Source: Candidatus Krumholzibacteriia bacterium
GTDB taxonomy: Bacteria; Krumholzibacteriota; Krumholzibacteriia; Krumholzibacteriales; Krumholzibacteriaceae
Direction: 5' to 3'
Length of the DNA stretch: 64,000 nucleotides
NCBI GenBank assembly: GCA_023131975.1
Contig: JAGLYV010000054.1
Coordinates: forward strand, 5,191 to 69,190
Positions 1 through 64,000 of this stretch are shown in pieces; within the stretch, counting starts at the first letter, position 1, and each line of letters begins with the position of its first letter. The translations under genes were made by a program, and so were the position numbers. The notes below the pieces were generated by a model that saw nothing but the letters and a program-made list of their open reading frames with translations, did not search any database and was not told the DNA's origin.

Positions 1-402
1 TTCGCGAAGAAGCTCGGGGCCAATCTGGCCATAGCCGACAAGAGGCGGACCGCCTCCGATTCGTCTGAGCTCATGAACATCATCGGTGAGGTGGCCGGCA
101 GTGATATTATTATTCTCGATGATATAATAAGTACTGCAGGAACTATAACGCAGGCAGCAGAGGCTCTGAAGAAGGCGGGCGCTGGACGTATCATGGCGGC
201 AGCTACACATCCGGTCTTCTCCGGTCCGGCTCTTGAGAGACTCGAGGCTTCCTGCATTGAGGAGATCGTCGTAACGAATTCGATACCGTATACCGGTAGT
301 GAAAAATGTAGCAAGGTCAAGGTCCTCGACGTATCTGAACTGCTCGGTGAAGCTATCAGGAGGATCCATACCGAAGAATCTATCAGCATGTTATTCGTCT
401 GA
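1..402 (+). CDS. prs: Ribose-phosphate pyrophosphokinase, C-terminal part (5' truncated by window edge)
   Basis: Frame 1 is open from base 1. The translation FAKKLGANLAIADKRR...DIIILDDIISTAGT matches the Prs PRPP-binding region. The conserved prs-ctc-pth order follows. Confidence 0.85.
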   Translation, partial: FAKKLGANLAIADKRRTASDSSELMNIIGEVAGSDIIILDDIISTAGTITQAAEALKKAGAGRIMAAATHPVFSGPALERLEASCIEEIVVTNSIPYTGSEKCSKVKVLDVSELLGEAIRRIHTEESISMLFV

Positions 403-416
403 CAGGGAAGGAAATA

Positions 417-1094
417 ATGAAGGAAATCAGACTGAATGCCCGCGTAAGGACTGAATCGGGCAAGCAGAATCTACACAAGATCCGCAAGCAGGGAGAAATT
501 CCCGGCGTGCTCTACGGGCACAAGGCCGAGCCGGTGCATCTGGCCATCGTTGAACACGATTTCTGGACTATTCTTCATCATGCCACGAGTGAGCACCTCA
601 TTCTCAGCATCGATATTGAAGGTCTCGACGAGGATAATATCCTTACTCTGGTCAAGGATGTCCAGCATCACCCGGTCAGCGGCAATGTCCTTCACGTCGA
701 TTTTCAGAGAATCGCCAAAGATGAGACGATCAAGGTCGGTGTGCATGTATTGCTGACTGGTATTCCCAAGGGAGTCAAGGACTTCGGTGGTATCCTCGAT
801 CACGGTATCAGGGAGGTCATGATCTCTACGACTCCCGTAATGATTCCGGAAGCCCTGGAAATGGATGTGAGCGCCCTGCTGGTCGGCGACTCTGTCCGCG
901 TTTCCGATATGGTGACGCAGTATCCGGATATTGAGTTCCTGGACGATGATAGTATCCAGGTGGCTCACGTATCGATTCCGAAGAAGCTGGAGGTCGCTGA
1001 GGATCTCGAGGCTGAAGAGGCTGCTGAAGGTGAAGAAGGGGACGCCGCTCCTGCCGAAGGCGAGGAAGCTGCCGCGGAGGGAGAGGAATCCTAG
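417..1094 (+). CDS. rplY: 50S ribosomal protein L25 / general stress protein Ctc, long form with acidic C-terminal tail
   Basis: The N-terminus MKEIRLNARVRTESGK...IPGVLYG is typical of L25/Ctc. The C-terminal tail is rich in E/A. AAGGAAA precedes the ATG. Confidence 0.85.
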   Translation: MKEIRLNARVRTESGKQNLHKIRKQGEIPGVLYGHKAEPVHLAIVEHDFWTILHHATSEHLILSIDIEGLDEDNILTLVKDVQHHPVSGNVLHVDFQRIAKDETIKVGVHVLLTGIPKGVKDFGGILDHGIREVMISTTPVMIPEALEMDVSALLVGDSVRVSDMVTQYPDIEFLDDDSIQVAHVSIPKKLEVAEDLEAEEAAEGEEGDAAPAEGEEAAAEGEES

Positions 1095-1100
1095 GGAGAT

Positions 1101-1670
1101 ATGTCGGAGATATCCTTTCTCTGCGGGCTCGGAAATCCAGGTGCAAGGTATGAGAATACCAGGCACAATCTCGGGTTCGATGTTGTGGACCTGATTGCTT
1201 CGAGATCCGGCCTGAAATGGAAAAGATGTGGGGAGAACAGCTTGAGGGCGTCATGGAAGTCATCCGGACGTACCGTGATTCTGATCAAACCGCAGACATA
1301 CATGAATTGTTCGGGGGATGCCCTTTCCGATATAAAGGGGTTATCCCCCTCTTCTCTTCTGGTCATCTGTGATGATATCAGTCTTCCCCTGGGCAGGCTC
1401 CGGATCAGGGCAGCCGGTGGCAGCGGTGGACATAACGGGCTTCTTTCCATAACACAATATCTTGGTACTTCGGAGTTTGCGAGGTTAAGGATGGGCTGTG
1501 GCCCCACTCCGGAGGGCGATGAATGGAGCGATTATGTCCTCAGCCCCTTTTCGCCTGATGATCGTCCCTCGGCCGACGCGATGACAAGGGCGGCGATAAA
1601 GGCGGTCGAGATGATCCTGAGCAGGGGGATCGCGGCCACTCAGATGGAATTCAACCGTCCGGAGAAATAA
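1101..1670 (+). CDS. pth: Peptidyl-tRNA hydrolase
   Basis: Motifs GLGNPG...Y..TRHNLGF and the HNG region are Pth signatures. It lies directly downstream of ctc. Confidence 0.9.
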   Translation: MSEISFLCGLGNPGARYENTRHNLGFDVVDLIASRSGLKWKRCGENSLRASWKSSGRTVILIKPQTYMNCSGDALSDIKGLSPSSLLVICDDISLPLGRLRIRAAGGSGGHNGLLSITQYLGTSEFARLRMGCGPTPEGDEWSDYVLSPFSPDDRPSADAMTRAAIKAVEMILSRGIAATQMEFNRPEK

Positions 1671-1753
1671 GCGGGTCGTTCTGCGGAACCTGTATGCCAG
1701 AGCGGGGCGATATTCTGCCCGGTTCTGTCCCGGCCCGGGATCCCTGATTAACC

Positions 1754-1782
1754 TTGACGATATACGGGTGTTTTGTTATATT
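1754..1782 (+). promoter_or_regulatory. Sigma70-type promoter of the rpsF operon: TTGACG -35, 17-bp spacer, extended -10 TGtTATATT
   Basis: TTGACG lies at 1754-1759. TG lies at 1774-1775 and TATATT at 1777-1782. The element sits about 125 nt upstream of the rpsF ATG. Confidence 0.55.
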
Positions 1783-1906
1783 GGCCGGGTAAAGCTGGAG
1801 CGGGTGGACAGAGCAAGTCGGCCGGTCCAGGAAAATCAATCTTTTTCCCTACCTTCCCCCAGTGAGAGAGGGAAGGTCGAATGAGTCCGAAGGGAGGAAC
1901 CAGCCT

Positions 1907-2239
1907 ATGCGTACCTACGAGTGCGTTTATATTCTTGATCCATCTCTAGAGGAAACCGCTGTCAAGGAAAAGACGGAGCGTTTCAACGAGATCATCACAT
2001 CGCGTGAGGGTGTCGTCCATAAGGTCGACCCGTGGGGCAAGAGGAAGCTTGCCTATCCGATCGCGAAGAAATTCGAAGGCATATACATCCTTATCAAGTT
2101 CTCGGGAAACAACGCGATCCTCGATGAGCTTAACAGGTTATTCCGGTTTGATGATGTCGTTTTGAGACATCTCATCATTGTCGATGATAATCCGGTCAAG
2201 GAAAAGCCCTCGGCCAATGCCGAACAGACGATGGAGTAG
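1907..2239 (+). CDS. rpsF: 30S ribosomal protein S6
   Basis: [14 protein letters not shown]...[15 protein letters not shown] is an S6 signature. An internal ATG at 1907 follows the GGAGG at 1893-1897. The ORF-track start at 1862 (GTG) is an upstream extension. Confidence 0.9.
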
Positions 2240-2244
2240 AAAAA

Positions 2245-2505
2245 ATGGGTGGAAAAACAGTAGCGAAGAAGAAGAAAAAGAAGGATAAGCGGACTACGAA
2301 TAAACCTTGCAGGTTCTGCGCGGACAAACTGACCATAGATTACAAGAATGACGCGCTTCTAAGGAGATTCGTAACGGACAGGGGCAAGATATCCCCACGC
2401 AGGATCACAGGGACATGCGCCCGTCACCAGAGGCAGCTCGCCATGGCTATTAAAAGGGCCAGGGCGATAGCTCTTCTACCGTTCGTAAAGATCTACTTTC
2501 GTTAG
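2245..2505 (+). CDS. rpsR: 30S ribosomal protein S18
   Basis: [14 protein letters not shown]...[15 protein letters not shown] is an S18 signature. It immediately follows rpsF with no intervening ssb. Confidence 0.9.
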
Positions 2506-2517
2506 GGAGATGACATA

Positions 2518-2961
2518 ATGGAATTGATACTCAAGAGCGATGTGCCGGGTCTTGGCGAACGCGGAAATATCGTGACCGTCAAGGCTGGATACGCAAGGAA
2601 CTATCTTCTGCCCCAGAAGCTGGCTGTCCCTGCGACCGGCGCGATGAAGAAAGTCATAGTCGAGGAAAACAGGCTGCAGTCTGTAAAGGATGACAAGCTC
2701 AAGCGCACCGTTCAGGATGTCGCTGCAAAGATGAAGGACCTTTCGTGTACGATAGTCGTACAGGCCGGAGAAGAAGACAAACTTTACGGTTCTGTCAGTG
2801 CTCAGGATATCGCCACAGCGGTCACTGCGCAGGGATTTCAGGTCGATCAGAAGATGGTCATACTTGATGAACACATAAAGATCCTCGGTGTCTACACTGT
2901 CCCGGTCAGGCTTCATAAGGACGTTGAGGTTCCCGTCAAGATCTGGGTAGTCAAGGAATAG
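2518..2961 (+). CDS. rplI: 50S ribosomal protein L9
   Basis: The N-domain MELILKSDVPGLGERGNIVTVKAGYARNYLLPQ is L9. The gene order is rpsF-rpsR-rplI. Confidence 0.9.
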   Translation: MELILKSDVPGLGERGNIVTVKAGYARNYLLPQKLAVPATGAMKKVIVEENRLQSVKDDKLKRTVQDVAAKMKDLSCTIVVQAGEEDKLYGSVSAQDIATAVTAQGFQVDQKMVILDEHIKILGVYTVPVRLHKDVEVPVKIWVVKE

Positions 2962-2992
2962 CGGTCAGCTGGGTTGGAAAAGGAGGTTTGTC

Positions 2993-4369
2993 ATCGATCT
3001 ACCGAAGAAGATATTCAGGGAATATGATATCAGAGGGCTTGTTGATGAGGACCTCTCAGACGATGGTGTCAGGACTCTTGGTCTCGCGATAGCATCTACC
3101 TTTAAAAGAGAAGGTGTTGACAGAGCTGTCGTGGGGCGTGATGTCCGGGAAAGCAGCCAGAGATATTTTGACATCCTTACAGAGGGATTGATGAAAGGCG
3201 GCATCGATATTGTCGATGTCGGCGAAGTCCCTACTCCTGTCTTCTATTTCGCCGCGAAGAAATGGGATTTAAAAGGTGGAGTCATGATCACTGCCAGCCA
3301 TAATCCCGCCGAGTTCAACGGATTCAAGATCCTGCGTGGAGAGGGTACGATATACGGCGACGATATTCTCGAACTCCATACTCTGGGTACTGAAGGCGGC
3401 CTGCCCGAGCCCGGTGGCGGCACGATGACATCGAGTGACGTAAAGGATGAATACGCCGAATACATCGCGACAAATATCAAGTTGAGCAGGCCGGTAAGGT
3501 TCGCCGCGGATGGCGGAAATGGAACAGCCGGGATCTCTGCTCCTGACATCTTTCGCAGGCTCGGATGTGAACCTGTCGAGTTGTACATGGACCCTGACGG
3601 TACTTTCCCAAACCATCATCCAGATCCGACGGTTGAAAAGAACCTGGTCGATCTTCGTGACGCTGTGCTATCAGGAGGTCTTGAGTTTGGAATCGGGTTC
3701 GATGGCGATTCCGACAGGATAGGAGTAGTGGATGACAAGGGCCGCATGCTCTGGGGCGACAGCCTTCTCGCTATCTACGCCAGAGATATTCTGAAAGAGA
3801 ATCCGGGAGCCACCGTGATCTACGAGGTCAAATGTTCGCAGGGTCTCGAGGAAGATATTCTGAAACATGGCGGAAATCCTATCATGTGGAAGACCGGGCA
3901 TTCTCTCATTAAGAAGAAGATGAGGGAAGAAAACGCGCTTCTTGCGGGAGAGATGAGTGGACATCAGTTCTTTGCCGACCGGTACTTCGGTTTTGATGAC
4001 GCGATATACGCGGCATGCAGGTTGCTGGAGATCATTTCTTCGAGCGACAAGAAGCTCAGCGAAATATTCGACGACCTTCCAAGCTATGAAAGCACTCCGG
4101 AAATCAGGTTGGAATGTGCAGATGACAGGAAATTCGATGTAGTCCGTGAAGTGGGCGATCATTTCAGGAAGACTAACGAAGTCATCGATATTGATGGTGC
4201 CCGAGTGAAATTTGAAAGTGGATGGGGGCTGATAAGGGCTTCAAATACCCAGCCGGTGCTGGTTTTGAGATTTGAGGCTTCCGATATGGAAACGCTCGAT
4301 GGGATCAGGAAGAAGTTTGCTGACGCCCTTTCCGAATATATAGACGTTTCGGACCTTATCGGCCAGTAA
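2993..4369 (+). CDS. Phosphomannomutase/phosphoglucomutase (alpha-D-phosphohexomutase); apparent non-canonical ATC start
   Basis: The active-site loop GGVMITASHNP is present. The N-terminal IFREYDIRG...VVGRDVR lies in frame upstream of the first canonical start (GTG 3131). The frame opens at 2951 with no ATG/GTG/TTG before 3131. AAAAGGAGG at 2977-2986 sits 6 nt before the ATC at 2993. Confidence 0.8.
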   Translation: MDLPKKIFREYDIRGLVDEDLSDDGVRTLGLAIASTFKREGVDRAVVGRDVRESSQRYFDILTEGLMKGGIDIVDVGEVPTPVFYFAAKKWDLKGGVMITASHNPAEFNGFKILRGEGTIYGDDILELHTLGTEGGLPEPGGGTMTSSDVKDEYAEYIATNIKLSRPVRFAADGGNGTAGISAPDIFRRLGCEPVELYMDPDGTFPNHHPDPTVEKNLVDLRDAVLSGGLEFGIGFDGDSDRIGVVDDKGRMLWGDSLLAIYARDILKENPGATVIYEVKCSQGLEEDILKHGGNPIMWKTGHSLIKKKMREENALLAGEMSGHQFFADRYFGFDDAIYAACRLLEIISSSDKKLSEIFDDLPSYESTPEIRLECADDRKFDVVREVGDHFRKTNEVIDIDGARVKFESGWGLIRASNTQPVLVLRFEASDMETLDGIRKKFADALSEYIDVSDLIGQ

Positions 4370-4427
4370 TGTGTACAATGAGTTAAGTGTAAATACAGCT
4401 CTGTTCACTGTCAAGCTCTGGAGTGAC

Positions 4428-5522
4428 ATGTACGCAGTTATTCTTGCAGGTGGAATCGGTAAACGTTTCTGGCCTTTCAGTACTGAAAAAAGGCCGAAGC
4501 AGTTTCTGGATATAACGGGAAAGGGACCGATGTTGTCTGTCACATTCGACAGGCTGGTTTCTCTGGTCGATCCTTCGAGGATACTGGTACTTACCGTGAG
4601 TGGTCAGCTGGAGTTGATACGTGAGACTCTTCCGGCGTTGCCTCCTGAAAATATCTTCACAGAACCGATGGGAAGGAATACGGCGCCGTCCCTCGCGGTT
4701 GCTGCTGCCATGGTAAAAAGCAGAGGCGACGATCAGCCCGTTCTCTGCTGTCCTTCAGATCATCTGATCAGAGACACCAGGGAATTCGAGAGAGTCGTCG
4801 CGATGGGTTCCTCGATTGTCGAAAGTCGCGATGTCCTCGTCACTTTCGGAATCAAGCCGGATCATCCCGCCACCGGGTATGGATATATTGAGGCGGAAAC
4901 GTCTCTCGATACGCGAAACGCCGGGGATCACAATCATCAGGAAAAAGAGATGAACGGTGTGCTGAAAGTGAGCAGGTTTCACGAGAAGCCTTCCCTTGAA
5001 AAAGCTCGTGAGTATCTGGAGAACGGAAATTTCTTCTGGAACAGCGGTATCTTCATGTGGAAGCCATCCACTTTTCTGGCTGCCTTTTCGGAATTTCTGC
5101 CCGAAGGAATAGAACCGCTCGAAAAGATCGGAGCAGCTTTTGGATCCGATGGTGCGGATGATGTATTCAAGTCTGAATACGAGAAAATGCCGGCTACATC
5201 GGTCGATTACGGAATTCTGGAAAAAGCTTCCAATGTGGTGGTCATTCCCTCGGATATGGGGTGGGACGATGTTGGTTCGTGGGATGCACTGGAGAACATC
5301 CTTCCGGTCGACGAAAACGGGAATTTCGGGACCGGCAGTACGGTATCGATAGATTCAAGTAACAATATATTCTTCAATCGTGACGGGATCATCGCCACGG
5401 TCGGGATCGACGGCCTTGTAGTTGCTGTCAAGGACGGCAATGTGCTCGTCTGCCGGCGGGGCGACAGTCAACGCGTCAAGGAACTGTTTGACGCGATGGA
5501 GAATAGGGAAGAAAAAAACTGA
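4428..5522 (+). CDS. Mannose-1-phosphate guanylyltransferase (GDP-mannose pyrophosphorylase), no cupin/PMI domain
   Basis: MYAVILAGGIGKRFWPFS matches the NTP-transferase G-loop. A C-terminal left-handed helix region is present. The start was chosen at the internal ATG 4428. The ORF-track GTG at 4371 is also possible. Confidence 0.8.
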   Translation: MYAVILAGGIGKRFWPFSTEKRPKQFLDITGKGPMLSVTFDRLVSLVDPSRILVLTVSGQLELIRETLPALPPENIFTEPMGRNTAPSLAVAAAMVKSRGDDQPVLCCPSDHLIRDTREFERVVAMGSSIVESRDVLVTFGIKPDHPATGYGYIEAETSLDTRNAGDHNHQEKEMNGVLKVSRFHEKPSLEKAREYLENGNFFWNSGIFMWKPSTFLAAFSEFLPEGIEPLEKIGAAFGSDGADDVFKSEYEKMPATSVDYGILEKASNVVVIPSDMGWDDVGSWDALENILPVDENGNFGTGSTVSIDSSNNIFFNRDGIIATVGIDGLVVAVKDGNVLVCRRGDSQRVKELFDAMENREEKN

Positions 5523-5555
5523 CCCGGTCGAATGACCTGGTCAAAGGAGGCAATG

Positions 5556-6755
5556 ATGAAAAGAGCATTATTATCGTCAATCATATTGATATCCCTGGCC
5601 TTTGTCGCGTTTTCGTGCGGAGAAGAGGAAAATAAGATAGAGATCAACGACGGAGTGGCGATCAGGATCGGTAATAAAAAGATCACTGACTCGGAGATCG
5701 ATGAGAAATTCGAATTACTTCCGGACAATCAGAGAAACAACTTCGCAGGTCCGACCGGAAGGGCCAGATTCGTCGATCTTATTATTAATGACGAACTCTT
5801 TTATCTGGAAGCCAAAAACAGAAACCTGATCAACGATCCCATCGTAAAAGCAGAACTCGAAGCTGTCACGCGGAGGATCCTTATCGGAGCTTTCTATCAG
5901 AAAGAGGTCGTGGATAACATCGAGGTCTCCGATACGGAAGTCGAGAGCTATTACGACACCAATAGTGACGAGTTCTCGACCCTGTCGCTATACAAGGCGC
6001 AGCACATATTTTCGGAAGACAGCATGAAATGCGTCCAGTGGAAGAAACGGATCGATGAAGGCGAAAAGTTCAGCGCGATAGCGAAGGCCGAATCGGAGGA
6101 TCATTCGACTGCTTCCTCGTATGGAGATCTGGGATATTTCAACCCGGATGGATTTATTAAATTTATCGGAAAGTCCCGTACATTTACCGATGATATCTTT
6201 GGTCTTGCCGTAGGCGAAGTCAGTGGCGTCATCAAGCATGAAAAAGGATACTCTCTCGTAAGGCTTAACGACCACAAGCCTGCCTCCATCAAACCCCTGT
6301 CCGAAGTCAGGAAATCGATACTCGAAAAACTCAGAGGGAATTACTCGAAAGAGAATCTGAACAGGCAGATCGAGACGTTACGGAAAAAGTATTCGCCGAT
6401 CAACTATGCCCGGGAATATGTGCTTGAGACCACCAGGACGCCCGAGCAGCTCTGGGAGATCGCGCAGGCAGAGGACGCGTCATATACGCGGATCCTCTAT
6501 TACAGGGAGCTTGTCAACAGGTATCCGGAACATAAGTTTGCGCCCCAGGCCTTATTCATGATCGGATTTGTCTATGCCGAAGAGCTTCAGGACCTGGCGC
6601 AGGCCAGGAGGACCTTCGATGAACTCTTGAAAGATTATCCTGATTCCGAAGTAGTGGAATCGTCGAAATGGATGATCGAGAATCTTCACCAGGATCATCC
6701 GAGATTCGAATCTTTCGAGGGTGTGCAGGAACATCTTGAGAATATAAAGGAATAG
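5556..6755 (+). CDS. Parvulin-type peptidyl-prolyl isomerase lipoprotein (SurA/PrsA-like) with C-terminal TPR-like domain
   Basis: A signal peptide with lipobox LAFVAFSCG is present. A PpiC domain (…GDLGYF…GYSLVRLND) and C-terminal helical repeats follow. AAAGGAGG at 5544-5550 sits 5 nt before the ATG at 5556. Confidence 0.7.
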   Translation: MKRALLSSIILISLAFVAFSCGEEENKIEINDGVAIRIGNKKITDSEIDEKFELLPDNQRNNFAGPTGRARFVDLIINDELFYLEAKNRNLINDPIVKAELEAVTRRILIGAFYQKEVVDNIEVSDTEVESYYDTNSDEFSTLSLYKAQHIFSEDSMKCVQWKKRIDEGEKFSAIAKAESEDHSTASSYGDLGYFNPDGFIKFIGKSRTFTDDIFGLAVGEVSGVIKHEKGYSLVRLNDHKPASIKPLSEVRKSILEKLRGNYSKENLNRQIETLRKKYSPINYAREYVLETTRTPEQLWEIAQAEDASYTRILYYRELVNRYPEHKFAPQALFMIGFVYAEELQDLAQARRTFDELLKDYPDSEVVESSKWMIENLHQDHPRFESFEGVQEHLENIKE

Positions 6756-6761
6756 CAGGGA

Positions 6762-7259
6762 ATGGGACTTCTGAATGTAAAAGTCAAAGGTATCGCGATC
6801 GACAGGGAACGGGAGCATCCAGTGGTCATGCTTGCCGCTGATGATCGAAAGGGTGTCCTTCCGATCTGGATAGGTCCGGCCGAGGCGACAGCCATCTATA
6901 CGACCCTTTCCGGCAGCAATTTCGAACGCCCCATGACTCACGATCTGTTGAAGATCGTTGTGGAGGAGCTTGGTGCCCGGATCGTCAGCATTGAGATCGG
7001 TGGTCTGCAGAAGGATACATATTTCGCGAGGATAGTCCTTCAACGGGAAGAGGACATTTTCTTTATAGACGCCCGCCCGAGTGATTCGATCGCGCTCGCG
7101 CTTCGAGCTGAAGCATCGATATTCGTCGATGAGGATCTTTTCGAGAAATACAGCAGGAATCTGCAGGTGGGGAAAGAAGATGCGGATGATGTCAAAAGGC
7201 ATCTCGATGGTCTTGATCCTTCGGATTTCGGTGACATGGATCAGGGGGAGTTGAGTTGA
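6762..7259 (+). CDS. Bifunctional nuclease (DUF151/BFN) domain protein
   Basis: HPVVMLAADDRKGVLPIWIGPAEATAI and IVSIEIGGLQKDTYFARIVL match the BFN family. Confidence 0.7.
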   Translation: MGLLNVKVKGIAIDREREHPVVMLAADDRKGVLPIWIGPAEATAIYTTLSGSNFERPMTHDLLKIVVEELGARIVSIEIGGLQKDTYFARIVLQREEDIFFIDARPSDSIALALRAEASIFVDEDLFEKYSRNLQVGKEDADDVKRHLDGLDPSDFGDMDQGELS

Positions 7260-7789
7260 TCGAGAAATTCCAGGGTTTCTCGCCGGAAATCGGAGAAAAT
7301 GTATACATAGCATCTACTGCCAGTGTGATAGGCGATGTGTCGATAGGAAAGTGTTCCAGTGTGTGGCACAGTGCTGTAGTGCGTGGAGATTGCTGGAAGA
7401 TACGTATTGGATCTTACTCGAACATCCAGGACGGAGTCGTATGTCATGTTACGACTGGAGGACCGGATCTGGTGGTCGGGGATTATGTGACGGTGGGACA
7501 TAACGCTGTTATTCACTCTTGCAGTATCGGCAACGGGTCGTTGATCGGGATGGGGGCTGTCGTTCTCGATGGAGTAGAAATAGGGGAAGGGTCGATTGTC
7601 GCGGCTAACAGTATTCTTCTGGAAAACACTATAATACCACCCGGCTCTCTCGTCGCGGGTGTGCCTGGATCGGTCCGTCGCGAATTGAGCGAGGAAATGG
7701 TAGACAGGCTCAGGGAACAGGCTATAGAGTATCATTCACTTGCCATGTCTTACCTTGGACGGGGCGAATTTTCAAGGAAGGTCAAATGA
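7256..7789 (+). CDS. Gamma-class carbonic anhydrase family / hexapeptide-repeat protein (YrdA/PaaY-like)
   Basis: Left-handed beta-helix hexapeptide repeats are present, including HVTTGG...VGHNAVIHSC. A TTG start overlaps the upstream stop codon. Confidence 0.75.
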   Translation: MIEKFQGFSPEIGENVYIASTASVIGDVSIGKCSSVWHSAVVRGDCWKIRIGSYSNIQDGVVCHVTTGGPDLVVGDYVTVGHNAVIHSCSIGNGSLIGMGAVVLDGVEIGEGSIVAANSILLENTIIPPGSLVAGVPGSVRRELSEEMVDRLREQAIEYHSLAMSYLGRGEFSRKVK

Positions 7790-9516
7790 TCAGACGGACG
7801 ATACTGTTTCTCCTGGTACCTCTTCTTGTTTCATGCGCCGAGGCGCCTCCCGATCTATCAGTGGCCCGAACCCCTGATGAGATCTGTGAGGATCTCGAGA
7901 TAGAGATCAGGACATCCCTCTTCGATGAGGATTACAAGGAAGTCAGGAAATCTGGTCTGCGATATATCGAGCAGTGTGAAGGAGCCGATAATATCGATGA
8001 TGTGAGACTGATTACGGGCAGGGCCTGCGTGGAAACCGGACACCTTACGGAAGCCAGGAATATACTGCTTCCCGTTACAGAAGTCGGTGTTTCGTCTCCA
8101 GGCAGGGGTGAGGCTTTTCTTATACTTGCAGGGATAGACCGGGGCAGGGGACTTTTCTATGATGCTGCTGTCTCGTTGCTCGAGGCTCTTTCTTCGGGCC
8201 TTGGCGACGCGTCAAGGATGACTGCCAGGGAAAGTCTGCGTGAAGTGACATCCCTGATGCCGGAGGGCCGACTTGAACGTGTGAGGGATGAATACGGATC
8301 CTTCGACGGAATAGGAATAGTCCTCGAGGCGTGTCTGATCTTTGCGGTGGCGGACAGCGATACTTCGAAGGTGAGGATGCTGAGAGAGCATCTCAGTTCT
8401 ATCGATGAAAAACGGACTGTACCCGACAGGGCTGTCAGCAGGAATATCATCTCGTCTGTGACAGAAAGCAGTGAGGATAGTGATCTGGCAGGTATGAGAC
8501 TCGGGCTTCTCTGCCCCTTGAGTGGCAGGTTCTCGCCGCTCGGAGAAGCTTTTCTCTGGGGTGCCTCCATAGCGATGAAGGAGGGTGCGAAAAGAGGAAT
8601 GGGAGGAGTGGAGCTGGTCGTCGGCGATACGGGCGCAAATCCTCTTACCGCGCTGAATGTTGCCAGAAGGATGGTAGATGAGGAAAAAGTATCCGCCATT
8701 GCCGGGTGTGTCCTCAGCGCGCCTACGATAGCGGCTTCGCAGGTCGCTCAGGTAGAGGGCGTAGTCATGTTTTCTACGGTCGCTACGGAGACCGGCATAT
8801 CCGGGATCGGTGATCATATATTCCAGGCGGGAACTGATCAACACACGGAGATCGCGGCTATCGCCTGGATAGCCTGCGTCGAGATGGAACTTGAGAGGAT
8901 AGCCTTTCTGTCGTCCGAAGATCCCGTATCAAGAAAGACAGAGCGGTTGTTCCGGGAGAATGTCGAACGTTTCGGGTCTTCCCTCGTGATCAGTGATTTT
9001 TACGATGAGGGCAGTACCGATTTCCTTGCGAATATCGAACGTATCAGAGGGGCGAGTCCTGATGCCCTGTTTATCGCGTCTGACGCAGAAGACCTCATAC
9101 TTATTCTGCCCCAGTTGTCGTTTTATGAATTCGGAGTCCAGTTGTTCGGATCGAGTTCATGGAATTCACGAAATCTGATCAGGATGACAGCAAGAGATAT
9201 GGAAAGCGCGGTCTTTCCCGCCGAGAGTGATATCAGCGGTGAAGAACAGATACTACGGTCTGCCGCCGCCATGGTCGACGATCAGAACGGAGAGGTCAAC
9301 AGGTTCTCTACGGGTGGATATATAGGGGTGAGCAAGATGCTCGAAGTCATGAAAGACGCCATGGAATCGGGCAGAGATCTTCGTGACGAGATGGAGAAGA
9401 ACCTGGAGAACAGGCAGCATCGGTACATCGAGCTGGTCAGTGGTGACGGGATCGTATTCTACACGATCAGGAACGAGAGACTTGTCAGGTTCACGACCCT
9501 TCGTCTTTCCCATTAA
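7786..9516 (+). CDS. Lipoprotein with N-terminal helical (TPR-like) domain and C-terminal LivK-type periplasmic-binding (PBP type 1) domain; LpoA-like architecture
   Basis: A lipobox LLVSCA is present. A Peripla_BP_6-like core follows (GLLCPLSGRFSPLGEA...VELVVGDTGANP...VSAIAGCVLSAPTIAASQV). The N-terminal ~230 aa are helical. Confidence 0.55.
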   Translation: MIRRTILFLLVPLLVSCAEAPPDLSVARTPDEICEDLEIEIRTSLFDEDYKEVRKSGLRYIEQCEGADNIDDVRLITGRACVETGHLTEARNILLPVTEVGVSSPGRGEAFLILAGIDRGRGLFYDAAVSLLEALSSGLGDASRMTARESLREVTSLMPEGRLERVRDEYGSFDGIGIVLEACLIFAVADSDTSKVRMLREHLSSIDEKRTVPDRAVSRNIISSVTESSEDSDLAGMRLGLLCPLSGRFSPLGEAFLWGASIAMKEGAKRGMGGVELVVGDTGANPLTALNVARRMVDEEKVSAIAGCVLSAPTIAASQVAQVEGVVMFSTVATETGISGIGDHIFQAGTDQHTEIAAIAWIACVEMELERIAFLSSEDPVSRKTERLFRENVERFGSSLVISDFYDEGSTDFLANIERIRGASPDALFIASDAEDLILILPQLSFYEFGVQLFGSSSWNSRNLIRMTARDMESAVFPAESDISGEEQILRSAAAMVDDQNGEVNRFSTGGYIGVSKMLEVMKDAMESGRDLRDEMEKNLENRQHRYIELVSGDGIVFYTIRNERLVRFTTLRLSH

Positions 9517-10175
9517 TTCAGCTTGAAGCTGATCAGAAAACTGACCCAGAAAGATTGCGGTTCACCATTTTCCGTCACCGGTTTGAATCGGAACTGCTTT
9601 ACCGCTACCAGCGATGCCGTTTCGAAACTCTCTATGCCATATACCTTTCTTACCCAGGCTTCCGCTACGCGACCGGTTTTGTCTATATACACTTCGACCA
9701 GTACGTAGCCTTCCTTTCTCAGGGCCAGGGCATCTTCGGGATAGGCAGGTTTAACCATATTGAGGATGACGTAATCCTCCCTGAAAGGGACCGCAGTGTG
9801 CGAAGGGTAGGTCCTTAGAAAATCTCTGCCGGTCACATCATCAAAGACCTCTTCCACTTCTTTCTCCGGGGCGGTGCTGAGCTCGGGGTCATCCTCTTCG
9901 ACATCCCTTTCATCGTCGCTGACAAGTTCGATCTCCCTGGCCACCATGTCGTGGCGTTCTTCCGAGAATATCTCTGCCTCGATACTCTTGTCGTCAATGA
10001 TAGTGATTTCGGGGAGGATCCGCAGCGGTCCCTGGTAACCGACCGAGAAAAACTTGTCTACGATCTGAGTATGCTCTATCGTCATCAGTATGATAATCAG
10101 GACCAGGAATGCTACTGGAAGCAGGTAGGCGAGCCTCTTTGTGCGTCGCTTGTCGTAGTCTATGATCTTGCCCAT
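9513..10175 (-). CDS. TonB family protein (N-terminal membrane anchor, acidic linker, TonB_C domain)
   Basis: The C-terminal YPEDALALRKEGYVLVEVYIDKTGRV...FKP matches the TonB C-terminal domain. An N-terminal TM helix is present. Its stop overlaps the convergent upstream gene by 4 nt. Confidence 0.7.
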   Translation of the reverse strand: MGKIIDYDKRRTKRLAYLLPVAFLVLIIILMTIEHTQIVDKFFSVGYQGPLRILPEITIIDDKSIEAEIFSEERHDMVAREIELVSDDERDVEEDDPELSTAPEKEVEEVFDDVTGRDFLRTYPSHTAVPFREDYVILNMVKPAYPEDALALRKEGYVLVEVYIDKTGRVAEAWVRKVYGIESFETASLVAVKQFRFKPVTENGEPQSFWVSFLISFKLN

Positions 10176-10265
10176 CTGCGCTCACATCCTTGATATCAAT
10201 ATGCCGATGGCAGGTCTCTCAGTCAAGAAGCTCCTCCCGGCAGGAAACCTGCGTGGTGAGTAGAG

Positions 10266-12563
10266 TCAATCGATATCGATCGAGATCTTTCCGTCCACTG
10301 CCGAATCCGTATCGATTTCCAACATGCCGGGAGCGTCACCGACAGGAAGAGATATTGTGATAAAATGCCTGCCCTCATCCAGGCAATAGAATGCGGCATT
10401 TCCATCTACTCCTGTCGTAGCGGAAAAGACTCCGTCGACCGAAATATGTGCCTGTCCTACCGGGACGCCGTTTTTTGTCAGGTGGATCGAATATGGCGAA
10501 CATGGATGTTGCCCCTGGGAGAAGAACAGTATAAGGCCGGCGGCGATCCTGGAGGATTCAAGCTCGAGCCAGACTGGATTACGGAATATCTTTTCTGTGG
10601 AACTCCCCAGTGGTGCGAACACGGCGCAGGCGGGGCAGGATGTCTGCTGCAAGAAGAGGGATGCTGACTCTATGACCTCTGTTTCCGCGGCTGGAGGAAC
10701 GCCGGCAAGCGTGTTCATCAGGTGTTCTGCCGCCATTTTTCCCCGCGTGCTGCCGGGATAATGGTGGAAAGTGAATTTCGATTCGTTCTGGCCGGACGGG
10801 CCTCCGAATCTGAGGCCGAGAGCCAGGTGCGGAGCGAACCTGTTCACCTTGTCGATCCTTTCGTAGATCGAAAGTGTCTCTTCGCCTTTTCTTGTCATCA
10901 GGACCCTCGCTCCTGCTGATTCGAGAATATCTTTTACCCTTTTCGCGAGTTCGAGGTTTATCGTCGACCCTCTCACGAGGTCTGGGCTGATGCCGTAACT
11001 ATCATCGCCTCCTCCGGCCGGATCGAGAACCACCCGGCGTCCCTGGAGGATGCCTCCGAACACCGGGGAAAGCCCGAACACCGGGCTCTTGACAGCATCT
11101 TCTGTCGTCAGTGGGTGGGGGCGGTATCCCTTTGCTGAGAGGATCATGCGCTGTTCGAAAAGTGACAGTGGAAGTTCAAGCAGACCTTTCTCATCACCCG
11201 TCCTTGATGTTCCGTCCGGCAGTAAAAGCAGGGGGGTATCGACTGGTCTGCGCGACGAGGCGTCTACGATTTCAATAGTCAACCCGGTCGCGCCGGACAG
11301 GGCGAATAGTATGGTGTCGCACTTGTCATATGACGAGACACGAAAGCTCTCATGGGCGTCCGATGAGGGACATGTAAAAGAGATCAGACCACCGGAGGTC
11401 CTGACTCTGGAGATATGGCCCCCTGAGAGGGAGGCTGCCCTCACCGGCGTTCCGTCGGAAACGGGTCCGCCAAGTTCATCCAGTATGCTTATTGACAGGG
11501 AAAGCATGCCATCGGAAAGCCTGCGGGGCGGCATTGGAAGAAAGAACCTTGCCGGCCTGTCGACTGTTATGCTGACAGGATTACTGACCGAGCGGGCTCC
11601 TCCGGTCGAACGTACGGAAGCCCTGAAAGAATACTGGCCGTTCGGTATTGCCGCAGGGATGGGACATGAAAGGATCCCTTTTACGGGAGCCCAGACGGAG
11701 CCGAGTTCCCGGCCGTTCATCGTGACTCGCATAGAGCCGGGTTCGATGGCTATTCCCGCGCCTCTTTTTACGCTGAACGATATCGATCCGGGGAGAAAAA
11801 GTGTATCGCTGCTGGAAACGATATGCTCGATGATCGGGACTCCGCGAGAGAAATATGAAAGGAGACCGAGAAAATACGCTTCCGCCTCCAGTCTCTGCAG
11901 GGTCGATATTTTCAGGCGTTTTTCTACTTCGGGATGCGATATGTAGCTTGCTTCTCCGAGGATAGAGGCCCCCGCGTCAGAGTTTCTGAGTACATGGTAA
12001 TTGCCCGGTTTGATACAGGAGGTCTCTATTCCGAGGTTTCTGGCGAGGTGAATGTGTATATCCTCTGCCAGTTCAAGTGACGCGGAAGGGTCCGAACTCC
12101 GGTAGTAGACTTCGATACGGTTGCGTTTTCTGTCCAGAGAGATATGCGAGTTGTGATGGATAGAGATGAAGACTTCAGGCTCGAATCGGTTAGCGAGTTC
12201 TGTCCGTGCCGCAAGATCATCCCTGAGTTCTTCAGAACCAGCAGGAAGAAAATCACGGTCTGTCGATCTTGTCAGGTGGACATCCGCGCCCGCTTCATCG
12301 AGCATGCCCCAGAGGTAGAGGGCGACACCCAGATTGGCATCAGATTCTGTCAGACTGTCCACACCGACAGCGCCTCTGAAACTGCCACCATGCCCCGGGT
12401 CGATTACGATCCTCCGGTCTTCAAGAACGCTCTGGTCGAATGTTCCCGGTTCCTCACTGAGCTGGTTGTACAGAGCGTCCCATTCCGATATGTGGTGAGC
12501 ACAACCTGCCACCATTCCGGCTATAAGGCTGGCAATCACGGTTTTAAACAGTAATTTCTTCAT
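10266..12563 (-). CDS. N-acetylmuramoyl-L-alanine amidase family lipoprotein with two Amidase_3-like domains; the second is degenerate
   Basis: The ATG at 12563 (minus) is preceded by AAGGAGA. A lipobox MVAGCA is present. The first domain carries IVIDPGHGG. The second carries VVLDPAGGGDD, where the His is replaced. The gene is co-directional with the downstream TonB. Confidence 0.7.
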   Translation of the reverse strand: MKKLLFKTVIASLIAGMVAGCAHHISEWDALYNQLSEEPGTFDQSVLEDRRIVIDPGHGGSFRGAVGVDSLTESDANLGVALYLWGMLDEAGADVHLTRSTDRDFLPAGSEELRDDLAARTELANRFEPEVFISIHHNSHISLDRKRNRIEVYYRSSDPSASLELAEDIHIHLARNLGIETSCIKPGNYHVLRNSDAGASILGEASYISHPEVEKRLKISTLQRLEAEAYFLGLLSYFSRGVPIIEHIVSSSDTLFLPGSISFSVKRGAGIAIEPGSMRVTMNGRELGSVWAPVKGILSCPIPAAIPNGQYSFRASVRSTGGARSVSNPVSITVDRPARFFLPMPPRRLSDGMLSLSISILDELGGPVSDGTPVRAASLSGGHISRVRTSGGLISFTCPSSDAHESFRVSSYDKCDTILFALSGATGLTIEIVDASSRRPVDTPLLLLPDGTSRTGDEKGLLELPLSLFEQRMILSAKGYRPHPLTTEDAVKSPVFGLSPVFGGILQGRRVVLDPAGGGDDSYGISPDLVRGSTINLELAKRVKDILESAGARVLMTRKGEETLSIYERIDKVNRFAPHLALGLRFGGPSGQNESKFTFHHYPGSTRGKMAAEHLMNTLAGVPPAAETEVIESASLFLQQTSCPACAVFAPLGSSTEKIFRNPVWLELESSRIAAGLILFFSQGQHPCSPYSIHLTKNGVPVGQAHISVDGVFSATTGVDGNAAFYCLDEGRHFITISLPVGDAPGMLEIDTDSAVDGKISIDID

Positions 12564-12691
12564 ATTGGTCTCCTTCCGGGAGTAATTGTCCCCCGAAAAC
12601 ATCTTTATCAGATAGCAGGTCGCGCTTCAAGACACAAATCGATCTGGAGGCAGGAATAAAAAACTGCGCATTTATCAATATGTTGTGAAAA

Positions 12692-14167
12692 TTGTTGACG
12701 GTTCCCCCAATATATGGTAGAAAATGGCAGGTTGGCACTCTGTTGAACGATTGGAGAAACATCAAGTCGTCGCTGAAGATACTGCCCTCCGTAGAGAGGG
12801 TTCTGGAGGATGAGCGTGTCTCAGAGACTATCAATGTCAACTCCAGAAATGGAATTACCAGGATAACTCGTGATACGATAGAATATTACAGAAATCTTGT
12901 TCTTTCAGGGGAAGATCTTGGTGACGAGGCAGGTATACTTTCCCGGATAAGGGATGAAGTCGCCCGAAAAGTGGAATTGACGGGCAGAACGAGCCAGAGA
13001 AAGGTAATAAATGCCACCGGTGTAGTTCTTCATACCAATCTTGGCAGGGCTCCACTGGGAGATTGTGTGACGGAGTCATTGCTTCGTGCAGCTTCCGGGT
13101 ATATTGATCTTGAAGTGGACCTGGAGACCGGAGAGAGGACTCACAGGGAGAGAAGGGTCATTGAACTGCTCGAACTGATTACCGGGGCCGAAAGCGCTCT
13201 GGTCGTCAACAACACGGCTGCTGCCCTCCTGCTCGCGGTAAATACCTTCGCGGGTGAAGGCACTGTGGCTGTTTCGAGAGGTGAACTGGTCGAAATAGGC
13301 GGCAGTTTCAGACTTCCGGAGATACTCGAAAGGTCGGCTGCCCGTGTCCTGGAGATCGGTACTACCAACAGGACCGACCTGAAGGACTACGAAAGGGCTG
13401 TCGAGGATGGAGCCAGCCTGATACTGAAGGTCCATACGAGTAATTACAGGATCGTCGGATATACCGATGATGTTCCTCTCGGAAGGCTGGCCGAACTGGG
13501 AAAGGCGAAGGACGTTCCTGTGATGTATGATCAGGGGAGCGGTATCCTCTTCCCGCTCGGGAAAGAGGGTATAAGTGGTGAGGCCGATATCGGGTCTCTT
13601 TTGTCCACCGGCGTGGACATAATGACTTTCAGCGGAGACAAGGTGTTGGGTGGACCGCAGGCAGGGATCATAATCGGGCGAAGACGTTATATAGAACAGA
13701 TGAAAAAGAACCATCTGTCCCGGGCGCTTAGAGTCGATAAACTGACGCTTGCATGCCTTGAAGCCGTTCTGGTGAGATATTGGCGGGGAGAAACAGCCAT
13801 GATCCCGGCGCTGCACATGATAATGACTACCAGGGATGAGATAGCGGAAAGGGCAGAGAGCTTTTCGGCGGCACTCAGGGAAAGAACGGGAGAGACCGTG
13901 GAGATCGAGGTCGTCGAGGGAGAATCCTCGATAGGAGGAGGTAGTTTTCCTCTCGATCCTTTGCCGACTGCTCTTGTGGAGATACGGATCGGTAAAAGTC
14001 GGGCATCCAGACTGGCTGGTAGTATGAGGGGCATGGATCCCGCAGTATTTGTTCGGATTAAAGAAGAAAGTCTATATCTTGATATGAGGACAGTCGCGGA
14101 AGACGAGGAACAGATCCTTCTGGACAGCCTCGAAGAGGGAATAAATAGATTCTCAGGGAAGGAATGA
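12692..14167 (+). CDS. selA: L-seryl-tRNA(Sec) selenium transferase (selenocysteine synthase) family
   Basis: The PLP-lysine motif FSGDKVLGGPQAGII is present along with other SelA blocks (VINATGVVLHTNLGRAPL, IGGSFRLPE). The start is uncertain: it is either TTG 12692 or a downstream TTG. A TTGACG/TAGAAA promoter-like element lies at 12695-12723. Confidence 0.75.
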   Translation: MLTVPPIYGRKWQVGTLLNDWRNIKSSLKILPSVERVLEDERVSETINVNSRNGITRITRDTIEYYRNLVLSGEDLGDEAGILSRIRDEVARKVELTGRTSQRKVINATGVVLHTNLGRAPLGDCVTESLLRAASGYIDLEVDLETGERTHRERRVIELLELITGAESALVVNNTAAALLLAVNTFAGEGTVAVSRGELVEIGGSFRLPEILERSAARVLEIGTTNRTDLKDYERAVEDGASLILKVHTSNYRIVGYTDDVPLGRLAELGKAKDVPVMYDQGSGILFPLGKEGISGEADIGSLLSTGVDIMTFSGDKVLGGPQAGIIIGRRRYIEQMKKNHLSRALRVDKLTLACLEAVLVRYWRGETAMIPALHMIMTTRDEIAERAESFSAALRERTGETVEIEVVEGESSIGGGSFPLDPLPTALVEIRIGKSRASRLAGSMRGMDPAVFVRIKEESLYLDMRTVAEDEEQILLDSLEEGINRFSGKE

Positions 14168-15693
14168 TGAGCATGGGTGATGAAAGTAAATGCTTTCCAG
14201 GTGAAGACCCGAAAAAGGGTTTTGGCGGAGAAGGTTTCTCCATATTCCTCGATGAATCGGAGATGCTTACTTTCATGGAGGAGGGCGATTTTTCCTCTTC
14301 GCGCGACCTTGAACATTTCAGTGCCATCAGTTCGGGTTTCGAGAAAAAACTGAAAGATGGCGGCGGATTCTCTCTGCTTGCCCTTTCAGCCAGCGGGGAG
14401 AGGATCTCAAGAGATTTTACTGTACTCCAGGTAGCGCATAACCTGGCGAAACACGGAAAAAAAGTCCTTATCGTGGACTGTGATTTTCTGGCCCCGGGCT
14501 TGAGCGGACTGATCAGGAATATCGAGGATCATGGATTCCTGGACCTTCTTCTGTACGGCAGCTCGCTGAAATCGGTGTTGCAGACTACCGGTATAGATAA
14601 CGTCAATGTGACTGGCCCCGGGTCGTTTCCCGTATCGAGGACGATTCCGTTTGCCCTGAAGGAATTTTCGAAGGTCCGTGATTTCCTGGCAGGAAAAGCT
14701 GATGTGGTCATCTATTGTTCGACCCTCTACGCGGAGGACGAGGCCATCAACCCGCTGCTCGGAATGGCGGATAGTATTCTTCTATGTTGCAGGATAGACG
14801 ATCTGGAAGAGGGTGGTCTCGAAAAGAGGATTTCTGACACGGGCGAGTACGCGTCAAAGGTCGATCTTATCTGTTTCTGCAGTCGCATGGGAGATTCGGT
14901 AGCCGAAGAGGTACCGGAAACGACTTCCACCGTTCCTGATATTGAAGACGAGGGTGAAGATATCCTGGATCTCGATCCTGAATCCGAGATACCGGAAACA
15001 ATAGAAGAGGACAAAGATCTGGAACCGGCATTTCTGGAGAAATCGGAAGAGATCGATTCGATGAGGAAAAGAGGCCGGGGCGGGATCAGTCTACCAAGGG
15101 TATTAGCGATCGGCATTCCGGCCGTGGTCGTGGCCTTTGTCGTCTGGTGGGTCATGCTCGAGAGATCCACTCAGGAGCAGGAGGGCGCCGGAAAGATGAC
15201 TGAGCTTGTGCAGAAACAACAGGATGTCCGGGAGATGGCGGCGCGTACCGGAGGATTGGATTCCGCGGAAGCTGGTCTCGTCGAGGGCACAGGTACGGAG
15301 CAGGATCTGGCTGTAGAAGACAATGCAGGAGAAGAGACTGAGGGCACTGCCGGGCAGGAAACCGGAGACCTGGAGACTGAACTGGAGGGAACCGGGGAAA
15401 ATGTCGTAGATGAAGAACCGGTGCCTGAAATCCGGACTCCCGCGCCCGCGGGTTCGTATTATACCATTCATGTCGCCTCATTCAAGGATGTGTCGAGAGC
15501 CGGCACGGAGACCGATTATCTTGAGGATAACGGATATGAGGTGAGCGTGAAGGAAGTGGATGTAAAGGGTGGATCCTGGTACAGGGTCTATGTCGGTGAA
15601 TTTGATAACAGGGAAGAGGCTGAGGCGATCAGGGTGCAGTTGGGAGAGTTGAGACGGATCGCCTACACAAGAGTAGTGACATTGAAATATTAG
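14164..15693 (+). CDS. Cell-division-type SPOR-domain protein with N-terminal degenerate P-loop (BY-kinase/MinD-like) domain, one TM helix and C-terminal SPOR domain
   Basis: The C-terminal YYTIHVASF...GGSWYRVYVGEFDNREEAEAIRVQL is a SPOR domain. A TM helix LAIGIPAVVVAFVVWWVML and an acidic linker precede it. The N-domain aligns to CapB/Wzc/MinD: the Walker A' LIVDCDFLAP is kept, but the Walker A is replaced by ALSASGERIS. Confidence 0.6.
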   Translation: MMSMGDESKCFPGEDPKKGFGGEGFSIFLDESEMLTFMEEGDFSSSRDLEHFSAISSGFEKKLKDGGGFSLLALSASGERISRDFTVLQVAHNLAKHGKKVLIVDCDFLAPGLSGLIRNIEDHGFLDLLLYGSSLKSVLQTTGIDNVNVTGPGSFPVSRTIPFALKEFSKVRDFLAGKADVVIYCSTLYAEDEAINPLLGMADSILLCCRIDDLEEGGLEKRISDTGEYASKVDLICFCSRMGDSVAEEVPETTSTVPDIEDEGEDILDLDPESEIPETIEEDKDLEPAFLEKSEEIDSMRKRGRGGISLPRVLAIGIPAVVVAFVVWWVMLERSTQEQEGAGKMTELVQKQQDVREMAARTGGLDSAEAGLVEGTGTEQDLAVEDNAGEETEGTAGQETGDLETELEGTGENVVDEEPVPEIRTPAPAGSYYTIHVASFKDVSRAGTETDYLEDNGYEVSVKEVDVKGGSWYRVYVGEFDNREEAEAIRVQLGELRRIAYTRVVTLKY

Positions 15694-15726
15694 TTGAGGA
15701 AATTTTCTCAGTGGAGGTAGAAGAGG

Positions 15727-18700
15727 GTGAGTCTATCGAGGCTTGAGCTGGTTGGGTTTAAATCTTTCATGTCTCCCGTTAGCCTGAATTTTCGTGAAGG
15801 GGTGACGGCCATACTTGGGCCGAACGGATGCGGAAAGACGAATGTCGTCGATGCGGTCAGGTGGGTCCTGGGTGAACAGAGCGCCCGTCAGCTGAGAAGC
15901 AGCAAAATGGAGAATGTCATATTTAACGGGACGCAGATACACAAGCCTCTGGGCTATGCGGCCGTCAATATGACTATCAGCAACGAAAAGGGTTATTTCC
16001 CGGTAGACTATTCGGAGATCACAATAACGAGAAAAGTATATCGTTCCGGTATAAGCGAATATTTTATCAACAAGACTCCATGCAGGCTGAAGGATATTAG
16101 GGAGCTTTTCGCCGATACGGGCACAGGCAGTCACTCATACGCTGTGATCGAGCAGGAGATGATAGAGTATGTCCTGAATGACGCTCACGGCGAACGGCGA
16201 AACATGTTTGAGGAAGCTTCGGGTATTGTCAAATACAGGATGAGAAGGGAAGAAGCGAAGAGAAAGCTCAAACTTACGGAAGCTGATCTTCTCCGCCTGG
16301 ATGATATTCTCGATGAGCTTGACAAGAATGTGCGTTCGCTCAAGTACCAGGTGGGTAAGACGAGGCGTTACAAGACGCTCAGTGAAAGGATCAGGCAGTG
16401 GAGTATGATAAGGCTCCGGTCCACCCTTTCCAATCTCCTCTCTGAAAAAAGGGTGGCTGAGGAAGATCTGTCAAAATCGATGGATATTTCCAGGCAGGAT
16501 GACGATTCGCTGGGCGAGAATCAGAAGAATGTGGAAGAAGCAAAGCTCAAGCTGATCGAGCATGAACAGCGGAACACGGACCTTCAGAACCGCAGGTATG
16601 AAGTTCGCAGGCGGATACAGACTTCCGAGGAAAAGATCATCCAGTATACCGAGCGTAAGGGTGAAGCGGAAAGAAAGATCAAGCGGGCCATCCATGAGAT
16701 CGAGGAGGCCAGGGTCCGTATCGAGAAGATCACCGGCAGGATAAGCGGAGCCAGAGTGGAGGAGGATGTTACGTCCGAGAAGATCGTTCTGGAACGTGAA
16801 GAAATAAAAAATCTTGGAGGAAGGTTTGAGGAAATATCGGTGCGGATCGAGAGGATACAGTCCGAACTGATCGATTTGAAACAGACTCAGCTCGATTTTC
16901 TTCAGGATCAGGTCAGGGTCAAGAGCAGCCAGGAACATTTCGAGGCCGTTTTGAAAGAGCTCGATGAGAGGTCATTGCAGCTGAGGGAACGTATATTGGG
17001 ACTCGAGATCGAGACCGCGGACCTGGCAGGCCTCAAGGGCGAGAGGGAATCCGCTTTGTCCGATCAGCAGGAAAGACTCAATATGCTGGAGAAGGCACGC
17101 GAAGAATCCACGTCCATGATCGAATCGGTCGGAGAATCTCTTTCCCGGAGGGAACGGTCACTGGCGGAGATGAATACAGAGCTGGCCAGGCTGAGGAGCA
17201 GGCATGACCTGTATATCAGGATGAAGGAAAATTTCGAAGGGTTCCCCGGCGGAGCCCGTTACATCCTGAAAAAGAGTGACGACCATGTAAGAGGTCCGTT
17301 GGCCGAGATCATGAAGATAGACGATGTCTACAGACCAGCTCTCGAATCTGTGCTGGGAGGAATGACAGACGGTGTCGTGGTGGACAGTATGGCGGGAGCG
17401 ATGGGTCTGATCGAAGAGCTTTCATCCAAGAAGCTGGGTGGGGTCAGACTGTTTGTCGAGAAGATGGACCGTACAGGCCAGAACGAAGTTCCCAAGGACA
17501 TTCCCGGACTGATCGGCAGGTTGAGTTCTCTCATCGAGATCGACGCCGCGAAACAGGGAATGATCGAGGCACTTCTCGGGACGACACTCGTATTCGAGGA
17601 TCCCGACAGCGCTCTTTCTTTTATCGGTTCTGAAGCTGGAGATGTGTTCGACGCTGTGACTGTAACCGGAATATATTTCTGCAAGGGCAAGGGTATCTAC
17701 TTCTGCGGTTCTCCCGGTGAAGAGGTCTCTTTACTCGGAAGAGCTGAAGAGATAGAGAAGATGGGGGAGAATATCGGAACTCTCACACGGGATGCTTCGG
17801 AGGAAGAAACCGGATGTGAAAGAGAAAAGAGAGAGAAAGAAGAGCTTCGGAAAAAAGTGTCCGAGCTTGATTCGAATATAGCCGCCGCCAGGGACGAAGT
17901 GGCTGATAGTCGGGAGAAGACGAGGGAAGTCGAGCGCGATTATATTATGAAAAAGGAAAAGTGTTCCCTTCTCATGAAATCGATGGATGAGATCGAGAAC
18001 TCCCGTGTTGAAACGTTGTCAAAGCTGGAGGAAGCCAGGCTTGCCCTCTCGATGCATCAGAGTACAGGCGATGTTTCCAGGGTCACGATCCTGGAAACTG
18101 AACTTTCTACTCTACTCGACGAGAAAACCCGGCATGAGAGTGCTTTGACCGAAAAGAAAGTCGACCTTGCCTCTCTGCAGGGTATCCTGGACAGGCACAG
18201 GGAGGAGATCAAGGGGCTGGAAGAGATGACGAAGCAGTTCCAGGCGATCACGGAGCAGCGGTCCGGAGAGATCGAGACATCCAGGGAAGAATCTTCGGAG
18301 CTTCTTGTCGGTATAGAAGAGGAGAGGTCGATCGTCGGAGAACATGTCCGTCAGGAGACTGAATTCCAGCAGGAGATAGATGAACTGGCGGGCCTGCTTG
18401 AAGAGAAACGTTCGGTGATAAATAGTATGGAAAAGGATATCAGGGAGAGGCAGCAGGCCAGGGAAAGGATCTTTACACAGATCAACGAAGTAAAGATAAG
18501 ACTTTCCAACCTGGATACAAGGATGTCCGACACCGTCGAAAAGGCCCGGGAACTGTACGACGAGGATCTGAACTGCTACCTGGAAGGAGTCGAGATACCT
18601 CTGACGGAGGAAGAGAAGGAGGTCACTCCCGACCTGCTCGAGAGTGAGAAGAGAAAGCTGGGTAGCCTGGGTCCCGTGAATCTTGCCGCGATCGAAGAAT

Positions 18701-19332
18701 ATGACGAAAAGAAGGAACGTCTCGATTTCCTCGTGACTCAGAAGGATGACCTGGTTCACGCAAAGGAAGAACTCGAACAGGCGATAACGAAGATCAACAA
18801 GAGAGCGAGAAAGCTTTTTGTCGAGACTTTCGATATAGTGAAAGGACATTTCGCGCAGATATTCGAGGTATTGTTCGAAGGGGGCGAAGCTTCGTTGAGC
18901 CTCGGGGAAAACAGCGATCCGCTCGAGGCTGATATCATCATCTCGGCCAGGCCGAAGGGCAAACGGCTGCAGGATATATCTCTGTTGTCCGGCGGCGAAA
19001 GAGCCCTGACGGCCATATCTCTTCTGTTCGCGCTGTACAAGGCAAAGCCCAGTCCGTTCTGTATCTTCGACGAAGTCGACGCGCCTCTGGACGACGCCAA
19101 TATTGAGAGGTTCGTCAGAATGCTCAAGAAATTCTCGGAAGAGACGCAATTCATCATAATCACGCATAACAAGCGGACTATGGAAGCTGCCGATTCTCTC
19201 TTCGGAGTGACGATGCAGGAGAAGGGTGTTTCAAAGATTGTATCGGTCAACCTGACCGAGATCGAGGATGTAATGGAAAGCCGTAAGACTTCAGTAGATG
19301 AGGCGATCGCTGTGCCTGTATCATCGAATTAG
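15727..19332 (+). CDS. smc: Chromosome segregation protein SMC
   Basis: An N-terminal Walker A LGPNGCGKTNVVDAV is present. Long coiled-coil regions and a hinge follow. The C-terminal signature is LSGGERALTAISLLFAL plus a Walker B FCIFDEVDAPLD. The length is 1201 aa. Confidence 0.9.
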   Translation: MSLSRLELVGFKSFMSPVSLNFREGVTAILGPNGCGKTNVVDAVRWVLGEQSARQLRSSKMENVIFNGTQIHKPLGYAAVNMTISNEKGYFPVDYSEITITRKVYRSGISEYFINKTPCRLKDIRELFADTGTGSHSYAVIEQEMIEYVLNDAHGERRNMFEEASGIVKYRMRREEAKRKLKLTEADLLRLDDILDELDKNVRSLKYQVGKTRRYKTLSERIRQWSMIRLRSTLSNLLSEKRVAEEDLSKSMDISRQDDDSLGENQKNVEEAKLKLIEHEQRNTDLQNRRYEVRRRIQTSEEKIIQYTERKGEAERKIKRAIHEIEEARVRIEKITGRISGARVEEDVTSEKIVLEREEIKNLGGRFEEISVRIERIQSELIDLKQTQLDFLQDQVRVKSSQEHFEAVLKELDERSLQLRERILGLEIETADLAGLKGERESALSDQQERLNMLEKAREESTSMIESVGESLSRRERSLAEMNTELARLRSRHDLYIRMKENFEGFPGGARYILKKSDDHVRGPLAEIMKIDDVYRPALESVLGGMTDGVVVDSMAGAMGLIEELSSKKLGGVRLFVEKMDRTGQNEVPKDIPGLIGRLSSLIEIDAAKQGMIEALLGTTLVFEDPDSALSFIGSEAGDVFDAVTVTGIYFCKGKGIYFCGSPGEEVSLLGRAEEIEKMGENIGTLTRDASEEETGCEREKREKEELRKKVSELDSNIAAARDEVADSREKTREVERDYIMKKEKCSLLMKSMDEIENSRVETLSKLEEARLALSMHQSTGDVSRVTILETELSTLLDEKTRHESALTEKKVDLASLQGILDRHREEIKGLEEMTKQFQAITEQRSGEIETSREESSELLVGIEEERSIVGEHVRQETEFQQEIDELAGLLEEKRSVINSMEKDIRERQQARERIFTQINEVKIRLSNLDTRMSDTVEKARELYDEDLNCYLEGVEIPLTEEEKEVTPDLLESEKRKLGSLGPVNLAAIEEYDEKKERLDFLVTQKDDLVHAKEELEQAITKINKRARKLFVETFDIVKGHFAQIFEVLFEGGEASLSLGENSDPLEADIIISARPKGKRLQDISLLSGGERALTAISLLFALYKAKPSPFCIFDEVDAPLDDANIERFVRMLKKFSEETQFIIITHNKRTMEAADSLFGVTMQEKGVSKIVSVNLTEIEDVMESRKTSVDEAIAVPVSSN

Positions 19333-19346
19333 GAAGCGGTGAGAGA

Positions 19347-20240
19347 TTGAAACACCTTTTCAGAGGTCTGAAGAAAACCAGGGACCGTCTGTTCGGCCCG
19401 CTCCAGAAGATATTTTCCAGTGGAAGACTGAATGAAGAGGATATCGAGGAACTCGAGTCCCTTCTTTTCTCCGCGGATATCGGAGTCGATACGACAGAGA
19501 GGATCATCGAAAAAGTCAGGGAGAGGCTCCGTTCGGGATCCGGTCCGGACCCGGATTTTATCTCGCTGGTCTCAGATGAATTGCTCGGTGTGATGGATGA
19601 GTTGCCCCCCTACAAAGAACCCGAGGGTGTTCCGAGAGTGATCGTTATCACAGGGGTGAACGGTGTCGGAAAGACTTCGACCATCGGTAAGCTCGCTGGA
19701 CTCTTCAAGGCTGAAGGAAAAAGCGTGATGCTTGCCGCCTGTGATACTTTCAGGGCTGCTGCCATCGATCAACTTGAACTCTGGGCGGAGAAGACCGGCG
19801 TACCCGTGGTGAGGCAGAAGATGGGTTCGGATCCCGCAGCCGTTGCTTTTGACGCGGTGAGTTCAGCTAAAGCAAAGGGCATCGACATAGTGATCGTGGA
19901 TACCGCCGGCAGGCTTCATACCAAAGCTAATCTGATGGAAGAACTCAGAAAGATATTCAGGGTGCTTTCAGGGAAAATAGAGGGAATAGCCATCGAATCG
20001 TGGCTTGTTCTCGATGCAAACTCCGGGCAGAACAGCCTCAGGCAGGCAGAGGTGTTTGTAAAGGATCTCCCGGTGACCGGACTGGTCCTTACAAAGCTTG
20101 ACAGTACGGCCAAAGGGGGCGTTGTGATCCCTGTCCAGAAGAATCTGGGGATACCGGTCCTCTATGCGGGGACGGGTGAGGGGTTGGATGATATAGAACC
20201 GTTCGACCACAATGCTTTCGTGGAAGCACTGCTCCTCTGA
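19347..20240 (+). CDS. ftsY: Signal recognition particle receptor FtsY (short form, NG domain only)
   Basis: SRP GTPase motifs are present: GVNGVGKTST, DTAGR and TKLD. The start is TTG. Confidence 0.85.
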   Translation: MKHLFRGLKKTRDRLFGPLQKIFSSGRLNEEDIEELESLLFSADIGVDTTERIIEKVRERLRSGSGPDPDFISLVSDELLGVMDELPPYKEPEGVPRVIVITGVNGVGKTSTIGKLAGLFKAEGKSVMLAACDTFRAAAIDQLELWAEKTGVPVVRQKMGSDPAAVAFDAVSSAKAKGIDIVIVDTAGRLHTKANLMEELRKIFRVLSGKIEGIAIESWLVLDANSGQNSLRQAEVFVKDLPVTGLVLTKLDSTAKGGVVIPVQKNLGIPVLYAGTGEGLDDIEPFDHNAFVEALLL

Positions 20241-20259
20241 TCGATGTCCGTTATCATCC

Positions 20260-20287
20260 TTGACAAGGTAGCATAATCAGATATAAT
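20260..20287 (+). promoter_or_regulatory. Consensus sigma70 promoter (TTGACA, 16-bp spacer, TATAAT) driving the FMN riboswitch / rib operon
   Basis: TTGACA lies at 20260-20265 and TATAAT at 20282-20287, both perfect hexamers. The element lies about 30 nt upstream of the riboswitch aptamer. Confidence 0.65.
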
Positions 20288-20315
20288 ACAGTCACGGGCC
20301 GATTTGAAAAAGGCC

Positions 20316-20440
20316 CACAGCCTTCGGGGCGGGGTGTGATTCCCCACCGGCGGTAAAAGTCCGCGAATGGACCGCAAGGTTCACTGATCCGGTGAAATTC
20401 CGGTACCGACAGTAACAGTCTGGATGGGAGAAGGTTTAAC
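20316..20440 (+). ncRNA. FMN riboswitch (RFN element) in the ribD leader
   Basis: Conserved RFN blocks are present: CTTCGGGGCGGGGTG-GATTCCCCACCGGCGGTAAAAGTCCGCG ... GGTGAAATTCCGGTACCGACAGTAACAGTCTGGATGGGAGAAGG. A P1 pairing CTTC/GAAG closes the aptamer. Confidence 0.85.
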
Positions 20441-20548
20441 TGCGCGGCATCGGCCCTATGTGGGCTTGTGCCTTGTCCCTTCGTATCCCCGAAAACCCTT
20501 ATTCAGTGCCGCCGGACCGGAATATCATTGAGTGACGAAATAAAATAT

Positions 20549-21676
20549 ATGAAGAGGGCTCTTGACCTGGCCGCAAATGGACTGGGCAAGACTTTTCCCA
20601 ACCCCCTTGTCGGGGCTGTCATAGTCTCCGGAGGAGAAATAGTGGGGGAAGGATTTCATGGAAAGGCTGGAGGCCCTCATGCCGAAGTGGAAGCGATACG
20701 GTCAGCCGGAAACAGGGTCAGGGGCTCTACACTCTATATCAATCTCGAACCCTGCTGTCATTATGGCAAGACACCTCCGTGTACCGATGCCATCCTGGAA
20801 TCGGGTATCGATAGAGTTGTAATTGCTATCAAGGATCCTGATTCCCGGGTGATGGGCAGAGGGGCTGGGATATTGAGAGAGAACGGAGTCGATGTCAGGA
20901 CAGGGGCGCTGGCGGAAGAAGCGATTGAGATCAACCTTCCATATCTGCACAAGGCTATCACGGGAAAACCTTTTATCGTTCTGAAGCTGGCGATGACACT
21001 TGATGGAAGGCTCGGAGTGCCAGAGGGTGGATGGTTTACCGGCGATGAATCTCGAGAAAACGTGCACAGACTGAGGGCAGCAATGGAGGCGGTCGCTGTG
21101 GGTTCAGGTACACTGGCGGCGGATGTGCCGATGCTGGACAGACGATATTTCAGCGATGCTTCCGGTCCACCGATCCGAATGGTTTTCGACTCAGCACTTT
21201 CTTCCAGGATCCCTGTCCAGTGGGGTCCCGGGGAGAACAGGGTGATCTTCTACTGCACAGACAGGGCAGCAGGGGAGAGGAGAAAAGAGTTCGAAGATGA
21301 GGGTGTCGAGGTGGTACTCCTGCCGGCAGACGGGGACGGAATAGATCTGACGGCATGGTTGGAGCAGGTCTCTACGGATGGGATCACCTCAGTCCTGATC
21401 GAGGGTGGACGCAGGATCGCGTCATCAGTCGCGGGAAAGGGCCTGTTCGACAGGTTCGTCGCTTACCATGCCCCGGTTCTGGATGGTGGCGCGGGTGATC
21501 ACTGGACAGGGACCGACAGAGATCCCGGTGATGAGGGGGAACGACTCATCCTGAAAAGCAGCATAGCTCTCGGCCAGGACGTTCTTGCCATATATGACAG
21601 GGAACGAATCACCGGATATGGAAGGTTACTTTCGGATGACGACCTTATGGAGGAACGACGATGTTTACCGGATTGA
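20549..21676 (+). CDS. ribD: Bifunctional diaminohydroxyphosphoribosylaminopyrimidine deaminase / 5-amino-6-(5-phosphoribosylamino)uracil reductase
   Basis: The zinc deaminase motifs HAEVEAI and PCCHYGKTPPC are present. A C-terminal reductase domain follows. The start was chosen at MKRALDLA. The ORF-track 5' extension overlaps the riboswitch. Confidence 0.85.
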   Translation: MKRALDLAANGLGKTFPNPLVGAVIVSGGEIVGEGFHGKAGGPHAEVEAIRSAGNRVRGSTLYINLEPCCHYGKTPPCTDAILESGIDRVVIAIKDPDSRVMGRGAGILRENGVDVRTGALAEEAIEINLPYLHKAITGKPFIVLKLAMTLDGRLGVPEGGWFTGDESRENVHRLRAAMEAVAVGSGTLAADVPMLDRRYFSDASGPPIRMVFDSALSSRIPVQWGPGENRVIFYCTDRAAGERRKEFEDEGVEVVLLPADGDGIDLTAWLEQVSTDGITSVLIEGGRRIASSVAGKGLFDRFVAYHAPVLDGGAGDHWTGTDRDPGDEGERLILKSSIALGQDVLAIYDRERITGYGRLLSDDDLMEERRCLPD

Positions 21677-22239
21677 TAGAAGAGACAGGAAAGGTCGTTT
21701 ACCTGAAGAGAAGGTCCACTGCCGCGGAACTTGCCGTCAAGTCCACATTGACAGGGTTGAAGAACGGCGACAGTGTCGCGGTCAACGGAGTCTGTCAGAC
21801 TATCAAATGGCTGCGGGGAGATACGTTTGCCTGTGATGTTCTGCCCGAGACCCTGAGAGTCACAAATCTTGGTGCGCTGGGGCCTGGGATGGAAGTGAAT
21901 CTGGAGAGGGCGCTCATGCTTGGTGACAGGCTGGGGGGACATCTGGTAAACGGGCATATTGATGGGACCGGTACTGTAAGGACCGTTACCCGGGATCCCC
22001 TTTCCATCGAGATCGGTGCGGATCCCGGGATCACGAAGTTTCTTGTTCCAAAGGGTTCGGTAGCCATAGATGGTATAAGCCTGACCCTGGGGCCCGATGT
22101 GACGAAAGACAGTTTCAAAGTCTACATCATACCCCATACCCTGGATAACACATGTCTCCGGAACGCGAGGCCTGGCAGCCGTGTCAATATAGAGGTGGAT
22201 ATTCTCGCAAAATATGTGGATAAATTAACGAATAGATAA
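21661..22239 (+). CDS. ribE: Riboflavin synthase alpha subunit
   Basis: MFTGLIEETGKV and a repeated lumazine-binding barrel (GDSVAVNGVCQT...GHLVNGHIDG) match RibE. Confidence 0.85.
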   Translation: MFTGLIEETGKVVYLKRRSTAAELAVKSTLTGLKNGDSVAVNGVCQTIKWLRGDTFACDVLPETLRVTNLGALGPGMEVNLERALMLGDRLGGHLVNGHIDGTGTVRTVTRDPLSIEIGADPGITKFLVPKGSVAIDGISLTLGPDVTKDSFKVYIIPHTLDNTCLRNARPGSRVNIEVDILAKYVDKLTNR

Positions 22240-22281
22240 ACGGTCCGTCTCCACGCGGACTGAAAAGAAGGGGCTGGAGAA

Positions 22282-23496
22282 GTGAACGGTATCAGTAATA
22301 TTGAAGAGGCACTGAAAGAGATCCACGAAGGCAAGATGGTGATAGTCGTGGATGACGAGGGCAGGGAGAACGAGGGTGATATCATAATGGCCGCGGAAAA
22401 GGTCGACGCCGCAGCTGTTAATTTTATCGTAAAAGAAGCACGCGGCCTTATCTGTGTCGCCCTGCTGGGAGAGAGACTGGACCAGTTGAGGCTGGGAATG
22501 ATGGTACAGGAAAATACGGCGCGTTTGAACACGAACTTCACCGTATCGGTCGATGCTGTCCACGGTACTACGACAGGTATTTCAGCTTTTGACAGGGCCG
22601 AGACAATACGCACGCTGGTCGATCCGGAAACGAAACCGGAAGACCTCGCGAGGCCGGGGCATATTTTTCCTCTTCGTGCCGTCGACAGCGGAGTCCTCAG
22701 ACGGGCCGGACATACAGAGGCGGCTGTCGATATAGCGAGGCTTGCGGGACTCAATCCGGGCGGACTCCTTTGCGAGATCATGGCGGAAGATGGGACGATG
22801 GCCCGAATGCCCCAACTCAAGTCGTTCGCAAAAAAGCACGGGCTGAAGATAATAACGATCACCGACCTCATAGAGTATAGAAGACGCAATGAAAAACTCG
22901 TAAGGCGAGGTGCCGAGGCAAGCCTTCCGACCTTGTATGGCGAGTTCAGGCTCATTGCTTATGAGGGGCTGGTCGATGGATCTGAGAGTGTCGTGCTGGT
23001 AATGGGGGAGCCATGGAACGATGAGTCAGCCCTCGTGCGGGTGCATTCGCAGTGTCTTACAGGCGACGTCTTTCATTCATTACGTTGTGATTGCGGGGAT
23101 CAGCTCGATTCGGCGCTCAAGATGATCGCCCATGAAAAAAGCGGAGTTCTTCTATATATCCAACAGGAGGGCAGAGGTATCGGACTCGTCAATAAAGTCC
23201 GGGCCTATGAGCTTCAGGATAAAGGACGCGATACGGTCCAGGCGAACGAGGATCTGGGTTTTCCCGCCGACCTGAGGGATTATGGGACGGGCGCGCAGAT
23301 CCTTGCCGATCTGGGACTGCACAGGATAAGATTGCTTACCAACAATCCGAAGAAGATAATCGGTCTGAAAGCCTATGGGCTGAAAGTCGTCGAAAGGCTG
23401 CCATTGGAGATAGAACCGAACACGAAGAACGTGAAATATCTCTCCACCAAGAGGGATAAACTGGGTCATCTTTTCGGTGATCTGGAAAAGAGATAA
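22282..23496 (+). CDS. ribBA: Bifunctional 3,4-dihydroxy-2-butanone-4-phosphate synthase / GTP cyclohydrolase II
   Basis: The DHBP synthase motif [10 protein letters not shown] is present. The cyclohydrolase II Cys cluster [15 protein letters not shown] is present. The start is GTG after GGAG. Confidence 0.85.
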
Positions 23497-23534
23497 TCCT
23501 GTAAGAATCTGTTGGGCTGTCGAAAGGAGAAAAG

Positions 23535-23999
23535 ATGGAAGAAAAAGCGGGACATCTGATAGGTAAGGGACTGCGGTTTACGATCGTAGCCGGGAGATTT
23601 AACGAGATCGTGACGGAAAGCCTGATAGGCGGAGCGATCGACTGCCTGACGAGACACGGTGTCTCGGAAAATGATATAGTCCTGTACAGGGTGCCCGGAT
23701 CTTTCGAGATCCCACAGGTGGCCATGAAACTGACCGGTGACGATTCTGACGCTGTCATCTGTCTCGGGACCTTGATAAGGGGAGGGACTCCTCATTTCGA
23801 TATCCTGGCCAGTCAGGTGGTCAAGGATCTGTCGACTATCGGTATCCAATCGGGAAAACCGGTCACATTCGGAGTAATAACTGCGGACACACAGGAACAG
23901 GCTATCGAGAGGGCGGGAAGCAAAGCCGGCAACAAGGGGTGGCAGGCGGCTCTATCGGCGCTCGAGATGTCGAATCTGTGGAAAGATATCGAGGGTTAG
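23535..23999 (+). CDS. ribH: 6,7-dimethyl-8-ribityllumazine synthase
   Basis: FTIVAGRFNEIVTESLIGGA...VPGSFEIP is a RibH signature. AAAGGAGAAAAG precedes the ATG. Confidence 0.9.
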   Translation: MEEKAGHLIGKGLRFTIVAGRFNEIVTESLIGGAIDCLTRHGVSENDIVLYRVPGSFEIPQVAMKLTGDDSDAVICLGTLIRGGTPHFDILASQVVKDLSTIGIQSGKPVTFGVITADTQEQAIERAGSKAGNKGWQAALSALEMSNLWKDIEG

Positions 24000-24419
24000 A
24001 TGAGCCGAAGAAGAAAAGCCAGAGAAACGGCGCTCCAGGCCCTCTACGCCTCCGAAGTATCGGGCAAGGCGTGGGAAGAAGCGCTCGTTGACATGCTCAG
24101 GAGGAGGAAGTCTTCTGAGGAGGCGGAGGAGTACGCCAGACGTATCGTTCGTCATGTCTCGGAATCGAAGGATGAACTGGACGAAAAGATCATCGGGAGT
24201 CTGGAGAACTGGCGTTTCGACAGGGTCTCGATCATCGACCGGATAATACTTCGGATCGCCCTTGCCGAACTGATACATTGCCGGGAAGTGCCGGTCAACG
24301 TGATCATAAACGAGGCAATCGAGATCGCGCATAGATTCAGTTCCAGTAAGGCGGGGAAATTCGTGAATGGCATCCTCGACAAGCTGGCCCGTGAAGTCAG
24401 GGAAGACGGGAGCTCGTAA
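24000..24419 (+). CDS. nusB: Transcription antitermination factor NusB
   Basis: RRKARETALQALYASEV and the conserved ribH-nusB adjacency support NusB. Confidence 0.85.
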   Translation: MSRRRKARETALQALYASEVSGKAWEEALVDMLRRRKSSEEAEEYARRIVRHVSESKDELDEKIIGSLENWRFDRVSIIDRIILRIALAELIHCREVPVNVIINEAIEIAHRFSSSKAGKFVNGILDKLAREVREDGSS

Positions 24420-24452
24420 ACCTGGTCATAATTGGTTAAGGTTCTGTTTTAT

Positions 24453-24483
24453 TTGACACTTGCGGTCCCCTTTGGTGTATACT
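24453..24483 (+). promoter_or_regulatory. Promoter-like element: TTGACA, 19-bp spacer, TGTATACT
   Basis: TTGACA lies at 24453-24458 and TATACT at 24478-24483, preceded by TG. It is followed by a ~150-nt leader before the methyltransferase ATG at 24633. Confidence 0.35.
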
Positions 24484-24632
24484 CTGGGGAAGGGTCCTTG
24501 GGAATACTGTCTCCCTGGGGCTCTCTAAAGGCTTGTACCCGGGATCCGGTCAACGCGAGACGGAAGCAGCCAGGAGAGGGGCTTCCGTTGTGTTTTATCG
24601 GCGAACCCTCCGGGGCGACAGGAGAGGCACCG

Positions 24633-25406
24633 ATGAGTTCGAACAGAGTCTCGGAAAAAACGCATTGGAACGAGTTCTGGAAGATATCGACTGATCTGTC
24701 CGAAGTATACGACAATGAGGGAAGAGTAAGTCGGCATTTTTCACGTCTCGAGAGCCTCAATGGGAAAAGAATACTGGAAGTAGGCGCCGGATCGGGACGA
24801 GACGGGATATTTATGGCCGGGGAGGGTGCCTCGGTCGTATCTCTCGATTATTCTCCCGACAGTCTTAAAATGATCTCGGGACAGATCTCGGAGAAGGATG
24901 ATGTTTCCGTATGTTGTGGCGATGCCTTTGCCCTGCCATTCTCCGAAGGGACTTTCGATCTGGTATTCCATCAGGGGCTTCTGGAGCATTTCCGCAATCC
25001 TGGCGACATGATCAGGGAACATCACAGGGTCCTGAAAAAAGGCGGATACATCCTGGTAGATGTGCCCCAGCGATATCACTATTACACGCCCTTGAAGCAT
25101 ATTTTCATAGCGCTGGGCAAGTGGTTTGCCGGATGGGAGACCGAATTTTCTCCCGGAGAACTTGAAAGACTGCTCAAAAAGAACTCGTACGAGATCGTTA
25201 CGACATATGGAGAGTATCTCAACCCGCCCATCTGGTTCAGGATACTGCGAAAAGGGTTGATGCCGTTCGGGATGACTTTGCCTATGTATCCGAAGATATT
25301 CACCGGATCGAGGCGTGCTTTGACAGGTATCAGGGAAAGATTCCTGGCCACGAGGCTTGGTTTGCATACTTCCGTTGTTATCGGAACGATAGCCAGGAAG
25401 ATATAG
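24633..25406 (+). CDS. Class I SAM-dependent methyltransferase (Methyltransf_11/25-like)
   Basis: The SAM motif ILEVGAGSGRDG and an acidic motif-II CGDAFALPF are present. The ATG at 24633 follows GGAGAGG. The ORF-track 67-aa N-extension has no homology. Confidence 0.7.
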   Translation: MSSNRVSEKTHWNEFWKISTDLSEVYDNEGRVSRHFSRLESLNGKRILEVGAGSGRDGIFMAGEGASVVSLDYSPDSLKMISGQISEKDDVSVCCGDAFALPFSEGTFDLVFHQGLLEHFRNPGDMIREHHRVLKKGGYILVDVPQRYHYYTPLKHIFIALGKWFAGWETEFSPGELERLLKKNSYEIVTTYGEYLNPPIWFRILRKGLMPFGMTLPMYPKIFTGSRRALTGIRERFLATRLGLHTSVVIGTIARKI

Positions 25407-25417
25407 GGGAGCTGAAT

Positions 25418-26542
25418 TTGAAGGTACTTGCTCTGAACTGGCGGGATATGAAACATCCGGAGGCGGGAGGCGCCGAGGTCCATATTCATGAGATCCTTTC
25501 GCATATGGCCCGGTGGGGGCATGAAGTGACGGAGATCACATCGGGATTTCCCGGCTGCTCAAAGCGGGATGAGATCGACGGGGTCCGGATCCTGAGGGCC
25601 GGGCACTGGTACGACGCGAATTTCGTTCTTCCCCTGTTTGCCAGAAAGCATATGAAAAATAACAGATATGATGTCGTCCTTGAGGATATAAACAAGCTAC
25701 CGTTTTTTATGCCTCTCTTCACCGATACTCCCGTCGTCGGTGTGATTCCTCATCTTTTTGGTACGACAGTGTTCAGGGAAGCGAACTGGCTGATAGGGAC
25801 ATATGTGCTGCTGATGGAAAAATTTATTCCGGCCGTATTCAGAAAAAACCGTTTTATGGTGATCAGCCCGAGTACCGCGGACGATCTTGCGTCGAGAGGG
25901 ATCGACAGGGACCGGATAGATGTCGTTCTTTGCGGGCTTGATCATGGTACCTGGGAGCATCTCGGAATCGAGCGATTCGAGAGGCCGACCATAGTACATC
26001 TGGGCAGACTAAGGAAATACAAGAGTGTCGAGGTCGCCATGAGGGCGATGAAGATAGTAGTCGAAAGAGTGCCCGATGCCAGGCTTTCGATCATCGGAGA
26101 CGGGCCATATCGGCCGCAGCTCGAAAAAGAAGCGGCGCAGCTGGGGTTGGGAGATTCGATCGAATTTCTGGGGTATATGGGGGCTACGGAGATAGTGGAA
26201 TATATCAACAGGTCACACCTTCTCTTTAATCCCAGTCCTAAAGAGGGGTGGGGGCTGACGGTGGTGGAGGCCAACGCGTGTGGGGTGCCCGTAGTGGCAA
26301 GTGACAGGCCGGGACTGAGAGATTCGGTCCTCGATGGGAAGACTGGATTCCTTGTACCTTACGGTGACGTTGTAGCTTTCGGTGAGAAGGCGGTAAAGTT
26401 GCTCAGCGACAAGGGTCTCTGGAATGAGATGAGCATGAACTCGCTCGAAAGAGTCAAAAGTCTGACCTGGCAGAGGTGTGCCAGGGAGACCGAACAGCTG
26501 CTGCTCGGAATATCCGGTGCGGAAGAAATAACGGGGGATTGA
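25418..26542 (+). CDS. Glycosyltransferase family 4 (GT-B, group 1)
   Basis: A C-terminal GT4 EX7E-type region (GWGLTVVEANACGVPVVASDRPGLRDSV) is present. The start is TTG. Confidence 0.75.
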   Translation: MKVLALNWRDMKHPEAGGAEVHIHEILSHMARWGHEVTEITSGFPGCSKRDEIDGVRILRAGHWYDANFVLPLFARKHMKNNRYDVVLEDINKLPFFMPLFTDTPVVGVIPHLFGTTVFREANWLIGTYVLLMEKFIPAVFRKNRFMVISPSTADDLASRGIDRDRIDVVLCGLDHGTWEHLGIERFERPTIVHLGRLRKYKSVEVAMRAMKIVVERVPDARLSIIGDGPYRPQLEKEAAQLGLGDSIEFLGYMGATEIVEYINRSHLLFNPSPKEGWGLTVVEANACGVPVVASDRPGLRDSVLDGKTGFLVPYGDVVAFGEKAVKLLSDKGLWNEMSMNSLERVKSLTWQRCARETEQLLLGISGAEEITGD

Positions 26543-27507
26543 GATTGCGTCTAAAGAACGCGGCGCTGCAAACGCTGAAAGTGGTCGTGAGCCTGGGGCT
26601 GATATCGTTCCTGCTTCACAGGAAGTCTCCCGGTGAACTGGCGGTTTATCTGAAAAACATCGATCTGCTGCTGTTATCCTTCGCCGTGGCTGTCTTCTTT
26701 TTGAGCAGTTTTCTTGGAGCCTTGCAGTGGCATCTGCTTCTCGTGGCGGGCGGAGTAGTCTTGAGGTTTCAGGGGACATTTATCTATTACTTTGTGGGGT
26801 TGTTTTTTAATAATTTTTTTCCCGCCAATGTCGGGGGAGACGCCATAAAGATCATCGATGTGGTCAGGGAGGGCAGCGATCCCCACCGGGTGTTTGCTTT
26901 GACTCTTCTCGACAGGGTGTTTGGAATAACGGGACTGTGTTTTCTGGCTGCCGTAGCGTCGATAATCGTTTTTCCGGGAGGTACCATAGCGAACGCTGGC
27001 CTGTACCTTGCCATTTTCGGGGGATTGATATTTTCTATCCTGATCGTCGCGTTCAGCAAAAAGTTGTCTGGAAGCATCAGACGGTTTTCTGGAAAGATAG
27101 GGATATGGGGCCTGGGCGAGAAGATCGGTCTGGTACTCGGGCACATGGGAAGCCTCAGGGCCAGGAGGCCCCTGTTCGTGGGGGTAGTGCTTCTTTCACT
27201 GGTAGTCCAGTCGCTGCGCATACTGACTCATGTCCTGGTCGGGCTCGCTCTGGGAATAACTCTGGGCGGAATCGATCTGGCACATTTCTTTGTCCTGGTC
27301 CCGCTTCTCGGGCTGATCATGATCCTTCCGATATCGATCAACGGGCTTGGAGTCAGGGAGAGCGCCGGAATGGTGCTGTTTACGCAGGTCGGGATCCAGG
27401 AGGAACTCGCCGTATTGATGGAATTTATCACTTACACAGTTCAGGTCGCCGTCAGTCTGATCGGGGCTGTGTTCTTTTTTATAAGGAAACGTTCTGGAAA
27501 AGACTAG
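26539..27507 (+). CDS. Flippase-like / lysyl-PG-synthase-TM-like (UPF0104) polytopic membrane protein
   Basis: At least 8 TM helices are predicted. The motif FFPANVGGDAIKI is typical of the UPF0104 flippase-like domain, which is often linked to GT2 enzymes. Confidence 0.55.
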   Translation: MRLRLKNAALQTLKVVVSLGLISFLLHRKSPGELAVYLKNIDLLLLSFAVAVFFLSSFLGALQWHLLLVAGGVVLRFQGTFIYYFVGLFFNNFFPANVGGDAIKIIDVVREGSDPHRVFALTLLDRVFGITGLCFLAAVASIIVFPGGTIANAGLYLAIFGGLIFSILIVAFSKKLSGSIRRFSGKIGIWGLGEKIGLVLGHMGSLRARRPLFVGVVLLSLVVQSLRILTHVLVGLALGITLGGIDLAHFFVLVPLLGLIMILPISINGLGVRESAGMVLFTQVGIQEELAVLMEFITYTVQVAVSLIGAVFFFIRKRSGKD

Positions 27508-27570
27508 AGTACTGAACCGGTATTCATTAGACTGAAAGAAATGGTATTTTAAGATAGAAAGGGTATTGAA

Positions 27571-30135
27571 ATGACTGACAGGTCCGTGAACCGGATTACC
27601 GCATTGGCGATATTCCTGACAAGCCTGATCGTCTACCTGATGACGATGGCTGTGACTGTGTCCTTCTGGGACGCGGGGGAGTTTATCGCGGCGTCATATT
27701 CTCTGGGAATACCACATTCTCCCGGCACACCGCTCTATGTGCTTGTCGGCCGGGTATTCTGCCTGCTGCCTGTAGCCATGTCGGCAGCACAGAAGGTCAA
27801 TCTTCTTTCGACGGTATCCGCTGCCCTCGGAGTGCTGATGGCCTACCTCATCATGGCGAACGTGGTCAGGATGATGTTCGGTGCCGGAAGAACGGCTGCC
27901 GGCAGGTTTATCAGGTTAGCGGGACCGGTGATAGGCTCCTTTTATCTGATGTTCAGCAGTACCTACTGGACGAACGCGTCCGAGTCGGAAGTCTACGCGC
28001 TCAGCACGTTTGTCATGGGCTTCTGCTGTGTCCTCGTTTTGAGATGGCTCAAGAATCCATCCGGAGAGGTAGATGATCTGACGAGGTCACGGATCACAGA
28101 GTCAGCTACGCCTCAGGAAGTCAAGGTGATCCTCGGCAGGGAAGAGGAGAAAAGGAAAAGACATTCGACCAGCCTTATCCTCCTCATCGTTTACCTTCTT
28201 TCTCTCGGGATAGGGTTTCATCTTGGTACGGTGATGGTATACGGAGGAATCTTTTTCATGATACTGATGGTCAGGGAGAAGACCTTCAGCAATTTCGAAC
28301 TTATCGTATTTACATTCGGCTTCGCGGTCATAGTAGCTGATATGACGCTGCACAAACAATCCAACCTGACGATCATAGGGTTGGTCATACTTGCGATACT
28401 TGTCATGTGGACGGTGATGTCGAAGGGCAAGTTCGCTCTTGTCGCCTCGCTTCTTTTCTTTCTGGGGATATCGGTGCATCTCTTTCTGCTGATACGGTCG
28501 CATATGAACCCCGAACTCGACATGGTCGATCCAGAGACGTGGCGGGCACTCTACGCGCATCTTCGCAGAGAACAGTATCCACCGATGAATGTCTTTGTAC
28601 GCAAGGCTTCGCCCCTGTGGCAGACGGGACAGTTTCTCAGGTACTTTGTCGACCAGTTCCGTATTCTCGGCGATGTAAAGGCCGGACCGCTGAACATCGG
28701 AGCCCTTTCAGTGTTTATTCCGACGGCCCTCGGCCTGTACGGGATAGGGGTCAATTTCCTGCGTGAGCGGAAGACCTGGGTATTGAATTTTACGAACCTG
28801 GCAGTTCACACGATCGGTATGATCATCCTCCTCAACTTCAGCGACCACGAGCCCAGGGAGAGAGACTATTTCTACGGCCCCGGATTCTATTTCTTTTCAT
28901 TGTTCATCGGGATCGGTGCCAGTTCGATGCTCATGATGCTGGCCGGACATCTCCGCGAATCAGGGAAAAAGATCGCTCGGGTAGTCATTCCTGTCGGAGT
29001 GATACTGATTGTCTTTTCGATACTTCCCGCCCGGGTTCACTGGTTCAGTCACGACAGGTCCGACAACTGGCTGGCAAGAGACTACGCATACAATATGCTG
29101 ACAGGCTGTGAGCCGGATGCCATTCTTATCACAAACGGGGATAACGACACCTATCCTCTATGGTACATACAGACTGTCGAGGGCTACAGACGTGACGTGA
29201 AAGTGGTCAACAGGATGCTTCTCAATACCGCATGGTATGTCAAGCAGCTGAGGGATCATGAACCGCCTGTTCCGATAGAACTGACCGATATCGAGATCGA
29301 AAGACTCCGGCCGGTAAGGGACTCGAGGGACGGTAGTATCATTTGGACTTACACAAGGGTGCTGGACCATATTGTCAGGACGACGAACTGGAAGAGGCCG
29401 ATATATTTCGGGGTGACCGTTCCCAAGGAAGTATGGGAGGTGTATGCCGACTACCTGGAGATGCAGGGTATGGTGAGGAGGCTTGTCGCCAGGAAGGGCC
29501 GCTACATGGTCAATGATTTCCAGATGGCGAGGAATATGAGAGATATATTCGAGTACAGGGGGGTCCTGAACGAGGATGGCACAGCGGACACTTCTCTGTT
29601 CAAATCGCTCGATGTGACGACGATGTATCAGAATTACTCGGTTGCCACCATGCAGCTCGCTTTTAATAAGGGAAGAAAAAATGAATATCCCGAGGCCATA
29701 GAGTGGGCGGAGATGTCGTTCGCGATCAGTCCGACATTCGACTGGGGGCGGAAGGAACTGGGTATCTACTACATGCATAACAGGCAATACGACAAGGCAA
29801 TCGAGTATTTCAAGTCTGAACAGGTGCGTGATCCGGACAACTGTGATTTTCATCTCGGAGTGGCTGCCGTTTATGAGGCCATGGGCGACCTCGATTCCGC
29901 GCTGGACGCCCTGGCTCGCTCATCTGACGAGATGATAGCCTGCAGGGATATCTTCACCCATGGATTCAATATCGCCGCCAGGCTGGGTAGAAGGGCAAGG
30001 GCGAAGGAATTTGTGAAGAAGTGGCTGGATCTGCATCCCGAAGACAGGGAGATGGCAAACTTTTACGCGGATATAGACCGGATCCTTGATCAGGAGACCG
30101 CCGCGGAAGATTCTGTCGATTCCGGGGGAGAATAG
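27571..30135 (+). CDS. DUF2723 / TMEM260-like GT-C membrane glycosyltransferase with C-terminal TPR repeats (paralog 1)
   Basis: The N-terminal hallmark VSFWDAGEFIAASYSLGIPHSPGTPLYV is present. A polytopic membrane domain of ~480 aa is followed by a soluble TPR-like C-terminal domain. Confidence 0.75.
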   Translation: MTDRSVNRITALAIFLTSLIVYLMTMAVTVSFWDAGEFIAASYSLGIPHSPGTPLYVLVGRVFCLLPVAMSAAQKVNLLSTVSAALGVLMAYLIMANVVRMMFGAGRTAAGRFIRLAGPVIGSFYLMFSSTYWTNASESEVYALSTFVMGFCCVLVLRWLKNPSGEVDDLTRSRITESATPQEVKVILGREEEKRKRHSTSLILLIVYLLSLGIGFHLGTVMVYGGIFFMILMVREKTFSNFELIVFTFGFAVIVADMTLHKQSNLTIIGLVILAILVMWTVMSKGKFALVASLLFFLGISVHLFLLIRSHMNPELDMVDPETWRALYAHLRREQYPPMNVFVRKASPLWQTGQFLRYFVDQFRILGDVKAGPLNIGALSVFIPTALGLYGIGVNFLRERKTWVLNFTNLAVHTIGMIILLNFSDHEPRERDYFYGPGFYFFSLFIGIGASSMLMMLAGHLRESGKKIARVVIPVGVILIVFSILPARVHWFSHDRSDNWLARDYAYNMLTGCEPDAILITNGDNDTYPLWYIQTVEGYRRDVKVVNRMLLNTAWYVKQLRDHEPPVPIELTDIEIERLRPVRDSRDGSIIWTYTRVLDHIVRTTNWKRPIYFGVTVPKEVWEVYADYLEMQGMVRRLVARKGRYMVNDFQMARNMRDIFEYRGVLNEDGTADTSLFKSLDVTTMYQNYSVATMQLAFNKGRKNEYPEAIEWAEMSFAISPTFDWGRKELGIYYMHNRQYDKAIEYFKSEQVRDPDNCDFHLGVAAVYEAMGDLDSALDALARSSDEMIACRDIFTHGFNIAARLGRRARAKEFVKKWLDLHPEDREMANFYADIDRILDQETAAEDSVDSGGE

Positions 30136-30201
30136 ATTCCGGGGGAGAAGATATTTCACCGGGTGAATGAATGCCAGCCGGACAGACTCGTTAGGAAGAA
30201 T

Positions 30202-32751
30202 ATGTCGGAGAAGATCCTGAACAGATACCTTGGCCTGATGGTTTTCCTGATCAGCGCCGTTGTATATATAATGACTATGGGTGGTACGGTCTCTTTCTGG
30301 GACAGCGGGGAATTCATCGCGACATCTTACATCCTGGGGATACCCCACTCTCCGGGTACTCCCCTTTACGTGCTTGTGGGCAGGGTCTTCGCCCTGCTTC
30401 CTGTTGGTATTTCCGTAGCCCAGAAAGTGAATCTGCTCTCAGCCGTCTCCGCCGCTCTCGGCGTCCTGATGGCTTATGTGTCGATGGTATATGTCGTTCG
30501 ATTCATGTTCGGGAAAGCCGTTACAGCTGCCGGCAGGATCGCAAGGTACGCCGGCCCCCTGGCAGGTTCGATGTTTCTCACATTCAGCGATACATACTGG
30601 ACCGATGCCGCGGAAGCGGAAGTGTACGCTCTGAGTTCATTCGTGATAGGACTCTGCACGGTCCTTGCCCTGAGATGGCTCAAGAATCCGGCTGGAGAGC
30701 TCGGTGAGGATGTCCGGAAAGCTATCCGGGAAAAGACCGATGGAGCCAGGGGAAACGCGCTTGTCGAAAAAAATGCGAGAGCGAAAAAGAGAGATTCGAG
30801 AAACCTTGTACTTCTTATCATCTACCTGCTTTCTCTAGGTATCGGATTCCATCTGGGAACGATCCTCGTATTCGGTGGAATCTTTATCATGTTTTTGATG
30901 GTCAGGAAGAAATCGTTCAGCAACTTCGAACTGATCGCGTTTACATTCGGTTTTGCCGTCATGGTCGCCGACATGACCGTGCACAGGCAGCCTGCTTTTA
31001 CGATAGTCGGACTGGCTGTCTTTGCCGTGCTGATAATCTGGATGACCATGTCGGAGGGCAACTTTGTCCTGACGGCGACCGCCCTGTTCGTCCTCGGCAT
31101 ATCCGTTCACTTGTTCCTCTATATCCGGTCAGGACTCGATCCGGCGATCGATGAGGTGAATCCGGAGACCTGGAAGGCTCTCTACGCGCATCTGAGAAGG
31201 GAGCAGTATCCCGCGATAAACGTGTTCACGAGAAAGGCTTCGATTCTTTTTCAGCTCGATCATTTCGCCAGGTATTTTCAAAACCAGTTCAGACTCTTCG
31301 GCGATTATTTTGTCGGAGGTATCAATATTGGTCGTCTCAGTTCCGTTATCCCGTTGTTACTTGGCCTGTACGGGATCATGGCGAACTACATCCGTGAAAA
31401 AAAGACCTGGGCACTGAATTTCACGAACCTGCTACTCAATTCTGTCGGACTGATCATCTTTCTGAATTTCAGCGACCAGGAAGTCAGGGAGCGGGACTAT
31501 TTCTATGGAGGAGCGTTCTATCTCTTTGCGATATTCATAGGGATCGGAGCGACTTCGTTCCTCATTCTCATACTGGAGCAGGCAAAAAAGACTGCCGGCG
31601 ATCTGAGGCGATTCGTCGTTCCAGCCGCGATCTTTATTCTGGTCTGTTCCATCCTTCCGGCAGGCTACCAGTGGCACAGGCACGACAAGTCAGATTTCTT
31701 CATACCACGCGATTACGCCTACAACATCCTGTGCGGTCTCGAACCTGACGCGATACTGTTTACCAACGGAGATAACGATACCTTTCCGCTCTGGTACCTG
31801 CAGTATGTGGAAGGATACAGGACCGATGTCAGGGTAGCAAACCTGAGTCTTCTCAATACATCGTGGTATATTAAACAGGTGAGAGACACCGAGCCTTCAG
31901 TGCCTCTGGACCTGACAGACGTGGAGATCGACAGGCTTCGACCGATCCGTGTGGAAGACGGTATCCTGTGGACGAAAGATCTGGCGGTCAATCATATTAT
32001 CAGGGATGTAAACTGGAAACGGCCGGTATATTTTGCCGTGACCGTACCGGGCGATGTCTGGGAGAGATATTCGGACAACCTGGAGATGCAGGGTATGGTC
32101 AGGCGGCTGGTGGCAGGTAAGGGCCGGTTCATGGTGAACGATTTCATGATAACAAGGAATCTCGAGGAGATCTTCGAGTTCAGAGGATTCCTCACTGATG
32201 GCTGGCGGAGGGACGATTCCGTTTACAGGACCCGCGAAGTGGACAACATGTTCATAAATTTTTCGATCGCCGCGTTCCAGGTGGCCCAGAACAGAGCAAA
32301 AGACAACCTGCACGGGGAAGCGGTAAAATGGGCCGAGAGGTCGTATGTCTTCGGGCCCAGGTTCGAGTGGCCCAGAAAATATCTGGGGGTCTATTATTCC
32401 AGGAACAGGCAGTATGACAAGGCTGAGGAGCATTACCTCAACCTTCTGGCAGAAGAGCCATCCAGAGGTGATTTCTGGGTAGGCCTTTCATCTGTATACG
32501 AGAGGATGGGGGATCTTGAAAGGGCTGTCCAGACCCTCGAAGATGCTTCAAAGTCATCTCTTGACCACAGAGATATATTTGGACATGGCTTTCGCCTGGC
32601 AGCTACTCTCGGGCGAAGGGATCAGGCCGTCTCATTTGTGGAGAAGTGGATTGAGGGCCATCCCGAAGATACCGAATTTAAATCGCTTCTCGATGATATT
32701 GATACGATACTTCAGAATGAGTTCGGGCTGGGTGGGAGTGACGATAACTGA
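30202..32751 (+). CDS. DUF2723 / TMEM260-like GT-C membrane glycosyltransferase with C-terminal TPR repeats (paralog 2)
   Basis: It is about 60% identical to the upstream paralog and carries the same VSFWDSGEFIATSYILGIPHSPGTPLYV motif. The ATG at 30202 follows AGGAAG. The ORF-track start at 30163 is also possible. Confidence 0.75.
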   Translation: MSEKILNRYLGLMVFLISAVVYIMTMGGTVSFWDSGEFIATSYILGIPHSPGTPLYVLVGRVFALLPVGISVAQKVNLLSAVSAALGVLMAYVSMVYVVRFMFGKAVTAAGRIARYAGPLAGSMFLTFSDTYWTDAAEAEVYALSSFVIGLCTVLALRWLKNPAGELGEDVRKAIREKTDGARGNALVEKNARAKKRDSRNLVLLIIYLLSLGIGFHLGTILVFGGIFIMFLMVRKKSFSNFELIAFTFGFAVMVADMTVHRQPAFTIVGLAVFAVLIIWMTMSEGNFVLTATALFVLGISVHLFLYIRSGLDPAIDEVNPETWKALYAHLRREQYPAINVFTRKASILFQLDHFARYFQNQFRLFGDYFVGGINIGRLSSVIPLLLGLYGIMANYIREKKTWALNFTNLLLNSVGLIIFLNFSDQEVRERDYFYGGAFYLFAIFIGIGATSFLILILEQAKKTAGDLRRFVVPAAIFILVCSILPAGYQWHRHDKSDFFIPRDYAYNILCGLEPDAILFTNGDNDTFPLWYLQYVEGYRTDVRVANLSLLNTSWYIKQVRDTEPSVPLDLTDVEIDRLRPIRVEDGILWTKDLAVNHIIRDVNWKRPVYFAVTVPGDVWERYSDNLEMQGMVRRLVAGKGRFMVNDFMITRNLEEIFEFRGFLTDGWRRDDSVYRTREVDNMFINFSIAAFQVAQNRAKDNLHGEAVKWAERSYVFGPRFEWPRKYLGVYYSRNRQYDKAEEHYLNLLAEEPSRGDFWVGLSSVYERMGDLERAVQTLEDASKSSLDHRDIFGHGFRLAATLGRRDQAVSFVEKWIEGHPEDTEFKSLLDDIDTILQNEFGLGGSDDN

Positions 32752-32766
32752 CAGGAAAGGATCACC

Positions 32767-33717
32767 TTGAAGAAAAAAGTGGTAGTTACCGGAGCAGCGG
32801 GTTTTATCGGATCCCACCTGTGCGAGAAACTTGTCTCGGATGGTTATGAGGTAAGTGGCATCGACTGCTTCACTGATTATTATGACCCGGCAAGGAAAAG
32901 GCAGAATATCGAGGGTCTTCTGAAAAACGATTGTTTTTCACTTATCGAGCAGGACATCAATTCTTGCGATCTCCTTTCCGTGTTGGCGGGTGCTGACTGT
33001 GTCTTTCATCTTGCCGCGCAGGCAGGTGTGAGAAGGAGCTGGGGCGCGGAATTCAGCCATTATGTTCAGTTGAATATTCTGGCGACGCAGAAGATCCTTG
33101 AGGCGATCAGAAAACTTGGTGGAATAAGACTCGTATATTCCAGTTCGAGCAGTGTCTACGGTGAGACACAGGATCTTCCCATGAAGGAGGACCACCGACT
33201 CCGGCCCATCTCTCCATATGGAGCGACCAAGCTTTCGGGAGAGGATCTCTGTGAACTCTATTATCACAACTACGGTATCAGGTACGTTGCTCTGAGATAC
33301 TTTACCGTATACGGTCCGCGGCAGCGTCCCGATATGGCGTTCAGCCGGTTTATAACTTCCGCTTTTCAGGGTGGAGGTATTGAGATCTACGGAGACGGAA
33401 AACAGACACGCGATTTCACCTTTGTCTCCGATGCTGTCGAGGCCAATGTGCTTGCCTCGCGATACGAAGGTGACGAGAGAGTCTTTAACATCGGTGGGGG
33501 AAGCCGTGTCTCGATTCTGGAAGTCCTGGAGATCATCGAAAGCGAGACTGGAAAAACGCTGAACGTGGAGTTCACGCAGCGGGCACTTGGAGATGTCACC
33601 GATACCTGGGCCGACACTTCGAGAGCTTCTTCGGAACTGGGTTTTTCCCCGCATATCAGTCTCAGAGAAGGACTCGCGCGGGAAGTCGGATGGTACAGGG
33701 AATATCTGGGCGTATGA
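32767..33717 (+). CDS. NAD-dependent nucleotide-sugar epimerase/dehydratase (extended SDR)
   Basis: The Rossmann motif VTGAAGFIGSHL and the catalytic YGATK are present. Confidence 0.8.
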   Translation: MKKKVVVTGAAGFIGSHLCEKLVSDGYEVSGIDCFTDYYDPARKRQNIEGLLKNDCFSLIEQDINSCDLLSVLAGADCVFHLAAQAGVRRSWGAEFSHYVQLNILATQKILEAIRKLGGIRLVYSSSSSVYGETQDLPMKEDHRLRPISPYGATKLSGEDLCELYYHNYGIRYVALRYFTVYGPRQRPDMAFSRFITSAFQGGGIEIYGDGKQTRDFTFVSDAVEANVLASRYEGDERVFNIGGGSRVSILEVLEIIESETGKTLNVEFTQRALGDVTDTWADTSRASSELGFSPHISLREGLAREVGWYREYLGV

Positions 33718-33732
33718 TCAGGAGGTAAGAGT

Positions 33733-34674
33733 TTGGATTCGACGGGGAAATATTTCATATCTGTCGTCATTCCGTTCTATAACGAGGAAGAGAGTCTTGT
33801 AGAATTATATTCACGTCTCACCTCCATGCTTCAGCAGTTCTCGCAGGGGCACGAACTGATTTTCGTCGATGACGGTTCTACCGATGGATCGCTGAGTATC
33901 GTCAGTACGTTGCGGGAGAAGGACAGGAGAGTGAAGGTCATCGCCTTCAACAGGAATTACGGGAAATCACCCGCGCTCTCACAGGGATTTGCCGCGGCGA
34001 GGGGAGATCTGGTCGTTACGATAGATGCCGATCTGCAGGATGATCCGGATGAGATCCCGGGCATGGTTGCTTTGCTTGATGAAGGTTATGATCTCATATC
34101 CGGGTGGAAACTTAATCGCAAGGATCCGATAACAAAGACTCTTCCTTCGAAGGTGTTCAATTTTTTCGCTTCACTTATAACCGGCATAAAACTGCATGAC
34201 ATCAATTGCGGACTCAAGGTCTACAGGAAAGAAGTAGTAAAGAGGATCAAAGTCTATGGTGAACTACACAGAGTGATCCCGGTCCTGGCAGGGTGGGAAG
34301 GCTTCCGTATCAGTGAGAAGGAAGTGACTCATTCCGAGAGGAAGTATGGGAAAAGTAAATACGGAGCGAAACGTTTTCTAAACGGGATATTCGATTTGAT
34401 GACAGTCATGTTTATCACCAGACGCTCGACGACTCCTATGCATTTTTTCGGCAGGATAGCTTTCCTGTTCCTGTCGACTGGAGGACTCATCAATCTGTAT
34501 TTTCTGCTTCAGTGGGTCTTTGGTAAGGGTCTGCATGTAAGGCCCCTGATGGTTGTTGGACTTATTATGATAGTCATCTCTATTCAGATCGGATCGATAG
34601 GATTGCTGGCTGAACTATATTCGTCGAATATTGAGAGAGTCTTTTCATATCGCAAGTACGAGATAGATGATTGA
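33733..34674 (+). CDS. GT2 polyprenol-phosphate sugar synthase with two C-terminal TM helices (GtrB/ArnC/CsbB-like)
   Basis: ISVVIPFYNEEES...DDGSTDGS and the DXD motif DADLQDDP are present. The C-terminal hydrophobic hairpin is typical of GtrB. Confidence 0.75.
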   Translation: MDSTGKYFISVVIPFYNEEESLVELYSRLTSMLQQFSQGHELIFVDDGSTDGSLSIVSTLREKDRRVKVIAFNRNYGKSPALSQGFAAARGDLVVTIDADLQDDPDEIPGMVALLDEGYDLISGWKLNRKDPITKTLPSKVFNFFASLITGIKLHDINCGLKVYRKEVVKRIKVYGELHRVIPVLAGWEGFRISEKEVTHSERKYGKSKYGAKRFLNGIFDLMTVMFITRRSTTPMHFFGRIAFLFLSTGGLINLYFLLQWVFGKGLHVRPLMVVGLIMIVISIQIGSIGLLAELYSSNIERVFSYRKYEIDD

Positions 34675-35834
34675 CAAGGGAGTCTGCCAAATTGCGAATA
34701 ACGCTTGTCGGCCCCGCCTGGCCGTACCGAGGCGGAATTTCTCATTACAACACATGTCTCGCTGAGCAGCTGTGTGAGACTCACGAGATCGAGGTAGTCA
34801 ATTACTCGAGGCTTTATCCCGGATTCCTGTTTCCAGGCAAGACCCAGTACGATGAAAGCAAGGACGCCCACAGGGTCGATTCGGTTCGTATGATTGATTC
34901 TATCAACCCTTTCACCTGGGTGAGGACGGGATTCCATCTTGTCCGTTCGAGACCCGATGTCGTTCTGGTCCAGTGGTGGCATCCATATTTTGCCCCGGCC
35001 ATTTTCAAAATATGCTCGATTGTGAGAGTGTTCACAAAGGCCAGGATAATCTTTATATGTCACAATGTCGTCCCTCATGAAAAATCAATGGTCGACAGGC
35101 TGCTTGCCAGGCTCGCCTTTTCGACGGCTCATGGATTCATGGTCCAGTCGGAAGAGGACAGGAAAAATCTTTTCGCAATGAAAAAGAAGGCTGTAGCGGG
35201 GATCCATCCCCATCCGATATATGATTTTTTCAAGAAAGGTGATACCGACAGGGACGAAGCAAAGGAGACAATCGGTGAGGGAGCTGGAAACCTGGTACTT
35301 TTCTTTGGGTATATCAGGGCCTACAAAGGGTTGGAATTTCTTATCCGTTCGATGAGTGAAGTCATATCGAGCATTCCGGCCCGTTTGCTTGTCGTAGGCG
35401 AATTCTATGAGGACAGGGAACCATATGACAGGCTTGTACGCGAGCTCGGACTTGAGGATTCTGTCAGATTTGTCGACCGGTATGTAGAGAATGAAGAAGT
35501 GCAGCAGTATTTCTCAGCCTGTGATCTGGTCGTGCTTCCGTACATCTCGGCCACTCAGAGTGGAATAGCTCAGATAGCTGTCGCGTTCGACCGGCCCATG
35601 GTCGTGACGCGTGTCGGGGGACTTCCCGAGGTGGTGGCAGAGGGCAGGACAGGATTTGTCGTTGACGCGGGTGATCCATCGGCCCTGGCCGACAGGATCA
35701 TCGGGTTTTTCACTGAGGGTATGGCTGAAAAGATGGCTCCGTTCTTCGAAGAAGAGAAGAAACGGTTTTCCTGGGAATCGATGGTCCGTGCCCTTGAGGG
35801 CCTCATAGTCCGTGCCGGAGAAGGGAGAGGATGA
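34671..35834 (+). CDS. Glycosyltransferase family 4 (group 1)
   Basis: A GT-B C-terminal domain (FFGYIRAYKGLEFLI...VGGLPEVV) is present. The start is ambiguous between TTG 34671 and TTG 34692. Confidence 0.7.
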   Translation: MTRESAKLRITLVGPAWPYRGGISHYNTCLAEQLCETHEIEVVNYSRLYPGFLFPGKTQYDESKDAHRVDSVRMIDSINPFTWVRTGFHLVRSRPDVVLVQWWHPYFAPAIFKICSIVRVFTKARIIFICHNVVPHEKSMVDRLLARLAFSTAHGFMVQSEEDRKNLFAMKKKAVAGIHPHPIYDFFKKGDTDRDEAKETIGEGAGNLVLFFGYIRAYKGLEFLIRSMSEVISSIPARLLVVGEFYEDREPYDRLVRELGLEDSVRFVDRYVENEEVQQYFSACDLVVLPYISATQSGIAQIAVAFDRPMVVTRVGGLPEVVAEGRTGFVVDAGDPSALADRIIGFFTEGMAEKMAPFFEEEKKRFSWESMVRALEGLIVRAGEGRG

Positions 35835-36718
35835 TGACGGATGGTATAGTCGATGTAGTCGTCCTCAACTGGAACGGACAGGATGTGATCATACCCTGCC
35901 TCGAGTCGCTCGGAAAGGTCGCGGATCCTCCACTTCGAGTGATGGTAGTGGATAACGCTTCGACTGACGGATCGGCGGACCTCGTGAGAGAAAAATATCC
36001 CGGGATCGAACTTGTAGAGAATCCGCGGAATCTTCTATTCGCGGAGGGGAACAATGTCGGCCTGCGGAAGATCATGGAAAGGGGTGGACGTTACCTTCTT
36101 CTACTCAACAACGACACGGAAGTCGATCCTGATTTCATCAGGGAGATGATGAAGGGCATGGATGACGATGAAGCGGGGATAGTGGGGCCCAAGATATTCT
36201 ATTTCGACAAACCGTCCACGATCTGGTATGGAGGTGGCGGGTTTATCCCCCTGCTATGGATCCCGAAACATGAAAATATTAGAAAGAACGAAACTCCTGA
36301 TGATGATGTGATCCGCTCGACGGAGTGGGTATCAGGATGTGCGATGCTCGTGCGCAGAGAAGTCTTCGAGGAAATAGGGTTGCTCGATCCCCTGTATACG
36401 ATCTATTGTGAGGATGTGGATCTTTGCCTGCGGGCGCGTGAGGTGGGGTGGAAATGTCTCTATGCTCCCCACGCCCGTGTATGGCACAAGGTAAGCTCAT
36501 CGAGTGGGGGAGGGATGACCCCATTCAAGCTGGAGAACAGGATCGCCAGCACGGTCAGGCTGTTTCGCCGCTTCCAGCCGGGATGCTGGAGCATCCTGAT
36601 GGCGCCGGTACATCTGCTGACGTTCATTATCATGCTGGCCGGATTATTGGTCACAGGTCGGCCCGGATTGGCCCGGGCGGCGCTTAAAGGTGCCCGCCGG
36701 GGTCTGAGTGAGCGTTAA
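35831..36718 (+). CDS. Glycosyltransferase family 2 (WbbL/rhamnosyltransferase-like)
   Basis: VVVLNWNG...VVDNASTDGS and an ED motif are present. The start is an ATGA overlap with the upstream gene. Confidence 0.7.
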   Translation: MMTDGIVDVVVLNWNGQDVIIPCLESLGKVADPPLRVMVVDNASTDGSADLVREKYPGIELVENPRNLLFAEGNNVGLRKIMERGGRYLLLLNNDTEVDPDFIREMMKGMDDDEAGIVGPKIFYFDKPSTIWYGGGGFIPLLWIPKHENIRKNETPDDDVIRSTEWVSGCAMLVRREVFEEIGLLDPLYTIYCEDVDLCLRAREVGWKCLYAPHARVWHKVSSSSGGGMTPFKLENRIASTVRLFRRFQPGCWSILMAPVHLLTFIIMLAGLLVTGRPGLARAALKGARRGLSER

Positions 36719-36815
36719 TGCGCTGATGCCGGCGTCCTTTGCAGGTTTACCGCGGGAACGTTAAGTGATAGGATCAGAAAAAGCGCGCGTATATGGATGA
36801 TTCGAGGAGGTTTTT

Positions 36816-39275
36816 TTGGCAAATGACAGAGAACCCGGCAGGACGTTTGATCCTGTAACATGGCTGGATTCCGCCGCGAACTGGCAAAAAGGACTTGTAC
36901 TTGTAGTATTCCTGGTCATCGTGCTCTGTCTTCTCGTGCCCGATCTGATATTCAGTAACAAGATCTTTCTGGTCCCGGACACCAAGGCTCCTATCAGTTT
37001 CAGTGAAGTCGGGAAACAGGAGCTCACCGAGGGGACATATCCTCTATGGAATCCGTATCTGTTCTGCGGTATGCCCAGCTATCAGAGCCTTTCATATACT
37101 CCATACGTATATCCTCCCGCGTTCCTGACGTATATCCTTCAGGAGTTCATGGGATTCCCCGAGATGACATGGCTGCTGATCCACTATTTGATGGCAGGTG
37201 TCGGTATATACCTTCTTGTAAGGTCTTTCGATGTCAGAAGCTCGATCGCCATCATGGCCGGCGCCATATTCATGATCATGCCTAATTTTATCGCGGTGGG
37301 CGCGCACGGTCACGGCTCCCAGGCCTGTTCTACAGCCTATATACCATTCGCTCTTCTGTTCTGCAGGAATATTCTTTCAGGGCGTTCCAGGCTACTGAAT
37401 TCGGGACTTCTCGCTGTCGCGCTGGGGTTCCAGATGCTTCGGGGCCATATCCAGATCTCCTACTACACCTATCTTATTATCGGGTTCTTTGTCTTACTTC
37501 ATTCGGTATGTCTTGCCAGAGACCGGAAGTGGAAAGAGCTTGCCGGCAACATCGGGTTACTGGTATTCAGTATGGTCCTGGCCCTTGGAATATCGTCGGT
37601 CCTGGTATTCCCCGTGAGAGCCTATGCGGACTATTCTATCAGGGGAGGGGATGGAGGAGGCCTGGGTTACGATTATGCTACCGGATGGAGCCTTCATCCG
37701 CGCGAGATGCTTACCTTCATCTTTCCGTGGTCCTATGGATTCGGGAAGGGCACATACTGGGGCAGTATGCCTTTTACCGATTATCCGAATTATCTGGGAG
37801 TAATCACGGCGGTCTTTTCTCTACTGGCAATGACCGTGGTCAGGACCAGATGGAAGTGGTATTTCTTTTCCGCCGCTGTCCTGGCGACACTGATATCGTT
37901 CGGAAGGTTTTTCCCGGTCCTCTATGATCCCATGTTCAGGTTCATGCCTTTCTTTAACAAGTTCAGGGTGCCCGTGATGATATTGATCGTCCAGCAGGTG
38001 ATGTTCGTTGTCCTGATGGCGCTTGGGATCGAGGAATATATCAGATTGTCATCCGAGGACAGACTTCCGGCTTTTCTCAGAGTGGAAAAGCTCAAATGGG
38101 TGCTGATCGCCATGGCCGCGCTCCTGGTGATCGTCCTTGTAGCGGGTAATTCGATTCAGGACGGACTCGCCGGCGATACGGCTGTCAGGGGAAGAGTCAG
38201 GCCCCAGATGATCAGGGTGGCGGCTTCTTCCTTCGCGACGGATCTTGTAAGGACCCTGTTTATCGTTGCGGCAGTGGTGGGGATCCTGTTCGTTGCTTCA
38301 TGGAAGCGCTTGAAGCCCGGCCTGGTAATAACTTTCCTCGCGCTGCTGGCTTTATTCGATATGATCACGATAGATCACTCAGTCCTGAGACCAGAGAAGA
38401 CCTGGGCTTCCGACAGGTACAGGATCATCCAGAAAGTGGAGGCCAGGGATTCTTTTAAAGAAGAAAACAAGGTTGCCCCGATACTGGCGTTTGACGATTC
38501 CATGTTCAGGGTCTTCCCCGTTCCATACGCGAAACCGGGTAGCTGGAGTCACAACGCATTTCCGTTCAGCGACAACAGCTACATGATCTCCGGCGTCTTT
38601 TCTCTCGGTGGATATCACGCGGCGAAACTGAAGAACTACCAGGATGTGATGGATGTGATATTTGCCAGTTTCAACAGGGGAAGGATTCCCGACAAGATAC
38701 TCAACATGCTTGGCGCGAAGTATTTTGTGTCTCTTCAGCCCCTGTCCTGGGAGCGTTTCGGCTACACGAAAATACACGAGGAGGAAGGGAATAATATCTA
38801 TTTGAACCCGGCAGCTCTTCCGCGCGTATTTTTTGTGGACAGGATAAAAGTGATGACGAAAGATGAGGCGTTGACTCATCTCGTTTCCTCTACCTTCGAC
38901 CCTTCTTCTGAAGTACTCCTGCAGGCCATCCCTGAAGGCACGATCGACTCGGCCGTGGGAAGCAGTGCTGAAATAACTGATTACAGGCTCAACTCGATAA
39001 AGATCAATGCGAATGTGGATAAATCATGTATAATGGTATTAAGTGAGATCGATTATCCTGACTGGACGGCAGAAATAGACGGGGAAAAGGTCCCTGTGAT
39101 AACTGCGGATTACTGTCTAAGAGCTATAGTGGTCGGGCCGGGAGAACATGAGGTTGTTTTCAGGTATGAATCACCGTTACTGAAAAGGTCTCTGATCGTC
39201 TCGGTCATCTCTCTACTGATTTCTCTTCTTGCGGTCGGTTTGTCGCGATTTTTTCCCGCAAGAAAGGTGGCATGA
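36816..39275 (+). CDS. YfhO-family GT-C membrane glycosyltransferase
   Basis: YPLWNPYLFCGMPSYQS is present at the N-terminus. About 13 TM helices are followed by a large C-terminal extracytoplasmic domain. GAGGAGG lies 5 nt before the TTG start. Confidence 0.75.
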   Translation: MANDREPGRTFDPVTWLDSAANWQKGLVLVVFLVIVLCLLVPDLIFSNKIFLVPDTKAPISFSEVGKQELTEGTYPLWNPYLFCGMPSYQSLSYTPYVYPPAFLTYILQEFMGFPEMTWLLIHYLMAGVGIYLLVRSFDVRSSIAIMAGAIFMIMPNFIAVGAHGHGSQACSTAYIPFALLFCRNILSGRSRLLNSGLLAVALGFQMLRGHIQISYYTYLIIGFFVLLHSVCLARDRKWKELAGNIGLLVFSMVLALGISSVLVFPVRAYADYSIRGGDGGGLGYDYATGWSLHPREMLTFIFPWSYGFGKGTYWGSMPFTDYPNYLGVITAVFSLLAMTVVRTRWKWYFFSAAVLATLISFGRFFPVLYDPMFRFMPFFNKFRVPVMILIVQQVMFVVLMALGIEEYIRLSSEDRLPAFLRVEKLKWVLIAMAALLVIVLVAGNSIQDGLAGDTAVRGRVRPQMIRVAASSFATDLVRTLFIVAAVVGILFVASWKRLKPGLVITFLALLALFDMITIDHSVLRPEKTWASDRYRIIQKVEARDSFKEENKVAPILAFDDSMFRVFPVPYAKPGSWSHNAFPFSDNSYMISGVFSLGGYHAAKLKNYQDVMDVIFASFNRGRIPDKILNMLGAKYFVSLQPLSWERFGYTKIHEEEGNNIYLNPAALPRVFFVDRIKVMTKDEALTHLVSSTFDPSSEVLLQAIPEGTIDSAVGSSAEITDYRLNSIKINANVDKSCIMVLSEIDYPDWTAEIDGEKVPVITADYCLRAIVVGPGEHEVVFRYESPLLKRSLIVSVISLLISLLAVGLSRFFPARKVA

Positions 39276-39994
39276 TCTTGGAAGCACTTGTTGTCATACC
39301 GACATACAATGAGAAAGAGAATATACGGCAGATCATCGAATCGGCGCTGTCGCAGGGCGGCAATATAGAGGTGCTTGTAGTCGATGATAATTCTCCTGAC
39401 GGTACAGGCGATATCGTGGACAGTCTCTGCGAAACCAATCCCCGTATTCATGTCATTCACAGGGAAGGTAAACTGGGGCTCGGATCGGCCTATATAAAAG
39501 GGTTCAAATGGGCACTGGAGAATACGGACGCGAAATATATATTCGAGATGGATGCTGATTTTTCGCACGACCCCGGCGCGATTCCGGAATTTCTTGAAGA
39601 GATCGCGGAGAACGACCTGATTATAGGGTCGCGCTATCTCAACGGTATCAGGGTCATAAACTGGCCCCTGAGCAGACTTTTCCTCAGTACCGGGGCCAAC
39701 ATCTATACAGGTATCATTACCGGTCTTCCCCTGAAAGATTCTACCGGGGGGTTCAAGTGTTTCAGGCGAGAGGTCCTGGCCGCTCTTCCCCTGGATACTA
39801 TTCGTAGCGACGGGTATTCGTTCCAGATAGAGATGAACTTTTTCTGTTGGAAAAAAGGGTTCAGGATAAAAGAGATCCCTATAATCTTTACGGACAGGAG
39901 AATCGGTACCTCCAAGATGTCCAGGAAGATCATATGGGAAGCGGCGTTCATGGTCTGGCGCCTCAGATTCATGTCTCCCCGGCGATGGAAATAA
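39272..39994 (+). CDS. GT2 polyprenol-phosphate mannosyl/glucosyl transferase (Dpm1/Ppm1-like, soluble form)
   Basis: VVIPTYNEKENI...VVDDNSPDGT and the DXD motif DADFSHDP are present, with no TM region. The start is an ATGA overlap with yfhO. Confidence 0.75.
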   Translation: MILEALVVIPTYNEKENIRQIIESALSQGGNIEVLVVDDNSPDGTGDIVDSLCETNPRIHVIHREGKLGLGSAYIKGFKWALENTDAKYIFEMDADFSHDPGAIPEFLEEIAENDLIIGSRYLNGIRVINWPLSRLFLSTGANIYTGIITGLPLKDSTGGFKCFRREVLAALPLDTIRSDGYSFQIEMNFFCWKKGFRIKEIPIIFTDRRIGTSKMSRKIIWEAAFMVWRLRFMSPRRWK

Positions 39995-42064
39995 ATGGAT
40001 CTTTCTATAATCATCATCACGTACAACAGCCGAGTGCCTGTGGAGAAGTGTCTCCGGTCGATAGCCCAGAACCCTCCATCCTGTTCCTATGAGACGATCG
40101 TCATAGACAACGACAGCTCGGACGATACGGTAGCGATCGTGTCGGATGGATTTCCCGACTGCCGCATTGTCTCCAATGGCGATAACAGGGGATATTCCAG
40201 GGGAGTCAACCAGGGGATAGATATTTCCGATGGAGAGTACGTCCTGATCCTCAATCCCGATATAGAAGTCTCGGAAGGGTCGCTGGACAAGCTGGTCGAA
40301 TTCATGTGGACTCATCCGGAAGCGGGAATGGCCGGGTCAAGACTTCAATATCCCGATGGGACACTTCAGTATTCCTGCCGGTCGTTCTATACGATCAGCG
40401 CTCTTTTTCTCAGAAGGACTTTTCTCGGAAAGATATTTCCCCGCGCCAGAGCTTTGAGAGACCATCTCCTGCTCGACTATGACCACGAGGAAGAGAGGGA
40501 GGTAGACTGGCTTCTTGGGGCCTGCCTTATCGTCAGAAGGAGCGCTCTGAAAAAAGTCGGCAAGATGGACGAAAGATTTTTTCTCTACTTCGAGGATACG
40601 GACTGGTGCTTCAGGATGCACCAGCATGACTGGCAGGTCTGGTATATTCCATCATCTGTCATGATACATAGCTATGAACGGTCGAGCGCCGGGTCGGTTT
40701 TCAGAAAACCGTTTCTGTTTCATATGCTCAGTCTGTTGAGGTATTACGAGAAATGGGCCGGCGTGTTCTATTTTTTCCGGCGGCACCGGGGAGTATTAAA
40801 ATCTTTCGTCTTTGTGACATCTGATCTGGTAGCCATCAACGCGGCTTTCTTTGCGGCATACGGTCTGAGAGGGGCGATACAGCCGCTTTTTACGAACAGA
40901 CTTTATCCCCTCGACTGGTATGCTTTCTTCATCGTCTTCTACAATCTGATCTTTTTCATGATCTTTCTCGTGGGAGGCCTGTACAGGATAAGACGTGAGA
41001 CTACTGTCACCTCCGAGCTGTTCAAGGTGGTCAGATCGGTGCTTACTACCTTTGCCATCCTGCTTGCCGCGACATATCTGACACGGATACGTATTTATTC
41101 AAGGGCTGTGTTGCTTGGACAGGCTGTGTTTACCATAGCTTTTGTTACCGGCATCCGGAGGCTTCTCAGGTCCGTCCATGTGCGTATGGTAAGGGCCAGT
41201 TTTGACCTGAAGAGGATACTTCTGATCGGTAACGATCAGGAAGTGGAGGAAATCTCGAAATTGATCAGGGAACACCCCTCGCTCGGAATGGATATTGTGG
41301 GTCATGTCGGTGGGAGTGGAAGGACTCTCGGAGACATAGACGATCTTGCTTCCATCGCGGAAAGGTTCAGAATACAGGAGATCGTGGTCATGTCTTCATG
41401 CTTTGAGGATGGTTCGATCTCCGCCATTATCCGAAATTCCGTACGGTCAGTCTTTTCAATCCGGATTGTGGCCCCTGTGGCAAGATTTATCGGTGGAAAT
41501 GAACGTGTTGAAAAACTTGGAAGGTTTTATATCTTTCAGGTAGAAGGTGGTGCTCACCAGCTATTGCGAAGAGGGATCGCGAGAGTGATGGATGTGATTG
41601 CCGGGCTTCTATTTCTGCTTTCCGGGATATGCTACCCTCTCTGGCGAATGTATGGCAGAGCCAGCGGAAGGTTGTCATTTTTTACGGAGCAGAGGACGGG
41701 TTCCGGATCGCGGAAATTGTCCTGGCCCAGGGTGGTCCGTTCAGATGGGAGGGAAGGTTCTGACTTTCTCAAGCCATCTTTCGGCCTCAGGCTGCTTTCC
41801 GGGCAACTGGCCCTGGTCGGGATGCCTTCCGTACTATATGGCACGGTGGACAGGGACATGATCGATATCGGATCAAAGCCCGGGATAACGGGGAAATGGA
41901 GATTCTCAGATTCCGGTGATCTTGAATCGATCCTGGAGGACGAAGTGCTGGATGGGCGATGGAGAACGACAACCGGATATTTCGAGATCCTTTTCGAATC
42001 GTTCGGATACATGTTAAAAGGAAAATACCCCCTGTGGTTCTTCAACAAGGAGATGGACAAGTGA
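39995..42064 (+). CDS. Fusion protein: N-terminal GT2 glycosyltransferase + C-terminal WbaP-like polyprenyl-phosphate sugar phosphotransferase domain; catalytic DE motif not conserved
   Basis: Residues 1-250 are GT2 (IIIITYNS...VIDNDSSDDT). A polytopic region follows, with a CoA-binding-like Rossmann (ILLIGNDQEVEE...GMDIVGHVGG). The Bac_transf-like C-terminus reads LRLLSGQLALVGMPS where LDELPQL..SLVGPRP is expected. Confidence 0.6.
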   Translation: MDLSIIIITYNSRVPVEKCLRSIAQNPPSCSYETIVIDNDSSDDTVAIVSDGFPDCRIVSNGDNRGYSRGVNQGIDISDGEYVLILNPDIEVSEGSLDKLVEFMWTHPEAGMAGSRLQYPDGTLQYSCRSFYTISALFLRRTFLGKIFPRARALRDHLLLDYDHEEEREVDWLLGACLIVRRSALKKVGKMDERFFLYFEDTDWCFRMHQHDWQVWYIPSSVMIHSYERSSAGSVFRKPFLFHMLSLLRYYEKWAGVFYFFRRHRGVLKSFVFVTSDLVAINAAFFAAYGLRGAIQPLFTNRLYPLDWYAFFIVFYNLIFFMIFLVGGLYRIRRETTVTSELFKVVRSVLTTFAILLAATYLTRIRIYSRAVLLGQAVFTIAFVTGIRRLLRSVHVRMVRASFDLKRILLIGNDQEVEEISKLIREHPSLGMDIVGHVGGSGRTLGDIDDLASIAERFRIQEIVVMSSCFEDGSISAIIRNSVRSVFSIRIVAPVARFIGGNERVEKLGRFYIFQVEGGAHQLLRRGIARVMDVIAGLLFLLSGICYPLWRMYGRASGRLSFFTEQRTGSGSRKLSWPRVVRSDGREGSDFLKPSFGLRLLSGQLALVGMPSVLYGTVDRDMIDIGSKPGITGKWRFSDSGDLESILEDEVLDGRWRTTTGYFEILFESFGYMLKGKYPLWFFNKEMDK

Positions 42065-44394
42065 AACGCTCGATCTTGATACTTGTTTGTGTATTGTTCG
42101 GGTTTGCGGGCAGCGCGTCCGGAGCCGCGGGGGACTGGAATGTCTATTTAGATGCCAGCGCGATCGTCGATATTTCGATGATGGGAGACAGCCTCTGGTG
42201 CGCGTCGAATGGTGGAATACTCCTGTTCGATCTCACAGATTCGACATTCACTCAGTTTCTGGATGGTCTGCAGTTGAGATCAGGCGATATTAGTTCGGTA
42301 GAGATCGACATTAACGGGAGTATCTGGGCCGGGTTCCTGTCAAAGGGAATGGTGAGGATAGACGACCCCGGAATTACTTCGGAGGTTACGCATTTCAGCG
42401 AAAACTCTCCTTTCAACCAGATCCTCAGCGACAGTGTGACATGTCTGGAAAGAGCCGGTAGCGACGTATACTATGGTACCACGAGGGGTATCAGAAAATT
42501 CTTTGATAATATCCATTCCTTCGAACCGAATCTTTCCGATAGTCTTGCCGGAAGAAAGATCAACGATCTCTTTTTCGATGGATCGATCAATTCTCTATGG
42601 ATAGGGTTCGATCACGGTGTTGCCCTGTTCGACAGGGGGTCCTTCGAATACAGGTCCTGGAATGTCGGTCAGGTACACTCGATATGCGAGCACCAGGGAG
42701 GGATGTACATCGCCACGGATACTGGAGTGCTGCTTTTCAATGGAACTGACTGGGAAGATACGGGAGGTGGTTTCCATGTGCCGCCCGTATTGGGGATCTC
42801 CTCGGGAGGTGGTGAGATCTTCGCTGCTACCGCGGAGAGAGTGTACAGGTATAACGGGACTTACTGGGCGAGTGTCGAGGCTACCGGCCTGAAGACGATC
42901 TTCAACGATGATTACAGGATAAAGTCGAATCATATCAGGACGATCGTAGTCGATGACAACGGTTCTCCCTGGATCGGGGGAAGGAGACCTGAAGGAGGGA
43001 TCAGGGGCAGTTACCTCTCCACTTACGATGGCGTTGCCTGGAAAAATAAACGTATGAAGCAGCTTTCGCAGAACAGTGTCATCAGGGTCGACACCGCTCC
43101 GGGAGGAAGCGTCTGGGTCAGCACCGGATATGGTATCAACTATCTGTCGCCGACAGGAGGCTGGTCGGTATATACAAAGATGAGGATCGATACGGGGGAT
43201 GACGAGGCCCTCTCATATTTTGCCTCGAACCTCGCGCTGCTTTTTGACGACCAGAACATACTCTGGTGCAATTCACTCAACTATGATCTGGACATGATAG
43301 ACGTGGGAGATCCCTTTGACCCGGACGATGATATCTGGAGGCATTTTTCGACGGATGACCTGACGAGCATCACATCGGACCGGTTTGTCAGTGCCAGACT
43401 CGACCCGGTCGGAAACAGGTGGTTTCTCTCCGACGATGATCTGCAGCAGGAAGGGAAATGGGGAATCGACATTGTTGACAGAACTGCCTCGAACTGGCTT
43501 TCGGTCAACCCGGGAACGACACCGGCTATGGCTGGTGGGGCGATCTTTGATTGCGCTTTCGATGCCGCGGGAGTCTATCTCGCGATGCGTGGATATGGAG
43601 TCCAGTACTGGCACACCGGCGGATTTTCGTGGGACGACCTCACGAACACTTCAGACGATTACTGGATAACGGTCCTCGATCAGGATGACCTGCCCGCGAC
43701 TCAGCTTACATCGATCGAGATCTCGAATGACGGTTCCCGCTGGATCGGTACTTCTTCGGGGCTGGTGCATGATCGTGGTATCGACGGAATCGATTCTTTT
43801 TCGGTGAAGACCAGCTACAGCGGTGAAGGCCTGGTCGGACTGCTGGTCTATGACCTCGAATTCGACGCATACGGAAATCTCTGGGTAGCTACCAATCAGG
43901 GTCTTAACAGGATCAATCCCGATGGAGAGATCGACAGGGTATATACGACGGCGTCCCTCTGGGAGGACCGGTTCCAGTTTGTCTATCCTGAAACGGTTAT
44001 TTCTCCTCTACCTTCTCCTGTCTGCCTGTGGCTGGCCTGCGACGGGGCGGAGGACATCTTGTGGATAGCTACCGATGCCGGACTCGCCCGGCTTGATGTC
44101 ACTCCCGAAGTGGAAGTAGATATCCAGCTGGTACGGGCCGTGCTTTACCCTAATCCGATCCATACCGCGAGGGGTGACGACAGGTTGAGGATATCCCGGA
44201 TTTCGGGTACAGTCGATATAAGGGTATATACTCTGGCAGGTGAACTTGTGCATGAAGTGGACGGAGTCTCCGATGGTGGAGAAGCCTGGGACCTGCTTTC
44301 CATAAACGGATACAAGGCCGTTTCAGGCATCTATATTGTAAGGATCATTGGTACGAACAGTAGCGAGGTGAGAAAGGTCGCGATTATCAGATGA
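42061..44394 (+). CDS. Secreted beta-propeller (two-component-regulator-propeller-like repeats) protein with T9SS-type C-terminal sorting domain
   Basis: A signal peptide MKRSILILVCVLFGFAGSASG follows a GTG at 42061 that overlaps the upstream stop. Repeated W..T..G propeller blades are present. The C-terminal LYPNP...VDIRVYTLAGELV...SGIYIVRI matches a Por_Secre_tail/FlgD-Ig domain. Confidence 0.7.
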   Translation: MKRSILILVCVLFGFAGSASGAAGDWNVYLDASAIVDISMMGDSLWCASNGGILLFDLTDSTFTQFLDGLQLRSGDISSVEIDINGSIWAGFLSKGMVRIDDPGITSEVTHFSENSPFNQILSDSVTCLERAGSDVYYGTTRGIRKFFDNIHSFEPNLSDSLAGRKINDLFFDGSINSLWIGFDHGVALFDRGSFEYRSWNVGQVHSICEHQGGMYIATDTGVLLFNGTDWEDTGGGFHVPPVLGISSGGGEIFAATAERVYRYNGTYWASVEATGLKTIFNDDYRIKSNHIRTIVVDDNGSPWIGGRRPEGGIRGSYLSTYDGVAWKNKRMKQLSQNSVIRVDTAPGGSVWVSTGYGINYLSPTGGWSVYTKMRIDTGDDEALSYFASNLALLFDDQNILWCNSLNYDLDMIDVGDPFDPDDDIWRHFSTDDLTSITSDRFVSARLDPVGNRWFLSDDDLQQEGKWGIDIVDRTASNWLSVNPGTTPAMAGGAIFDCAFDAAGVYLAMRGYGVQYWHTGGFSWDDLTNTSDDYWITVLDQDDLPATQLTSIEISNDGSRWIGTSSGLVHDRGIDGIDSFSVKTSYSGEGLVGLLVYDLEFDAYGNLWVATNQGLNRINPDGEIDRVYTTASLWEDRFQFVYPETVISPLPSPVCLWLACDGAEDILWIATDAGLARLDVTPEVEVDIQLVRAVLYPNPIHTARGDDRLRISRISGTVDIRVYTLAGELVHEVDGVSDGGEAWDLLSINGYKAVSGIYIVRIIGTNSSEVRKVAIIR

Positions 44395-45830
44395 TGAACG
44401 AGAGCCGAAAAAAAGTATTGATCGTGGGGGCAGGTGAAGCAGGCAGGATGGTTGCTGACGAGATCAGGTCGCATCCCGGCCTCGATGCCATGGTCGCTGG
44501 ATTTCTCGACGATGATCCGGCCCTGTCGGGTGAAAAGATCGGAGAAGCTATAGTCCTTGGAAATACGGCTGTGCTTCAGGATGTAGTCAGGAATAATGGG
44601 ATCGGAGAGATAATAATCGCCGTGCCGACGGCACCCGGGAAATTCGTGCGGGAGATGGTCAGACGCTGTCGTGAGGCCGGAGTTCCCTACAAGATAGTTC
44701 CCGGTGTCATGGAGATCATAAAGGGTGACGTCCATATCGATCAGATCAGGGAAGTGAGGATCGATGACCTTCTCGGAAGAGAGACGGTAAGTTTCGACGT
44801 GGATGCCGCGAGGAGACATTTTGCCGGCAAGCGTGTCCTGGTCACGGGGGCGGGCGGTTCGATCGGTAGCGAGCTCTGCAGGCAGATAGCCGAAGCCGGC
44901 CCCGAAGGCCTCGTTCTGTTCGGCAGGGGTGAGAACAGTATTTTTGATATCGAGGAAGATCTGAAGGCTGTTGACCCGGACCTGGACATAAGCATGGTGA
45001 TCGGGAATCTTACCGACGCGGGAAAGATCGAGAGGGTACTCTCCGAGTATTCTCCGCATATTGTTTTTCACGCGGCGGCCCATAAGCACGTACACTATAT
45101 GGAAAGAGACCCTTCGGAAGCTGTCACAAACAATGTAAAAGGAAGCATAGGCCTGATCAGGGCCTGTGATCGTTCCGGAGTAGAACGTTTTGTTTTCATC
45201 TCCAGCGACAAGGCTGCCGATCCGACAGGAGTGATGGGTGCTACCAAGAGAGTCATCGAGATATTTTTGAGTGAGTTCGAGGGAGCAGACAGGTGCAGCT
45301 ATATCACCGTCAGGTTTGGAAATGTTATAGGAAGCCGTGGCAGTGTTGTCCCACTCTTCCTGAGGCAGATCGCTCGTGGAGGTCCGGTGACTGTCAGCGA
45401 TGCGGAAGCGACAAGGTTTTTCATGACGGTTCGTGAGGCTGCTTCACTCGTTATCAGGTCTTCGATTATCGGTAATGGCGGAGAGATATTCATCCTCGAT
45501 ATGGGAGAACCTGTAAATATCCTTGAAATGGCGAGAGATATCATCATGCTTACAGGGCATGAGCCTGACGCGGAGATCCCGATCAGGATCACCGGTCTCA
45601 GGGACGGCGAAAAACTTCACGAAGTCCTGAGTAGTGAAAAAGAACTCCTTAAGCCGTCAGAGGACGATAAGATCTTTTCCGCGATTCCGTCAGGCAAGGT
45701 CCCGGAAAACATTACGGGCAAGATCGATCAGTTGATCGAGGAAGCGGAAAAGGGTGACCATGATGAAGTCCTTCTTCGTTTATCTGCTATCATTCCTGGA
45801 TTCTCCGCGAATAAAAGACCTCTTTCCTGA
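44391..45830 (+). CDS. Polysaccharide biosynthesis protein CapD/PglF/WbpM-like UDP-sugar 4,6-dehydratase (soluble form)
   Basis: An N-terminal Rossmann VLIVGAGEAGRMVADE is present, followed by a Polysacc_synt_2 core (VLVTGAGGSIGSEL, YGATKRV). Confidence 0.75.
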   Translation: MMNESRKKVLIVGAGEAGRMVADEIRSHPGLDAMVAGFLDDDPALSGEKIGEAIVLGNTAVLQDVVRNNGIGEIIIAVPTAPGKFVREMVRRCREAGVPYKIVPGVMEIIKGDVHIDQIREVRIDDLLGRETVSFDVDAARRHFAGKRVLVTGAGGSIGSELCRQIAEAGPEGLVLFGRGENSIFDIEEDLKAVDPDLDISMVIGNLTDAGKIERVLSEYSPHIVFHAAAHKHVHYMERDPSEAVTNNVKGSIGLIRACDRSGVERFVFISSDKAADPTGVMGATKRVIEIFLSEFEGADRCSYITVRFGNVIGSRGSVVPLFLRQIARGGPVTVSDAEATRFFMTVREAASLVIRSSIIGNGGEIFILDMGEPVNILEMARDIIMLTGHEPDAEIPIRITGLRDGEKLHEVLSSEKELLKPSEDDKIFSAIPSGKVPENITGKIDQLIEEAEKGDHDEVLLRLSAIIPGFSANKRPLS

Positions 45831-45845
45831 AAGAACGGAGTCGTT

Positions 45846-46793
45846 TTGGTCATCAGGGAGGAAAAGAATATCAGCAGGGAGGAGTCGGGGGCCTTCCTTT
45901 CGAAGATCGACGGAGCAACTTTTTTTCATACTCACGCATGGCTGGATTCGATTTCTTCGGCTTTCAGGAATATAGAACCTTCCTGGCTTGTCGCCAGGGA
46001 TGCCGGGCACGTACGCGGCCTGATGCCGATATGCAGGATCCGGAGAAACGGGCTCTTTATACTTTCCGCGCTACCGTTCGGTACATACGGAGTCCCTTTA
46101 TCAGACGATAACGAGATCGTCATGTCGTTGTTGAGCAAGTTCCGGCAGGTCGGGCGATCATTCCGCTGCCTGGAATCAGTAGCCAGCCTTTACGGAATGG
46201 ATGCTCTGTCACTGAATCTGCCATCGAAAGAGATCAGGGATGAAGAGTGTCTGGTAATCGATATCCGCGGAGGATTCGAGAGATACAGGTCGAAGCAGAT
46301 AAGCAGGAAGAAAAGGCAGATATGTAACGGCTGCGAGAAACATGGGATCGAAGCAAGGCCCCTGTCGAGCAGCGAAGAAGTATCGCTGTTTTATGATCTG
46401 TATATTGAAGCTTCCAGGAATTGGAGTGGTGTGCATCCATACCCCAGGGCTTTCTTTGACAATCTGTTCGAGAGAAGAAGCGAAGGTGTTCTGATCTGGG
46501 GGGCTTTTCAGGATGGCAGGATCCTCGGGGGGCATATTGATTTTTATTTCGGGAATCATGCCCAGGCCTGGCAGGCAGGAATGGATGCGGACTCCGATGT
46601 CTCGGGTATCGCTTCCTGGCTTGTCTACAACGCGGTCAAGGAAGCGTGCAGGCGTGGTATCGATGAATTCAATCTCGGCAGCAGTGGTGGGGACAAAGGA
46701 ATGATATTTTTCAAGGAATCCATGGGAGGACTTGAAAAGACCTATTCTGTCATGGAAACGAGGAAGAACTGGTGGAAGTTGCTGAGAAAATGA
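45846..46793 (+). CDS. FemAB-family / BioF2-like GNAT-fold transferase
   Basis: A C-terminal region (FFDNLFE...AWQAGMDADS...IDEFNLGSSG) resembles Acetyltransf_6/FemAB. The start is uncertain: it is TTG 45846 or an internal ATG. Confidence 0.5.
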   Translation: MVIREEKNISREESGAFLSKIDGATFFHTHAWLDSISSAFRNIEPSWLVARDAGHVRGLMPICRIRRNGLFILSALPFGTYGVPLSDDNEIVMSLLSKFRQVGRSFRCLESVASLYGMDALSLNLPSKEIRDEECLVIDIRGGFERYRSKQISRKKRQICNGCEKHGIEARPLSSSEEVSLFYDLYIEASRNWSGVHPYPRAFFDNLFERRSEGVLIWGAFQDGRILGGHIDFYFGNHAQAWQAGMDADSDVSGIASWLVYNAVKEACRRGIDEFNLGSSGGDKGMIFFKESMGGLEKTYSVMETRKNWWKLLRK

Positions 46794-48301
46794 CTGGAGA
46801 AAATCGGTCACGCCTCGCTGGGAATGCCATTTCCCTGACAATAGCCGGTGCCGCGGGAATGCTCTTCACTCTGATGCAGCTCAGTATTCTAAGCAGGTAT
46901 CTCGATAGTGAATCTTTTGGATTATTCGTTGCCCTCAGGGGGTTTTCACTTCTATTTTCCACATTGATCCTTGCCGGGCTTCCCCAGGTGATAATACGAT
47001 TTATCCCTTCGTATCAAAACAGGGGAGAGACATCCCGGGCTTTGATCCTGTTCGGAGTCTCAATAATAATCATTCTGCTGCTCGGTACCGCAGTTGTGCT
47101 TTCGCGTGGTTCATGGAAGGGTCTTGTCCCGGATGCCGGTAGTGATCCGGCGATCATCGGCTGGCTGGCTGCTGTTTCTGTGGCAATAGCGCTGAAACTT
47201 CTTTTGTACAGTGCACTCAACGGGCAGAGAGTGATGCATTACCAGATGATTCTGGAACTTTTATACCTCGCGGTCTTTACCTGCGTGATATTTTTTATGA
47301 GATATGGACTGGGCCTGGCCATGCTTTTCAGGTTGTCATGTCTTCTCAATGCCGGAGTCTTTCTTGCGGGATTACCTTTCGTGTTTCTGTCCATGAAGAA
47401 CGGAAGATCTTCCCACCGTGTTCCGAAAGGCGAGAAGATCATTACTCCGTCATTCATGCCCTATCTCGGTAATTCAATTCTTCTGAGCCTGGTCGCTCTC
47501 GCCTTTACGGATTTCGACAGGTTCCTGATGTCGTCGGTGCTACCCCTCTCTTCGATATCCCTTTTCCATATAGCGTCGAGGATCAACAGTCTTCTTAAAC
47601 GGTTTCTTGGATATCCAGTGATAGCACTTCAACCGGAGATAACCAGGATATACGAAGAAGGAAGATACGAGGAGCTGAAAGAAAAGATCGTTCTTTTTAC
47701 GAAGACCACCTTCATATCAGCTCTGTTCTTTGTCTTTGTCACAGCTGTTGCCGGCAGGGGCGCCATAAGGATCCTCAGCGGAGAGGCATTCGATCCTTCC
47801 TACAGGATATTGCTGGTGTTGTTGCCATGTGTTCCCGTTGCTGCCCTCATAGCTCCCCTTCTATCTACGATGAAAGGACTTCATTTCATGCGTTGGGCCG
47901 TCCTGGCCGATTTTGTATGGATGGGTGTCTATTTCGGGACATTTCTCGTTTTCGTGTCGGCTATGGGCGTGACGGGAATGGCTGTCGCTCAGCTGTGTGC
48001 TTCTTTGACCCAGATGGTTGTTGTGGTGGCCGTGTCGAAAAAATATGGATTCTATGGTGGAGTCGGCAGGGGAAGTGGCAGGGCGCTTGCTGCGTTTACC
48101 GCATTTACCGTAGCGGGGGCATTTGCGGTCCATATCTGGGGCCTTCCGGCCTCCGTGACAATAGTAGTACTTTCGCCGTTTATTCTGAAAGGTGTGGTTT
48201 CAGGACTGAAATTGTTCGACAATAACGAATCAGAGATGTTAAAGAATATGATAAGAGTGCGGTTATTGCAGAATGGGATCGCATGGATAACAGGAAACTG
48301 A
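46790..48301 (+). CDS. Wzx-type oligosaccharide flippase (MOP superfamily polysaccharide biosynthesis protein)
   Basis: About 14 TM helices are predicted. The N-terminus is typical of Wzx/RfbX (AGNAISLTIAGAAGMLFTLMQLSILSRYL). The start is an ATGA overlap. Confidence 0.7.
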   Translation: MTGENRSRLAGNAISLTIAGAAGMLFTLMQLSILSRYLDSESFGLFVALRGFSLLFSTLILAGLPQVIIRFIPSYQNRGETSRALILFGVSIIIILLLGTAVVLSRGSWKGLVPDAGSDPAIIGWLAAVSVAIALKLLLYSALNGQRVMHYQMILELLYLAVFTCVIFFMRYGLGLAMLFRLSCLLNAGVFLAGLPFVFLSMKNGRSSHRVPKGEKIITPSFMPYLGNSILLSLVALAFTDFDRFLMSSVLPLSSISLFHIASRINSLLKRFLGYPVIALQPEITRIYEEGRYEELKEKIVLFTKTTFISALFFVFVTAVAGRGAIRILSGEAFDPSYRILLVLLPCVPVAALIAPLLSTMKGLHFMRWAVLADFVWMGVYFGTFLVFVSAMGVTGMAVAQLCASLTQMVVVVAVSKKYGFYGGVGRGSGRALAAFTAFTVAGAFAVHIWGLPASVTIVVLSPFILKGVVSGLKLFDNNESEMLKNMIRVRLLQNGIAWITGN

Positions 48302-49611
48302 AGGAATCGTTGAGATCACCGCGTGTGCTGATGTTCATCAATTTCTTTCCACCTTCCGCGGGTGGAGGAGTATATCGGCCTCTTTCGTTTGTGAAATATC
48401 TTTCGAGACTTTCCTGGGATATTACCGTCATCACTCCGCGGCCCGGGGGGTTCTGGATCTCGGACCCGGCGTTGATGAGGGAAGTGCCCGATAGCGTAAG
48501 GGTGATCCGTACCGGTTCTCTATCGGGACAGAGTGTGCTCGGCAATCTGAACAAGAAGAGTTCTTCGAGGCGGTCGTCCAGCAGGTTTGGAGTATTGAGA
48601 AGGTTCGGCGAGTATTTCCTGGTGCCGGACACCTATGTGGGATGGATCCCCTTTGCCTGCATGGCCGCAAGAGCTCTGACCGGTGAAAGTTTCGATATCA
48701 TATATTCGACCAGTCCGCCGGACAGTACCCACCTTGCGGCAAGGAAGTTTACCAGACGAACGGGAATACCGTGGGTGGCCGATTTCAGGGATCCGTGGAT
48801 AGGTCTCCATCTCAGAAAGCCACCTACGCCTTTCCACCGTTCGATTCATCGCAGGATGGAGGCCAGGGTAATGGAAGCGGACCGGGTCATCGTTACGACC
48901 GACTGGCAGAAGAAAGTACTCGATGAAAATCACCCGGGATGCCGGGTGGAGAAGATACCGAACGGCTTTGACGAAGAAGATTTTTCTGAAGCAAGAACGG
49001 CAGCGGCCACGGTCGATGGTGCTGACGGGTCTTTCAGGATAGTACATTGCGGGATGCTCACGCTCGGGCGCACATCCGGGCCGTTTCTGGATGGGTTGAA
49101 CAGGTTTCTGTGTTCGAGACCCGAATCGCGCGGCAGGGTAAAGGTTGTCTTCGCGGGGGCTCGTGAATCAGATAACGAAGAGCTGGTACATCGTTACGGG
49201 CTTTCAGATACAGTGGAGTTCATGGACAATCTACCTCACTCGCAATGCGTGAAGCTGGAGAGAGACAGCCATGTACTGCTTTTGATCAAGCACGATGACG
49301 AGAAGTACAGAGGGTTGATTCCTGGAAAACTTTTCGAATATATCGGAGCCCGAAAGCCGATCCTGGCGATAGCGCCCGAGGGAGAGGCCGCGTCGATCAT
49401 CGCGAATGAGAACAGGGGAGAAGTAGTATCACATGGCTCTCCCGAAAAGGTCGCGGATATCCTGACCCGGCTCTATGATCTTTTTCTTGCTGGAAAACTG
49501 GAAGAGGCATATTCCCTGGACGAACTTCCCTCGTATTCGAGAAGAGAGGCCGCAGCCACCCTGGACGCGGTCATGCGAGAAATGATAGACGATACGGCAG
49601 GAAAGCAATAA
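48283..49611 (+). CDS. Glycosyltransferase family 4 (group 1)
   Basis: The N-domain FINFFPPSAGGGVYRP is present. A GT-B C-domain with E..E region follows. Confidence 0.7.
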   Translation: MDNRKLKESLRSPRVLMFINFFPPSAGGGVYRPLSFVKYLSRLSWDITVITPRPGGFWISDPALMREVPDSVRVIRTGSLSGQSVLGNLNKKSSSRRSSSRFGVLRRFGEYFLVPDTYVGWIPFACMAARALTGESFDIIYSTSPPDSTHLAARKFTRRTGIPWVADFRDPWIGLHLRKPPTPFHRSIHRRMEARVMEADRVIVTTDWQKKVLDENHPGCRVEKIPNGFDEEDFSEARTAAATVDGADGSFRIVHCGMLTLGRTSGPFLDGLNRFLCSRPESRGRVKVVFAGARESDNEELVHRYGLSDTVEFMDNLPHSQCVKLERDSHVLLLIKHDDEKYRGLIPGKLFEYIGARKPILAIAPEGEAASIIANENRGEVVSHGSPEKVADILTRLYDLFLAGKLEEAYSLDELPSYSRREAAATLDAVMREMIDDTAGKQ

Positions 49612-49649
49612 CGGTCCGGAGCCGCTATCGGAGGAGGAAACAGGCTGAA

Positions 49650-51194
49650 ATGAAAAGTGAAAGCATTAAACGCGGCAGTCGGGATCATATTGTTCTCTCG
49701 CTCTGCGCCCTTCTGTTTCTTGCCCTCATCTTTCCGCTGAGAGGTTCGATCACCGATGACACATTTATTCATATGCAGTACGCGCGGAATGTGGCTGAAG
49801 TGGGGGAACTGTCATTTAACAGGGGAGAGCCGACTTATGGAGCGACAAGCCCTCTCTGGGTTTTTCTTCTCGCGCTGGTATACAAGGTGGGAGGGGATAT
49901 GGCGGTGTGGAGCAGGATCCTGTCACAGTTCTTCGGCTTTGCCTCCATCCTGCTGATATACAGGTTTGTCAAAGCGATCGACGGCAGGGCATTCGTCGCT
50001 GGTTCAGCGGCGGCGGTAATGTCCGCGGAGGCCTGGCTCGTAAGGTGGAGCACGGTGGGTATGGAGACATCGTTTTCGGTCTTTATGACGATCGCCGTTC
50101 TCCTCGCCTCTCTTCATGTCCTCCGGTCCCAGTCGAGATCGGTCCTGTTCGGGCTTATCCTTTTTGCTGCCTATCTTGCGCGGCCGGAGTCTCTGCTTCT
50201 GGTACCTCTCGCCGTTATCTCGTTCGCCATATTCAAGGGGGGCGAAAAATCATCATCGAGATTTACATGGCTTGCAGTCTTTTCAGTACTGCTCACGATA
50301 TGGATGATAGCCATCCATGATCATACCGGGACCTTTTTCCCTCTTACGGCCGGCGCCAAGCAGGGTCATTTTGGATTTTCTTTCGAGATCCTGAAAAAGC
50401 TTGTCGTTCCGGCGAAGATACTCGGCGTCACGGCAGGTATTCCACTCGTGATCATAGTCGCGTCGATGGTAGCCTGGATCTCCGGGCGGCGTGACCTGTT
50501 TGCCCCTGCTTCCAGGATCATGGAACCCGGAGTATTTCTCACTCTCGCGTGGATATTTGCTCTGCCTGCTGTCTACGTGATAATGGATTTTCATGTACTC
50601 TCACGATACATGCTGCCAGTCTCGCCGGCGGCAGTGGCTCTCGGCATGATATGCTGGTACAGATTTGTCGCTGGAGGTGTGTTGAGTCGGGGCCGTGCGA
50701 GGAGTGTCACGATTATCCTGACAGCGATCATTCTGGCGCAGAACATACTCTTCTATTCTCTCGTCGTCGTCCGTCCTACCAGAGAATTCTCAACTGGACT
50801 AAAGACTGTGATCACCGGGATCGGCGTCTACCTGGCGGAGAATTCCAGCGAGGGAGATGTCGTAGCCGCGCCGGATATAGGGGCTGTGGGATATTATTCA
50901 GGTAGAAGGATCCTTGATCTGGGCGGTCTTGTATCTCCAGAGATAAACAGGATGAGGGTTGATATCGATGTCGAAAGGATCATAGACGAAGGCCTGTATC
51001 TGGATCTGGGAGCTGACTGGCTCATGGACCGTAGCATCGAGCCGATGAGATTCTCCGGGAAAGTCATAAGGGGACATCTTTTTACTCCCGTTATGAGCGG
51101 CATTGTGGGAAATCTCGGGATACGGATGCAGGACCCGGTAACTTACGTACTCTACCGTATAGAAAATGTGGATGGGGAGGAGGCTGAGCGATGA
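49650..51194 (+). CDS. GT-C fold membrane glycosyltransferase, PMT_2/ArnT-like (GT39/GT83-related)
   Basis: The first-loop acidic motif SITDDTFIHMQYA is present. About 11 TM helices are predicted. A GGAGGAGG RBS precedes the start. Confidence 0.6.
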   Translation: MKSESIKRGSRDHIVLSLCALLFLALIFPLRGSITDDTFIHMQYARNVAEVGELSFNRGEPTYGATSPLWVFLLALVYKVGGDMAVWSRILSQFFGFASILLIYRFVKAIDGRAFVAGSAAAVMSAEAWLVRWSTVGMETSFSVFMTIAVLLASLHVLRSQSRSVLFGLILFAAYLARPESLLLVPLAVISFAIFKGGEKSSSRFTWLAVFSVLLTIWMIAIHDHTGTFFPLTAGAKQGHFGFSFEILKKLVVPAKILGVTAGIPLVIIVASMVAWISGRRDLFAPASRIMEPGVFLTLAWIFALPAVYVIMDFHVLSRYMLPVSPAAVALGMICWYRFVAGGVLSRGRARSVTIILTAIILAQNILFYSLVVVRPTREFSTGLKTVITGIGVYLAENSSEGDVVAAPDIGAVGYYSGRRILDLGGLVSPEINRMRVDIDVERIIDEGLYLDLGADWLMDRSIEPMRFSGKVIRGHLFTPVMSGIVGNLGIRMQDPVTYVLYRIENVDGEEAER

Positions 51195-52006
51195 ATCTTC
51201 CCGAACCACTTATTCCAGATGATATTCCGGAGGACAGGATGCCCAGCCTTCTGCGTAACTGGTTTCTCGGGGCGAAAGCGAAGAGATATCTGAGTAGAAG
51301 GAGATTCCAGACTGTGACGGGAATGCTTCCCGCCGCTTCGGGGGGAAGAGCCCTCGATGTGGGGTGTGGCTGGGGGTACAACCTGTTCCTTCTGAGGGCG
51401 AGAGGGTACAGGCCGGTCGGGATCGATATAGTGCAGAACGATTTTCTGGCGGCATCGATGATAGCGGACGCGAACGGTTATGAGATCGACCTTCTCGGAG
51501 CCGACATGAGTTCGCTTCCCTTCAGAAGCGAGCAGTTCGATGCGGTAACCGCTGTCGAGACTTTTGAACACGTATTTTATCCGGACCGGAAACGAGCCAT
51601 CAGGGAAGTAGGGAGGATCCTCGCTCCCGGAGGCACTTTCATTTTGTCCACACCGAACTACTTCAGCCTGGTCGAATCGGCGAAACGTATTGTAGTCGGT
51701 TTACCTTTTCTGAAACGTGTGCTGCCCGTTATGTGTTACCCCGTCGGTGACGTATCGCGGGAACAATACCATCCCTACAGTTATCACAGGCCGGCGCCGT
51801 TGAAGGAGATCGCAGGAATGCTCGAATCCGAGGGCTTTGAAATTATGGGGGCCAGAAAGATTATTTTCATCTGGAAATCGGTGCCCGATATACTATTTCC
51901 CCTGTGCCTGGCTGCCGAGACTTTTTTCGAGAAGATCCCCCTGATCAGAGGACTTGGATCCACTCTCGTCGTTGTAGCGAAAAAGAGAGTGGGAGGAAGT
52001 GGGTAA
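51191..52006 (+). CDS. Class I SAM-dependent methyltransferase
   Basis: The SAM motif ALDVGCGWGYN and motif II/III (DAVTAVETFEHV, PGGTFILSTPN) are present. The start is an ATGA overlap. Confidence 0.7.
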   Translation: MNLPEPLIPDDIPEDRMPSLLRNWFLGAKAKRYLSRRRFQTVTGMLPAASGGRALDVGCGWGYNLFLLRARGYRPVGIDIVQNDFLAASMIADANGYEIDLLGADMSSLPFRSEQFDAVTAVETFEHVFYPDRKRAIREVGRILAPGGTFILSTPNYFSLVESAKRIVVGLPFLKRVLPVMCYPVGDVSREQYHPYSYHRPAPLKEIAGMLESEGFEIMGARKIIFIWKSVPDILFPLCLAAETFFEKIPLIRGLGSTLVVVAKKRVGGSG

Positions 52007-52041
52007 TCGTTCGCGGGGACGATTATTTTCACTCTTTTTTT
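52004..52041 (+). terminator. Candidate intrinsic terminator closing the glycan island
   Basis: A stem TAATCGT/ACGATTA (52004-52010 / 52019-52025) has an 8-nt loop. It is followed by the T-rich tract TTTTCACTCTTTTTTT. Confidence 0.3.
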
Positions 52042-52114
52042 ACACCAACTCACAACTCATTATCTAATAACAAGATAAGCGTGCGATAAAATCGCGCCAA
52101 AAGGACCTTTTTTC

Positions 52115-52147
52115 TTGACACGGTGGGAGGAAGTGGGATAAAGTGGG
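52115..52147 (+). promoter_or_regulatory. mraZ promoter (-35 TTGACA) overlapped by three GTGGG direct repeats at 10-bp phasing = MraZ operator
   Basis: TTGACA lies at 52115-52120. GTGGG occurs at 52123, 52133 and 52143 (GAAGTGGG, AAAGTGGG). The element lies about 100 nt upstream of mraZ. Two more GTGGG boxes at 51989 and 51999 have the same phasing. Confidence 0.6.
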
Positions 52148-52246
52148 GCTCAATGGTAGAAAGTGAGTCTGGAATGGCGAAAACAGGTAGACGCACCATT
52201 CAAGAGGACAACAGGTAACAGGTAACAGCGAGGAACGGAAACAGCG

Positions 52247-52681
52247 ATGCAGAATTTCTTGGGCGATTTTGACTGCGCACTTGATTCAAAGGGAAGGTTG
52301 ATGGTCCCTGCCAAGTTCAGGCATCTCGTGCCTGAGGCTGGCGGAGGTCTTTGGGTAATCACCTTGGGCAAGGATAAGTGCCTCAATCTCTACCCTCTCA
52401 GCGAGTGGGACGAGGAAGTAGTCAAAAAGCTTCATTCACTTCCCCCGGGTCCGGAGAAAAGAAAATACATCCGGTTCTACAGCCGGAAGTCGAGGACCAT
52501 CAATCTTGACAAATCGGGAAGAATCGCTATCCCTTCGAATTTCCTCGAGGCTATCGACAGTCCAGGAAAAGTGGTCGTCGTCGGTGTGCTCAATTACATT
52601 GAGATCTGGGCACCCGAAGAGTTCGAGAAGGCAAGTATCGAAGGTGACGAAGCATATCTTGAGGGTGAGTTTGAGATCTAG
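52247..52681 (+). CDS. mraZ: Transcriptional regulator MraZ
   Basis: Two MraZ repeats with DSKGRL and DKSGRI motifs are present. It is the first gene of the dcw cluster. Confidence 0.9.
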   Translation: MQNFLGDFDCALDSKGRLMVPAKFRHLVPEAGGGLWVITLGKDKCLNLYPLSEWDEEVVKKLHSLPPGPEKRKYIRFYSRKSRTINLDKSGRIAIPSNFLEAIDSPGKVVVVGVLNYIEIWAPEEFEKASIEGDEAYLEGEFEI

Positions 52682-52690
52682 GAAAGGGAT

Positions 52691-53059
52691 ATGAGGATCT
52701 ACAGGACAGATGTCGAGGGAATCGCGGTCTTCAGGATCACAGGAAACGTCCGGGAAGATGAGGCATTCATGCTGCTTCAGTTCATCGGTCGTGAATCCGG
52801 TGCGTTCAGAGGTTCGTTTATCCTCGATTTCCAGGGAGTCGAACATGTCGACTACCATGTCTTCGAACTTTTCGAGAAATGGTTTTCGGGAAGATCCGGA
52901 GTCGTCCTGAGTGGTCTGAGTGACTATCTCCTGGATATCTTCGCGTTTGTTCACCGCAAGAATGTCATACCGATCTTTCCTGACTGGAGAAAAGCCCTGT
53001 ACTTCCTGATGACCGAACGCGGCAAGGTGGGTTCTCCAGCCGCTTTCGCGATAGCCTGA
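52691..53059 (+). CDS. STAS-fold (anti-sigma-antagonist-like) small protein lacking the phosphorylatable Ser, inserted between mraZ and rsmH
   Basis: The 122-aa pattern (beta-alpha-beta, FILDFQGVEHVDYHVF, then VVLSGLSDYLLDIFAF...IPIFPDWRKAL) matches a SpoIIAA/STAS fold. DYHV replaces DSSG. Confidence 0.45.
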   Translation: MRIYRTDVEGIAVFRITGNVREDEAFMLLQFIGRESGAFRGSFILDFQGVEHVDYHVFELFEKWFSGRSGVVLSGLSDYLLDIFAFVHRKNVIPIFPDWRKALYFLMTERGKVGSPAAFAIA

Positions 53060-53078
53060 TATTGATAAATACGGAGTA

Positions 53079-53999
53079 ATGATAGTGGAGCATCTGCCTG
53101 TAATGGTAGAAGAAGTGACCGGTTATCTGATAACCGATCCGGAAGGTATTTACGTGGACGCTACTCTCGGGCTTGGTGGACATACTGAAAGTTTTCTCAA
53201 AGCGGCAGGTCCAAAGGCCAGGGTCATCGGGATAGATCTGGACGAAAACGCGATAAGAATGGCACGTGAGAGACTGGCTGAATACGGTGAACGTGTCACT
53301 TACGTATGTGGCAATTTCAGAGACATCGATACCCATCTTGGGGGAGGAAAATACAACGGGATCCTGGTGGATCTCGGTATGTCGTCATTTCAGATCTCGG
53401 ACAGGGAACGGGGATTCAGCTATATGGAAGATGGACCTCTGGGCATGTCGATGGGGACAGAAGGAAGATCGGTCAGATCCCTTCTGGCAGATGGAGAAGA
53501 GAAGGAGATCGCCGATATCATATGGAGATTCGGAGAGGAAAAGAAAAGTAGAAGAATAGCAAAGTGGATTGTAAAGACGCGTGAGAATGAGGAGATAGTG
53601 AGCACATCTCAGCTTCGTTTGATTGTGGAGAAGGCCCTCCCATCCCGGGGGCTGATCGGATCACTTTCCCGCGTTTTTCAGGCATTCAGAATATGGGCGA
53701 ACGATGAACTGGAAAACCTAAGAGCCTTCTTACCCCAGGCGGCCGCGCTCCTGATACCCGGCGGTCGCCTGGCGGTTCTCAGTTATCATTCGCTTGAGGA
53801 CCGGATCGTCAAAAATTATTTCCGACAGGAAGAAAAGGGATGTATATGTCCGCCGGATTTCCCGCAGTGCAACTGCGGAAGGGTACCTACCCTTAAATTA
53901 CTTATGCGGCGCGCGGGCAAGCCGTCCCTGGAAGAGATAGAGAGCAATCCAAGGTCCCGGAGCGCCAGGCTTCGGGTAGCAGAGAGGTTGGCCGTATGA
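53079..53999 (+). CDS. rsmH: 16S rRNA (cytosine1402-N4)-methyltransferase RsmH (MraW)
   Basis: HLPVMVEEV...YVDATLGLGGHT and the DLGMSSFQ motif are RsmH signatures. Confidence 0.9.
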   Translation: MIVEHLPVMVEEVTGYLITDPEGIYVDATLGLGGHTESFLKAAGPKARVIGIDLDENAIRMARERLAEYGERVTYVCGNFRDIDTHLGGGKYNGILVDLGMSSFQISDRERGFSYMEDGPLGMSMGTEGRSVRSLLADGEEKEIADIIWRFGEEKKSRRIAKWIVKTRENEEIVSTSQLRLIVEKALPSRGLIGSLSRVFQAFRIWANDELENLRAFLPQAAALLIPGGRLAVLSYHSLEDRIVKNYFRQEEKGCICPPDFPQCNCGRVPTLKLLMRRAGKPSLEEIESNPRSRSARLRVAERLAV

Positions 54000-54421
54000 A
54001 GACACACACTGATTATCTTGACGCTGTAACGCTGGTCATCAAGAGAGCCCTCGAGGGCAGGATCAGCCCATTGAACTTTCTTCTGATAGTGGGGTTTTTC
54101 TCGACCCTTGTCCTTCTTTACATATCGCTTCATGTACATTTTCAGACCCTGTCCGGGGAACTGAACGATGAAGTACGGCTCAGACAGGAGCTGACCGAGG
54201 AAAGGACATTCCTGACAGCAGAACACGATCGACTCAGTTCGCCTGAGAGGATCATACCCCTCGTGCAGGAACTTGGGTTGAGAGCCGGTTCAAGCGAAGA
54301 GGTAAAGAGAGTAGCTTTTTATAACAGCCGGAAGCTTTTTAAAAAAGAATCGGCCGGCTGGGCACAGATACAGCTTAACGAAGGCGGGAAATTACTTCCG
54401 CCTGACAGACCGGAGAATTGA
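53996..54421 (+). CDS. ftsL: Cell division protein FtsL-like (bitopic, coiled coil)
   Basis: A single TM helix LLIVGFFSTLVLLYISL and a periplasmic coiled coil are present. It sits between rsmH and ftsI. Confidence 0.6.
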   Translation: MKTHTDYLDAVTLVIKRALEGRISPLNFLLIVGFFSTLVLLYISLHVHFQTLSGELNDEVRLRQELTEERTFLTAEHDRLSSPERIIPLVQELGLRAGSSEEVKRVAFYNSRKLFKKESAGWAQIQLNEGGKLLPPDRPEN

Positions 54422-56586
54422 TGCCGAACAGGTATTCTGAATGGCGTATTCGCCTTGTCTCGATTATTGCCGCTCTAATTGTCTGCGTTCTTGTCTACAG
54501 AATCATCCAGGTCCAGATAATCCGTCATGATACTTATAGTGAAATGGCCCGAAAACAGCAGAAACGGAAGATCAACTGGCCTGCCAGGAGAGGGTCTATC
54601 TTCGACAGGAACGGTTATCCCGTCGCGGTATCCCACAATTCGTACGATATCGGTATTACACCCAGAGACTTTTCGCAGGCTGACGAGGCACTGAAAGAAT
54701 TATCCGAGGTCTCGGGGCGAAGCTTAAAGCAGCTGAGTCGGCTTTTGAGGAAGGATGCTCCGTACGTCCCCGTCGTGAAAGGTGTCAACCTGAGCGTTGA
54801 ACAGCATTTGAGGGTTTCTTCATTGCCTGGAGTGAAGCTCGATGCCTGTCCTGAAAGGCTGAATCCCCTGGGCGCTATGACACCCGGGTTTATCGGATCA
54901 GTCGATCACGGAGGTAATGGTAACGGTGGACTGGAGCTCTCCCTGCAGCAATATCTTCAGGGTTCGGATGGCTGGATTGTGATCAATAGAAGCGCGCGTG
55001 ATAAATCGTACAGGTCCGTGAACGCTCCAGGCAAGAAACCTGTGAATGGCCACAACATATTCCTGACAATAGACTCCGGGATACAGTCGATAGTCGATTT
55101 CGAACTCGAACAGGCCGTCGACCGATACGGAGCTGTCGGTGGAGCCGCGATAGTCATCGATCCCTGGACAGGAGACATCATCGCGTTTTCGGAAAAAGCT
55201 TCAAGCAGGGGGCGTGGATCGACCGATTGGAGGAGTTCCGGAACATTGTACAGCACCAGTTGCATCTTCGAACCGGGCTCGACTTTTAAACTCGTCACCG
55301 ACGCCTTCCTTCTGGAAAAGGGAAAAGTCGATCCATACGATGTCTTTTACGGTGAGAACGGAACAGCGAAATTCGATTTCGGCACTTTCCGGGACGATCA
55401 TCCCTATGAATGGCTGACTTTCAAGGAGTCTTTTGTCTTCTCAAGCAATATCTGCACGATAAAGGCGATGGGCGATACGGACAAAAGGGATTTTTACAGC
55501 TTTATACTGAACATGGGGTTCGGTGGCAGAACAGGAATCAGTACCCCTGCCGAATCGAAAGGCAGGCTTCGTGAAACAGACGAGTGGTCGGGCAGATCAC
55601 TGGCCAGCATATCGATCGGTCAGGAGATAGGAGTCACCGGGCTGCAGTTGGTAATGGCATATTGTGCCGTCGCAAACGGCGGGACCCTCGTAGCTCCGAG
55701 AGTGGCGCTGGAAGCACGGGACCAGGATGGCAGGACAGTGGAAAAATTCCCTGTTATCAAGGTCAGGCGGGTGTTTTCACCAGAGACAGCCGAGACGATG
55801 GTCGATTTTTGCAGAGGAGTGGTCAGGGAAGGTACCGGAACGAGGAGCGCGATCAGCGGGATTGAGATAGCCGGGAAGACCGGGACGGCCCAGAAATCGG
55901 ATGGTTACCGCTATATCGAGGGAAGATACGTGGCGAGTTTCGCGGGTTTCGCCCCGGCAGGCGATCCCAGGCTCGTCTGCCTGGTGATCCTCGACGAACC
56001 TGCCTACGCGTATCATTACGGCGGCACATCTGCCGGAGTCGCCTTCCGGAAAATAATAGAGGGAATAAACATGTCGACAGACATCTTCCTCGACAGGTCG
56101 AGAAGTATGGTGGCGATAGGCAGCGACGACGAAGAAAGAGTTGAAATCCCGAACCTTTTGAGGATGACAGCCGGTGAGGCGGAGACAGCGGCAAGGAAGC
56201 TGGGATTCAGGCTGGATTACAGTACTTCTGAAGGAGAGATATTTTCACAGGTCCCGGGTCCCGGGACCCTGGTCGAACCGGATGCTGGTATAGCTGTAGC
56301 CTTCAGGACAAGCGGAGTCGATACGAACAAGAAAGTATCGGTTCCCGATCTCAGGGGGCTTTCGATAAGAAAGGCTCGCAGAATGCTGATCGAATGCGGT
56401 CTGAAGTCATCTATCCGTGGATATGGAAGCGTGAGAAAGCAGACCCCGGGGGCTGGAGCAGTAGTCAGGGCCGGAGACAACGTGGTATTGCACTGCAGTT
56501 TTGGAAGCACGGCTCGCAGCCATGTCTCCGTACAGAGTTTTCGACGGGGTAGCCGAAGCGCAGATATCAGCAGGAGAAGAAATTGA
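54418..56586 (+). CDS. ftsI: Peptidoglycan D,D-transpeptidase FtsI (class B PBP) with two C-terminal PASTA domains
   Basis: The SxxK motif STFK, SSN and KTGT are present. Two PASTA repeats lie at the C-terminus (…LRMTAGEAETAARKLGF…; …LRGLSIRKARRMLIECGL…). Confidence 0.85.
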   Translation: MMPNRYSEWRIRLVSIIAALIVCVLVYRIIQVQIIRHDTYSEMARKQQKRKINWPARRGSIFDRNGYPVAVSHNSYDIGITPRDFSQADEALKELSEVSGRSLKQLSRLLRKDAPYVPVVKGVNLSVEQHLRVSSLPGVKLDACPERLNPLGAMTPGFIGSVDHGGNGNGGLELSLQQYLQGSDGWIVINRSARDKSYRSVNAPGKKPVNGHNIFLTIDSGIQSIVDFELEQAVDRYGAVGGAAIVIDPWTGDIIAFSEKASSRGRGSTDWRSSGTLYSTSCIFEPGSTFKLVTDAFLLEKGKVDPYDVFYGENGTAKFDFGTFRDDHPYEWLTFKESFVFSSNICTIKAMGDTDKRDFYSFILNMGFGGRTGISTPAESKGRLRETDEWSGRSLASISIGQEIGVTGLQLVMAYCAVANGGTLVAPRVALEARDQDGRTVEKFPVIKVRRVFSPETAETMVDFCRGVVREGTGTRSAISGIEIAGKTGTAQKSDGYRYIEGRYVASFAGFAPAGDPRLVCLVILDEPAYAYHYGGTSAGVAFRKIIEGINMSTDIFLDRSRSMVAIGSDDEERVEIPNLLRMTAGEAETAARKLGFRLDYSTSEGEIFSQVPGPGTLVEPDAGIAVAFRTSGVDTNKKVSVPDLRGLSIRKARRMLIECGLKSSIRGYGSVRKQTPGAGAVVRAGDNVVLHCSFGSTARSHVSVQSFRRGSRSADISRRRN

Positions 56587-58067
56587 AGCTGGGACGACTG
56601 ACAGATGGGATCCTCGTGCGGAATATTAAGGAAATTCCTGAAATTGATATTCTGGGGATAACTGTAGATTCGAGAGATGTAAAACCGGGGTACCTCTTCA
56701 TAGCGGTAAGCGGGCATGCGAAAGATGGACATGAATATATCGGACAGGCAGTCGAGAATGGGGCTGCCGCAGTCGTCGTTGAAAAAGATATAGATGCGAA
56801 AGTCCCGGTCATCGTGGTGGATGACAGCCAGGCAGCCGAATCTCTGCTGTCCAGAAGATTCTATGAAGAGCCTGATATGCGGATGGTGCTGGCTGGTATC
56901 ACGGGGACGAACGGCAAGACCTCCACGGCATTTCTTGTGCAGTCTGTTTTCGAGCGTGCGATGGGACAGACCGGTATAATCGGCACGGTAGGGAATGGTG
57001 TGGGAAAAGACATCAGACCGTCGGACCAGACTACACCAGGAGCTTCCAGCCTGATTCGGATGCTTGCGGGGTTCCGCGACAGCGGATGTCGTTCGGCAGT
57101 CATGGAAGTGAGTTCTCATGCCGCGGTCCAGGGAAGGACGACGGGGCTGGAATTCGATGTCGGTGTCTTTACCAACATAACAAGGGACCATCTGGATTAT
57201 CATGGCACATTCGAGGAATATATCGAGGCGAAACGGATCTTCGTCGATTCTTTGAACGCCTCCGGCAGGATGAAAAAAGAAGGCGTCCTGGCCTATAACC
57301 TCGATGACGGCAATGTACGGAATGTGGCTGAACTATACAAAGGAAGAAAAATATCTTTTGGTCTGGGCAGTGGCGCTGAGATCAGAGCCGGATCGGTCCG
57401 GGCCGACCTGAACGGAAGCACGTTCGTTCTGGAGACGCCTGATGGTAGTATCGATATCGCTCTGAAGCTGCTTGGAGGATTTTCCATCTACAACGCCCTG
57501 TCAGCCGCGACCGCTGCTATCGCGATCGGTATTTCTCTCGAAGATATCAAGTCCGGGCTGGAATCGGTAGCAGCGATTCCTGGAAGATTCCAGATTGTTC
57601 GCGTGAATGAAGGTCCGGTGGTTGTTGTCGATTATGCTCACACTCCCGATGCCCTGGAAAGCCTGCTCAGTTTCTGCAGGGAACTTGGTCCGGCGAACCT
57701 GATATCCGTATTCGGGTGTGGAGGAGACCGGGACCGTGGGAAACGACCGATGATGGGAAAGATAGCGGCAGAGATCAGCGATCGCGTATACGTGACCAGC
57801 GACAATCCCAGGATGGAAGACCCCGAGGCGATCATCGACGAAGTGATGGAAGGGGTCGGGGAGGGGACTACCAGCGTGACGAGGATAGCTGATAGAGGTG
57901 AGGCGATAGCGCTGGCGATCAGGGGGGCAGGAAAAGATGATCTGGTGGTTCTTGCCGGCAAGGGACACGAGGAGTACCAGGTGGTCGGAACGGATAAAAT
58001 ACATTTCAGTGACATAGAGGAAGCGGGCAAGGTCCTGCATGGCCTGGAGGTCGGATATCAGGATTGA
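56583..58067 (+). CDS. murE: UDP-N-acetylmuramoyl-L-alanyl-D-glutamate--2,6-diaminopimelate ligase
   Basis: GITGTNGKTST is present. The DNPR motif (TSDNPRMEDP) indicates meso-DAP specificity. Confidence 0.85.
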   Translation: MKLGRLTDGILVRNIKEIPEIDILGITVDSRDVKPGYLFIAVSGHAKDGHEYIGQAVENGAAAVVVEKDIDAKVPVIVVDDSQAAESLLSRRFYEEPDMRMVLAGITGTNGKTSTAFLVQSVFERAMGQTGIIGTVGNGVGKDIRPSDQTTPGASSLIRMLAGFRDSGCRSAVMEVSSHAAVQGRTTGLEFDVGVFTNITRDHLDYHGTFEEYIEAKRIFVDSLNASGRMKKEGVLAYNLDDGNVRNVAELYKGRKISFGLGSGAEIRAGSVRADLNGSTFVLETPDGSIDIALKLLGGFSIYNALSAATAAIAIGISLEDIKSGLESVAAIPGRFQIVRVNEGPVVVVDYAHTPDALESLLSFCRELGPANLISVFGCGGDRDRGKRPMMGKIAAEISDRVYVTSDNPRMEDPEAIIDEVMEGVGEGTTSVTRIADRGEAIALAIRGAGKDDLVVLAGKGHEEYQVVGTDKIHFSDIEEAGKVLHGLEVGYQD

Positions 58068-59481
58068 GTTCGAATGGATAGCTGAACAACTCAGAAAAAG
58101 AGGGTTCAAGAGAACCGTGTCTTTTGATGGAGAAGCCGCGGGGTTCACGATCGATACCCGTACCGACTGCCAGGGCAGGATCTATGTAGCTCTGAAGGGT
58201 GAGAATCTGGACGGGCATGATTTTGTCGGTGCCGCGGTCGATGGCGGAGCTTCGGCTGTAATCGTCGATCGCGACTGGATGATGGGATCGACAGATGTAG
58301 TGGAGGAATTACGGGAAAAAGGTTCTCTGATCCTCGATGTCGATGACACGCTGAAAGCTCTTCAGCATCTTGCTTTCCGATGGAGAGACAGGGTGGCCCC
58401 GAAGGTCCTGGCAATAACGGGGAGTACCGGGAAGACGGGAACGAAGGAGATCGCCAGATCGATACTGTCGGGGAGATACAGAGTGCATGCGACAGAGGGC
58501 AACTACAATAATCATATTGGCCTTCCGCTCACCATCCTTTCAATGCCTGAAGATACGGAAGTCCTTGTGGTCGAGATGGGAGCAAGTGGCAGAGGCGAGA
58601 TCGCGGTGCTTGCCGGGATCGCCAGGCCGGATGTCGGTGTGATTACGAATATCGGCCCCTCTCATCTGGAGTTTTTCGGAAGTCTCAAGGGCGTTGCCAG
58701 AGCAAAGTCAGAACTCATAGCCAGGATGAACGGGAAAAACACGGTCGTACTTCCAGCGGATGACGAGTTCTTCGAATATCTCAGTAGCAGGACTGAAGCA
58801 GAGATAATCTCCTTCGGGTTTTCGGAGAGCGCGGAATTCGGGATAAAAGATCTGACCAGCAGGGAAGACGCGGGGTTTTCCTTTTCACTGACCGGGACGG
58901 CGATGGAGACGAGAAGACATGGAAAGCACAATGTCCTGAACGCCGCGGCGGCAGTCGCCGCAGTATCCGTTCTCGGCCTCGGTCCTGACGACGCGGTAGC
59001 AGCGGTAGCCGCTTCCGAGCCGGTAAGAGGACGCGGAGTGATCTTCGACATAGCGGGATTGAAAGTGATCGACGATTCGTACAATTCGAACCCGGTTTCC
59101 CTGAGAGCAGCCATCGATTCATTCATGGAAATGGAGATCGAGGGAAAGAGATGGCTCGTACTTGGTGATATGCTGGAACTTGGAAAAACCAGCGCGGAAC
59201 TACACGCGGAGGCCGGTATTTATTGTGGAAAGGCGGGCGTGCACGGACTTCTGACTCTTGGGAAAGACACGGTCTCCCTGAGTAGAGAAGCAGCCGTTCA
59301 GAGAAAAGCCCCGGAATCGATAAGTCATTTCCTGGAAGTGGAGAAGCTGGCTCTGTATCTCGATTCGATGCTGGAGGGCGGGGATGCTGTCCTTATAAAG
59401 GGTTCAAGGGGAATGCATATGGAAATGGTCATCGAGGAACTCGAACGTCTTCGTGATTCAGAGAAAAGGAGAGTGGACTGA
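58039..59481 (+). CDS. murF: UDP-N-acetylmuramoyl-tripeptide--D-alanyl-D-alanine ligase
   Basis: The Mur ligase P-loop ITGSTGKTGTKE is present. It sits between murE and mraY. Confidence 0.8.
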   Translation: MAWRSDIRIEFEWIAEQLRKRGFKRTVSFDGEAAGFTIDTRTDCQGRIYVALKGENLDGHDFVGAAVDGGASAVIVDRDWMMGSTDVVEELREKGSLILDVDDTLKALQHLAFRWRDRVAPKVLAITGSTGKTGTKEIARSILSGRYRVHATEGNYNNHIGLPLTILSMPEDTEVLVVEMGASGRGEIAVLAGIARPDVGVITNIGPSHLEFFGSLKGVARAKSELIARMNGKNTVVLPADDEFFEYLSSRTEAEIISFGFSESAEFGIKDLTSREDAGFSFSLTGTAMETRRHGKHNVLNAAAAVAAVSVLGLGPDDAVAAVAASEPVRGRGVIFDIAGLKVIDDSYNSNPVSLRAAIDSFMEMEIEGKRWLVLGDMLELGKTSAELHAEAGIYCGKAGVHGLLTLGKDTVSLSREAAVQRKAPESISHFLEVEKLALYLDSMLEGGDAVLIKGSRGMHMEMVIEELERLRDSEKRRVD

Positions 59482-60566
59482 TGCTTTACCATCTCCTGTA
59501 TCCATTGAAAGAATACTTTTTCGCGTTCAACGTATTCAGGTATATCACTTTCAGGGCAGCCTACGCGACTGTGACAGCCCTGCTTATCTGCTTCATCTTT
59601 GGTCCAAAAATGATCAAGTGGCTTCAGAGGCTGCAGATAGGGCAGAGGATCAGGAAAGAAGTCCCCGACAGGCATAACGATAAAGCCGGGACGCCGACGA
59701 TGGGTGGGGTCCTTCTGATATCGGCCATTATTATTCCGACGCTGTTCTGGGCGAATCTTCGGAATCCATACATACAGGTAGCGATCGTTGTGACGATATG
59801 GACTGGGCTGATAGGGTTTCTGGACGATTACCTCAGCGTAGTGAAGAAAAGGGACAAGGGACTGGTAGGACGATATAAACTGCTTGGCCAGTTTTTGTTC
59901 GGGGCTATTCTCGGCATCTATCTCTACACCAATCCGCTCGTCGCGGAAGGAATGACAAGAACAGCGGTTCCTTTTTTCAAGGACCTCTATATAGACTGGG
60001 GATATTTCTATATCCCACTGGTGATGTTTGTGATTACGGGAACGTCCAACGCGGTCAACATCACCGATGGACTTGACGGACTTGCGACCGGTGTCGCCGC
60101 ATTCTGTTTTCTGGCCTTTGCGCTGCTCGCCTACCTGAGCGGGAACAGAGTCTTTTCCGAGTACCTGAACATTTTCTACCAGGAGGGAGCCGGAGAACTG
60201 GCCATCTACTGCATGTCAGTGGTCGGTGCCTCTCTCGGGTTCCTGTGGTTCAATACTCATCCGGCCCAGATCTTTATGGGCGATACCGGTTCGCTTGCGC
60301 TAGGTGGAGCACTCGGGACGGTTGCCGTTCTGTTGAAGAGTGAACTTCTCCTGCTCGTGATAGGAGGCGTGTTCGTCGCGGAGATCGTGTCCGTGATGAT
60401 CCAGGTGACTTCCTTCCGATTGACGGGAAAGAGAATCTTCAGGATGGCTCCGATCCACCACCACTTCGAATTAAAAGGATGGAGCGAGAGCCAGATAGTG
60501 GTGCGCTTCTGGATAGTCGCGGCGCTTTTCCTGTTACTCGGGATGAGCACCCTGAAACTTCGATGA
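59481..60566 (+). CDS. mraY: Phospho-N-acetylmuramoyl-pentapeptide transferase
   Basis: GTPTMGG, NAVNITDGLDGLA and the HHHFE motif are present. The start is a TGATG overlap. Confidence 0.9.
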   Translation: MLYHLLYPLKEYFFAFNVFRYITFRAAYATVTALLICFIFGPKMIKWLQRLQIGQRIRKEVPDRHNDKAGTPTMGGVLLISAIIIPTLFWANLRNPYIQVAIVVTIWTGLIGFLDDYLSVVKKRDKGLVGRYKLLGQFLFGAILGIYLYTNPLVAEGMTRTAVPFFKDLYIDWGYFYIPLVMFVITGTSNAVNITDGLDGLATGVAAFCFLAFALLAYLSGNRVFSEYLNIFYQEGAGELAIYCMSVVGASLGFLWFNTHPAQIFMGDTGSLALGGALGTVAVLLKSELLLLVIGGVFVAEIVSVMIQVTSFRLTGKRIFRMAPIHHHFELKGWSESQIVVRFWIVAALFLLLGMSTLKLR

Positions 60567-60602
60567 TCTTCAGTTGCCGGTGACCGGCAGAGGCAAGGAA
60601 GA

Positions 60603-61952
60603 ATGACTGACAAGGGAAATGAAATAACTCTGGTGCTGGGTCTCGCGAGGAGCGGTCTCGCGGCGCTGAGGCTTCTTGGCAGGGAAGGTGTGAAGGTCAG
60701 GGCGGCGGACGAGAATCAGGATATATCTTTGCCCGAAGATCTTGCGGGAATCGATCTGAGAAAAGGAAAACTCGATATTTCGGTACTCGATGGAGTATCG
60801 AGAATGGTGATCAGTCCGGGAGTGCCCGTCGATCATCCGATCGTCAGGGGAGCGAGAGAAACGGGAGTCAGAGTGATCAGCGAACTGGAACTGGCTTACA
60901 ACTATGTTTCGGCCCCTGTCATAGCAGTCACCGGCACGAACGGTAAATCGACCACTGTCTCAATGATCGGCGCGATACTTGAGGAGGCCGGTAAGGACGT
61001 AATAGTGGCGGGAAACGTCGGTATCCCATTCAGCTCGGTCGCTGGAGACCTTGGGCCGGAAGGTTATTATGTCATAGAAGTCAGCAGTTTCCAGCTGGAG
61101 GCCGTCGACAGATTCCGCCCCGTGTGCGCGGGGATCCTCAATCTTACGCCGGACCATCACGATCGATACGGAAACCTGGACGATTACTATGATACGAAGA
61201 AACGCATATATGCCAATTGCCGGAAAGAAGACAGGTTTTTCTATAATCATGATGATTCGAGGTGCAGGAGCGCGGCAGAAGAATTTCCGGGTACGATCAT
61301 TCCATTCTCGTCCGTGGGCAGGATCGACAGGGGCGTGTTTCTGGATGGAGACAGTCTTGTCAGGATACTTTCAGATGGAAGCGAAGAAAAGGTGATGGAA
61401 AGAAATGACCTCGGTGTCGTCGGCCTTCACAATGTAGAGAACGCGCTGTCCGCGATTGCCGCGGTGGAGTGTCTTGGGATCAGTGCTGAGGCATGCCGAC
61501 GGGCCTTGTCCTCGTTCAGGGGACTCAGACACAGGATGGAAAAGATAGCCGAGATCAGGGGTGTGTCTTTCTTCAACGATTCGAAGGCCACGAATGTGGA
61601 AGCCGCGGTAAAGAGTCTCATCGGACTGGACAGACCCGTGGTTCTGATCGCGGGGGGTTACAACAAGGGCGATGATTTTTCCGGTCTTCTGGAAATCGTT
61701 CAGAAGGTAAGAGCGGTTGTCACTCTGGGAAAAGCTGCTTCGTTGATCGAAGACGTTCTGGCCGGCAAGGTGGAGACATACAGGAGCGCGAGTATGGAGG
61801 ATGCGGTGGGGAAAGCGGCCGGAATAGCAGAAGAAGGGGACATGGTCATCCTTTCTCCGGCCTGCGCGAGTTTCGATATGTTTGATGATTTCGAACACAG
61901 GGGCGATGTCTTTGCTGAATGCGTCAATGATCTCAAAAGGAGTAAGGATTGA
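60603..61952 (+). CDS. murD: UDP-N-acetylmuramoylalanine--D-glutamate ligase
   Basis: IAVTGTNGKSTT is present and the MurD domain order is intact. Confidence 0.85.
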   Translation: MTDKGNEITLVLGLARSGLAALRLLGREGVKVRAADENQDISLPEDLAGIDLRKGKLDISVLDGVSRMVISPGVPVDHPIVRGARETGVRVISELELAYNYVSAPVIAVTGTNGKSTTVSMIGAILEEAGKDVIVAGNVGIPFSSVAGDLGPEGYYVIEVSSFQLEAVDRFRPVCAGILNLTPDHHDRYGNLDDYYDTKKRIYANCRKEDRFFYNHDDSRCRSAAEEFPGTIIPFSSVGRIDRGVFLDGDSLVRILSDGSEEKVMERNDLGVVGLHNVENALSAIAAVECLGISAEACRRALSSFRGLRHRMEKIAEIRGVSFFNDSKATNVEAAVKSLIGLDRPVVLIAGGYNKGDDFSGLLEIVQKVRAVVTLGKAASLIEDVLAGKVETYRSASMEDAVGKAAGIAEEGDMVILSPACASFDMFDDFEHRGDVFAECVNDLKRSKD

Positions 61953-63121
61953 AGAAGGGGTCTAAATACGATATGAACCTTTTCTTCGTGACGTGCCTGC
62001 TGGTAGCGCTGGGCCTCATAATGGTTTTCTCTGCCAGCCAGGTCATCGGCCGTGAACGGTTCAGCTCGTCATTCTTTTTTATTCAGCGCCACGCGATAAG
62101 AGTAGGAATCGGCATGTGCTGTCTTTTCGTTTTCATGAAGATCCCCTTTGGTATCTACAGGAAGGTCTCTGTGTGGGGACTCGGCCTGGCTGTAATGCTG
62201 CTTGTCTCGATCTTTATCTGGGGTCATGAAGCACGGGGCGCCAGTCGCTGGCTGCCGGTTTTCAAGTTCATGCTTCAGCCGGTCGAAGTCGCGAAGTTCG
62301 CCCTGATAATATTTATTTCAGCATGGATATCCGAGCGCAGGAAAAAGATAAAGGACCTCAAGACAGGTTATCTTCCGGTTCTCGGGATCGTGACCCTGAT
62401 GGCCGTTCTCGTGATATTGCAACCGAACGTGAGTAACGCGGCCCTGATAGTCGTGCTTTCCATGGTACTTCTGTTCATAGGCGGGTGCAGGATAATCCAT
62501 CTTGTGAGTTCAGCCGGGATAATGGCCGCTATCGCGGTTCCGGTCCTTTACAGCTTTCCTCATGTCAGGGAACGATTCTCCGGTCTTCTGGACAGTGGGA
62601 CAGATCTCCAGGGCCCCGGTTGGCAGTTGAACCAGTCGCTCATAGCGATAGGCTCGGGGTTTATCTGTGGTTGTGGTCCCGGCAGGGGGCATCAGAAATA
62701 CAGTTTTCTGCCGGACGCCCATACAGACTTCATCTATTCGATAATAGGCGAGGAATTCGGGCTCATAGGGACCCTGGTCGTACTCACGCTGTTTATAATC
62801 ATTTTCAAAAAGGCCGTGGGTACCGCGAAAAGGGCTCCAGACACCTTTGGATACCTGCTTGCGAACGGTATCGGACTGGCGATATTTTCTACGGCAATGA
62901 TCAATATCTCCATGACACTGGGTCTGCTTCCTGTCGTAGGTCTGCCGCTGCCTCTGGTGAGTTACGGTGGATCATCCCTCGTGACCTCGATGGCAGCTAT
63001 CGGGATACTGTTGAACATATCATCCCGCGGACGAAAACCCTCTAAACGAGCGGGGAAGGACATTGGACGGTCTGGCAGTGGAATATACGCGAGAAGACGT
63101 CCAGCGAAGGATACGGTATGA
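61949..63121 (+). CDS. ftsW: Peptidoglycan glycosyltransferase FtsW (SEDS family)
   Basis: About 10 TM helices are predicted. A SEDS region (…PDAHTDFIYSIIGEE…) is present. It sits between murD and murG. Confidence 0.85.
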   Translation: MKKGSKYDMNLFFVTCLLVALGLIMVFSASQVIGRERFSSSFFFIQRHAIRVGIGMCCLFVFMKIPFGIYRKVSVWGLGLAVMLLVSIFIWGHEARGASRWLPVFKFMLQPVEVAKFALIIFISAWISERRKKIKDLKTGYLPVLGIVTLMAVLVILQPNVSNAALIVVLSMVLLFIGGCRIIHLVSSAGIMAAIAVPVLYSFPHVRERFSGLLDSGTDLQGPGWQLNQSLIAIGSGFICGCGPGRGHQKYSFLPDAHTDFIYSIIGEEFGLIGTLVVLTLFIIIFKKAVGTAKRAPDTFGYLLANGIGLAIFSTAMINISMTLGLLPVVGLPLPLVSYGGSSLVTSMAAIGILLNISSRGRKPSKRAGKDIGRSGSGIYARRRPAKDTV

Positions 63122-64000
63122 AGTCGAAAAAAGGTATGAAATTGATATTCGCCGGTGGAGGAACGGGAGGCCACCTGTATCCGGCGCTTGCGGTCGCCGA
63201 ATTGATGTCTGCCCGTCACCCCGGATTCGAAGCTCTGTTTATAGGGACGAGATCCGGAATAGAAGCGAGAGTAGTTCCCGAATCGGGATACCGGATCAAG
63301 TTTATTTCCTCAAGGGGAGTGCGTGGGAAAGGGTTTGTCGGGAAGGTCATAACGATGGCCAGCCTCATGGTCGGGATCGTACAGGCCTCGATGATCATTT
63401 CGCGGTTCAAACCGGATCTGGTCTTTGGAAGTGGAGGGTACGCGAGCGCGGCAGTGATAATATCGGCGTTCATCCTGAGAAAAAGGATCGTTCTACAGGA
63501 GCAGAATTCTATTCCCGGACTCGCGAACAGGATGCTCGCTCCGTGCGCTAAAAGAATATATCTGGGTTTTGAGAGCGCCGCTGCATGGTTAAAAGGCCAC
63601 GCGGGGATCTCTGTCACTGGAAATCCATTGAGGACCCAGGTAAGCCAGGTAGTGGTGGACGCGGGAAAAGACACGAAAGCCGAATTCGGACTGCATGGCA
63701 GTAGTCCTGTCCTTCTGGTCTTTGGTGGAAGCCAGGGGGCAGCTTCCCTGAACAGGGCCGCGACCCGTTTCATCCTCGAAAACGAAGATATACAAGCCAT
63801 AGTACAGACCGGGAAAAAGGATTTTGAAAGGGTGAAAAATGAACTTGCTCCGGCAGGATCGAGAGTTTATGTATCTTCCTACATAAAGAACATCTACAAA
63901 GCCTATCTGGCTGCCGACATCGCTCTTGCCAGGTCCGGCGCTCTGAGCGTCTCGGAATTGATCGCGATGAGTCTGCCGGCCATTTTTGTTCCCTATCCGT
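63118..64000 (+). CDS. murG: UDP-N-acetylglucosamine--N-acetylmuramyl-(pentapeptide) pyrophosphoryl-undecaprenol N-acetylglucosamine transferase (3' truncated by window edge)
   Basis: The G-loop FAGGGTGGHLYPALAVA is present. The start is an ATGA overlap with ftsW. The ORF is open to the end of the window. Confidence 0.85.
   Translation, partial: MKSKKGMKLIFAGGGTGGHLYPALAVAELMSARHPGFEALFIGTRSGIEARVVPESGYRIKFISSRGVRGKGFVGKVITMASLMVGIVQASMIISRFKPDLVFGSGGYASAAVIISAFILRKRIVLQEQNSIPGLANRMLAPCAKRIYLGFESAAAWLKGHAGISVTGNPLRTQVSQVVVDAGKDTKAEFGLHGSSPVLLVFGGSQGAASLNRAATRFILENEDIQAIVQTGKKDFERVKNELAPAGSRVYVSSYIKNIYKAYLAADIALARSGALSVSELIAMSLPAIFVPYP

What the first reader, a model, noticed from the sequence alone, without database searches (positions are those of the whole stretch)
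39995..42064. GT2 fused to a WbaP-like phosphoglycosyl transferase whose catalytic DE dyad and KFRTM block appear substituted
Residues 1-250 are a GT2 Rossmann domain. The remainder has the WbaP architecture: TM helices, a CoA-binding-like Rossmann and a Bac_transf-like C-terminus. Where the family has ...LDELPQL.NVL.G.MSLVGPRP, this protein has ...FGLRLLSGQLALVGMPS. Where KFRTM is expected, it has LSWPRV. This suggests either a pseudo-enzyme scaffold or a divergent initiating enzyme fused to the second-step GT. Either case is uncommon.
Basis: partly seen in the sequence, partly recalled or inferred. Interest (0 to 1): 0.6.

Follow-up and report, generated by a model that had tools for sequence, protein, structure and literature searches.

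The report
GT2 enzyme with a dead WbaP-type module
This gene fuses an intact family-2 glycosyltransferase to a WbaP-like membrane module that keeps its fold but has lost every residue needed to start glycan synthesis; the same loss is conserved in hundreds of uncultured FCB-group bacteria, so it looks like the first clear "pseudo-enzyme" version of an initiating phosphoglycosyl transferase.

Summary
ORF 39995-42064 (689 aa) is an intact GT2 domain fused to a full large-monoPGT (WbaP) architecture: four TM helices, the PF13727 DUF and a Bac_transf-fold C-terminus. The catalytic core is gone. KFRTM is replaced by R579-VVRS, a 33-residue block carrying DPRxT..GxxLR is deleted, the Asp-Glu dyad is L592-K593, and GPRP is GMPS.

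This is not a frameshift or private decay. About 120 full-length orthologues and relatives in 540 species-level genomes (the best 80 from Krumholzibacteriota, Latescibacterota, Eisenbacteria) share the loss. They also carry their own invariant residues (R579, D590, K593, W635, R636, C-terminal YPxWF).

Related GT2-LgPGT fusions with fully canonical motifs exist, so the ancestor was probably a genuine bifunctional PGT-GT. Constraint is inverted: the PGT domain is the least conserved domain here and among the most conserved in intact fusions.

Degenerate fusions sit in a conserved triad, YfhO (GT-C), a TM-less DPM1-like GT2, then the fusion. Intact ones sit in ordinary glycan operons without that triad, one of them a classical Wza/Wzz/Wzy EPS operon.

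Best reading: only the GT2 domain is catalytic, and the ex-PGT module is a membrane and polyprenyl-phosphate-binding scaffold. This is a new variant of a known kind, of moderate interest.

The parts
39995..40699 (+). GT2 (GT-A) catalytic domain, residues 1-235. Invariant D38, N39, D43, N87-P88-D89 (DXD equivalent) and E200-D201-x-D203-W204.
   Evidence: PF00535 E 9e-26 and PF13641. This is the most conserved domain, at 65% mean identity. The motifs MDERFFLYFEDxDW are shared with intact fusions. Foldseek finds GT-A enzymes such as WrtF, SpsA and ppGalNAcT.
40706..40783 (+). Two amphipathic interface helices, residues 238-263, with the near-invariant motif LSLLRYYEKW(N).
   Evidence: AF2 helices 238-248 and 252-263. 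Invariant H243, S246, Y250, K253 and W254. The motif is shared with intact fusions.
40787..41194 (+). Four-helix transmembrane bundle homologous to the WbaP N-terminus, residues 265-400. It is unusually conserved, with invariant D277, R292, R334, R370, R388 and R392.
   Evidence: Profile alignment to WbaP 7-331. AF2 helices 265-294, 306-326, 338-363 and 370-400. Identity is 56%, against 21% in intact fusions.
41195..41539 (+). Rossmann-like DUF of large PGTs (CoA_binding_3 / PF13727), residues about 401-515.
   Evidence: PF13727 E 4e-11. The alternating beta/alpha pattern appears in the model. It aligns to the WbaP DUF.
41552..41665 (+). Long membrane helix, residues 520-557, equivalent to the re-entrant helix of monoPGTs. 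R530 and D533 are conserved. The helix-breaking Pro present in at least 90% of the family is missing at this position in this protein.
   Evidence: Aligned to WbaP 270-329. AF2 helix 520-557. The gap at the family Pro column is seen.
41723..41737 (+). W577-P578-R579-V-V, the counterpart of canonical (L/Y)-x-K-F-R; R579 replaces the Lys of KFRTM.
   Evidence: L-INS-i alignment with intact fusions. P578 is at least 90% conserved and R579 is 99% conserved.
41753..41773 (+). E587-G-S-D590-F-L592-K593. This is the junction of the 33-residue deletion (loss of DPRxT..GxxLR) and the site of the former Asp-Glu dyad, now L592-K593. D590 is invariant, and E587 and K593 are 97% conserved.
   Evidence: HMMER leaves family positions 580-597 against WbaP 332-387 unaligned.
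41807..41830 (+). L-A-L-V-G609-M-P611-S, the counterpart of M-S-L-V-G-P-R-P. The Arg of GPRP is lost. The family consensus is GPPx, and this lineage has GMPS.
41879..41902 (+). P-G630-I-T-G633-K-W635-R636. The PGxTG motif is retained, and the canonical Q is replaced by an invariant R636.
   Evidence: PF02397 positions 97-149 match here.
42020..42040 (+). Family-specific C-terminal motif G676-x-Y678-P679-x-W681-F682, absent from canonical PGT domains.
   Evidence: Invariant or near-invariant columns. Absent in the intact fusions.
39272..39994 (+). Upstream partner gene: a 240-aa, TM-less DPM1/PpgS/AglJ-like polyprenyl-phosphate-sugar synthase (GT2). Its stop abuts the fusion's ATG.
   Evidence: NCBIfam matches to AglJ, PpgS and dolichyl-phosphate hexose transferase. 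Adjacent in 80 of 82 loci. Junction shown.
36816..39275 (+). YfhO-like GT-C glycosyltransferase (819 aa), the first member of the conserved triad.
   Evidence: PF09586. Present upstream in 77 of 82 loci and in the distant degenerate lineages L086 and L087.

Best explanation
The protein descends from a bifunctional GT2 / large monotopic PGT (WbaP-type) fusion whose PGT domain is now a pseudo-enzyme.

Shown here:
- The monoPGT fold and the whole Lg-PGT architecture are retained.
- The Asp-Glu dyad, most of KFRTM, the DPRxT..GxxLR block and the GPRP arginine are all absent. By alignment to PglC, the deleted block includes the equivalent of the UndP-binding Arg88.
- The loss is shared by the whole clade and is under purifying selection for a different set of residues.

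Inferred:
- The only catalytic centre is the N-terminal inverting GT-A/GT2 domain. Its nucleotide-binding Asp, NPD (the DXD equivalent) and ED-x-D motifs are all invariant.
- This domain adds a sugar to a polyprenyl-phosphate-linked sugar acceptor at the cytoplasmic face of the membrane.
- The ex-PGT module (interface helices, four TM helices, DUF and the dead PGT domain) acts as membrane anchor, probable dimerisation platform and lipid-carrier binding site that presents the acceptor to the GT2 domain.
- The lipid-linked acceptor is made by another enzyme. The best candidate is the translationally coupled TM-less DPM1-like GT2 immediately upstream.
- The pathway feeds the GT-C enzymes of the cluster (YfhO, two TMEM260-like, PMT_2-like) rather than being initiated by a PGT.
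For: - Homology and fold: TIGR03025 E 4e-31; family profile against WbaP E 4e-20; domain-only profile against WbaP 2e-12 and PglC 2e-9. The domain model (pLDDT 81.6) has only WbaP and PglC as significant PDB neighbours, with TMq 0.58 and 0.55.
- Loss of catalytic residues, fixed by alignment with intact fusions. It is shared by all ~118 orthologues and all 62 FCB-lineage fusions examined, in three different degenerate forms.
- Intact homologous fusions exist: P0150, P0171, P0178, P0183, P0185, P0198 and P0237 all have KFRTM + LDE[LI]PQ + GPRP. Their GT2 and interface-helix motifs are the same, at 43% identity.
- Inverted constraint. Family: GT2 .65, TM .56, DUF .43, PGT-like .35. Intact fusions: GT2 .40, TM .21, DUF .18, PGT .41.
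- The PGT-like domain still has invariant residues and a new C-terminal motif, so it is not a neutral relic.
- Context. The YfhO, DPM1-like GT2, fusion triad occurs in 77-80 of 82 loci and in the distant degenerate lineages L086 and L087. Intact fusions sit in ordinary glycan operons without the triad, and one of them (P0185) is next to Wza/Wzz/Wzy_C.
- In PglC, the Asp-Glu motif is the catalytic centre and Arg88/Arg145 bind UndP (PMC10519829, PMC10186338). In this protein these positions align to non-equivalent residues or fall in the deleted block.
Against: - No separate PGT gene lies within +-10 kb in any of the 82 loci, and MraY is the only other one in the 64-kb window. The cluster carries a Wzx-type flippase and several GTs, so the fusion could in principle still be the initiating enzyme.
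- An invariant Asp (D590), near-invariant E565 and E587, and invariant or near-invariant basic residues (R567, R579, K593, R636) cluster around the former active site. They could form a remodelled catalytic or ligand site.
- The acceptor of the GT2 domain and any lipid binding by the dead domain are inferred, not shown.
- Model coordinates could not be inspected, so the geometry of the remodelled pocket is unknown.
Confidence: 0.6

Rival explanations
1. Divergent but still active initiating PGT. The remodelled site (D590 with E587/E565 as acidic residues; R567, R579, K593 and R636 as phosphate ligands) still transfers a sugar-phosphate to undecaprenyl phosphate. The protein would then be a true bifunctional PGT-GT that starts the glycan encoded by this cluster.
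For: - No other monoPGT lies within +-10 kb in 82 loci or anywhere in the window.
- The cluster has a Wzx-like flippase, a PglF-like dehydratase and several GTs, which normally imply an Und-PP-linked intermediate.
- D590 is 100% conserved and lies two residues before the old Asp position, at the start of the same helix.
- The K-to-R579 change is conservative.
Against: - Four separate catalytic elements are lost together: the DE dyad, the F-R-T-M part of KFRTM, the DPRxT..GxxLR block and the GPRP Arg.
- The 33-residue deletion removes the segment that, in PglC and WbaP, forms the mobile loop or helix-turn-helix over the NDP-sugar pocket (PMC10942596).
- Sister lineages have lost the motifs in different ways and share no acidic pair. 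The Eisenbacteria type has D-R, S-R or N-G.
- The domain is the least conserved part of the protein, the opposite of intact fusions.
- Initiating PGTs are often encoded outside the cluster, as with WecA-dependent O-antigen clusters (general knowledge).
Confidence: 0.13
2. Inert relic. The WbaP-derived part is only a membrane anchor for the GT2 domain. The dead PGT domain binds nothing and persists only because it is structurally entangled with the anchor.
For: The PGT-like domain is the most variable region, at 35-36% identity. It shows different erosion patterns in different lineages. This window's lineage has eroded further, with GPP changed to GMP and the helix Pro lost.
Against: - The domain is kept at full length, with the fold intact, in every full-length orthologue and locus copy examined; relatives occur in 540 species-level genomes across three candidate phyla.
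- About 20 invariant or near-invariant residues remain, including charged ones (E565, R567, R579, E587, D590, K593, R636), plus a newly gained conserved C-terminal G-x-YP-x-WF motif.
- A pure anchor would not need about 170 extra residues.
Confidence: 0.17
3. Regulatory sensor. The DUF and the dead PGT domain bind a nucleotide (as UMP binds the WbaP DUF) or free Und-P, and allosterically gate the GT2 domain to match carrier-lipid availability.
For: The WbaP DUF has been assigned a nucleotide-sensing regulatory role (PMC10942596). The DUF and the PGxTG/W-R segment are retained.
Against: There is no direct evidence. The DUF is weakly conserved here (43%), and a Rossmann glycine motif is only partly present (G412, E416). 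This reading overlaps with, rather than excludes, the scaffold model.
Confidence: 0.08
4. Artefact or pseudogene. The divergence would come from a frameshift, a mis-assembly or recent decay of a normal PGT.
For: None found.
Against: The 689-codon frame is intact, the same length as the orthologues (686-692 aa), and an 88%-identical orthologue shares every substitution. The gene is tightly coupled to its neighbours. Synteny is conserved in 80 or more genomes.
Confidence: 0.01

Closest known systems
Large monotopic phosphoglycosyl transferases (Lg-PGT), prototype S. enterica WbaP (PDB 8T53, 9S7S; TIGR03022/03025; PF13727 + PF02397)
   Same: Same order of modules: four-TM bundle, Rossmann-like DUF, membrane helix, then a monoPGT-fold domain. 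The match is significant by sequence profile and by fold. The R-x-x-D start of the membrane helix, the F-x-[QE]-x-R-x-G strand, L-x-G-x-[ML]-S-L-V-G and P-G-x-T-G are all retained.
   Different: There is no Asp-Glu dyad (L592-K593 instead). KFRTM is reduced to a single Arg. A 33-residue block with DPRxT..GxxLR is deleted. GPRP is replaced by GMPS (GPPx in the family). The protein scores below the Pfam and TIGRFAM cut-offs. It has an N-terminal GT2 domain and a new C-terminal YPxWF motif. The TM bundle is far more conserved than in intact relatives.
Bifunctional monoPGTs (Bi-PGT class: a GT or acetyltransferase fused to a monoPGT core; PMC11626204, PMC10942596). The intact GT2-LgPGT fusions found here include P0185 of a Calditrichota MAG (KAA3617961.1).
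   Same: Same fusion. The GT2 domain belongs to the same subfamily (43% identity, shared MDERFFLYFEDxDW and LSxLRYYxKWN motifs), followed by the Lg-PGT module.
   Different: In the intact fusions the PGT domain is canonical and as conserved as GT2. Those genes sit in ordinary glycan operons without the triad, and one (P0185) lies next to Wza/Wzz/Wzy. Here the PGT domain is catalytically stripped, and the gene sits in a YfhO / DPM1-like GT2 triad.
Small monoPGT PglC (C. concisus, PDB 8G1N / 8E37)
   Same: The C-terminal domain has the same fold (Foldseek E 8e-5, TMq 0.55; profile E 2e-9).
   Different: The PglC catalytic Asp93-Glu94 and the UndP-binding Arg88 and Arg145 (PMC10519829, PMC10186338) have no equivalents in register.
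Multi-component transmembrane glycosylation systems (GT2 Und-P-sugar synthase CsbB/GtlA, flippase GtcA, GT-C YfhO/GtlB; PMC8035078), and membrane-partner-dependent DPM synthases (human DPM1 with DPM2/3, mycobacterial Ppm1 with Ppm2; recalled from general knowledge)
   Same: The gene is flanked by a YfhO-type GT-C and a DPM1/PpgS-like GT2 in 77-80 of 82 loci. The small GT2 lacks TM helices, like DPM1 and Ppm1, which need a membrane partner.
   Different: No known system of this kind includes a PGT-derived protein. Whether the fusion is a component of such a system is inferred from synteny only.

Membership tests
Monotopic PGT superfamily (PF02397 Bac_transf) | Asp-Glu catalytic dyad at the N-terminus of the helix preceding L-x-G-x-M-S-x-V-G-P-R-P | tested here: not met
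   Aligned residues are L592-K593. No orthologue among about 118, and none of the 62 FCB-lineage fusions, has the dyad.
Monotopic PGT superfamily (PF02397 Bac_transf) | K-F-[RK]-[TS]-M motif after the beta-hairpin | tested here: not met
   The counterpart is R579-V-V-R-S. Only the basic character of the first residue is kept.
Monotopic PGT superfamily (PF02397 Bac_transf) | DPRxT..GxxLR block, including the equivalent of UndP-binding Arg88 of PglC and the loop over the NDP-sugar pocket | tested here: not met
   A 33-residue gap relative to intact fusions. 18 family positions face 56 WbaP residues.
Monotopic PGT superfamily (PF02397 Bac_transf) | G-P-R-P motif | tested here: not met
   G609-M-P611-S here, and GPP[PAS] in the family.
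Monotopic PGT superfamily (PF02397 Bac_transf) | P-G-x-T-G motif and the C-terminal helices | tested here: met
   P629-G-I-T-G633. HMMER aligns 598-677 to WbaP 388-472 and to PglC 102-186.
Monotopic PGT superfamily (PF02397 Bac_transf) | Score at or above the Pfam gathering threshold | tested here: not met
   No hit on the full protein. The isolated domain scores 17.1 bits against a cut-off of 27.
Monotopic PGT superfamily (PF02397 Bac_transf) | MonoPGT fold (membrane helix, beta-hairpin, alpha/beta core) | tested here: met
   Domain model pLDDT 81.6. The only significant PDB neighbours are WbaP 8T53 (TMq 0.58, rmsd 4.4 A over 163 columns) and PglC 8G1N.
Monotopic PGT superfamily (PF02397 Bac_transf) | Re-entrant (helix-break-helix) membrane helix with a Ser-Pro type break | tested here: inconclusive
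   R530 and D533 are conserved, and a Pro is present in at least 90% of the family. This protein has a gap at that column and a Pro six residues later. DSSP shows a continuous helix 520-557. Topology cannot be determined with these tools.
Monotopic PGT superfamily (PF02397 Bac_transf) | Phosphoglycosyl transfer to polyprenyl phosphate with NMP release | not testable with these tools
   This needs a biochemical assay.
Large monoPGT (Lg-PGT) architecture | N-terminal four-TM bundle plus the PF13727 DUF preceding the PGT domain | tested here: met
   PF13727 E 4e-11. Profile alignment to WbaP 7-331. Four predicted TM helices.
GT2 / GT-A inverting glycosyltransferases (PF00535) | Pfam score above cut-off, a nucleotide-binding Asp, a DXD-type metal motif and an acidic catalytic base | tested here: met
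   91.2 bits against a cut-off of 23.3. D38, N87-P88-D89 and E200-D201-x-D203 are invariant. Catalytic activity itself was not tested.
Bifunctional monoPGT (Bi-PGT) | A second catalytic domain fused to a functional monoPGT core | tested here: not met
   The fusion architecture is present and is homologous to intact fusions, but the PGT core lacks the catalytic residues.
Three-component (GT2 / flippase / GT-C) extracytoplasmic glycosylation system | Co-encoded polyprenyl-phosphate-sugar synthase and GT-C transferase | tested here: met
   A DPM1/PpgS-like GT2 and YfhO lie immediately upstream in 80 and 77 of 82 loci. Whether the fusion itself is a functional component is not testable with these tools.

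The most novel reading that the evidence does not exclude
The dead PGT module has been repurposed as a polyprenyl-phosphate-binding membrane subunit. It docks the TM-less DPM1-like synthase encoded immediately upstream, playing the role that DPM3/DPM2 or Ppm2 play for DPM1/Ppm1. It then hands the resulting Und-P-sugar to its own fused GT2 domain. In this clade, glycan assembly would therefore have switched from a pyrophosphate-linked, PGT-initiated route to a monophosphate-linked, DPM1-initiated route, as in Haloferax AglJ-initiated N-glycan assembly on Dol-P. This route would supply the YfhO, TMEM260-like and PMT_2-like GT-C enzymes of a conserved envelope or protein-glycosylation cluster next to dcw.
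Probability: 0.25. Interest if true: 0.75.

Novelty: new variant of a known kind. Interest (0 to 1): 0.55.

Why it matters
Monotopic PGTs are treated as the committed, catalytically uniform gatekeepers of bacterial glycoconjugate synthesis. The held literature describes small, large and bifunctional classes, all of them active. I found no paper that combines the terms 'phosphoglycosyl transferase' and 'pseudoenzyme'.

Four consequences follow from a conserved clade that keeps the fold and the full WbaP architecture but has shed the catalytic machinery:

1. It would be the first pseudo-PGT.
2. It shows that automatic annotation of such proteins as 'sugar transferase / polyprenyl glycosylphosphotransferase' overcalls initiating enzymes.
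3. It offers a natural experiment for separating lipid-carrier binding, dimerisation and scaffolding from catalysis in Lg-PGTs, whose accessory domains are still poorly understood (PMC10942596).
4. It flags a strictly conserved GT-C-rich glycosylation cluster beside the division and cell-wall genes of Krumholzibacteriota, Latescibacterota and Eisenbacteria, phyla with no cultured model. In that cluster the initiating chemistry may differ from the textbook route.

Tried and rejected
- **Frameshift, assembly error or pseudogene.** Rejected. The frame is intact, the length equals that of the orthologues, and an 88%-identical orthologue has the same substitutions.
- **A displaced Asp-Glu pair.** I searched for one by four routes: ungapped extension of the HMMER alignments, L-INS-i with intact fusions, regular-expression scans and the PF02397 profile. 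None was found. Only D590 lies nearby, at position -2.
- **A separate PGT near the gene.** An HMM built from seven intact PGT domains was run against all ORFs of 82 loci and of the window. It hit only the fusion genes, and nothing in the window at E<=1. Pfam scans of essentially every ORF of at least 150 aa on the coding strand found only MraY.
- **Key PglC papers.** I tried to read Ray 2018, Lukose 2015 and O'Toole 2021. None is held. Residue roles were taken from PMC10519829, PMC10186338 and PMC10942596 instead.
- **Pocket geometry.** Only secondary structure and fold-search statistics were used.
- **Whole-genome PGT scan.** The complete genomes carrying the family (CP070727.1 and others) could not be scanned for other PGTs, because only +-10 kb flanks are retrievable.
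- **The GT2 domain as a DPM1/GtrB-type polyprenyl-phosphate transferase.** I considered this and think it less likely. Its motifs (NPD, ED-x-D) and best family matches (rhamnosyltransferase TIGR01556, MftF, EpsD) are those of GT2s that act on sugar hydroxyls, and the same GT2 subtype is fused to active PGTs.
Full report
**What is there.** The ORF at 39995-42064 (+) encodes 689 residues. Its ATG directly follows the TAA of the upstream gene. Its stop overlaps a GTG at 42061 (GTGA) that starts the downstream gene with a signal peptide, so the gene sits in a tightly coupled operon.

Pfam finds GT2 (PF00535, residues 4-141, E 9e-26; PF13641, residues 3-235) and the large-PGT DUF (PF13727, residues 328-493, E 4e-11), but no PF02397. 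NCBIfam models for EPS_sugtrans, WcaJ and WbaP match residues about 276-571. That is only profile positions 2-302 of about 445, at a third of the required score.

**Is the C-terminus really a PGT domain?** Yes, by both sequence and fold.
- phmmer aligns residues about 599-675 to WbaP 390-472.
- A 74-sequence family profile (A1) matches solved WbaP at E 4e-20 in two blocks: family 265-579 to WbaP 7-331, and family 598-677 to WbaP 388-472. It matches PglC at E 7e-7.
- A profile of the isolated domain (A2) still finds WbaP (2e-12) and PglC (2e-9).
- The AlphaFold model of the whole protein (pLDDT 79) has WbaP 8T53 as its top PDB hit.
- A model of residues 515-689 alone (pLDDT 81.6, pTM 0.77) has exactly two significant PDB neighbours: WbaP (TMq 0.58, rmsd 4.4 A over 163 columns) and PglC (TMq 0.55).

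**Are the catalytic residues gone?** Yes. HMMER cannot align family positions 580-597 with WbaP 332-387.

The exhaustive representative search recovered homologous ~700-aa GT2-LgPGT fusions that are fully canonical. P0150, P0171, P0178, P0183, P0185, P0198 and P0237 all have KFRTM, LDE[LI]PQ, GPRP and PGxTG. Aligning these with the family fixes the register:
- The Lys of KFRTM aligns to R579, and the rest of that motif is lost.
- A 33-residue block carrying the conserved DPRxT..GxxLR motif is deleted.
- Asp-Glu aligns to L592-K593.
- GPRP aligns to G-M-P-S (GPPx in the family).
- The Q after PGxTG-x-W aligns to R636.

In PglC the active site is centred on Asp93-Glu94, and UndP binding depends on Arg88 and Arg145 (PMC10186338, PMC10519829). 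The deleted segment corresponds to the mobile loop or helix-turn-helix that closes the substrate pocket in PglC and WbaP (PMC10942596). PF02397 itself matches only profile positions 97-149, after the dyad, at 17.1 bits against a cut-off of 27. No Asp-Glu pair occurs elsewhere in register. The only nearby acidic invariant is D590, two residues upstream, at the start of the same helix.

**Is this decay of one gene or a family trait?** It is a family trait.
- The homologue search returned 767 hits, with about 118 full-length orthologues (46-88% identity, 684-712 aa). The named ones come from Krumholzibacteriota and Latescibacterota MAGs. Every one has the same substitutions.
- Within the family the PGT-like domain is the most variable part (about 36% identity, against 65% for GT2). 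It nevertheless keeps R530, D533, E565, R567, P578, R579, G585, E587, D590 (100%), K593, G603, G609, P611, G630, G633, W635, R636, S669 and a family-specific C-terminal G676-x-Y-P-x-W-F.
- A scan of one genome per GTDB species found 540 genomes with a relative. The best 80 are from Krumholzibacteriota, Latescibacterota and Eisenbacteria.
- All 62 copies that could be aligned lack KFRTM, DPRxT, DE and GPRP, in three distinct forms:
  - this family: WPR..GRE..SD..K..GPP;
  - a second type: GPSDxVNLPLFW..GPYP;
  - an Eisenbacteria type that still reads RRFxxRHGL[DS]RFPxLxNVLxGEMSLVGPEP.

Different erosion of the same site in sister lineages is what a domain released from catalytic constraint should show.

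**Constraint is inverted relative to active relatives.**

| Domain | Intact fusions | This family |
|---|---|---|
| GT2 | 0.40 | 0.65 |
| Interface helices + TM | 0.21 | 0.56 |
| DUF | 0.18 | 0.43 |
| PGT / PGT-like | 0.41 | 0.35 |

Values are mean pairwise identities. The GT2 domains of both groups are 43% identical and share the MDERFFLYFEDxDW and LSxLRYYxKWN motifs. The fusion therefore predates the loss, and the ancestor was most likely a true bifunctional PGT-GT (the Bi-PGT class of PMC11626204).

**Genomic context.** The window carries a large glycan cluster in this order: methyltransferase, GT4, LPG_synthase_TM protein, two TMEM260-like GT-C/TPR proteins, epimerase, GT2, GT4, GT2, YfhO-like GT-C, a 240-aa TM-less DPM1/PpgS/AglJ-like GT2, the fusion, a secreted beta-propeller, a PglF-like dehydratase, a FemAB-like protein, a Wzx-like flippase, GT4, a PMT_2-like GT-C and a methyltransferase. 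The dcw cluster follows (mraW, ftsI, murE, murF, mraY, murD, ftsW).
- The order is collinear in relatives at only about 50% identity, including a complete 4.1-Mb genome.
- Across 82 loci the fusion is preceded by the DPM1-like GT2 in 80 and by YfhO in 77.
- More distant degenerate fusions (P0154, and P0162 of Ca. Edwardsbacteria) show the same triad.
- Intact fusions do not. P0185 (Calditrichota) lies between UDP-glucose dehydrogenase and Wza/Wzz/Wzy_C. P0198 and P0269 sit among sugar-nucleotide enzymes and GTs with no YfhO or DPM1-like neighbour.
- No separate monoPGT gene lies within +-10 kb of any degenerate fusion, and MraY is the only other PGT in the 64-kb window.

**Mechanism (inference).** The GT2 domain is the only catalytic centre. 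D38, N87-P88-D89 and E200-D201-x-D203 are invariant. Its best family matches are GT2s that glycosylate sugar hydroxyls, such as rhamnosyltransferase TIGR01556, MftF and EpsD. The same GT2 subtype is fused to active PGTs, where the obvious acceptor is the Und-PP-sugar made next door. I therefore infer that it extends a polyprenyl-phosphate-linked sugar.

The WbaP-derived module no longer makes that substrate. It most likely anchors the enzyme, dimerises it (WbaP is a dimer through its DUF, PMC10942596) and binds the lipid-linked acceptor through the remodelled, still charged pocket (R567, R579, K593, R636, E565, E587, D590). The tight coupling with a TM-less DPM1-like synthase and a GT-C enzyme suggests that the acceptor, or the pathway, is monophosphate-linked, but this is not shown.

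Confidence that the PGT domain is catalytically dead is about 0.8. Confidence in the full scaffold model is about 0.6.

**Rivals.**
- A divergent but active PGT (about 0.13). It is kept alive by the absence of any other PGT near the cluster and by the invariant D590.
- An inert relic (about 0.17). The invariant charged residues, the new conserved C-terminal motif and full-length retention across three phyla argue against it.
- A regulatory sensor role (about 0.08). This overlaps with the scaffold model.
- An artefact or pseudogene. Excluded.

**Novelty and interest.** The architecture belongs to a known kind (the Lg-PGT and Bi-PGT classes). The conserved catalytic loss, with re-association to a YfhO / DPM1-like triad, is not described in the held literature: no paper combines 'phosphoglycosyl transferase' with 'pseudoenzyme', and the PGT surveys read here mention no inactive members. 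I rate it a new variant of a known kind, interest 0.55. A PGT specialist would find it notable and directly testable. The organisms are uncultured, however, and the function remains inferred.

Noticed in passing
window 42061-44394 (+); the listed ORF starts at 41959: The downstream gene most likely starts at GTG 42061, overlapping the fusion's stop as GTGA, with a signal peptide (VKRSILILVCVLFGFAGSASGA). It encodes a ~780-aa beta-propeller with Reg_prop repeats and a weak T9SS C-terminal sorting domain. It follows the fusion in 64 of 82 loci, and could be a secreted or outer-membrane target or partner of the glycosylation system.
   Followed up: partly
window 27571-30135 and 30163-32751 (+): Two tandem paralogues (854 and 862 aa) with an N-terminal TMEM260-like GT-C domain (E 4e-35 and 6e-38) and C-terminal TPR repeats. 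They are bacterial homologues of the human protein O-mannosyltransferase TMEM260, and at least one copy is conserved in relatives' loci.
   Followed up: partly
window 39272-39994 (+): A 240-aa DPM1/PpgS/AglJ-like GT2 with no TM helix and an amphipathic C-terminus. Its stop codon abuts the fusion's ATG, and it co-occurs with degenerate fusions in 80 of 82 loci. A phosphomannomutase and a mannose-1-phosphate guanylyltransferase lie at 3131-5522, consistent with a GDP-mannose supply.
   Followed up: partly
window 44391-45830 (+): A PglF-like UDP-sugar 4,6-dehydratase (Polysacc_synt_2, E 3e-100). It lacks the usual N-terminal TM bundle but keeps part of the same PF13727 DUF found in Lg-PGTs. No DegT-type aminotransferase was seen in the cluster.
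   Followed up: no
window 24432-52006, followed by 53079-63121: The whole ~28-kb glycan cluster, with four or five GT-C enzymes, lies directly upstream of the dcw division and cell-wall cluster (mraW, ftsI, murE, murF, mraY, murD, ftsW). The same adjacency to mraZ or mraW is seen in L008, L040 and L086.
   Followed up: partly
window 41552-41830 compared with the family (P0001 shares these features): This lineage, together with its 88%-identical relative P0001, shows extra erosion beyond the family norm. The helix-breaking Pro of the membrane helix is deleted at its usual column, and GPP is changed to G-M-P.
   Followed up: partly
window 39110-40315 (-): A 401-aa antisense ORF overlaps the 3' end of the YfhO-like gene, the whole small DPM1-like GT2 gene and the start of the fusion gene. 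It is almost certainly a spurious shadow ORF of this G+C-balanced, strongly + strand-coded region.
   Followed up: no
window 26476-27507 (+), and L087 2470-3369: An LPG_synthase_TM (MprF flippase-like, PF03706) protein is conserved at the head of the cluster, and sits next to a GT4 upstream of YfhO in Ca. Edwardsbacteria. It is a candidate lipid-linked-sugar flippase for the GT-C enzymes.
   Followed up: no
window 12692-14167 (+) and 10266-12602 (-): SelA (selenocysteine synthase, E 2e-129) shows the organism uses selenocysteine. A 777-aa protein carries two Amidase_3 (N-acetylmuramoyl-L-alanine amidase) stretches.
   Followed up: no

What the first reader, a model, noticed from the sequence alone, without database searches (positions are those of the whole stretch)
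52691..53059. STAS-fold small protein inserted between mraZ and rsmH in the dcw cluster
The mraZ-rsmH junction is almost universally direct. Here a 122-aa ORF with an anti-sigma-antagonist (STAS) like pattern is wedged between them. It has 9-nt and 19-nt spacers and sits under the MraZ-controlled promoter. The position of the phosphorylatable serine (DSSG) reads DYHV, so it would be a non-phosphorylatable STAS module. It could be a lineage-specific regulator of division or cell-wall synthesis.
Basis: partly seen in the sequence, partly recalled or inferred. Interest (0 to 1): 0.65.

Follow-up and report, generated by a model that had tools for sequence, protein, structure and literature searches.

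The report
Tyrosine-type STAS gene between mraZ and rsmH

Summary
ORF 52691-53059 (+, 122 aa) lies 9 nt after mraZ and 19 nt before rsmH. Upstream is a sigma-70-like promoter overlapped by three GTGGG MraZ boxes at 10-bp spacing. The gene is real: there are homologues down to 46% identity, dN/dS is 0.07-0.43, and its composition is native.

It has a STAS fold. The AF2 model has pLDDT 81, the top 47 PDB matches are all STAS domains, and hhalign gives E 1e-20 to 1e-24. Tyr55 aligns with the phospho-serine of SpoIIAA.

The main new result is that the gene is not specific to Krumholzibacteriota. It belongs to a wider STAS clade with the signature His52-x-x-Tyr55-[R/H/K] ... Tyr79. Every member whose neighbourhood I could read lies between mraZ and rsmH: 12 of 12 loci outside Krumholzibacteriota and 16 of 16 inside (mraZ readable in 15). 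The outside loci carry names such as Eisenbacteria, Latescibacteria, Myxococcota and 'Deltaproteobacteria'. A Ser-type STAS picked up by the same search is not in a dcw cluster. I found no literature or curated model describing this.

Function is inferred only. The protein is most likely a phosphoserine-independent binding adaptor of the MraZ/RsmH module. I rate it a new variant of a known kind, with interest about 0.6.

The parts
51989..52003 (+). Exact 15-nt copy (GTGGGAGGAAGTGGG) of the first two MraZ boxes, overlapping the last codons of the upstream methyltransferase gene. It is a possible auxiliary MraZ site.
   Evidence: two exact copies in the window, 0 expected; a similar pair lies about 255 nt upstream of mraZ in L003, L005 and L008. 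It may instead reflect coding constraint.
52001..52028 (+). Terminator-like hairpin just after the upstream methyltransferase gene. It marks the likely start of a new transcription unit.
   Evidence: consensus scan only.
52115..52144 (+). Sigma-70-like promoter (TTGACA, 18 nt, TAAAGT), the candidate Pmra.
   Evidence: 10 of 12 matches. The TTGACA and the following repeats are conserved in related loci.
52123..52167 (+). MraZ-box array: GTGGG x3 at 10-bp period (52123-52147), followed by degenerate ATGGT and GTGAG repeats. It overlaps the promoter spacer and the -10 element.
   Evidence: 1 match against 0.01 expected; equivalent repeats lie upstream of mraZ in nearly all related loci. MraZ boxes are known from Eraso et al. 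2014, as summarised in PMC8475190.
52247..52681 (+). mraZ (144 aa), the dcw-operon repressor.
   Evidence: Pfam MraZ, E 6.8e-25, two stretches.
52682..52690 (+). 9-nt spacer carrying a purine-rich ribosome-binding site (GGAAAGGGA).
52691..53059 (+). Gene X: a 122-aa single-domain Tyr-type STAS protein. Secondary structure is b1 2-8, b2 11-20, a1 22-36, b3 43-53, a2 55-65, b4 71-74, a3 78-87, b5 95-96, a4 99-113, with a disordered tail at 114-122. Signature residues are His52, Tyr55, His56, Asp78-Tyr79 and Asp98-Trp99-Arg100.
53060..53078 (+). 19-nt spacer with a ribosome-binding site (ACGGAG). No terminator or promoter was detected in it.
53079..53999 (+). rsmH (mraW), the 16S rRNA m4C1402 methyltransferase (306 aa).
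   Evidence: Methyltransf_5, E 8e-93.
53996..54421 (+). ftsL-like gene (141 aa). Its start overlaps the rsmH stop.
   Evidence: weak FtsL_2 hit. Its position is conserved in all loci.
54418..63121 (+). [quoted passage not shown]

Best explanation
**What is shown.** Gene X is a genuine member of the mraZ-led dcw operon and is under purifying selection. It encodes a stand-alone STAS-fold protein. It belongs to a STAS clade for which I found no prior description. In that clade the phospho-acceptor Ser of anti-sigma antagonists is replaced by Tyr, inside the motif His-x-x-Tyr-[Arg/His/Lys], and a second Tyr is conserved at the N-terminus of helix a3. In every locus examined, this clade is encoded between mraZ and rsmH.

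**What is inferred (mechanism).**
- X is transcribed from the MraZ-repressed promoter and translated in step with MraZ and RsmH.
- It acts as a small binding adaptor. It uses the canonical STAS docking edge, meaning the C-terminal ends of the parallel strands and the N-termini of helices a2, a3 and a4, where His52, Tyr55, Tyr79 and Asp98-Trp99-Arg100 lie.
- Its target is the MraZ/RsmH regulatory module. My preferred version is that it binds MraZ and tunes its auto-repression of the dcw operon. That would give a physical basis to the MraZ-RsmH antagonism known from E. coli.
- Because the Ser is absent and no kinase or phosphatase genes accompany it, control would not be by Ser phosphorylation. 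It would depend on stoichiometry, on a ligand, or on modification of the Tyr/His site.

**Confidence.** About 0.95 for identity, fold and operon membership. About 0.45 that it acts on the MraZ/RsmH module by direct binding, and about 0.3 for MraZ specifically. The confidence value given for this explanation (0.45) refers to the mechanism.
For: **Real gene.** Homologues reach down to 46% identity. dN/dS is 0.07-0.43. Composition is native.

**STAS fold.**
- AF2 gives pLDDT 81.2, pTM 0.76 and the b-b-a-b-a-b-a-b-a order.
- In Foldseek against PDB, the top 47 hits (E<=1e-3) are all STAS domains, with RsbS at TM 0.75 and SpoIIAA at 0.70.
- hhalign gives E 7.9e-24 against Tyr-type STAS and 2.1e-20 against Ser-type STAS.

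**Tyr at the phosphosite.**

**Clade signature.** His52 is present in 19 of 20 verified dcw-embedded members, Tyr55 in 17 of 20 and Tyr79 in 19 of 20.

**Position.**
- Among the 16 Krumholzibacteriota loci, rsmH is downstream in all 16 and mraZ is upstream in the 15 where that side is present.
- All 12 Tyr-type loci outside that phylum have both neighbours.
- The one Ser-type STAS caught by the same scan is not in a dcw cluster.
- Gene junctions are tight or overlapping.

**Co-inheritance.** STAS divergence tracks that of its neighbours (rho 0.65 with RsmH, 0.59 with MraZ).

**Regulation.** A promoter with MraZ boxes is present and conserved across lineages. The MraZ repressor role, MraZ/MraW antagonism and the need for cis linkage are summarised in PMC8475190.

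**No classical partners nearby.** There are no kinase, phosphatase or sigma genes in the window.
Against: - No interaction was tested or modelled. The tools give no multimer prediction and no model coordinates, so the clustering of His52, Tyr55 and Tyr79 on one face is inferred from fold topology and not measured.
- Position cannot tell MraZ from RsmH, or from a downstream dcw product, as the target.
- Co-transcription is inferred from spacing and from the lack of terminators. It is not shown by RNA data.
- All genomes are uncultured MAGs, and only a 64-kb window of this genome was visible, so an unlinked kinase or partner cannot be excluded.
- The Krumholzibacteriota family is only modestly closer to Tyr-type than to Ser-type STAS profiles (E 7.9e-24 against 2.1e-20). 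Common origin of all dcw-embedded STAS genes therefore rests mainly on the shared motif and position.
- The pairwise-identity correlations use non-independent pairs.
Confidence: 0.45

Rival explanations
1. X is a ligand sensor. The His/Tyr/basic/Tyr pocket at the helix N-termini binds an anionic small molecule, for example a nucleotide or a UDP-linked peptidoglycan precursor. X would report that pool to the division operon. This can coexist with the adaptor model.
For: - The conserved polar and aromatic residues sit where helix dipoles converge (positions).
- Nucleotide binding has been reported for some STAS domains (my own knowledge, not tested here).
- Related STAS proteins are fused to c-di-GMP-binding PilZ domains.
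Against: - No ligand was tested.
- No recognisable nucleotide-binding motif is present.
- The basic residue is variable (H/R/K, and S in one member).
- The PilZ fusions lack the His, and their genomic context was not examined.
Confidence: 0.15
2. X acts on a downstream dcw product and not on MraZ or RsmH. Examples are the cytoplasmic parts of FtsL, FtsI or FtsW, or a Mur ligase. It would work as an assembly or activity modulator, in the way MlaB supports the MlaF ATPase.
For: - X is in the same operon as ftsL, ftsI and murE-ftsW in all loci.
- MlaB shows that a stand-alone STAS protein can work without a kinase (my own knowledge). P0186 gives a weak MlaB hit.
Against: - The gene is always placed exactly between mraZ and rsmH and never elsewhere in the cluster, in 28 of 28 loci.
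- The downstream genes differ across lineages: FtsL of 105-170 aa, and FtsI with or without PASTA domains. The flanking pair stays constant.
Confidence: 0.15
3. X is a classical partner-switching antagonist that has become constitutive. It sequesters an unlinked RsbW/SpoIIAB-type anti-sigma kinase but cannot be switched off by Ser phosphorylation. This would tie a sigma factor to dcw expression.
For: - The closest structures are SpoIIAA, RsbV, RsbS and RsfB.
- Sources annotate relatives as 'anti-anti-sigma factor'.
Against: - There is no kinase, phosphatase or sigma gene in the 64-kb window or in any of the 28 flanking regions.
- All members score below the TIGR00377 cutoff.
- The Ser-to-Tyr change with a bulky His and Tyr reshapes the kinase-docking loop.
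- The strict linkage to mraZ and rsmH is not explained.
Confidence: 0.1
4. X is a spurious ORF, or the real gene is the 172-aa antisense ORF at 52436-52954.
For: - The precomputed Pfam field is empty for all close homologues.
- A long antisense ORF exists.
Against: - dN/dS is 0.07-0.43 in the + frame.
- The protein is conserved at 46-97% identity with constant length.
- The AF2 STAS fold is confident.
- hhalign E-values are 1e-20 to 1e-24.
- The antisense ORF would also run through mraZ.
Confidence: 0.01

Closest known systems
Anti-sigma-factor antagonists SpoIIAA / RsbV / RsfB (STAS, TIGR00377)
   Same: Size of about 115-125 aa, a single STAS domain and the b-b-a-b-a-b-a-b-a topology. The conserved loop at the b3-a2 junction is in the same place. 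Foldseek TM is 0.6-0.7, and the Tyr-type profile matches SpoIIAA at E 1.8e-14.
   Different: Tyr55 replaces the phospho-Ser, and His52 and Tyr79 are new conserved residues. All members score below the TIGR00377 cutoff, and X itself gets no hit. There is no adjacent kinase, phosphatase or sigma gene. The gene is embedded between mraZ and rsmH.
RsbS (stressosome STAS scaffold)
   Same: It gives the best structural superposition (6jhk, TM 0.75; 7b0u, 0.75). It is also a single-domain STAS protein that works by binding partners.
   Different: RsbS has a phosphorylatable Ser59 and is encoded with rsbR and rsbT. None of these features is present here.
MlaB
   Same: A stand-alone STAS protein that works without a dedicated kinase, as an accessory subunit of another protein (my own knowledge).
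   Different: No mlaFED genes are nearby. Only one relative gives a weak hit (26.7 bits against a cutoff of 90). No MlaB structure is among the top 50 Foldseek matches.
C-terminal STAS domain of SLC26/SulP transporters
   Same: The fold (TM 0.6-0.73 to SLC26A11, prestin and YchM STAS). These domains also lack a phospho-Ser.
   Different: X is a free 122-aa cytoplasmic protein with no membrane domain.
Canonical mraZ-rsmH module of the dcw cluster (E. coli, Mycoplasma)
   Same: The promoter is overlapped by 10-bp-spaced TGGG-type MraZ boxes. The gene order is mraZ, rsmH, ftsL, ftsI, murE and so on.
   Different: A third gene is fixed between mraZ and rsmH. The searched literature does not describe this.

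Membership tests
STAS domain superfamily (Pfam PF01740 / SpoIIAA-like fold) | SpoIIAA-like alpha/beta fold (b-b-a-b-a-b-a-b-a) | tested here: met
   The AF2 model has pLDDT 81.2 and pTM 0.76 with the right order of elements. All top 47 Foldseek PDB hits are STAS domains.
STAS domain superfamily (Pfam PF01740 / SpoIIAA-like fold) | Significant sequence-profile match | tested here: met
   X alone is below the Pfam cutoff (15.2 against 22.6 bits). The family profile gives hhalign probability 99.3-99.6% and E 2e-20 to 8e-24 against STAS alignments whose members pass Pfam.
Anti-sigma-factor antagonist (SpoIIAA/RsbV type, TIGR00377) | Phosphorylatable Ser/Thr at the N-terminus of helix a2 (DSSG motif) | tested here: not met
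   Tyr55 occupies that column. Across the clade the residue is Tyr, or rarely Phe or Arg.
Anti-sigma-factor antagonist (SpoIIAA/RsbV type, TIGR00377) | Score above the curated family cutoff | tested here: not met
   There is no NCBIfam hit for X or P0016. Relatives score 23-46 bits against a cutoff of 53.45.
Anti-sigma-factor antagonist (SpoIIAA/RsbV type, TIGR00377) | Encoded with a cognate GHKL anti-sigma kinase and/or a PP2C phosphatase and a sigma factor | tested here: not met
   None is present in the 64-kb window or in the flanks of 28 related loci. Unlinked genes elsewhere in the genomes could not be checked.
MlaB | Encoded with mlaFED, and matching the MlaB model | tested here: not met
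   No mla genes are in any flank. NF033618 gives only 26.7 bits (cutoff 90), and for one relative only.
SLC26/SulP transporter STAS domain | Fused to a SulP membrane domain | tested here: not met
   X is a stand-alone ORF of 122 aa, bounded by the mraZ stop and the rsmH start.
dcw operon member (proposed 'dcw-embedded Tyr-type STAS' clade) | Located between mraZ and rsmH on the same strand with short or overlapping junctions | tested here: met
   True for the window, for the 16 Krumholzibacteriota loci (mraZ side readable in 15) and for the 12 loci from other lineages.
dcw operon member (proposed 'dcw-embedded Tyr-type STAS' clade) | Signature His-x-x-Tyr-[R/H/K] at b3/a2 and Ser/Asn-x-Tyr at the start of a3 | tested here: met
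   X has H52-V-D-Y55-H56 and S77-D78-Y79. The positions are conserved in 17-19 of 20 verified members and are invariant or nearly so in A6.
dcw operon member (proposed 'dcw-embedded Tyr-type STAS' clade) | Co-transcription with mraZ and rsmH from the MraZ-regulated promoter | not testable with these tools
   Only indirect evidence is available: the promoter and MraZ boxes, no terminator-like site on the + strand between the genes, and 9-nt and 19-nt spacers. RNA data are needed.

The most novel reading that the evidence does not exclude
The Tyr-type STAS protein is the missing signal-input subunit of the enigmatic MraZ-RsmH module. Its His52/Tyr55/Tyr79 pocket would bind a metabolite such as a nucleotide-linked cell-wall precursor, or would be covalently modified on Tyr. 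This would make the protein switch between MraZ and RsmH. The result would be a partner switch independent of phosphoserine that sets transcription of the whole division and cell-wall operon according to precursor supply or ribosome maturation.
Probability: 0.1. Interest if true: 0.85.

Novelty: new variant of a known kind. Interest (0 to 1): 0.6.

Why it matters
mraZ and rsmH head one of the most conserved gene clusters in bacteria. What controls MraZ, and why RsmH antagonises it, is still unclear; PMC8475190 calls their function 'elusive for many years'.

A third protein is fixed between them in several phyla. It is built on the classic partner-switching fold but has a remodelled acceptor site. 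That makes it a concrete candidate for the missing regulatory link.

It gives direct experiments to run: binding to MraZ or RsmH, effect on operator occupancy, and ligand screens. It also defines a STAS subclass (His-x-x-Tyr ... Tyr) that current curated models miss or label 'hypothetical'.

Tried and rejected
1. **Spurious ORF or antisense gene (52436-52954).** Rejected by dN/dS, conservation and fold.
2. **Partner genes nearby.** I annotated essentially the whole window with Pfam. There is no GHKL kinase, PP2C phosphatase or sigma factor.
3. **A solved structure of a Tyr-type member.** None exists. 4hyl from Haliangium looked promising but is Ser-type ('YMSSAG').
4. **A curated model for the clade.** There is none in NCBIfam.
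5. **L014 as a case of an intact STAS gene with a decayed mraZ.** The apparent truncation is an N-masked stretch.
6. **mraZ and X in the same frame in the window** (TAG plus three codons), which would allow a read-through fusion. The frames differ in L001, so this is coincidence.
7. **AFDB fold search.** The library was unavailable.
8. **Metagenome scans with the broad Tyr-type alignments A3 and A4.** The narrower A5 worked.
9. **First literature search.** It was swamped by the surname 'Mraz' and the word 'stasis'. Whole-word searches found nothing relevant.
10. **A fused MraZ-X AF2 run.** Considered and not run, because the tool returns no inter-domain confidence or coordinates, so it could not test an interface.
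11. **Eraso et al. 2014 (PMC4010979).** Not held, so I cite it through PMC8475190.

Full report
**1. The observation**

Upstream is mraZ (52247-52681; Pfam MraZ, E 6.8e-25). Downstream is rsmH (53079-53999; Methyltransf_5, E 8e-93). After that come an ftsL-like gene, ftsI with two PASTA domains, murE, murF, mraY, murD and ftsW.

The spacers are 9 nt and 19 nt, and each holds a purine-rich ribosome-binding site. About 100 nt upstream of mraZ there is a strong sigma-70-like promoter (TTGACA-18-TAAAGT, 52115-52144). Its spacer and -10 region are covered by GTGGG-N5-GTGGG-N5-GTGGG (52123-52147). That pattern occurs once in the window against 0.01 expected, and two degenerate repeats follow it in the same 10-bp phase. 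This is the architecture of MraZ boxes described for E. coli, as summarised in PMC8475190.

A terminator-like hairpin follows the preceding gene (52001-52028). No terminator-like site lies on the + strand between mraZ and rsmH. Co-transcription under MraZ control is therefore a well-founded inference, but it has not been shown.

**2. It is a real gene**

A search of 5.8 billion proteins returned 16 homologues at 97-46% identity. All are about 125 aa, none has a precomputed Pfam domain, and the few that carry names come from Candidatus Krumholzibacteria or Krumholzibacteriota. Twenty columns are invariant in their alignment.

Nei-Gojobori dN/dS is 0.14-0.18 between the window and its unsaturated relatives, and 0.07-0.43 among closer pairs. 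GC and GC3 match the neighbours. The 172-aa antisense ORF (52436-52954) is a shadow ORF.

**3. It has a STAS fold**

- Alone, X gives only a sub-threshold Pfam STAS hit (E 0.018), but the hit covers nearly the whole model. Fifteen of 17 family members give the same weak hit.
- The family profile finds RsfB, another anti-sigma antagonist, and the prestin STAS domain as its only PDB matches.
- AlphaFold2 with the family alignment gives pLDDT 81.2 and pTM 0.76, with the order b-b-a-b-a-b-a-b-a and a disordered tail.
- In Foldseek against the PDB, all 47 matches with E<=1e-3 are STAS domains: RsbS at TM 0.75, SpoIIAA at 0.70, and also RsbV and SLC26 STAS domains.
- Profile-profile comparison gives 99.3-99.6% probability, with E 2e-20 to 8e-24.

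**4. The phosphosite**

Three independent alignments place Tyr55 of X on the phospho-serine. 'DSSG reads DYHV' is correct.

**5. The main new finding: a wider Tyr-type clade always at the same locus**

An exhaustive HMMER search of 1.84 billion cluster representatives found seven close representatives (E<=1e-14). After a sharp drop it found ordinary STAS proteins (Pfam check). I aligned all hits to the family profile. Fifty stretches have the usual Ser at the phosphosite column. Twenty-one have Tyr, inside the motif [V/I]-x-His-x-x-Tyr-[R/H/K], and they also have a second Tyr at the start of helix a3, which corresponds to Tyr79 of X.

I then looked at the genomic context of these Tyr-type proteins. 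Every one I could read lies between mraZ and rsmH:

| Protein or group | Locus |
|---|---|
| P0097 | L017 |
| P0114 | L018 |
| P0109 | L019 |
| P0095 | L020 |
| P0096 | L021 |
| P0054 | L022 |
| P0184 | L023 |
| P0186 | L024 |
| P0031/P0042/P0081 group | L025-L027 |
| P0083 | L029 |

That is 12 of 12. Of the 16 Krumholzibacteriota loci, rsmH is downstream in all 16, and mraZ is upstream in the 15 where that side of the contig exists.

The lineages clearly differ:

- Source names include Candidatus Eisenbacteria, Latescibacteria bacterium DG_63, Myxococcota bacterium and Deltaproteobacteria bacterium.
- The upstream genes differ: glycan-synthesis genes, an RND pump, carD, or RNase H.
- The FtsL and FtsI types differ as well.

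The one Ser-type STAS captured by the same pattern scan (L028, 'VEFVDSSGLG') has neither neighbour, so it serves as a small negative control.

Over 20 verified dcw-embedded members, the conserved residues in X numbering are Gly18, Asp46, Phe47, His52 (19 of 20), Tyr55 (17 of 20, otherwise Phe or Arg), Tyr79 (19 of 20), Ile83 and Ala102. STAS divergence between loci tracks that of RsmH (rho 0.65) and MraZ (rho 0.59), compared with 0.74 for MraZ against RsmH. This fits inheritance together with the operon, although the pairs are not independent.

MraZ-box repeats directly after a TTGACA element are visible upstream of mraZ in essentially all of these loci.

No solved structure is Tyr-type. No NCBIfam model captures the clade. 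Full-text searches for mraZ/rsmH/dcw together with STAS or anti-sigma antagonist found nothing relevant, and a dcw synteny survey does not mention it. All members come from metagenome-assembled genomes, and no cultured organism appeared.

**6. How it most likely works**

Shown:
- It is a small cytoplasmic STAS protein.
- The Ser acceptor is replaced.
- Three conserved loops lie at the C-terminal ends of strands b3, b4 and b5 and the N-termini of helices a2, a3 and a4. These are His52-x-x-Tyr55-His56, Ser74-Gly-Leu-Ser-Asp78-Tyr79, and Pro97-Asp-Trp-Arg100.
- The gene is strictly and anciently linked to mraZ and rsmH.
- No kinase, phosphatase or sigma gene lies nearby.

Inferred:
- In alpha/beta folds of this kind those loops lie on one edge of the sheet.
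- X therefore probably keeps a binding function on the canonical face, with new chemistry.
- Its partner is probably encoded next to it.
- In E. coli and Mycoplasma, MraZ represses the operon, MraZ and RsmH antagonise each other by an unknown route, and repression needs cis linkage. I therefore commit to X being a stoichiometric adaptor of the MraZ/RsmH module. Most likely it binds MraZ and tunes auto-repression, independently of Ser phosphorylation.

I put about 0.45 on action on this module and about 0.3 on MraZ specifically.

The rivals are a small-molecule sensor (0.15, compatible with the main model), a modulator of downstream divisome or Mur proteins (0.15), a constitutive antagonist of an unlinked anti-sigma kinase (0.1), and a spurious ORF (0.01).

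**7. Comparison with known systems**

X works like a STAS partner-binding module and is a member of the STAS superfamily. It fails the defining tests for an anti-sigma antagonist: there is no Ser or Thr acceptor, it scores below the curated cutoff, and it has no cognate kinase context. It also fails the tests for MlaB and for transporter STAS domains. It is best described as a new variant, a dcw-embedded Tyr-type STAS clade.

**8. Verdict**

The claim of lineage specificity is wrong in an interesting direction, because the arrangement spans several phyla. The function remains inferred. Interest is 0.6: the finding is a conserved and apparently undescribed third member of a much-studied but poorly understood two-gene module. 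It is limited by the lack of cultured hosts and of any direct evidence for a partner.

Noticed in passing
window 51989-52003 (and about 255 nt upstream of mraZ in L003, L005, L008): An exact 15-nt copy of the first two MraZ boxes (GTGGGAGGAAGTGGG) lies 134 nt upstream of the main operator, inside the last codons of the upstream methyltransferase gene. Similar pairs occur at the same distance in three relatives. It could be an auxiliary MraZ site, for example for looping, or just coding constraint.
   Followed up: partly
window 20316-20439 (+): An FMN riboswitch (Rfam RF00050, 109 bits) lies upstream of a riboflavin operon (ribD, ribE, ribBA, ribH at 20468-23999).
   Followed up: yes
window 24432-52006: A glycan or polysaccharide synthesis cluster of about 27 kb runs directly into the dcw operon. 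It includes two tandem paralogous genes for TMEM260-like O-mannosyltransferase plus TPR proteins (27571-30135 and 30163-32751). The FemAB-like acetyltransferase, flippase and GT4 genes just upstream of mraZ are also upstream of mraZ in the Eisenbacteria-type loci L017-L021.
   Followed up: partly
P0105-P0178, not in the window: A large family of 244-aa PilZ-STAS fusion proteins, named Omnitrophota in the sources, was pulled in by P0064. P0064 has Tyr at the phosphosite column but lacks the His. Their genomic context was not examined.
   Followed up: no
P0065, not in the window: A 203-aa protein fuses an N-terminal zinc ribbon (PF23545) to a STAS domain with His-x-x-Phe at the phosphosite. Its context is unknown.
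   Followed up: no
window 52247-53059: mraZ and X are in the same reading frame, separated only by TAG and three codons, so stop-codon read-through would give a fusion protein. The frames differ in L001, so this looks coincidental.
   Followed up: yes
L004, L009-L013 compared with the window: In one Krumholzibacteriota clade, MraZ is only 42-44% identical to the window's MraZ, while the STAS protein (49-53%) and RsmH (53-56%) are more conserved. MraZ appears to have diverged faster there.
   Followed up: no
window 54418-56586: The dcw-encoded FtsI-type PBP carries two C-terminal PASTA domains, as do most homologous loci. The L022, L023 and L024 versions lack them.
   Followed up: no
window 12692-14167: A selenocysteine synthase gene (SelA, E 1.6e-129) is present, but there is no tRNA gene of any kind in the 64-kb window.
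   Followed up: no
window 52436-52954 (-): A 172-aa antisense ORF spans the mraZ/X junction. It is judged to be a shadow ORF, because selection and fold evidence support the + strand genes.
   Followed up: yes
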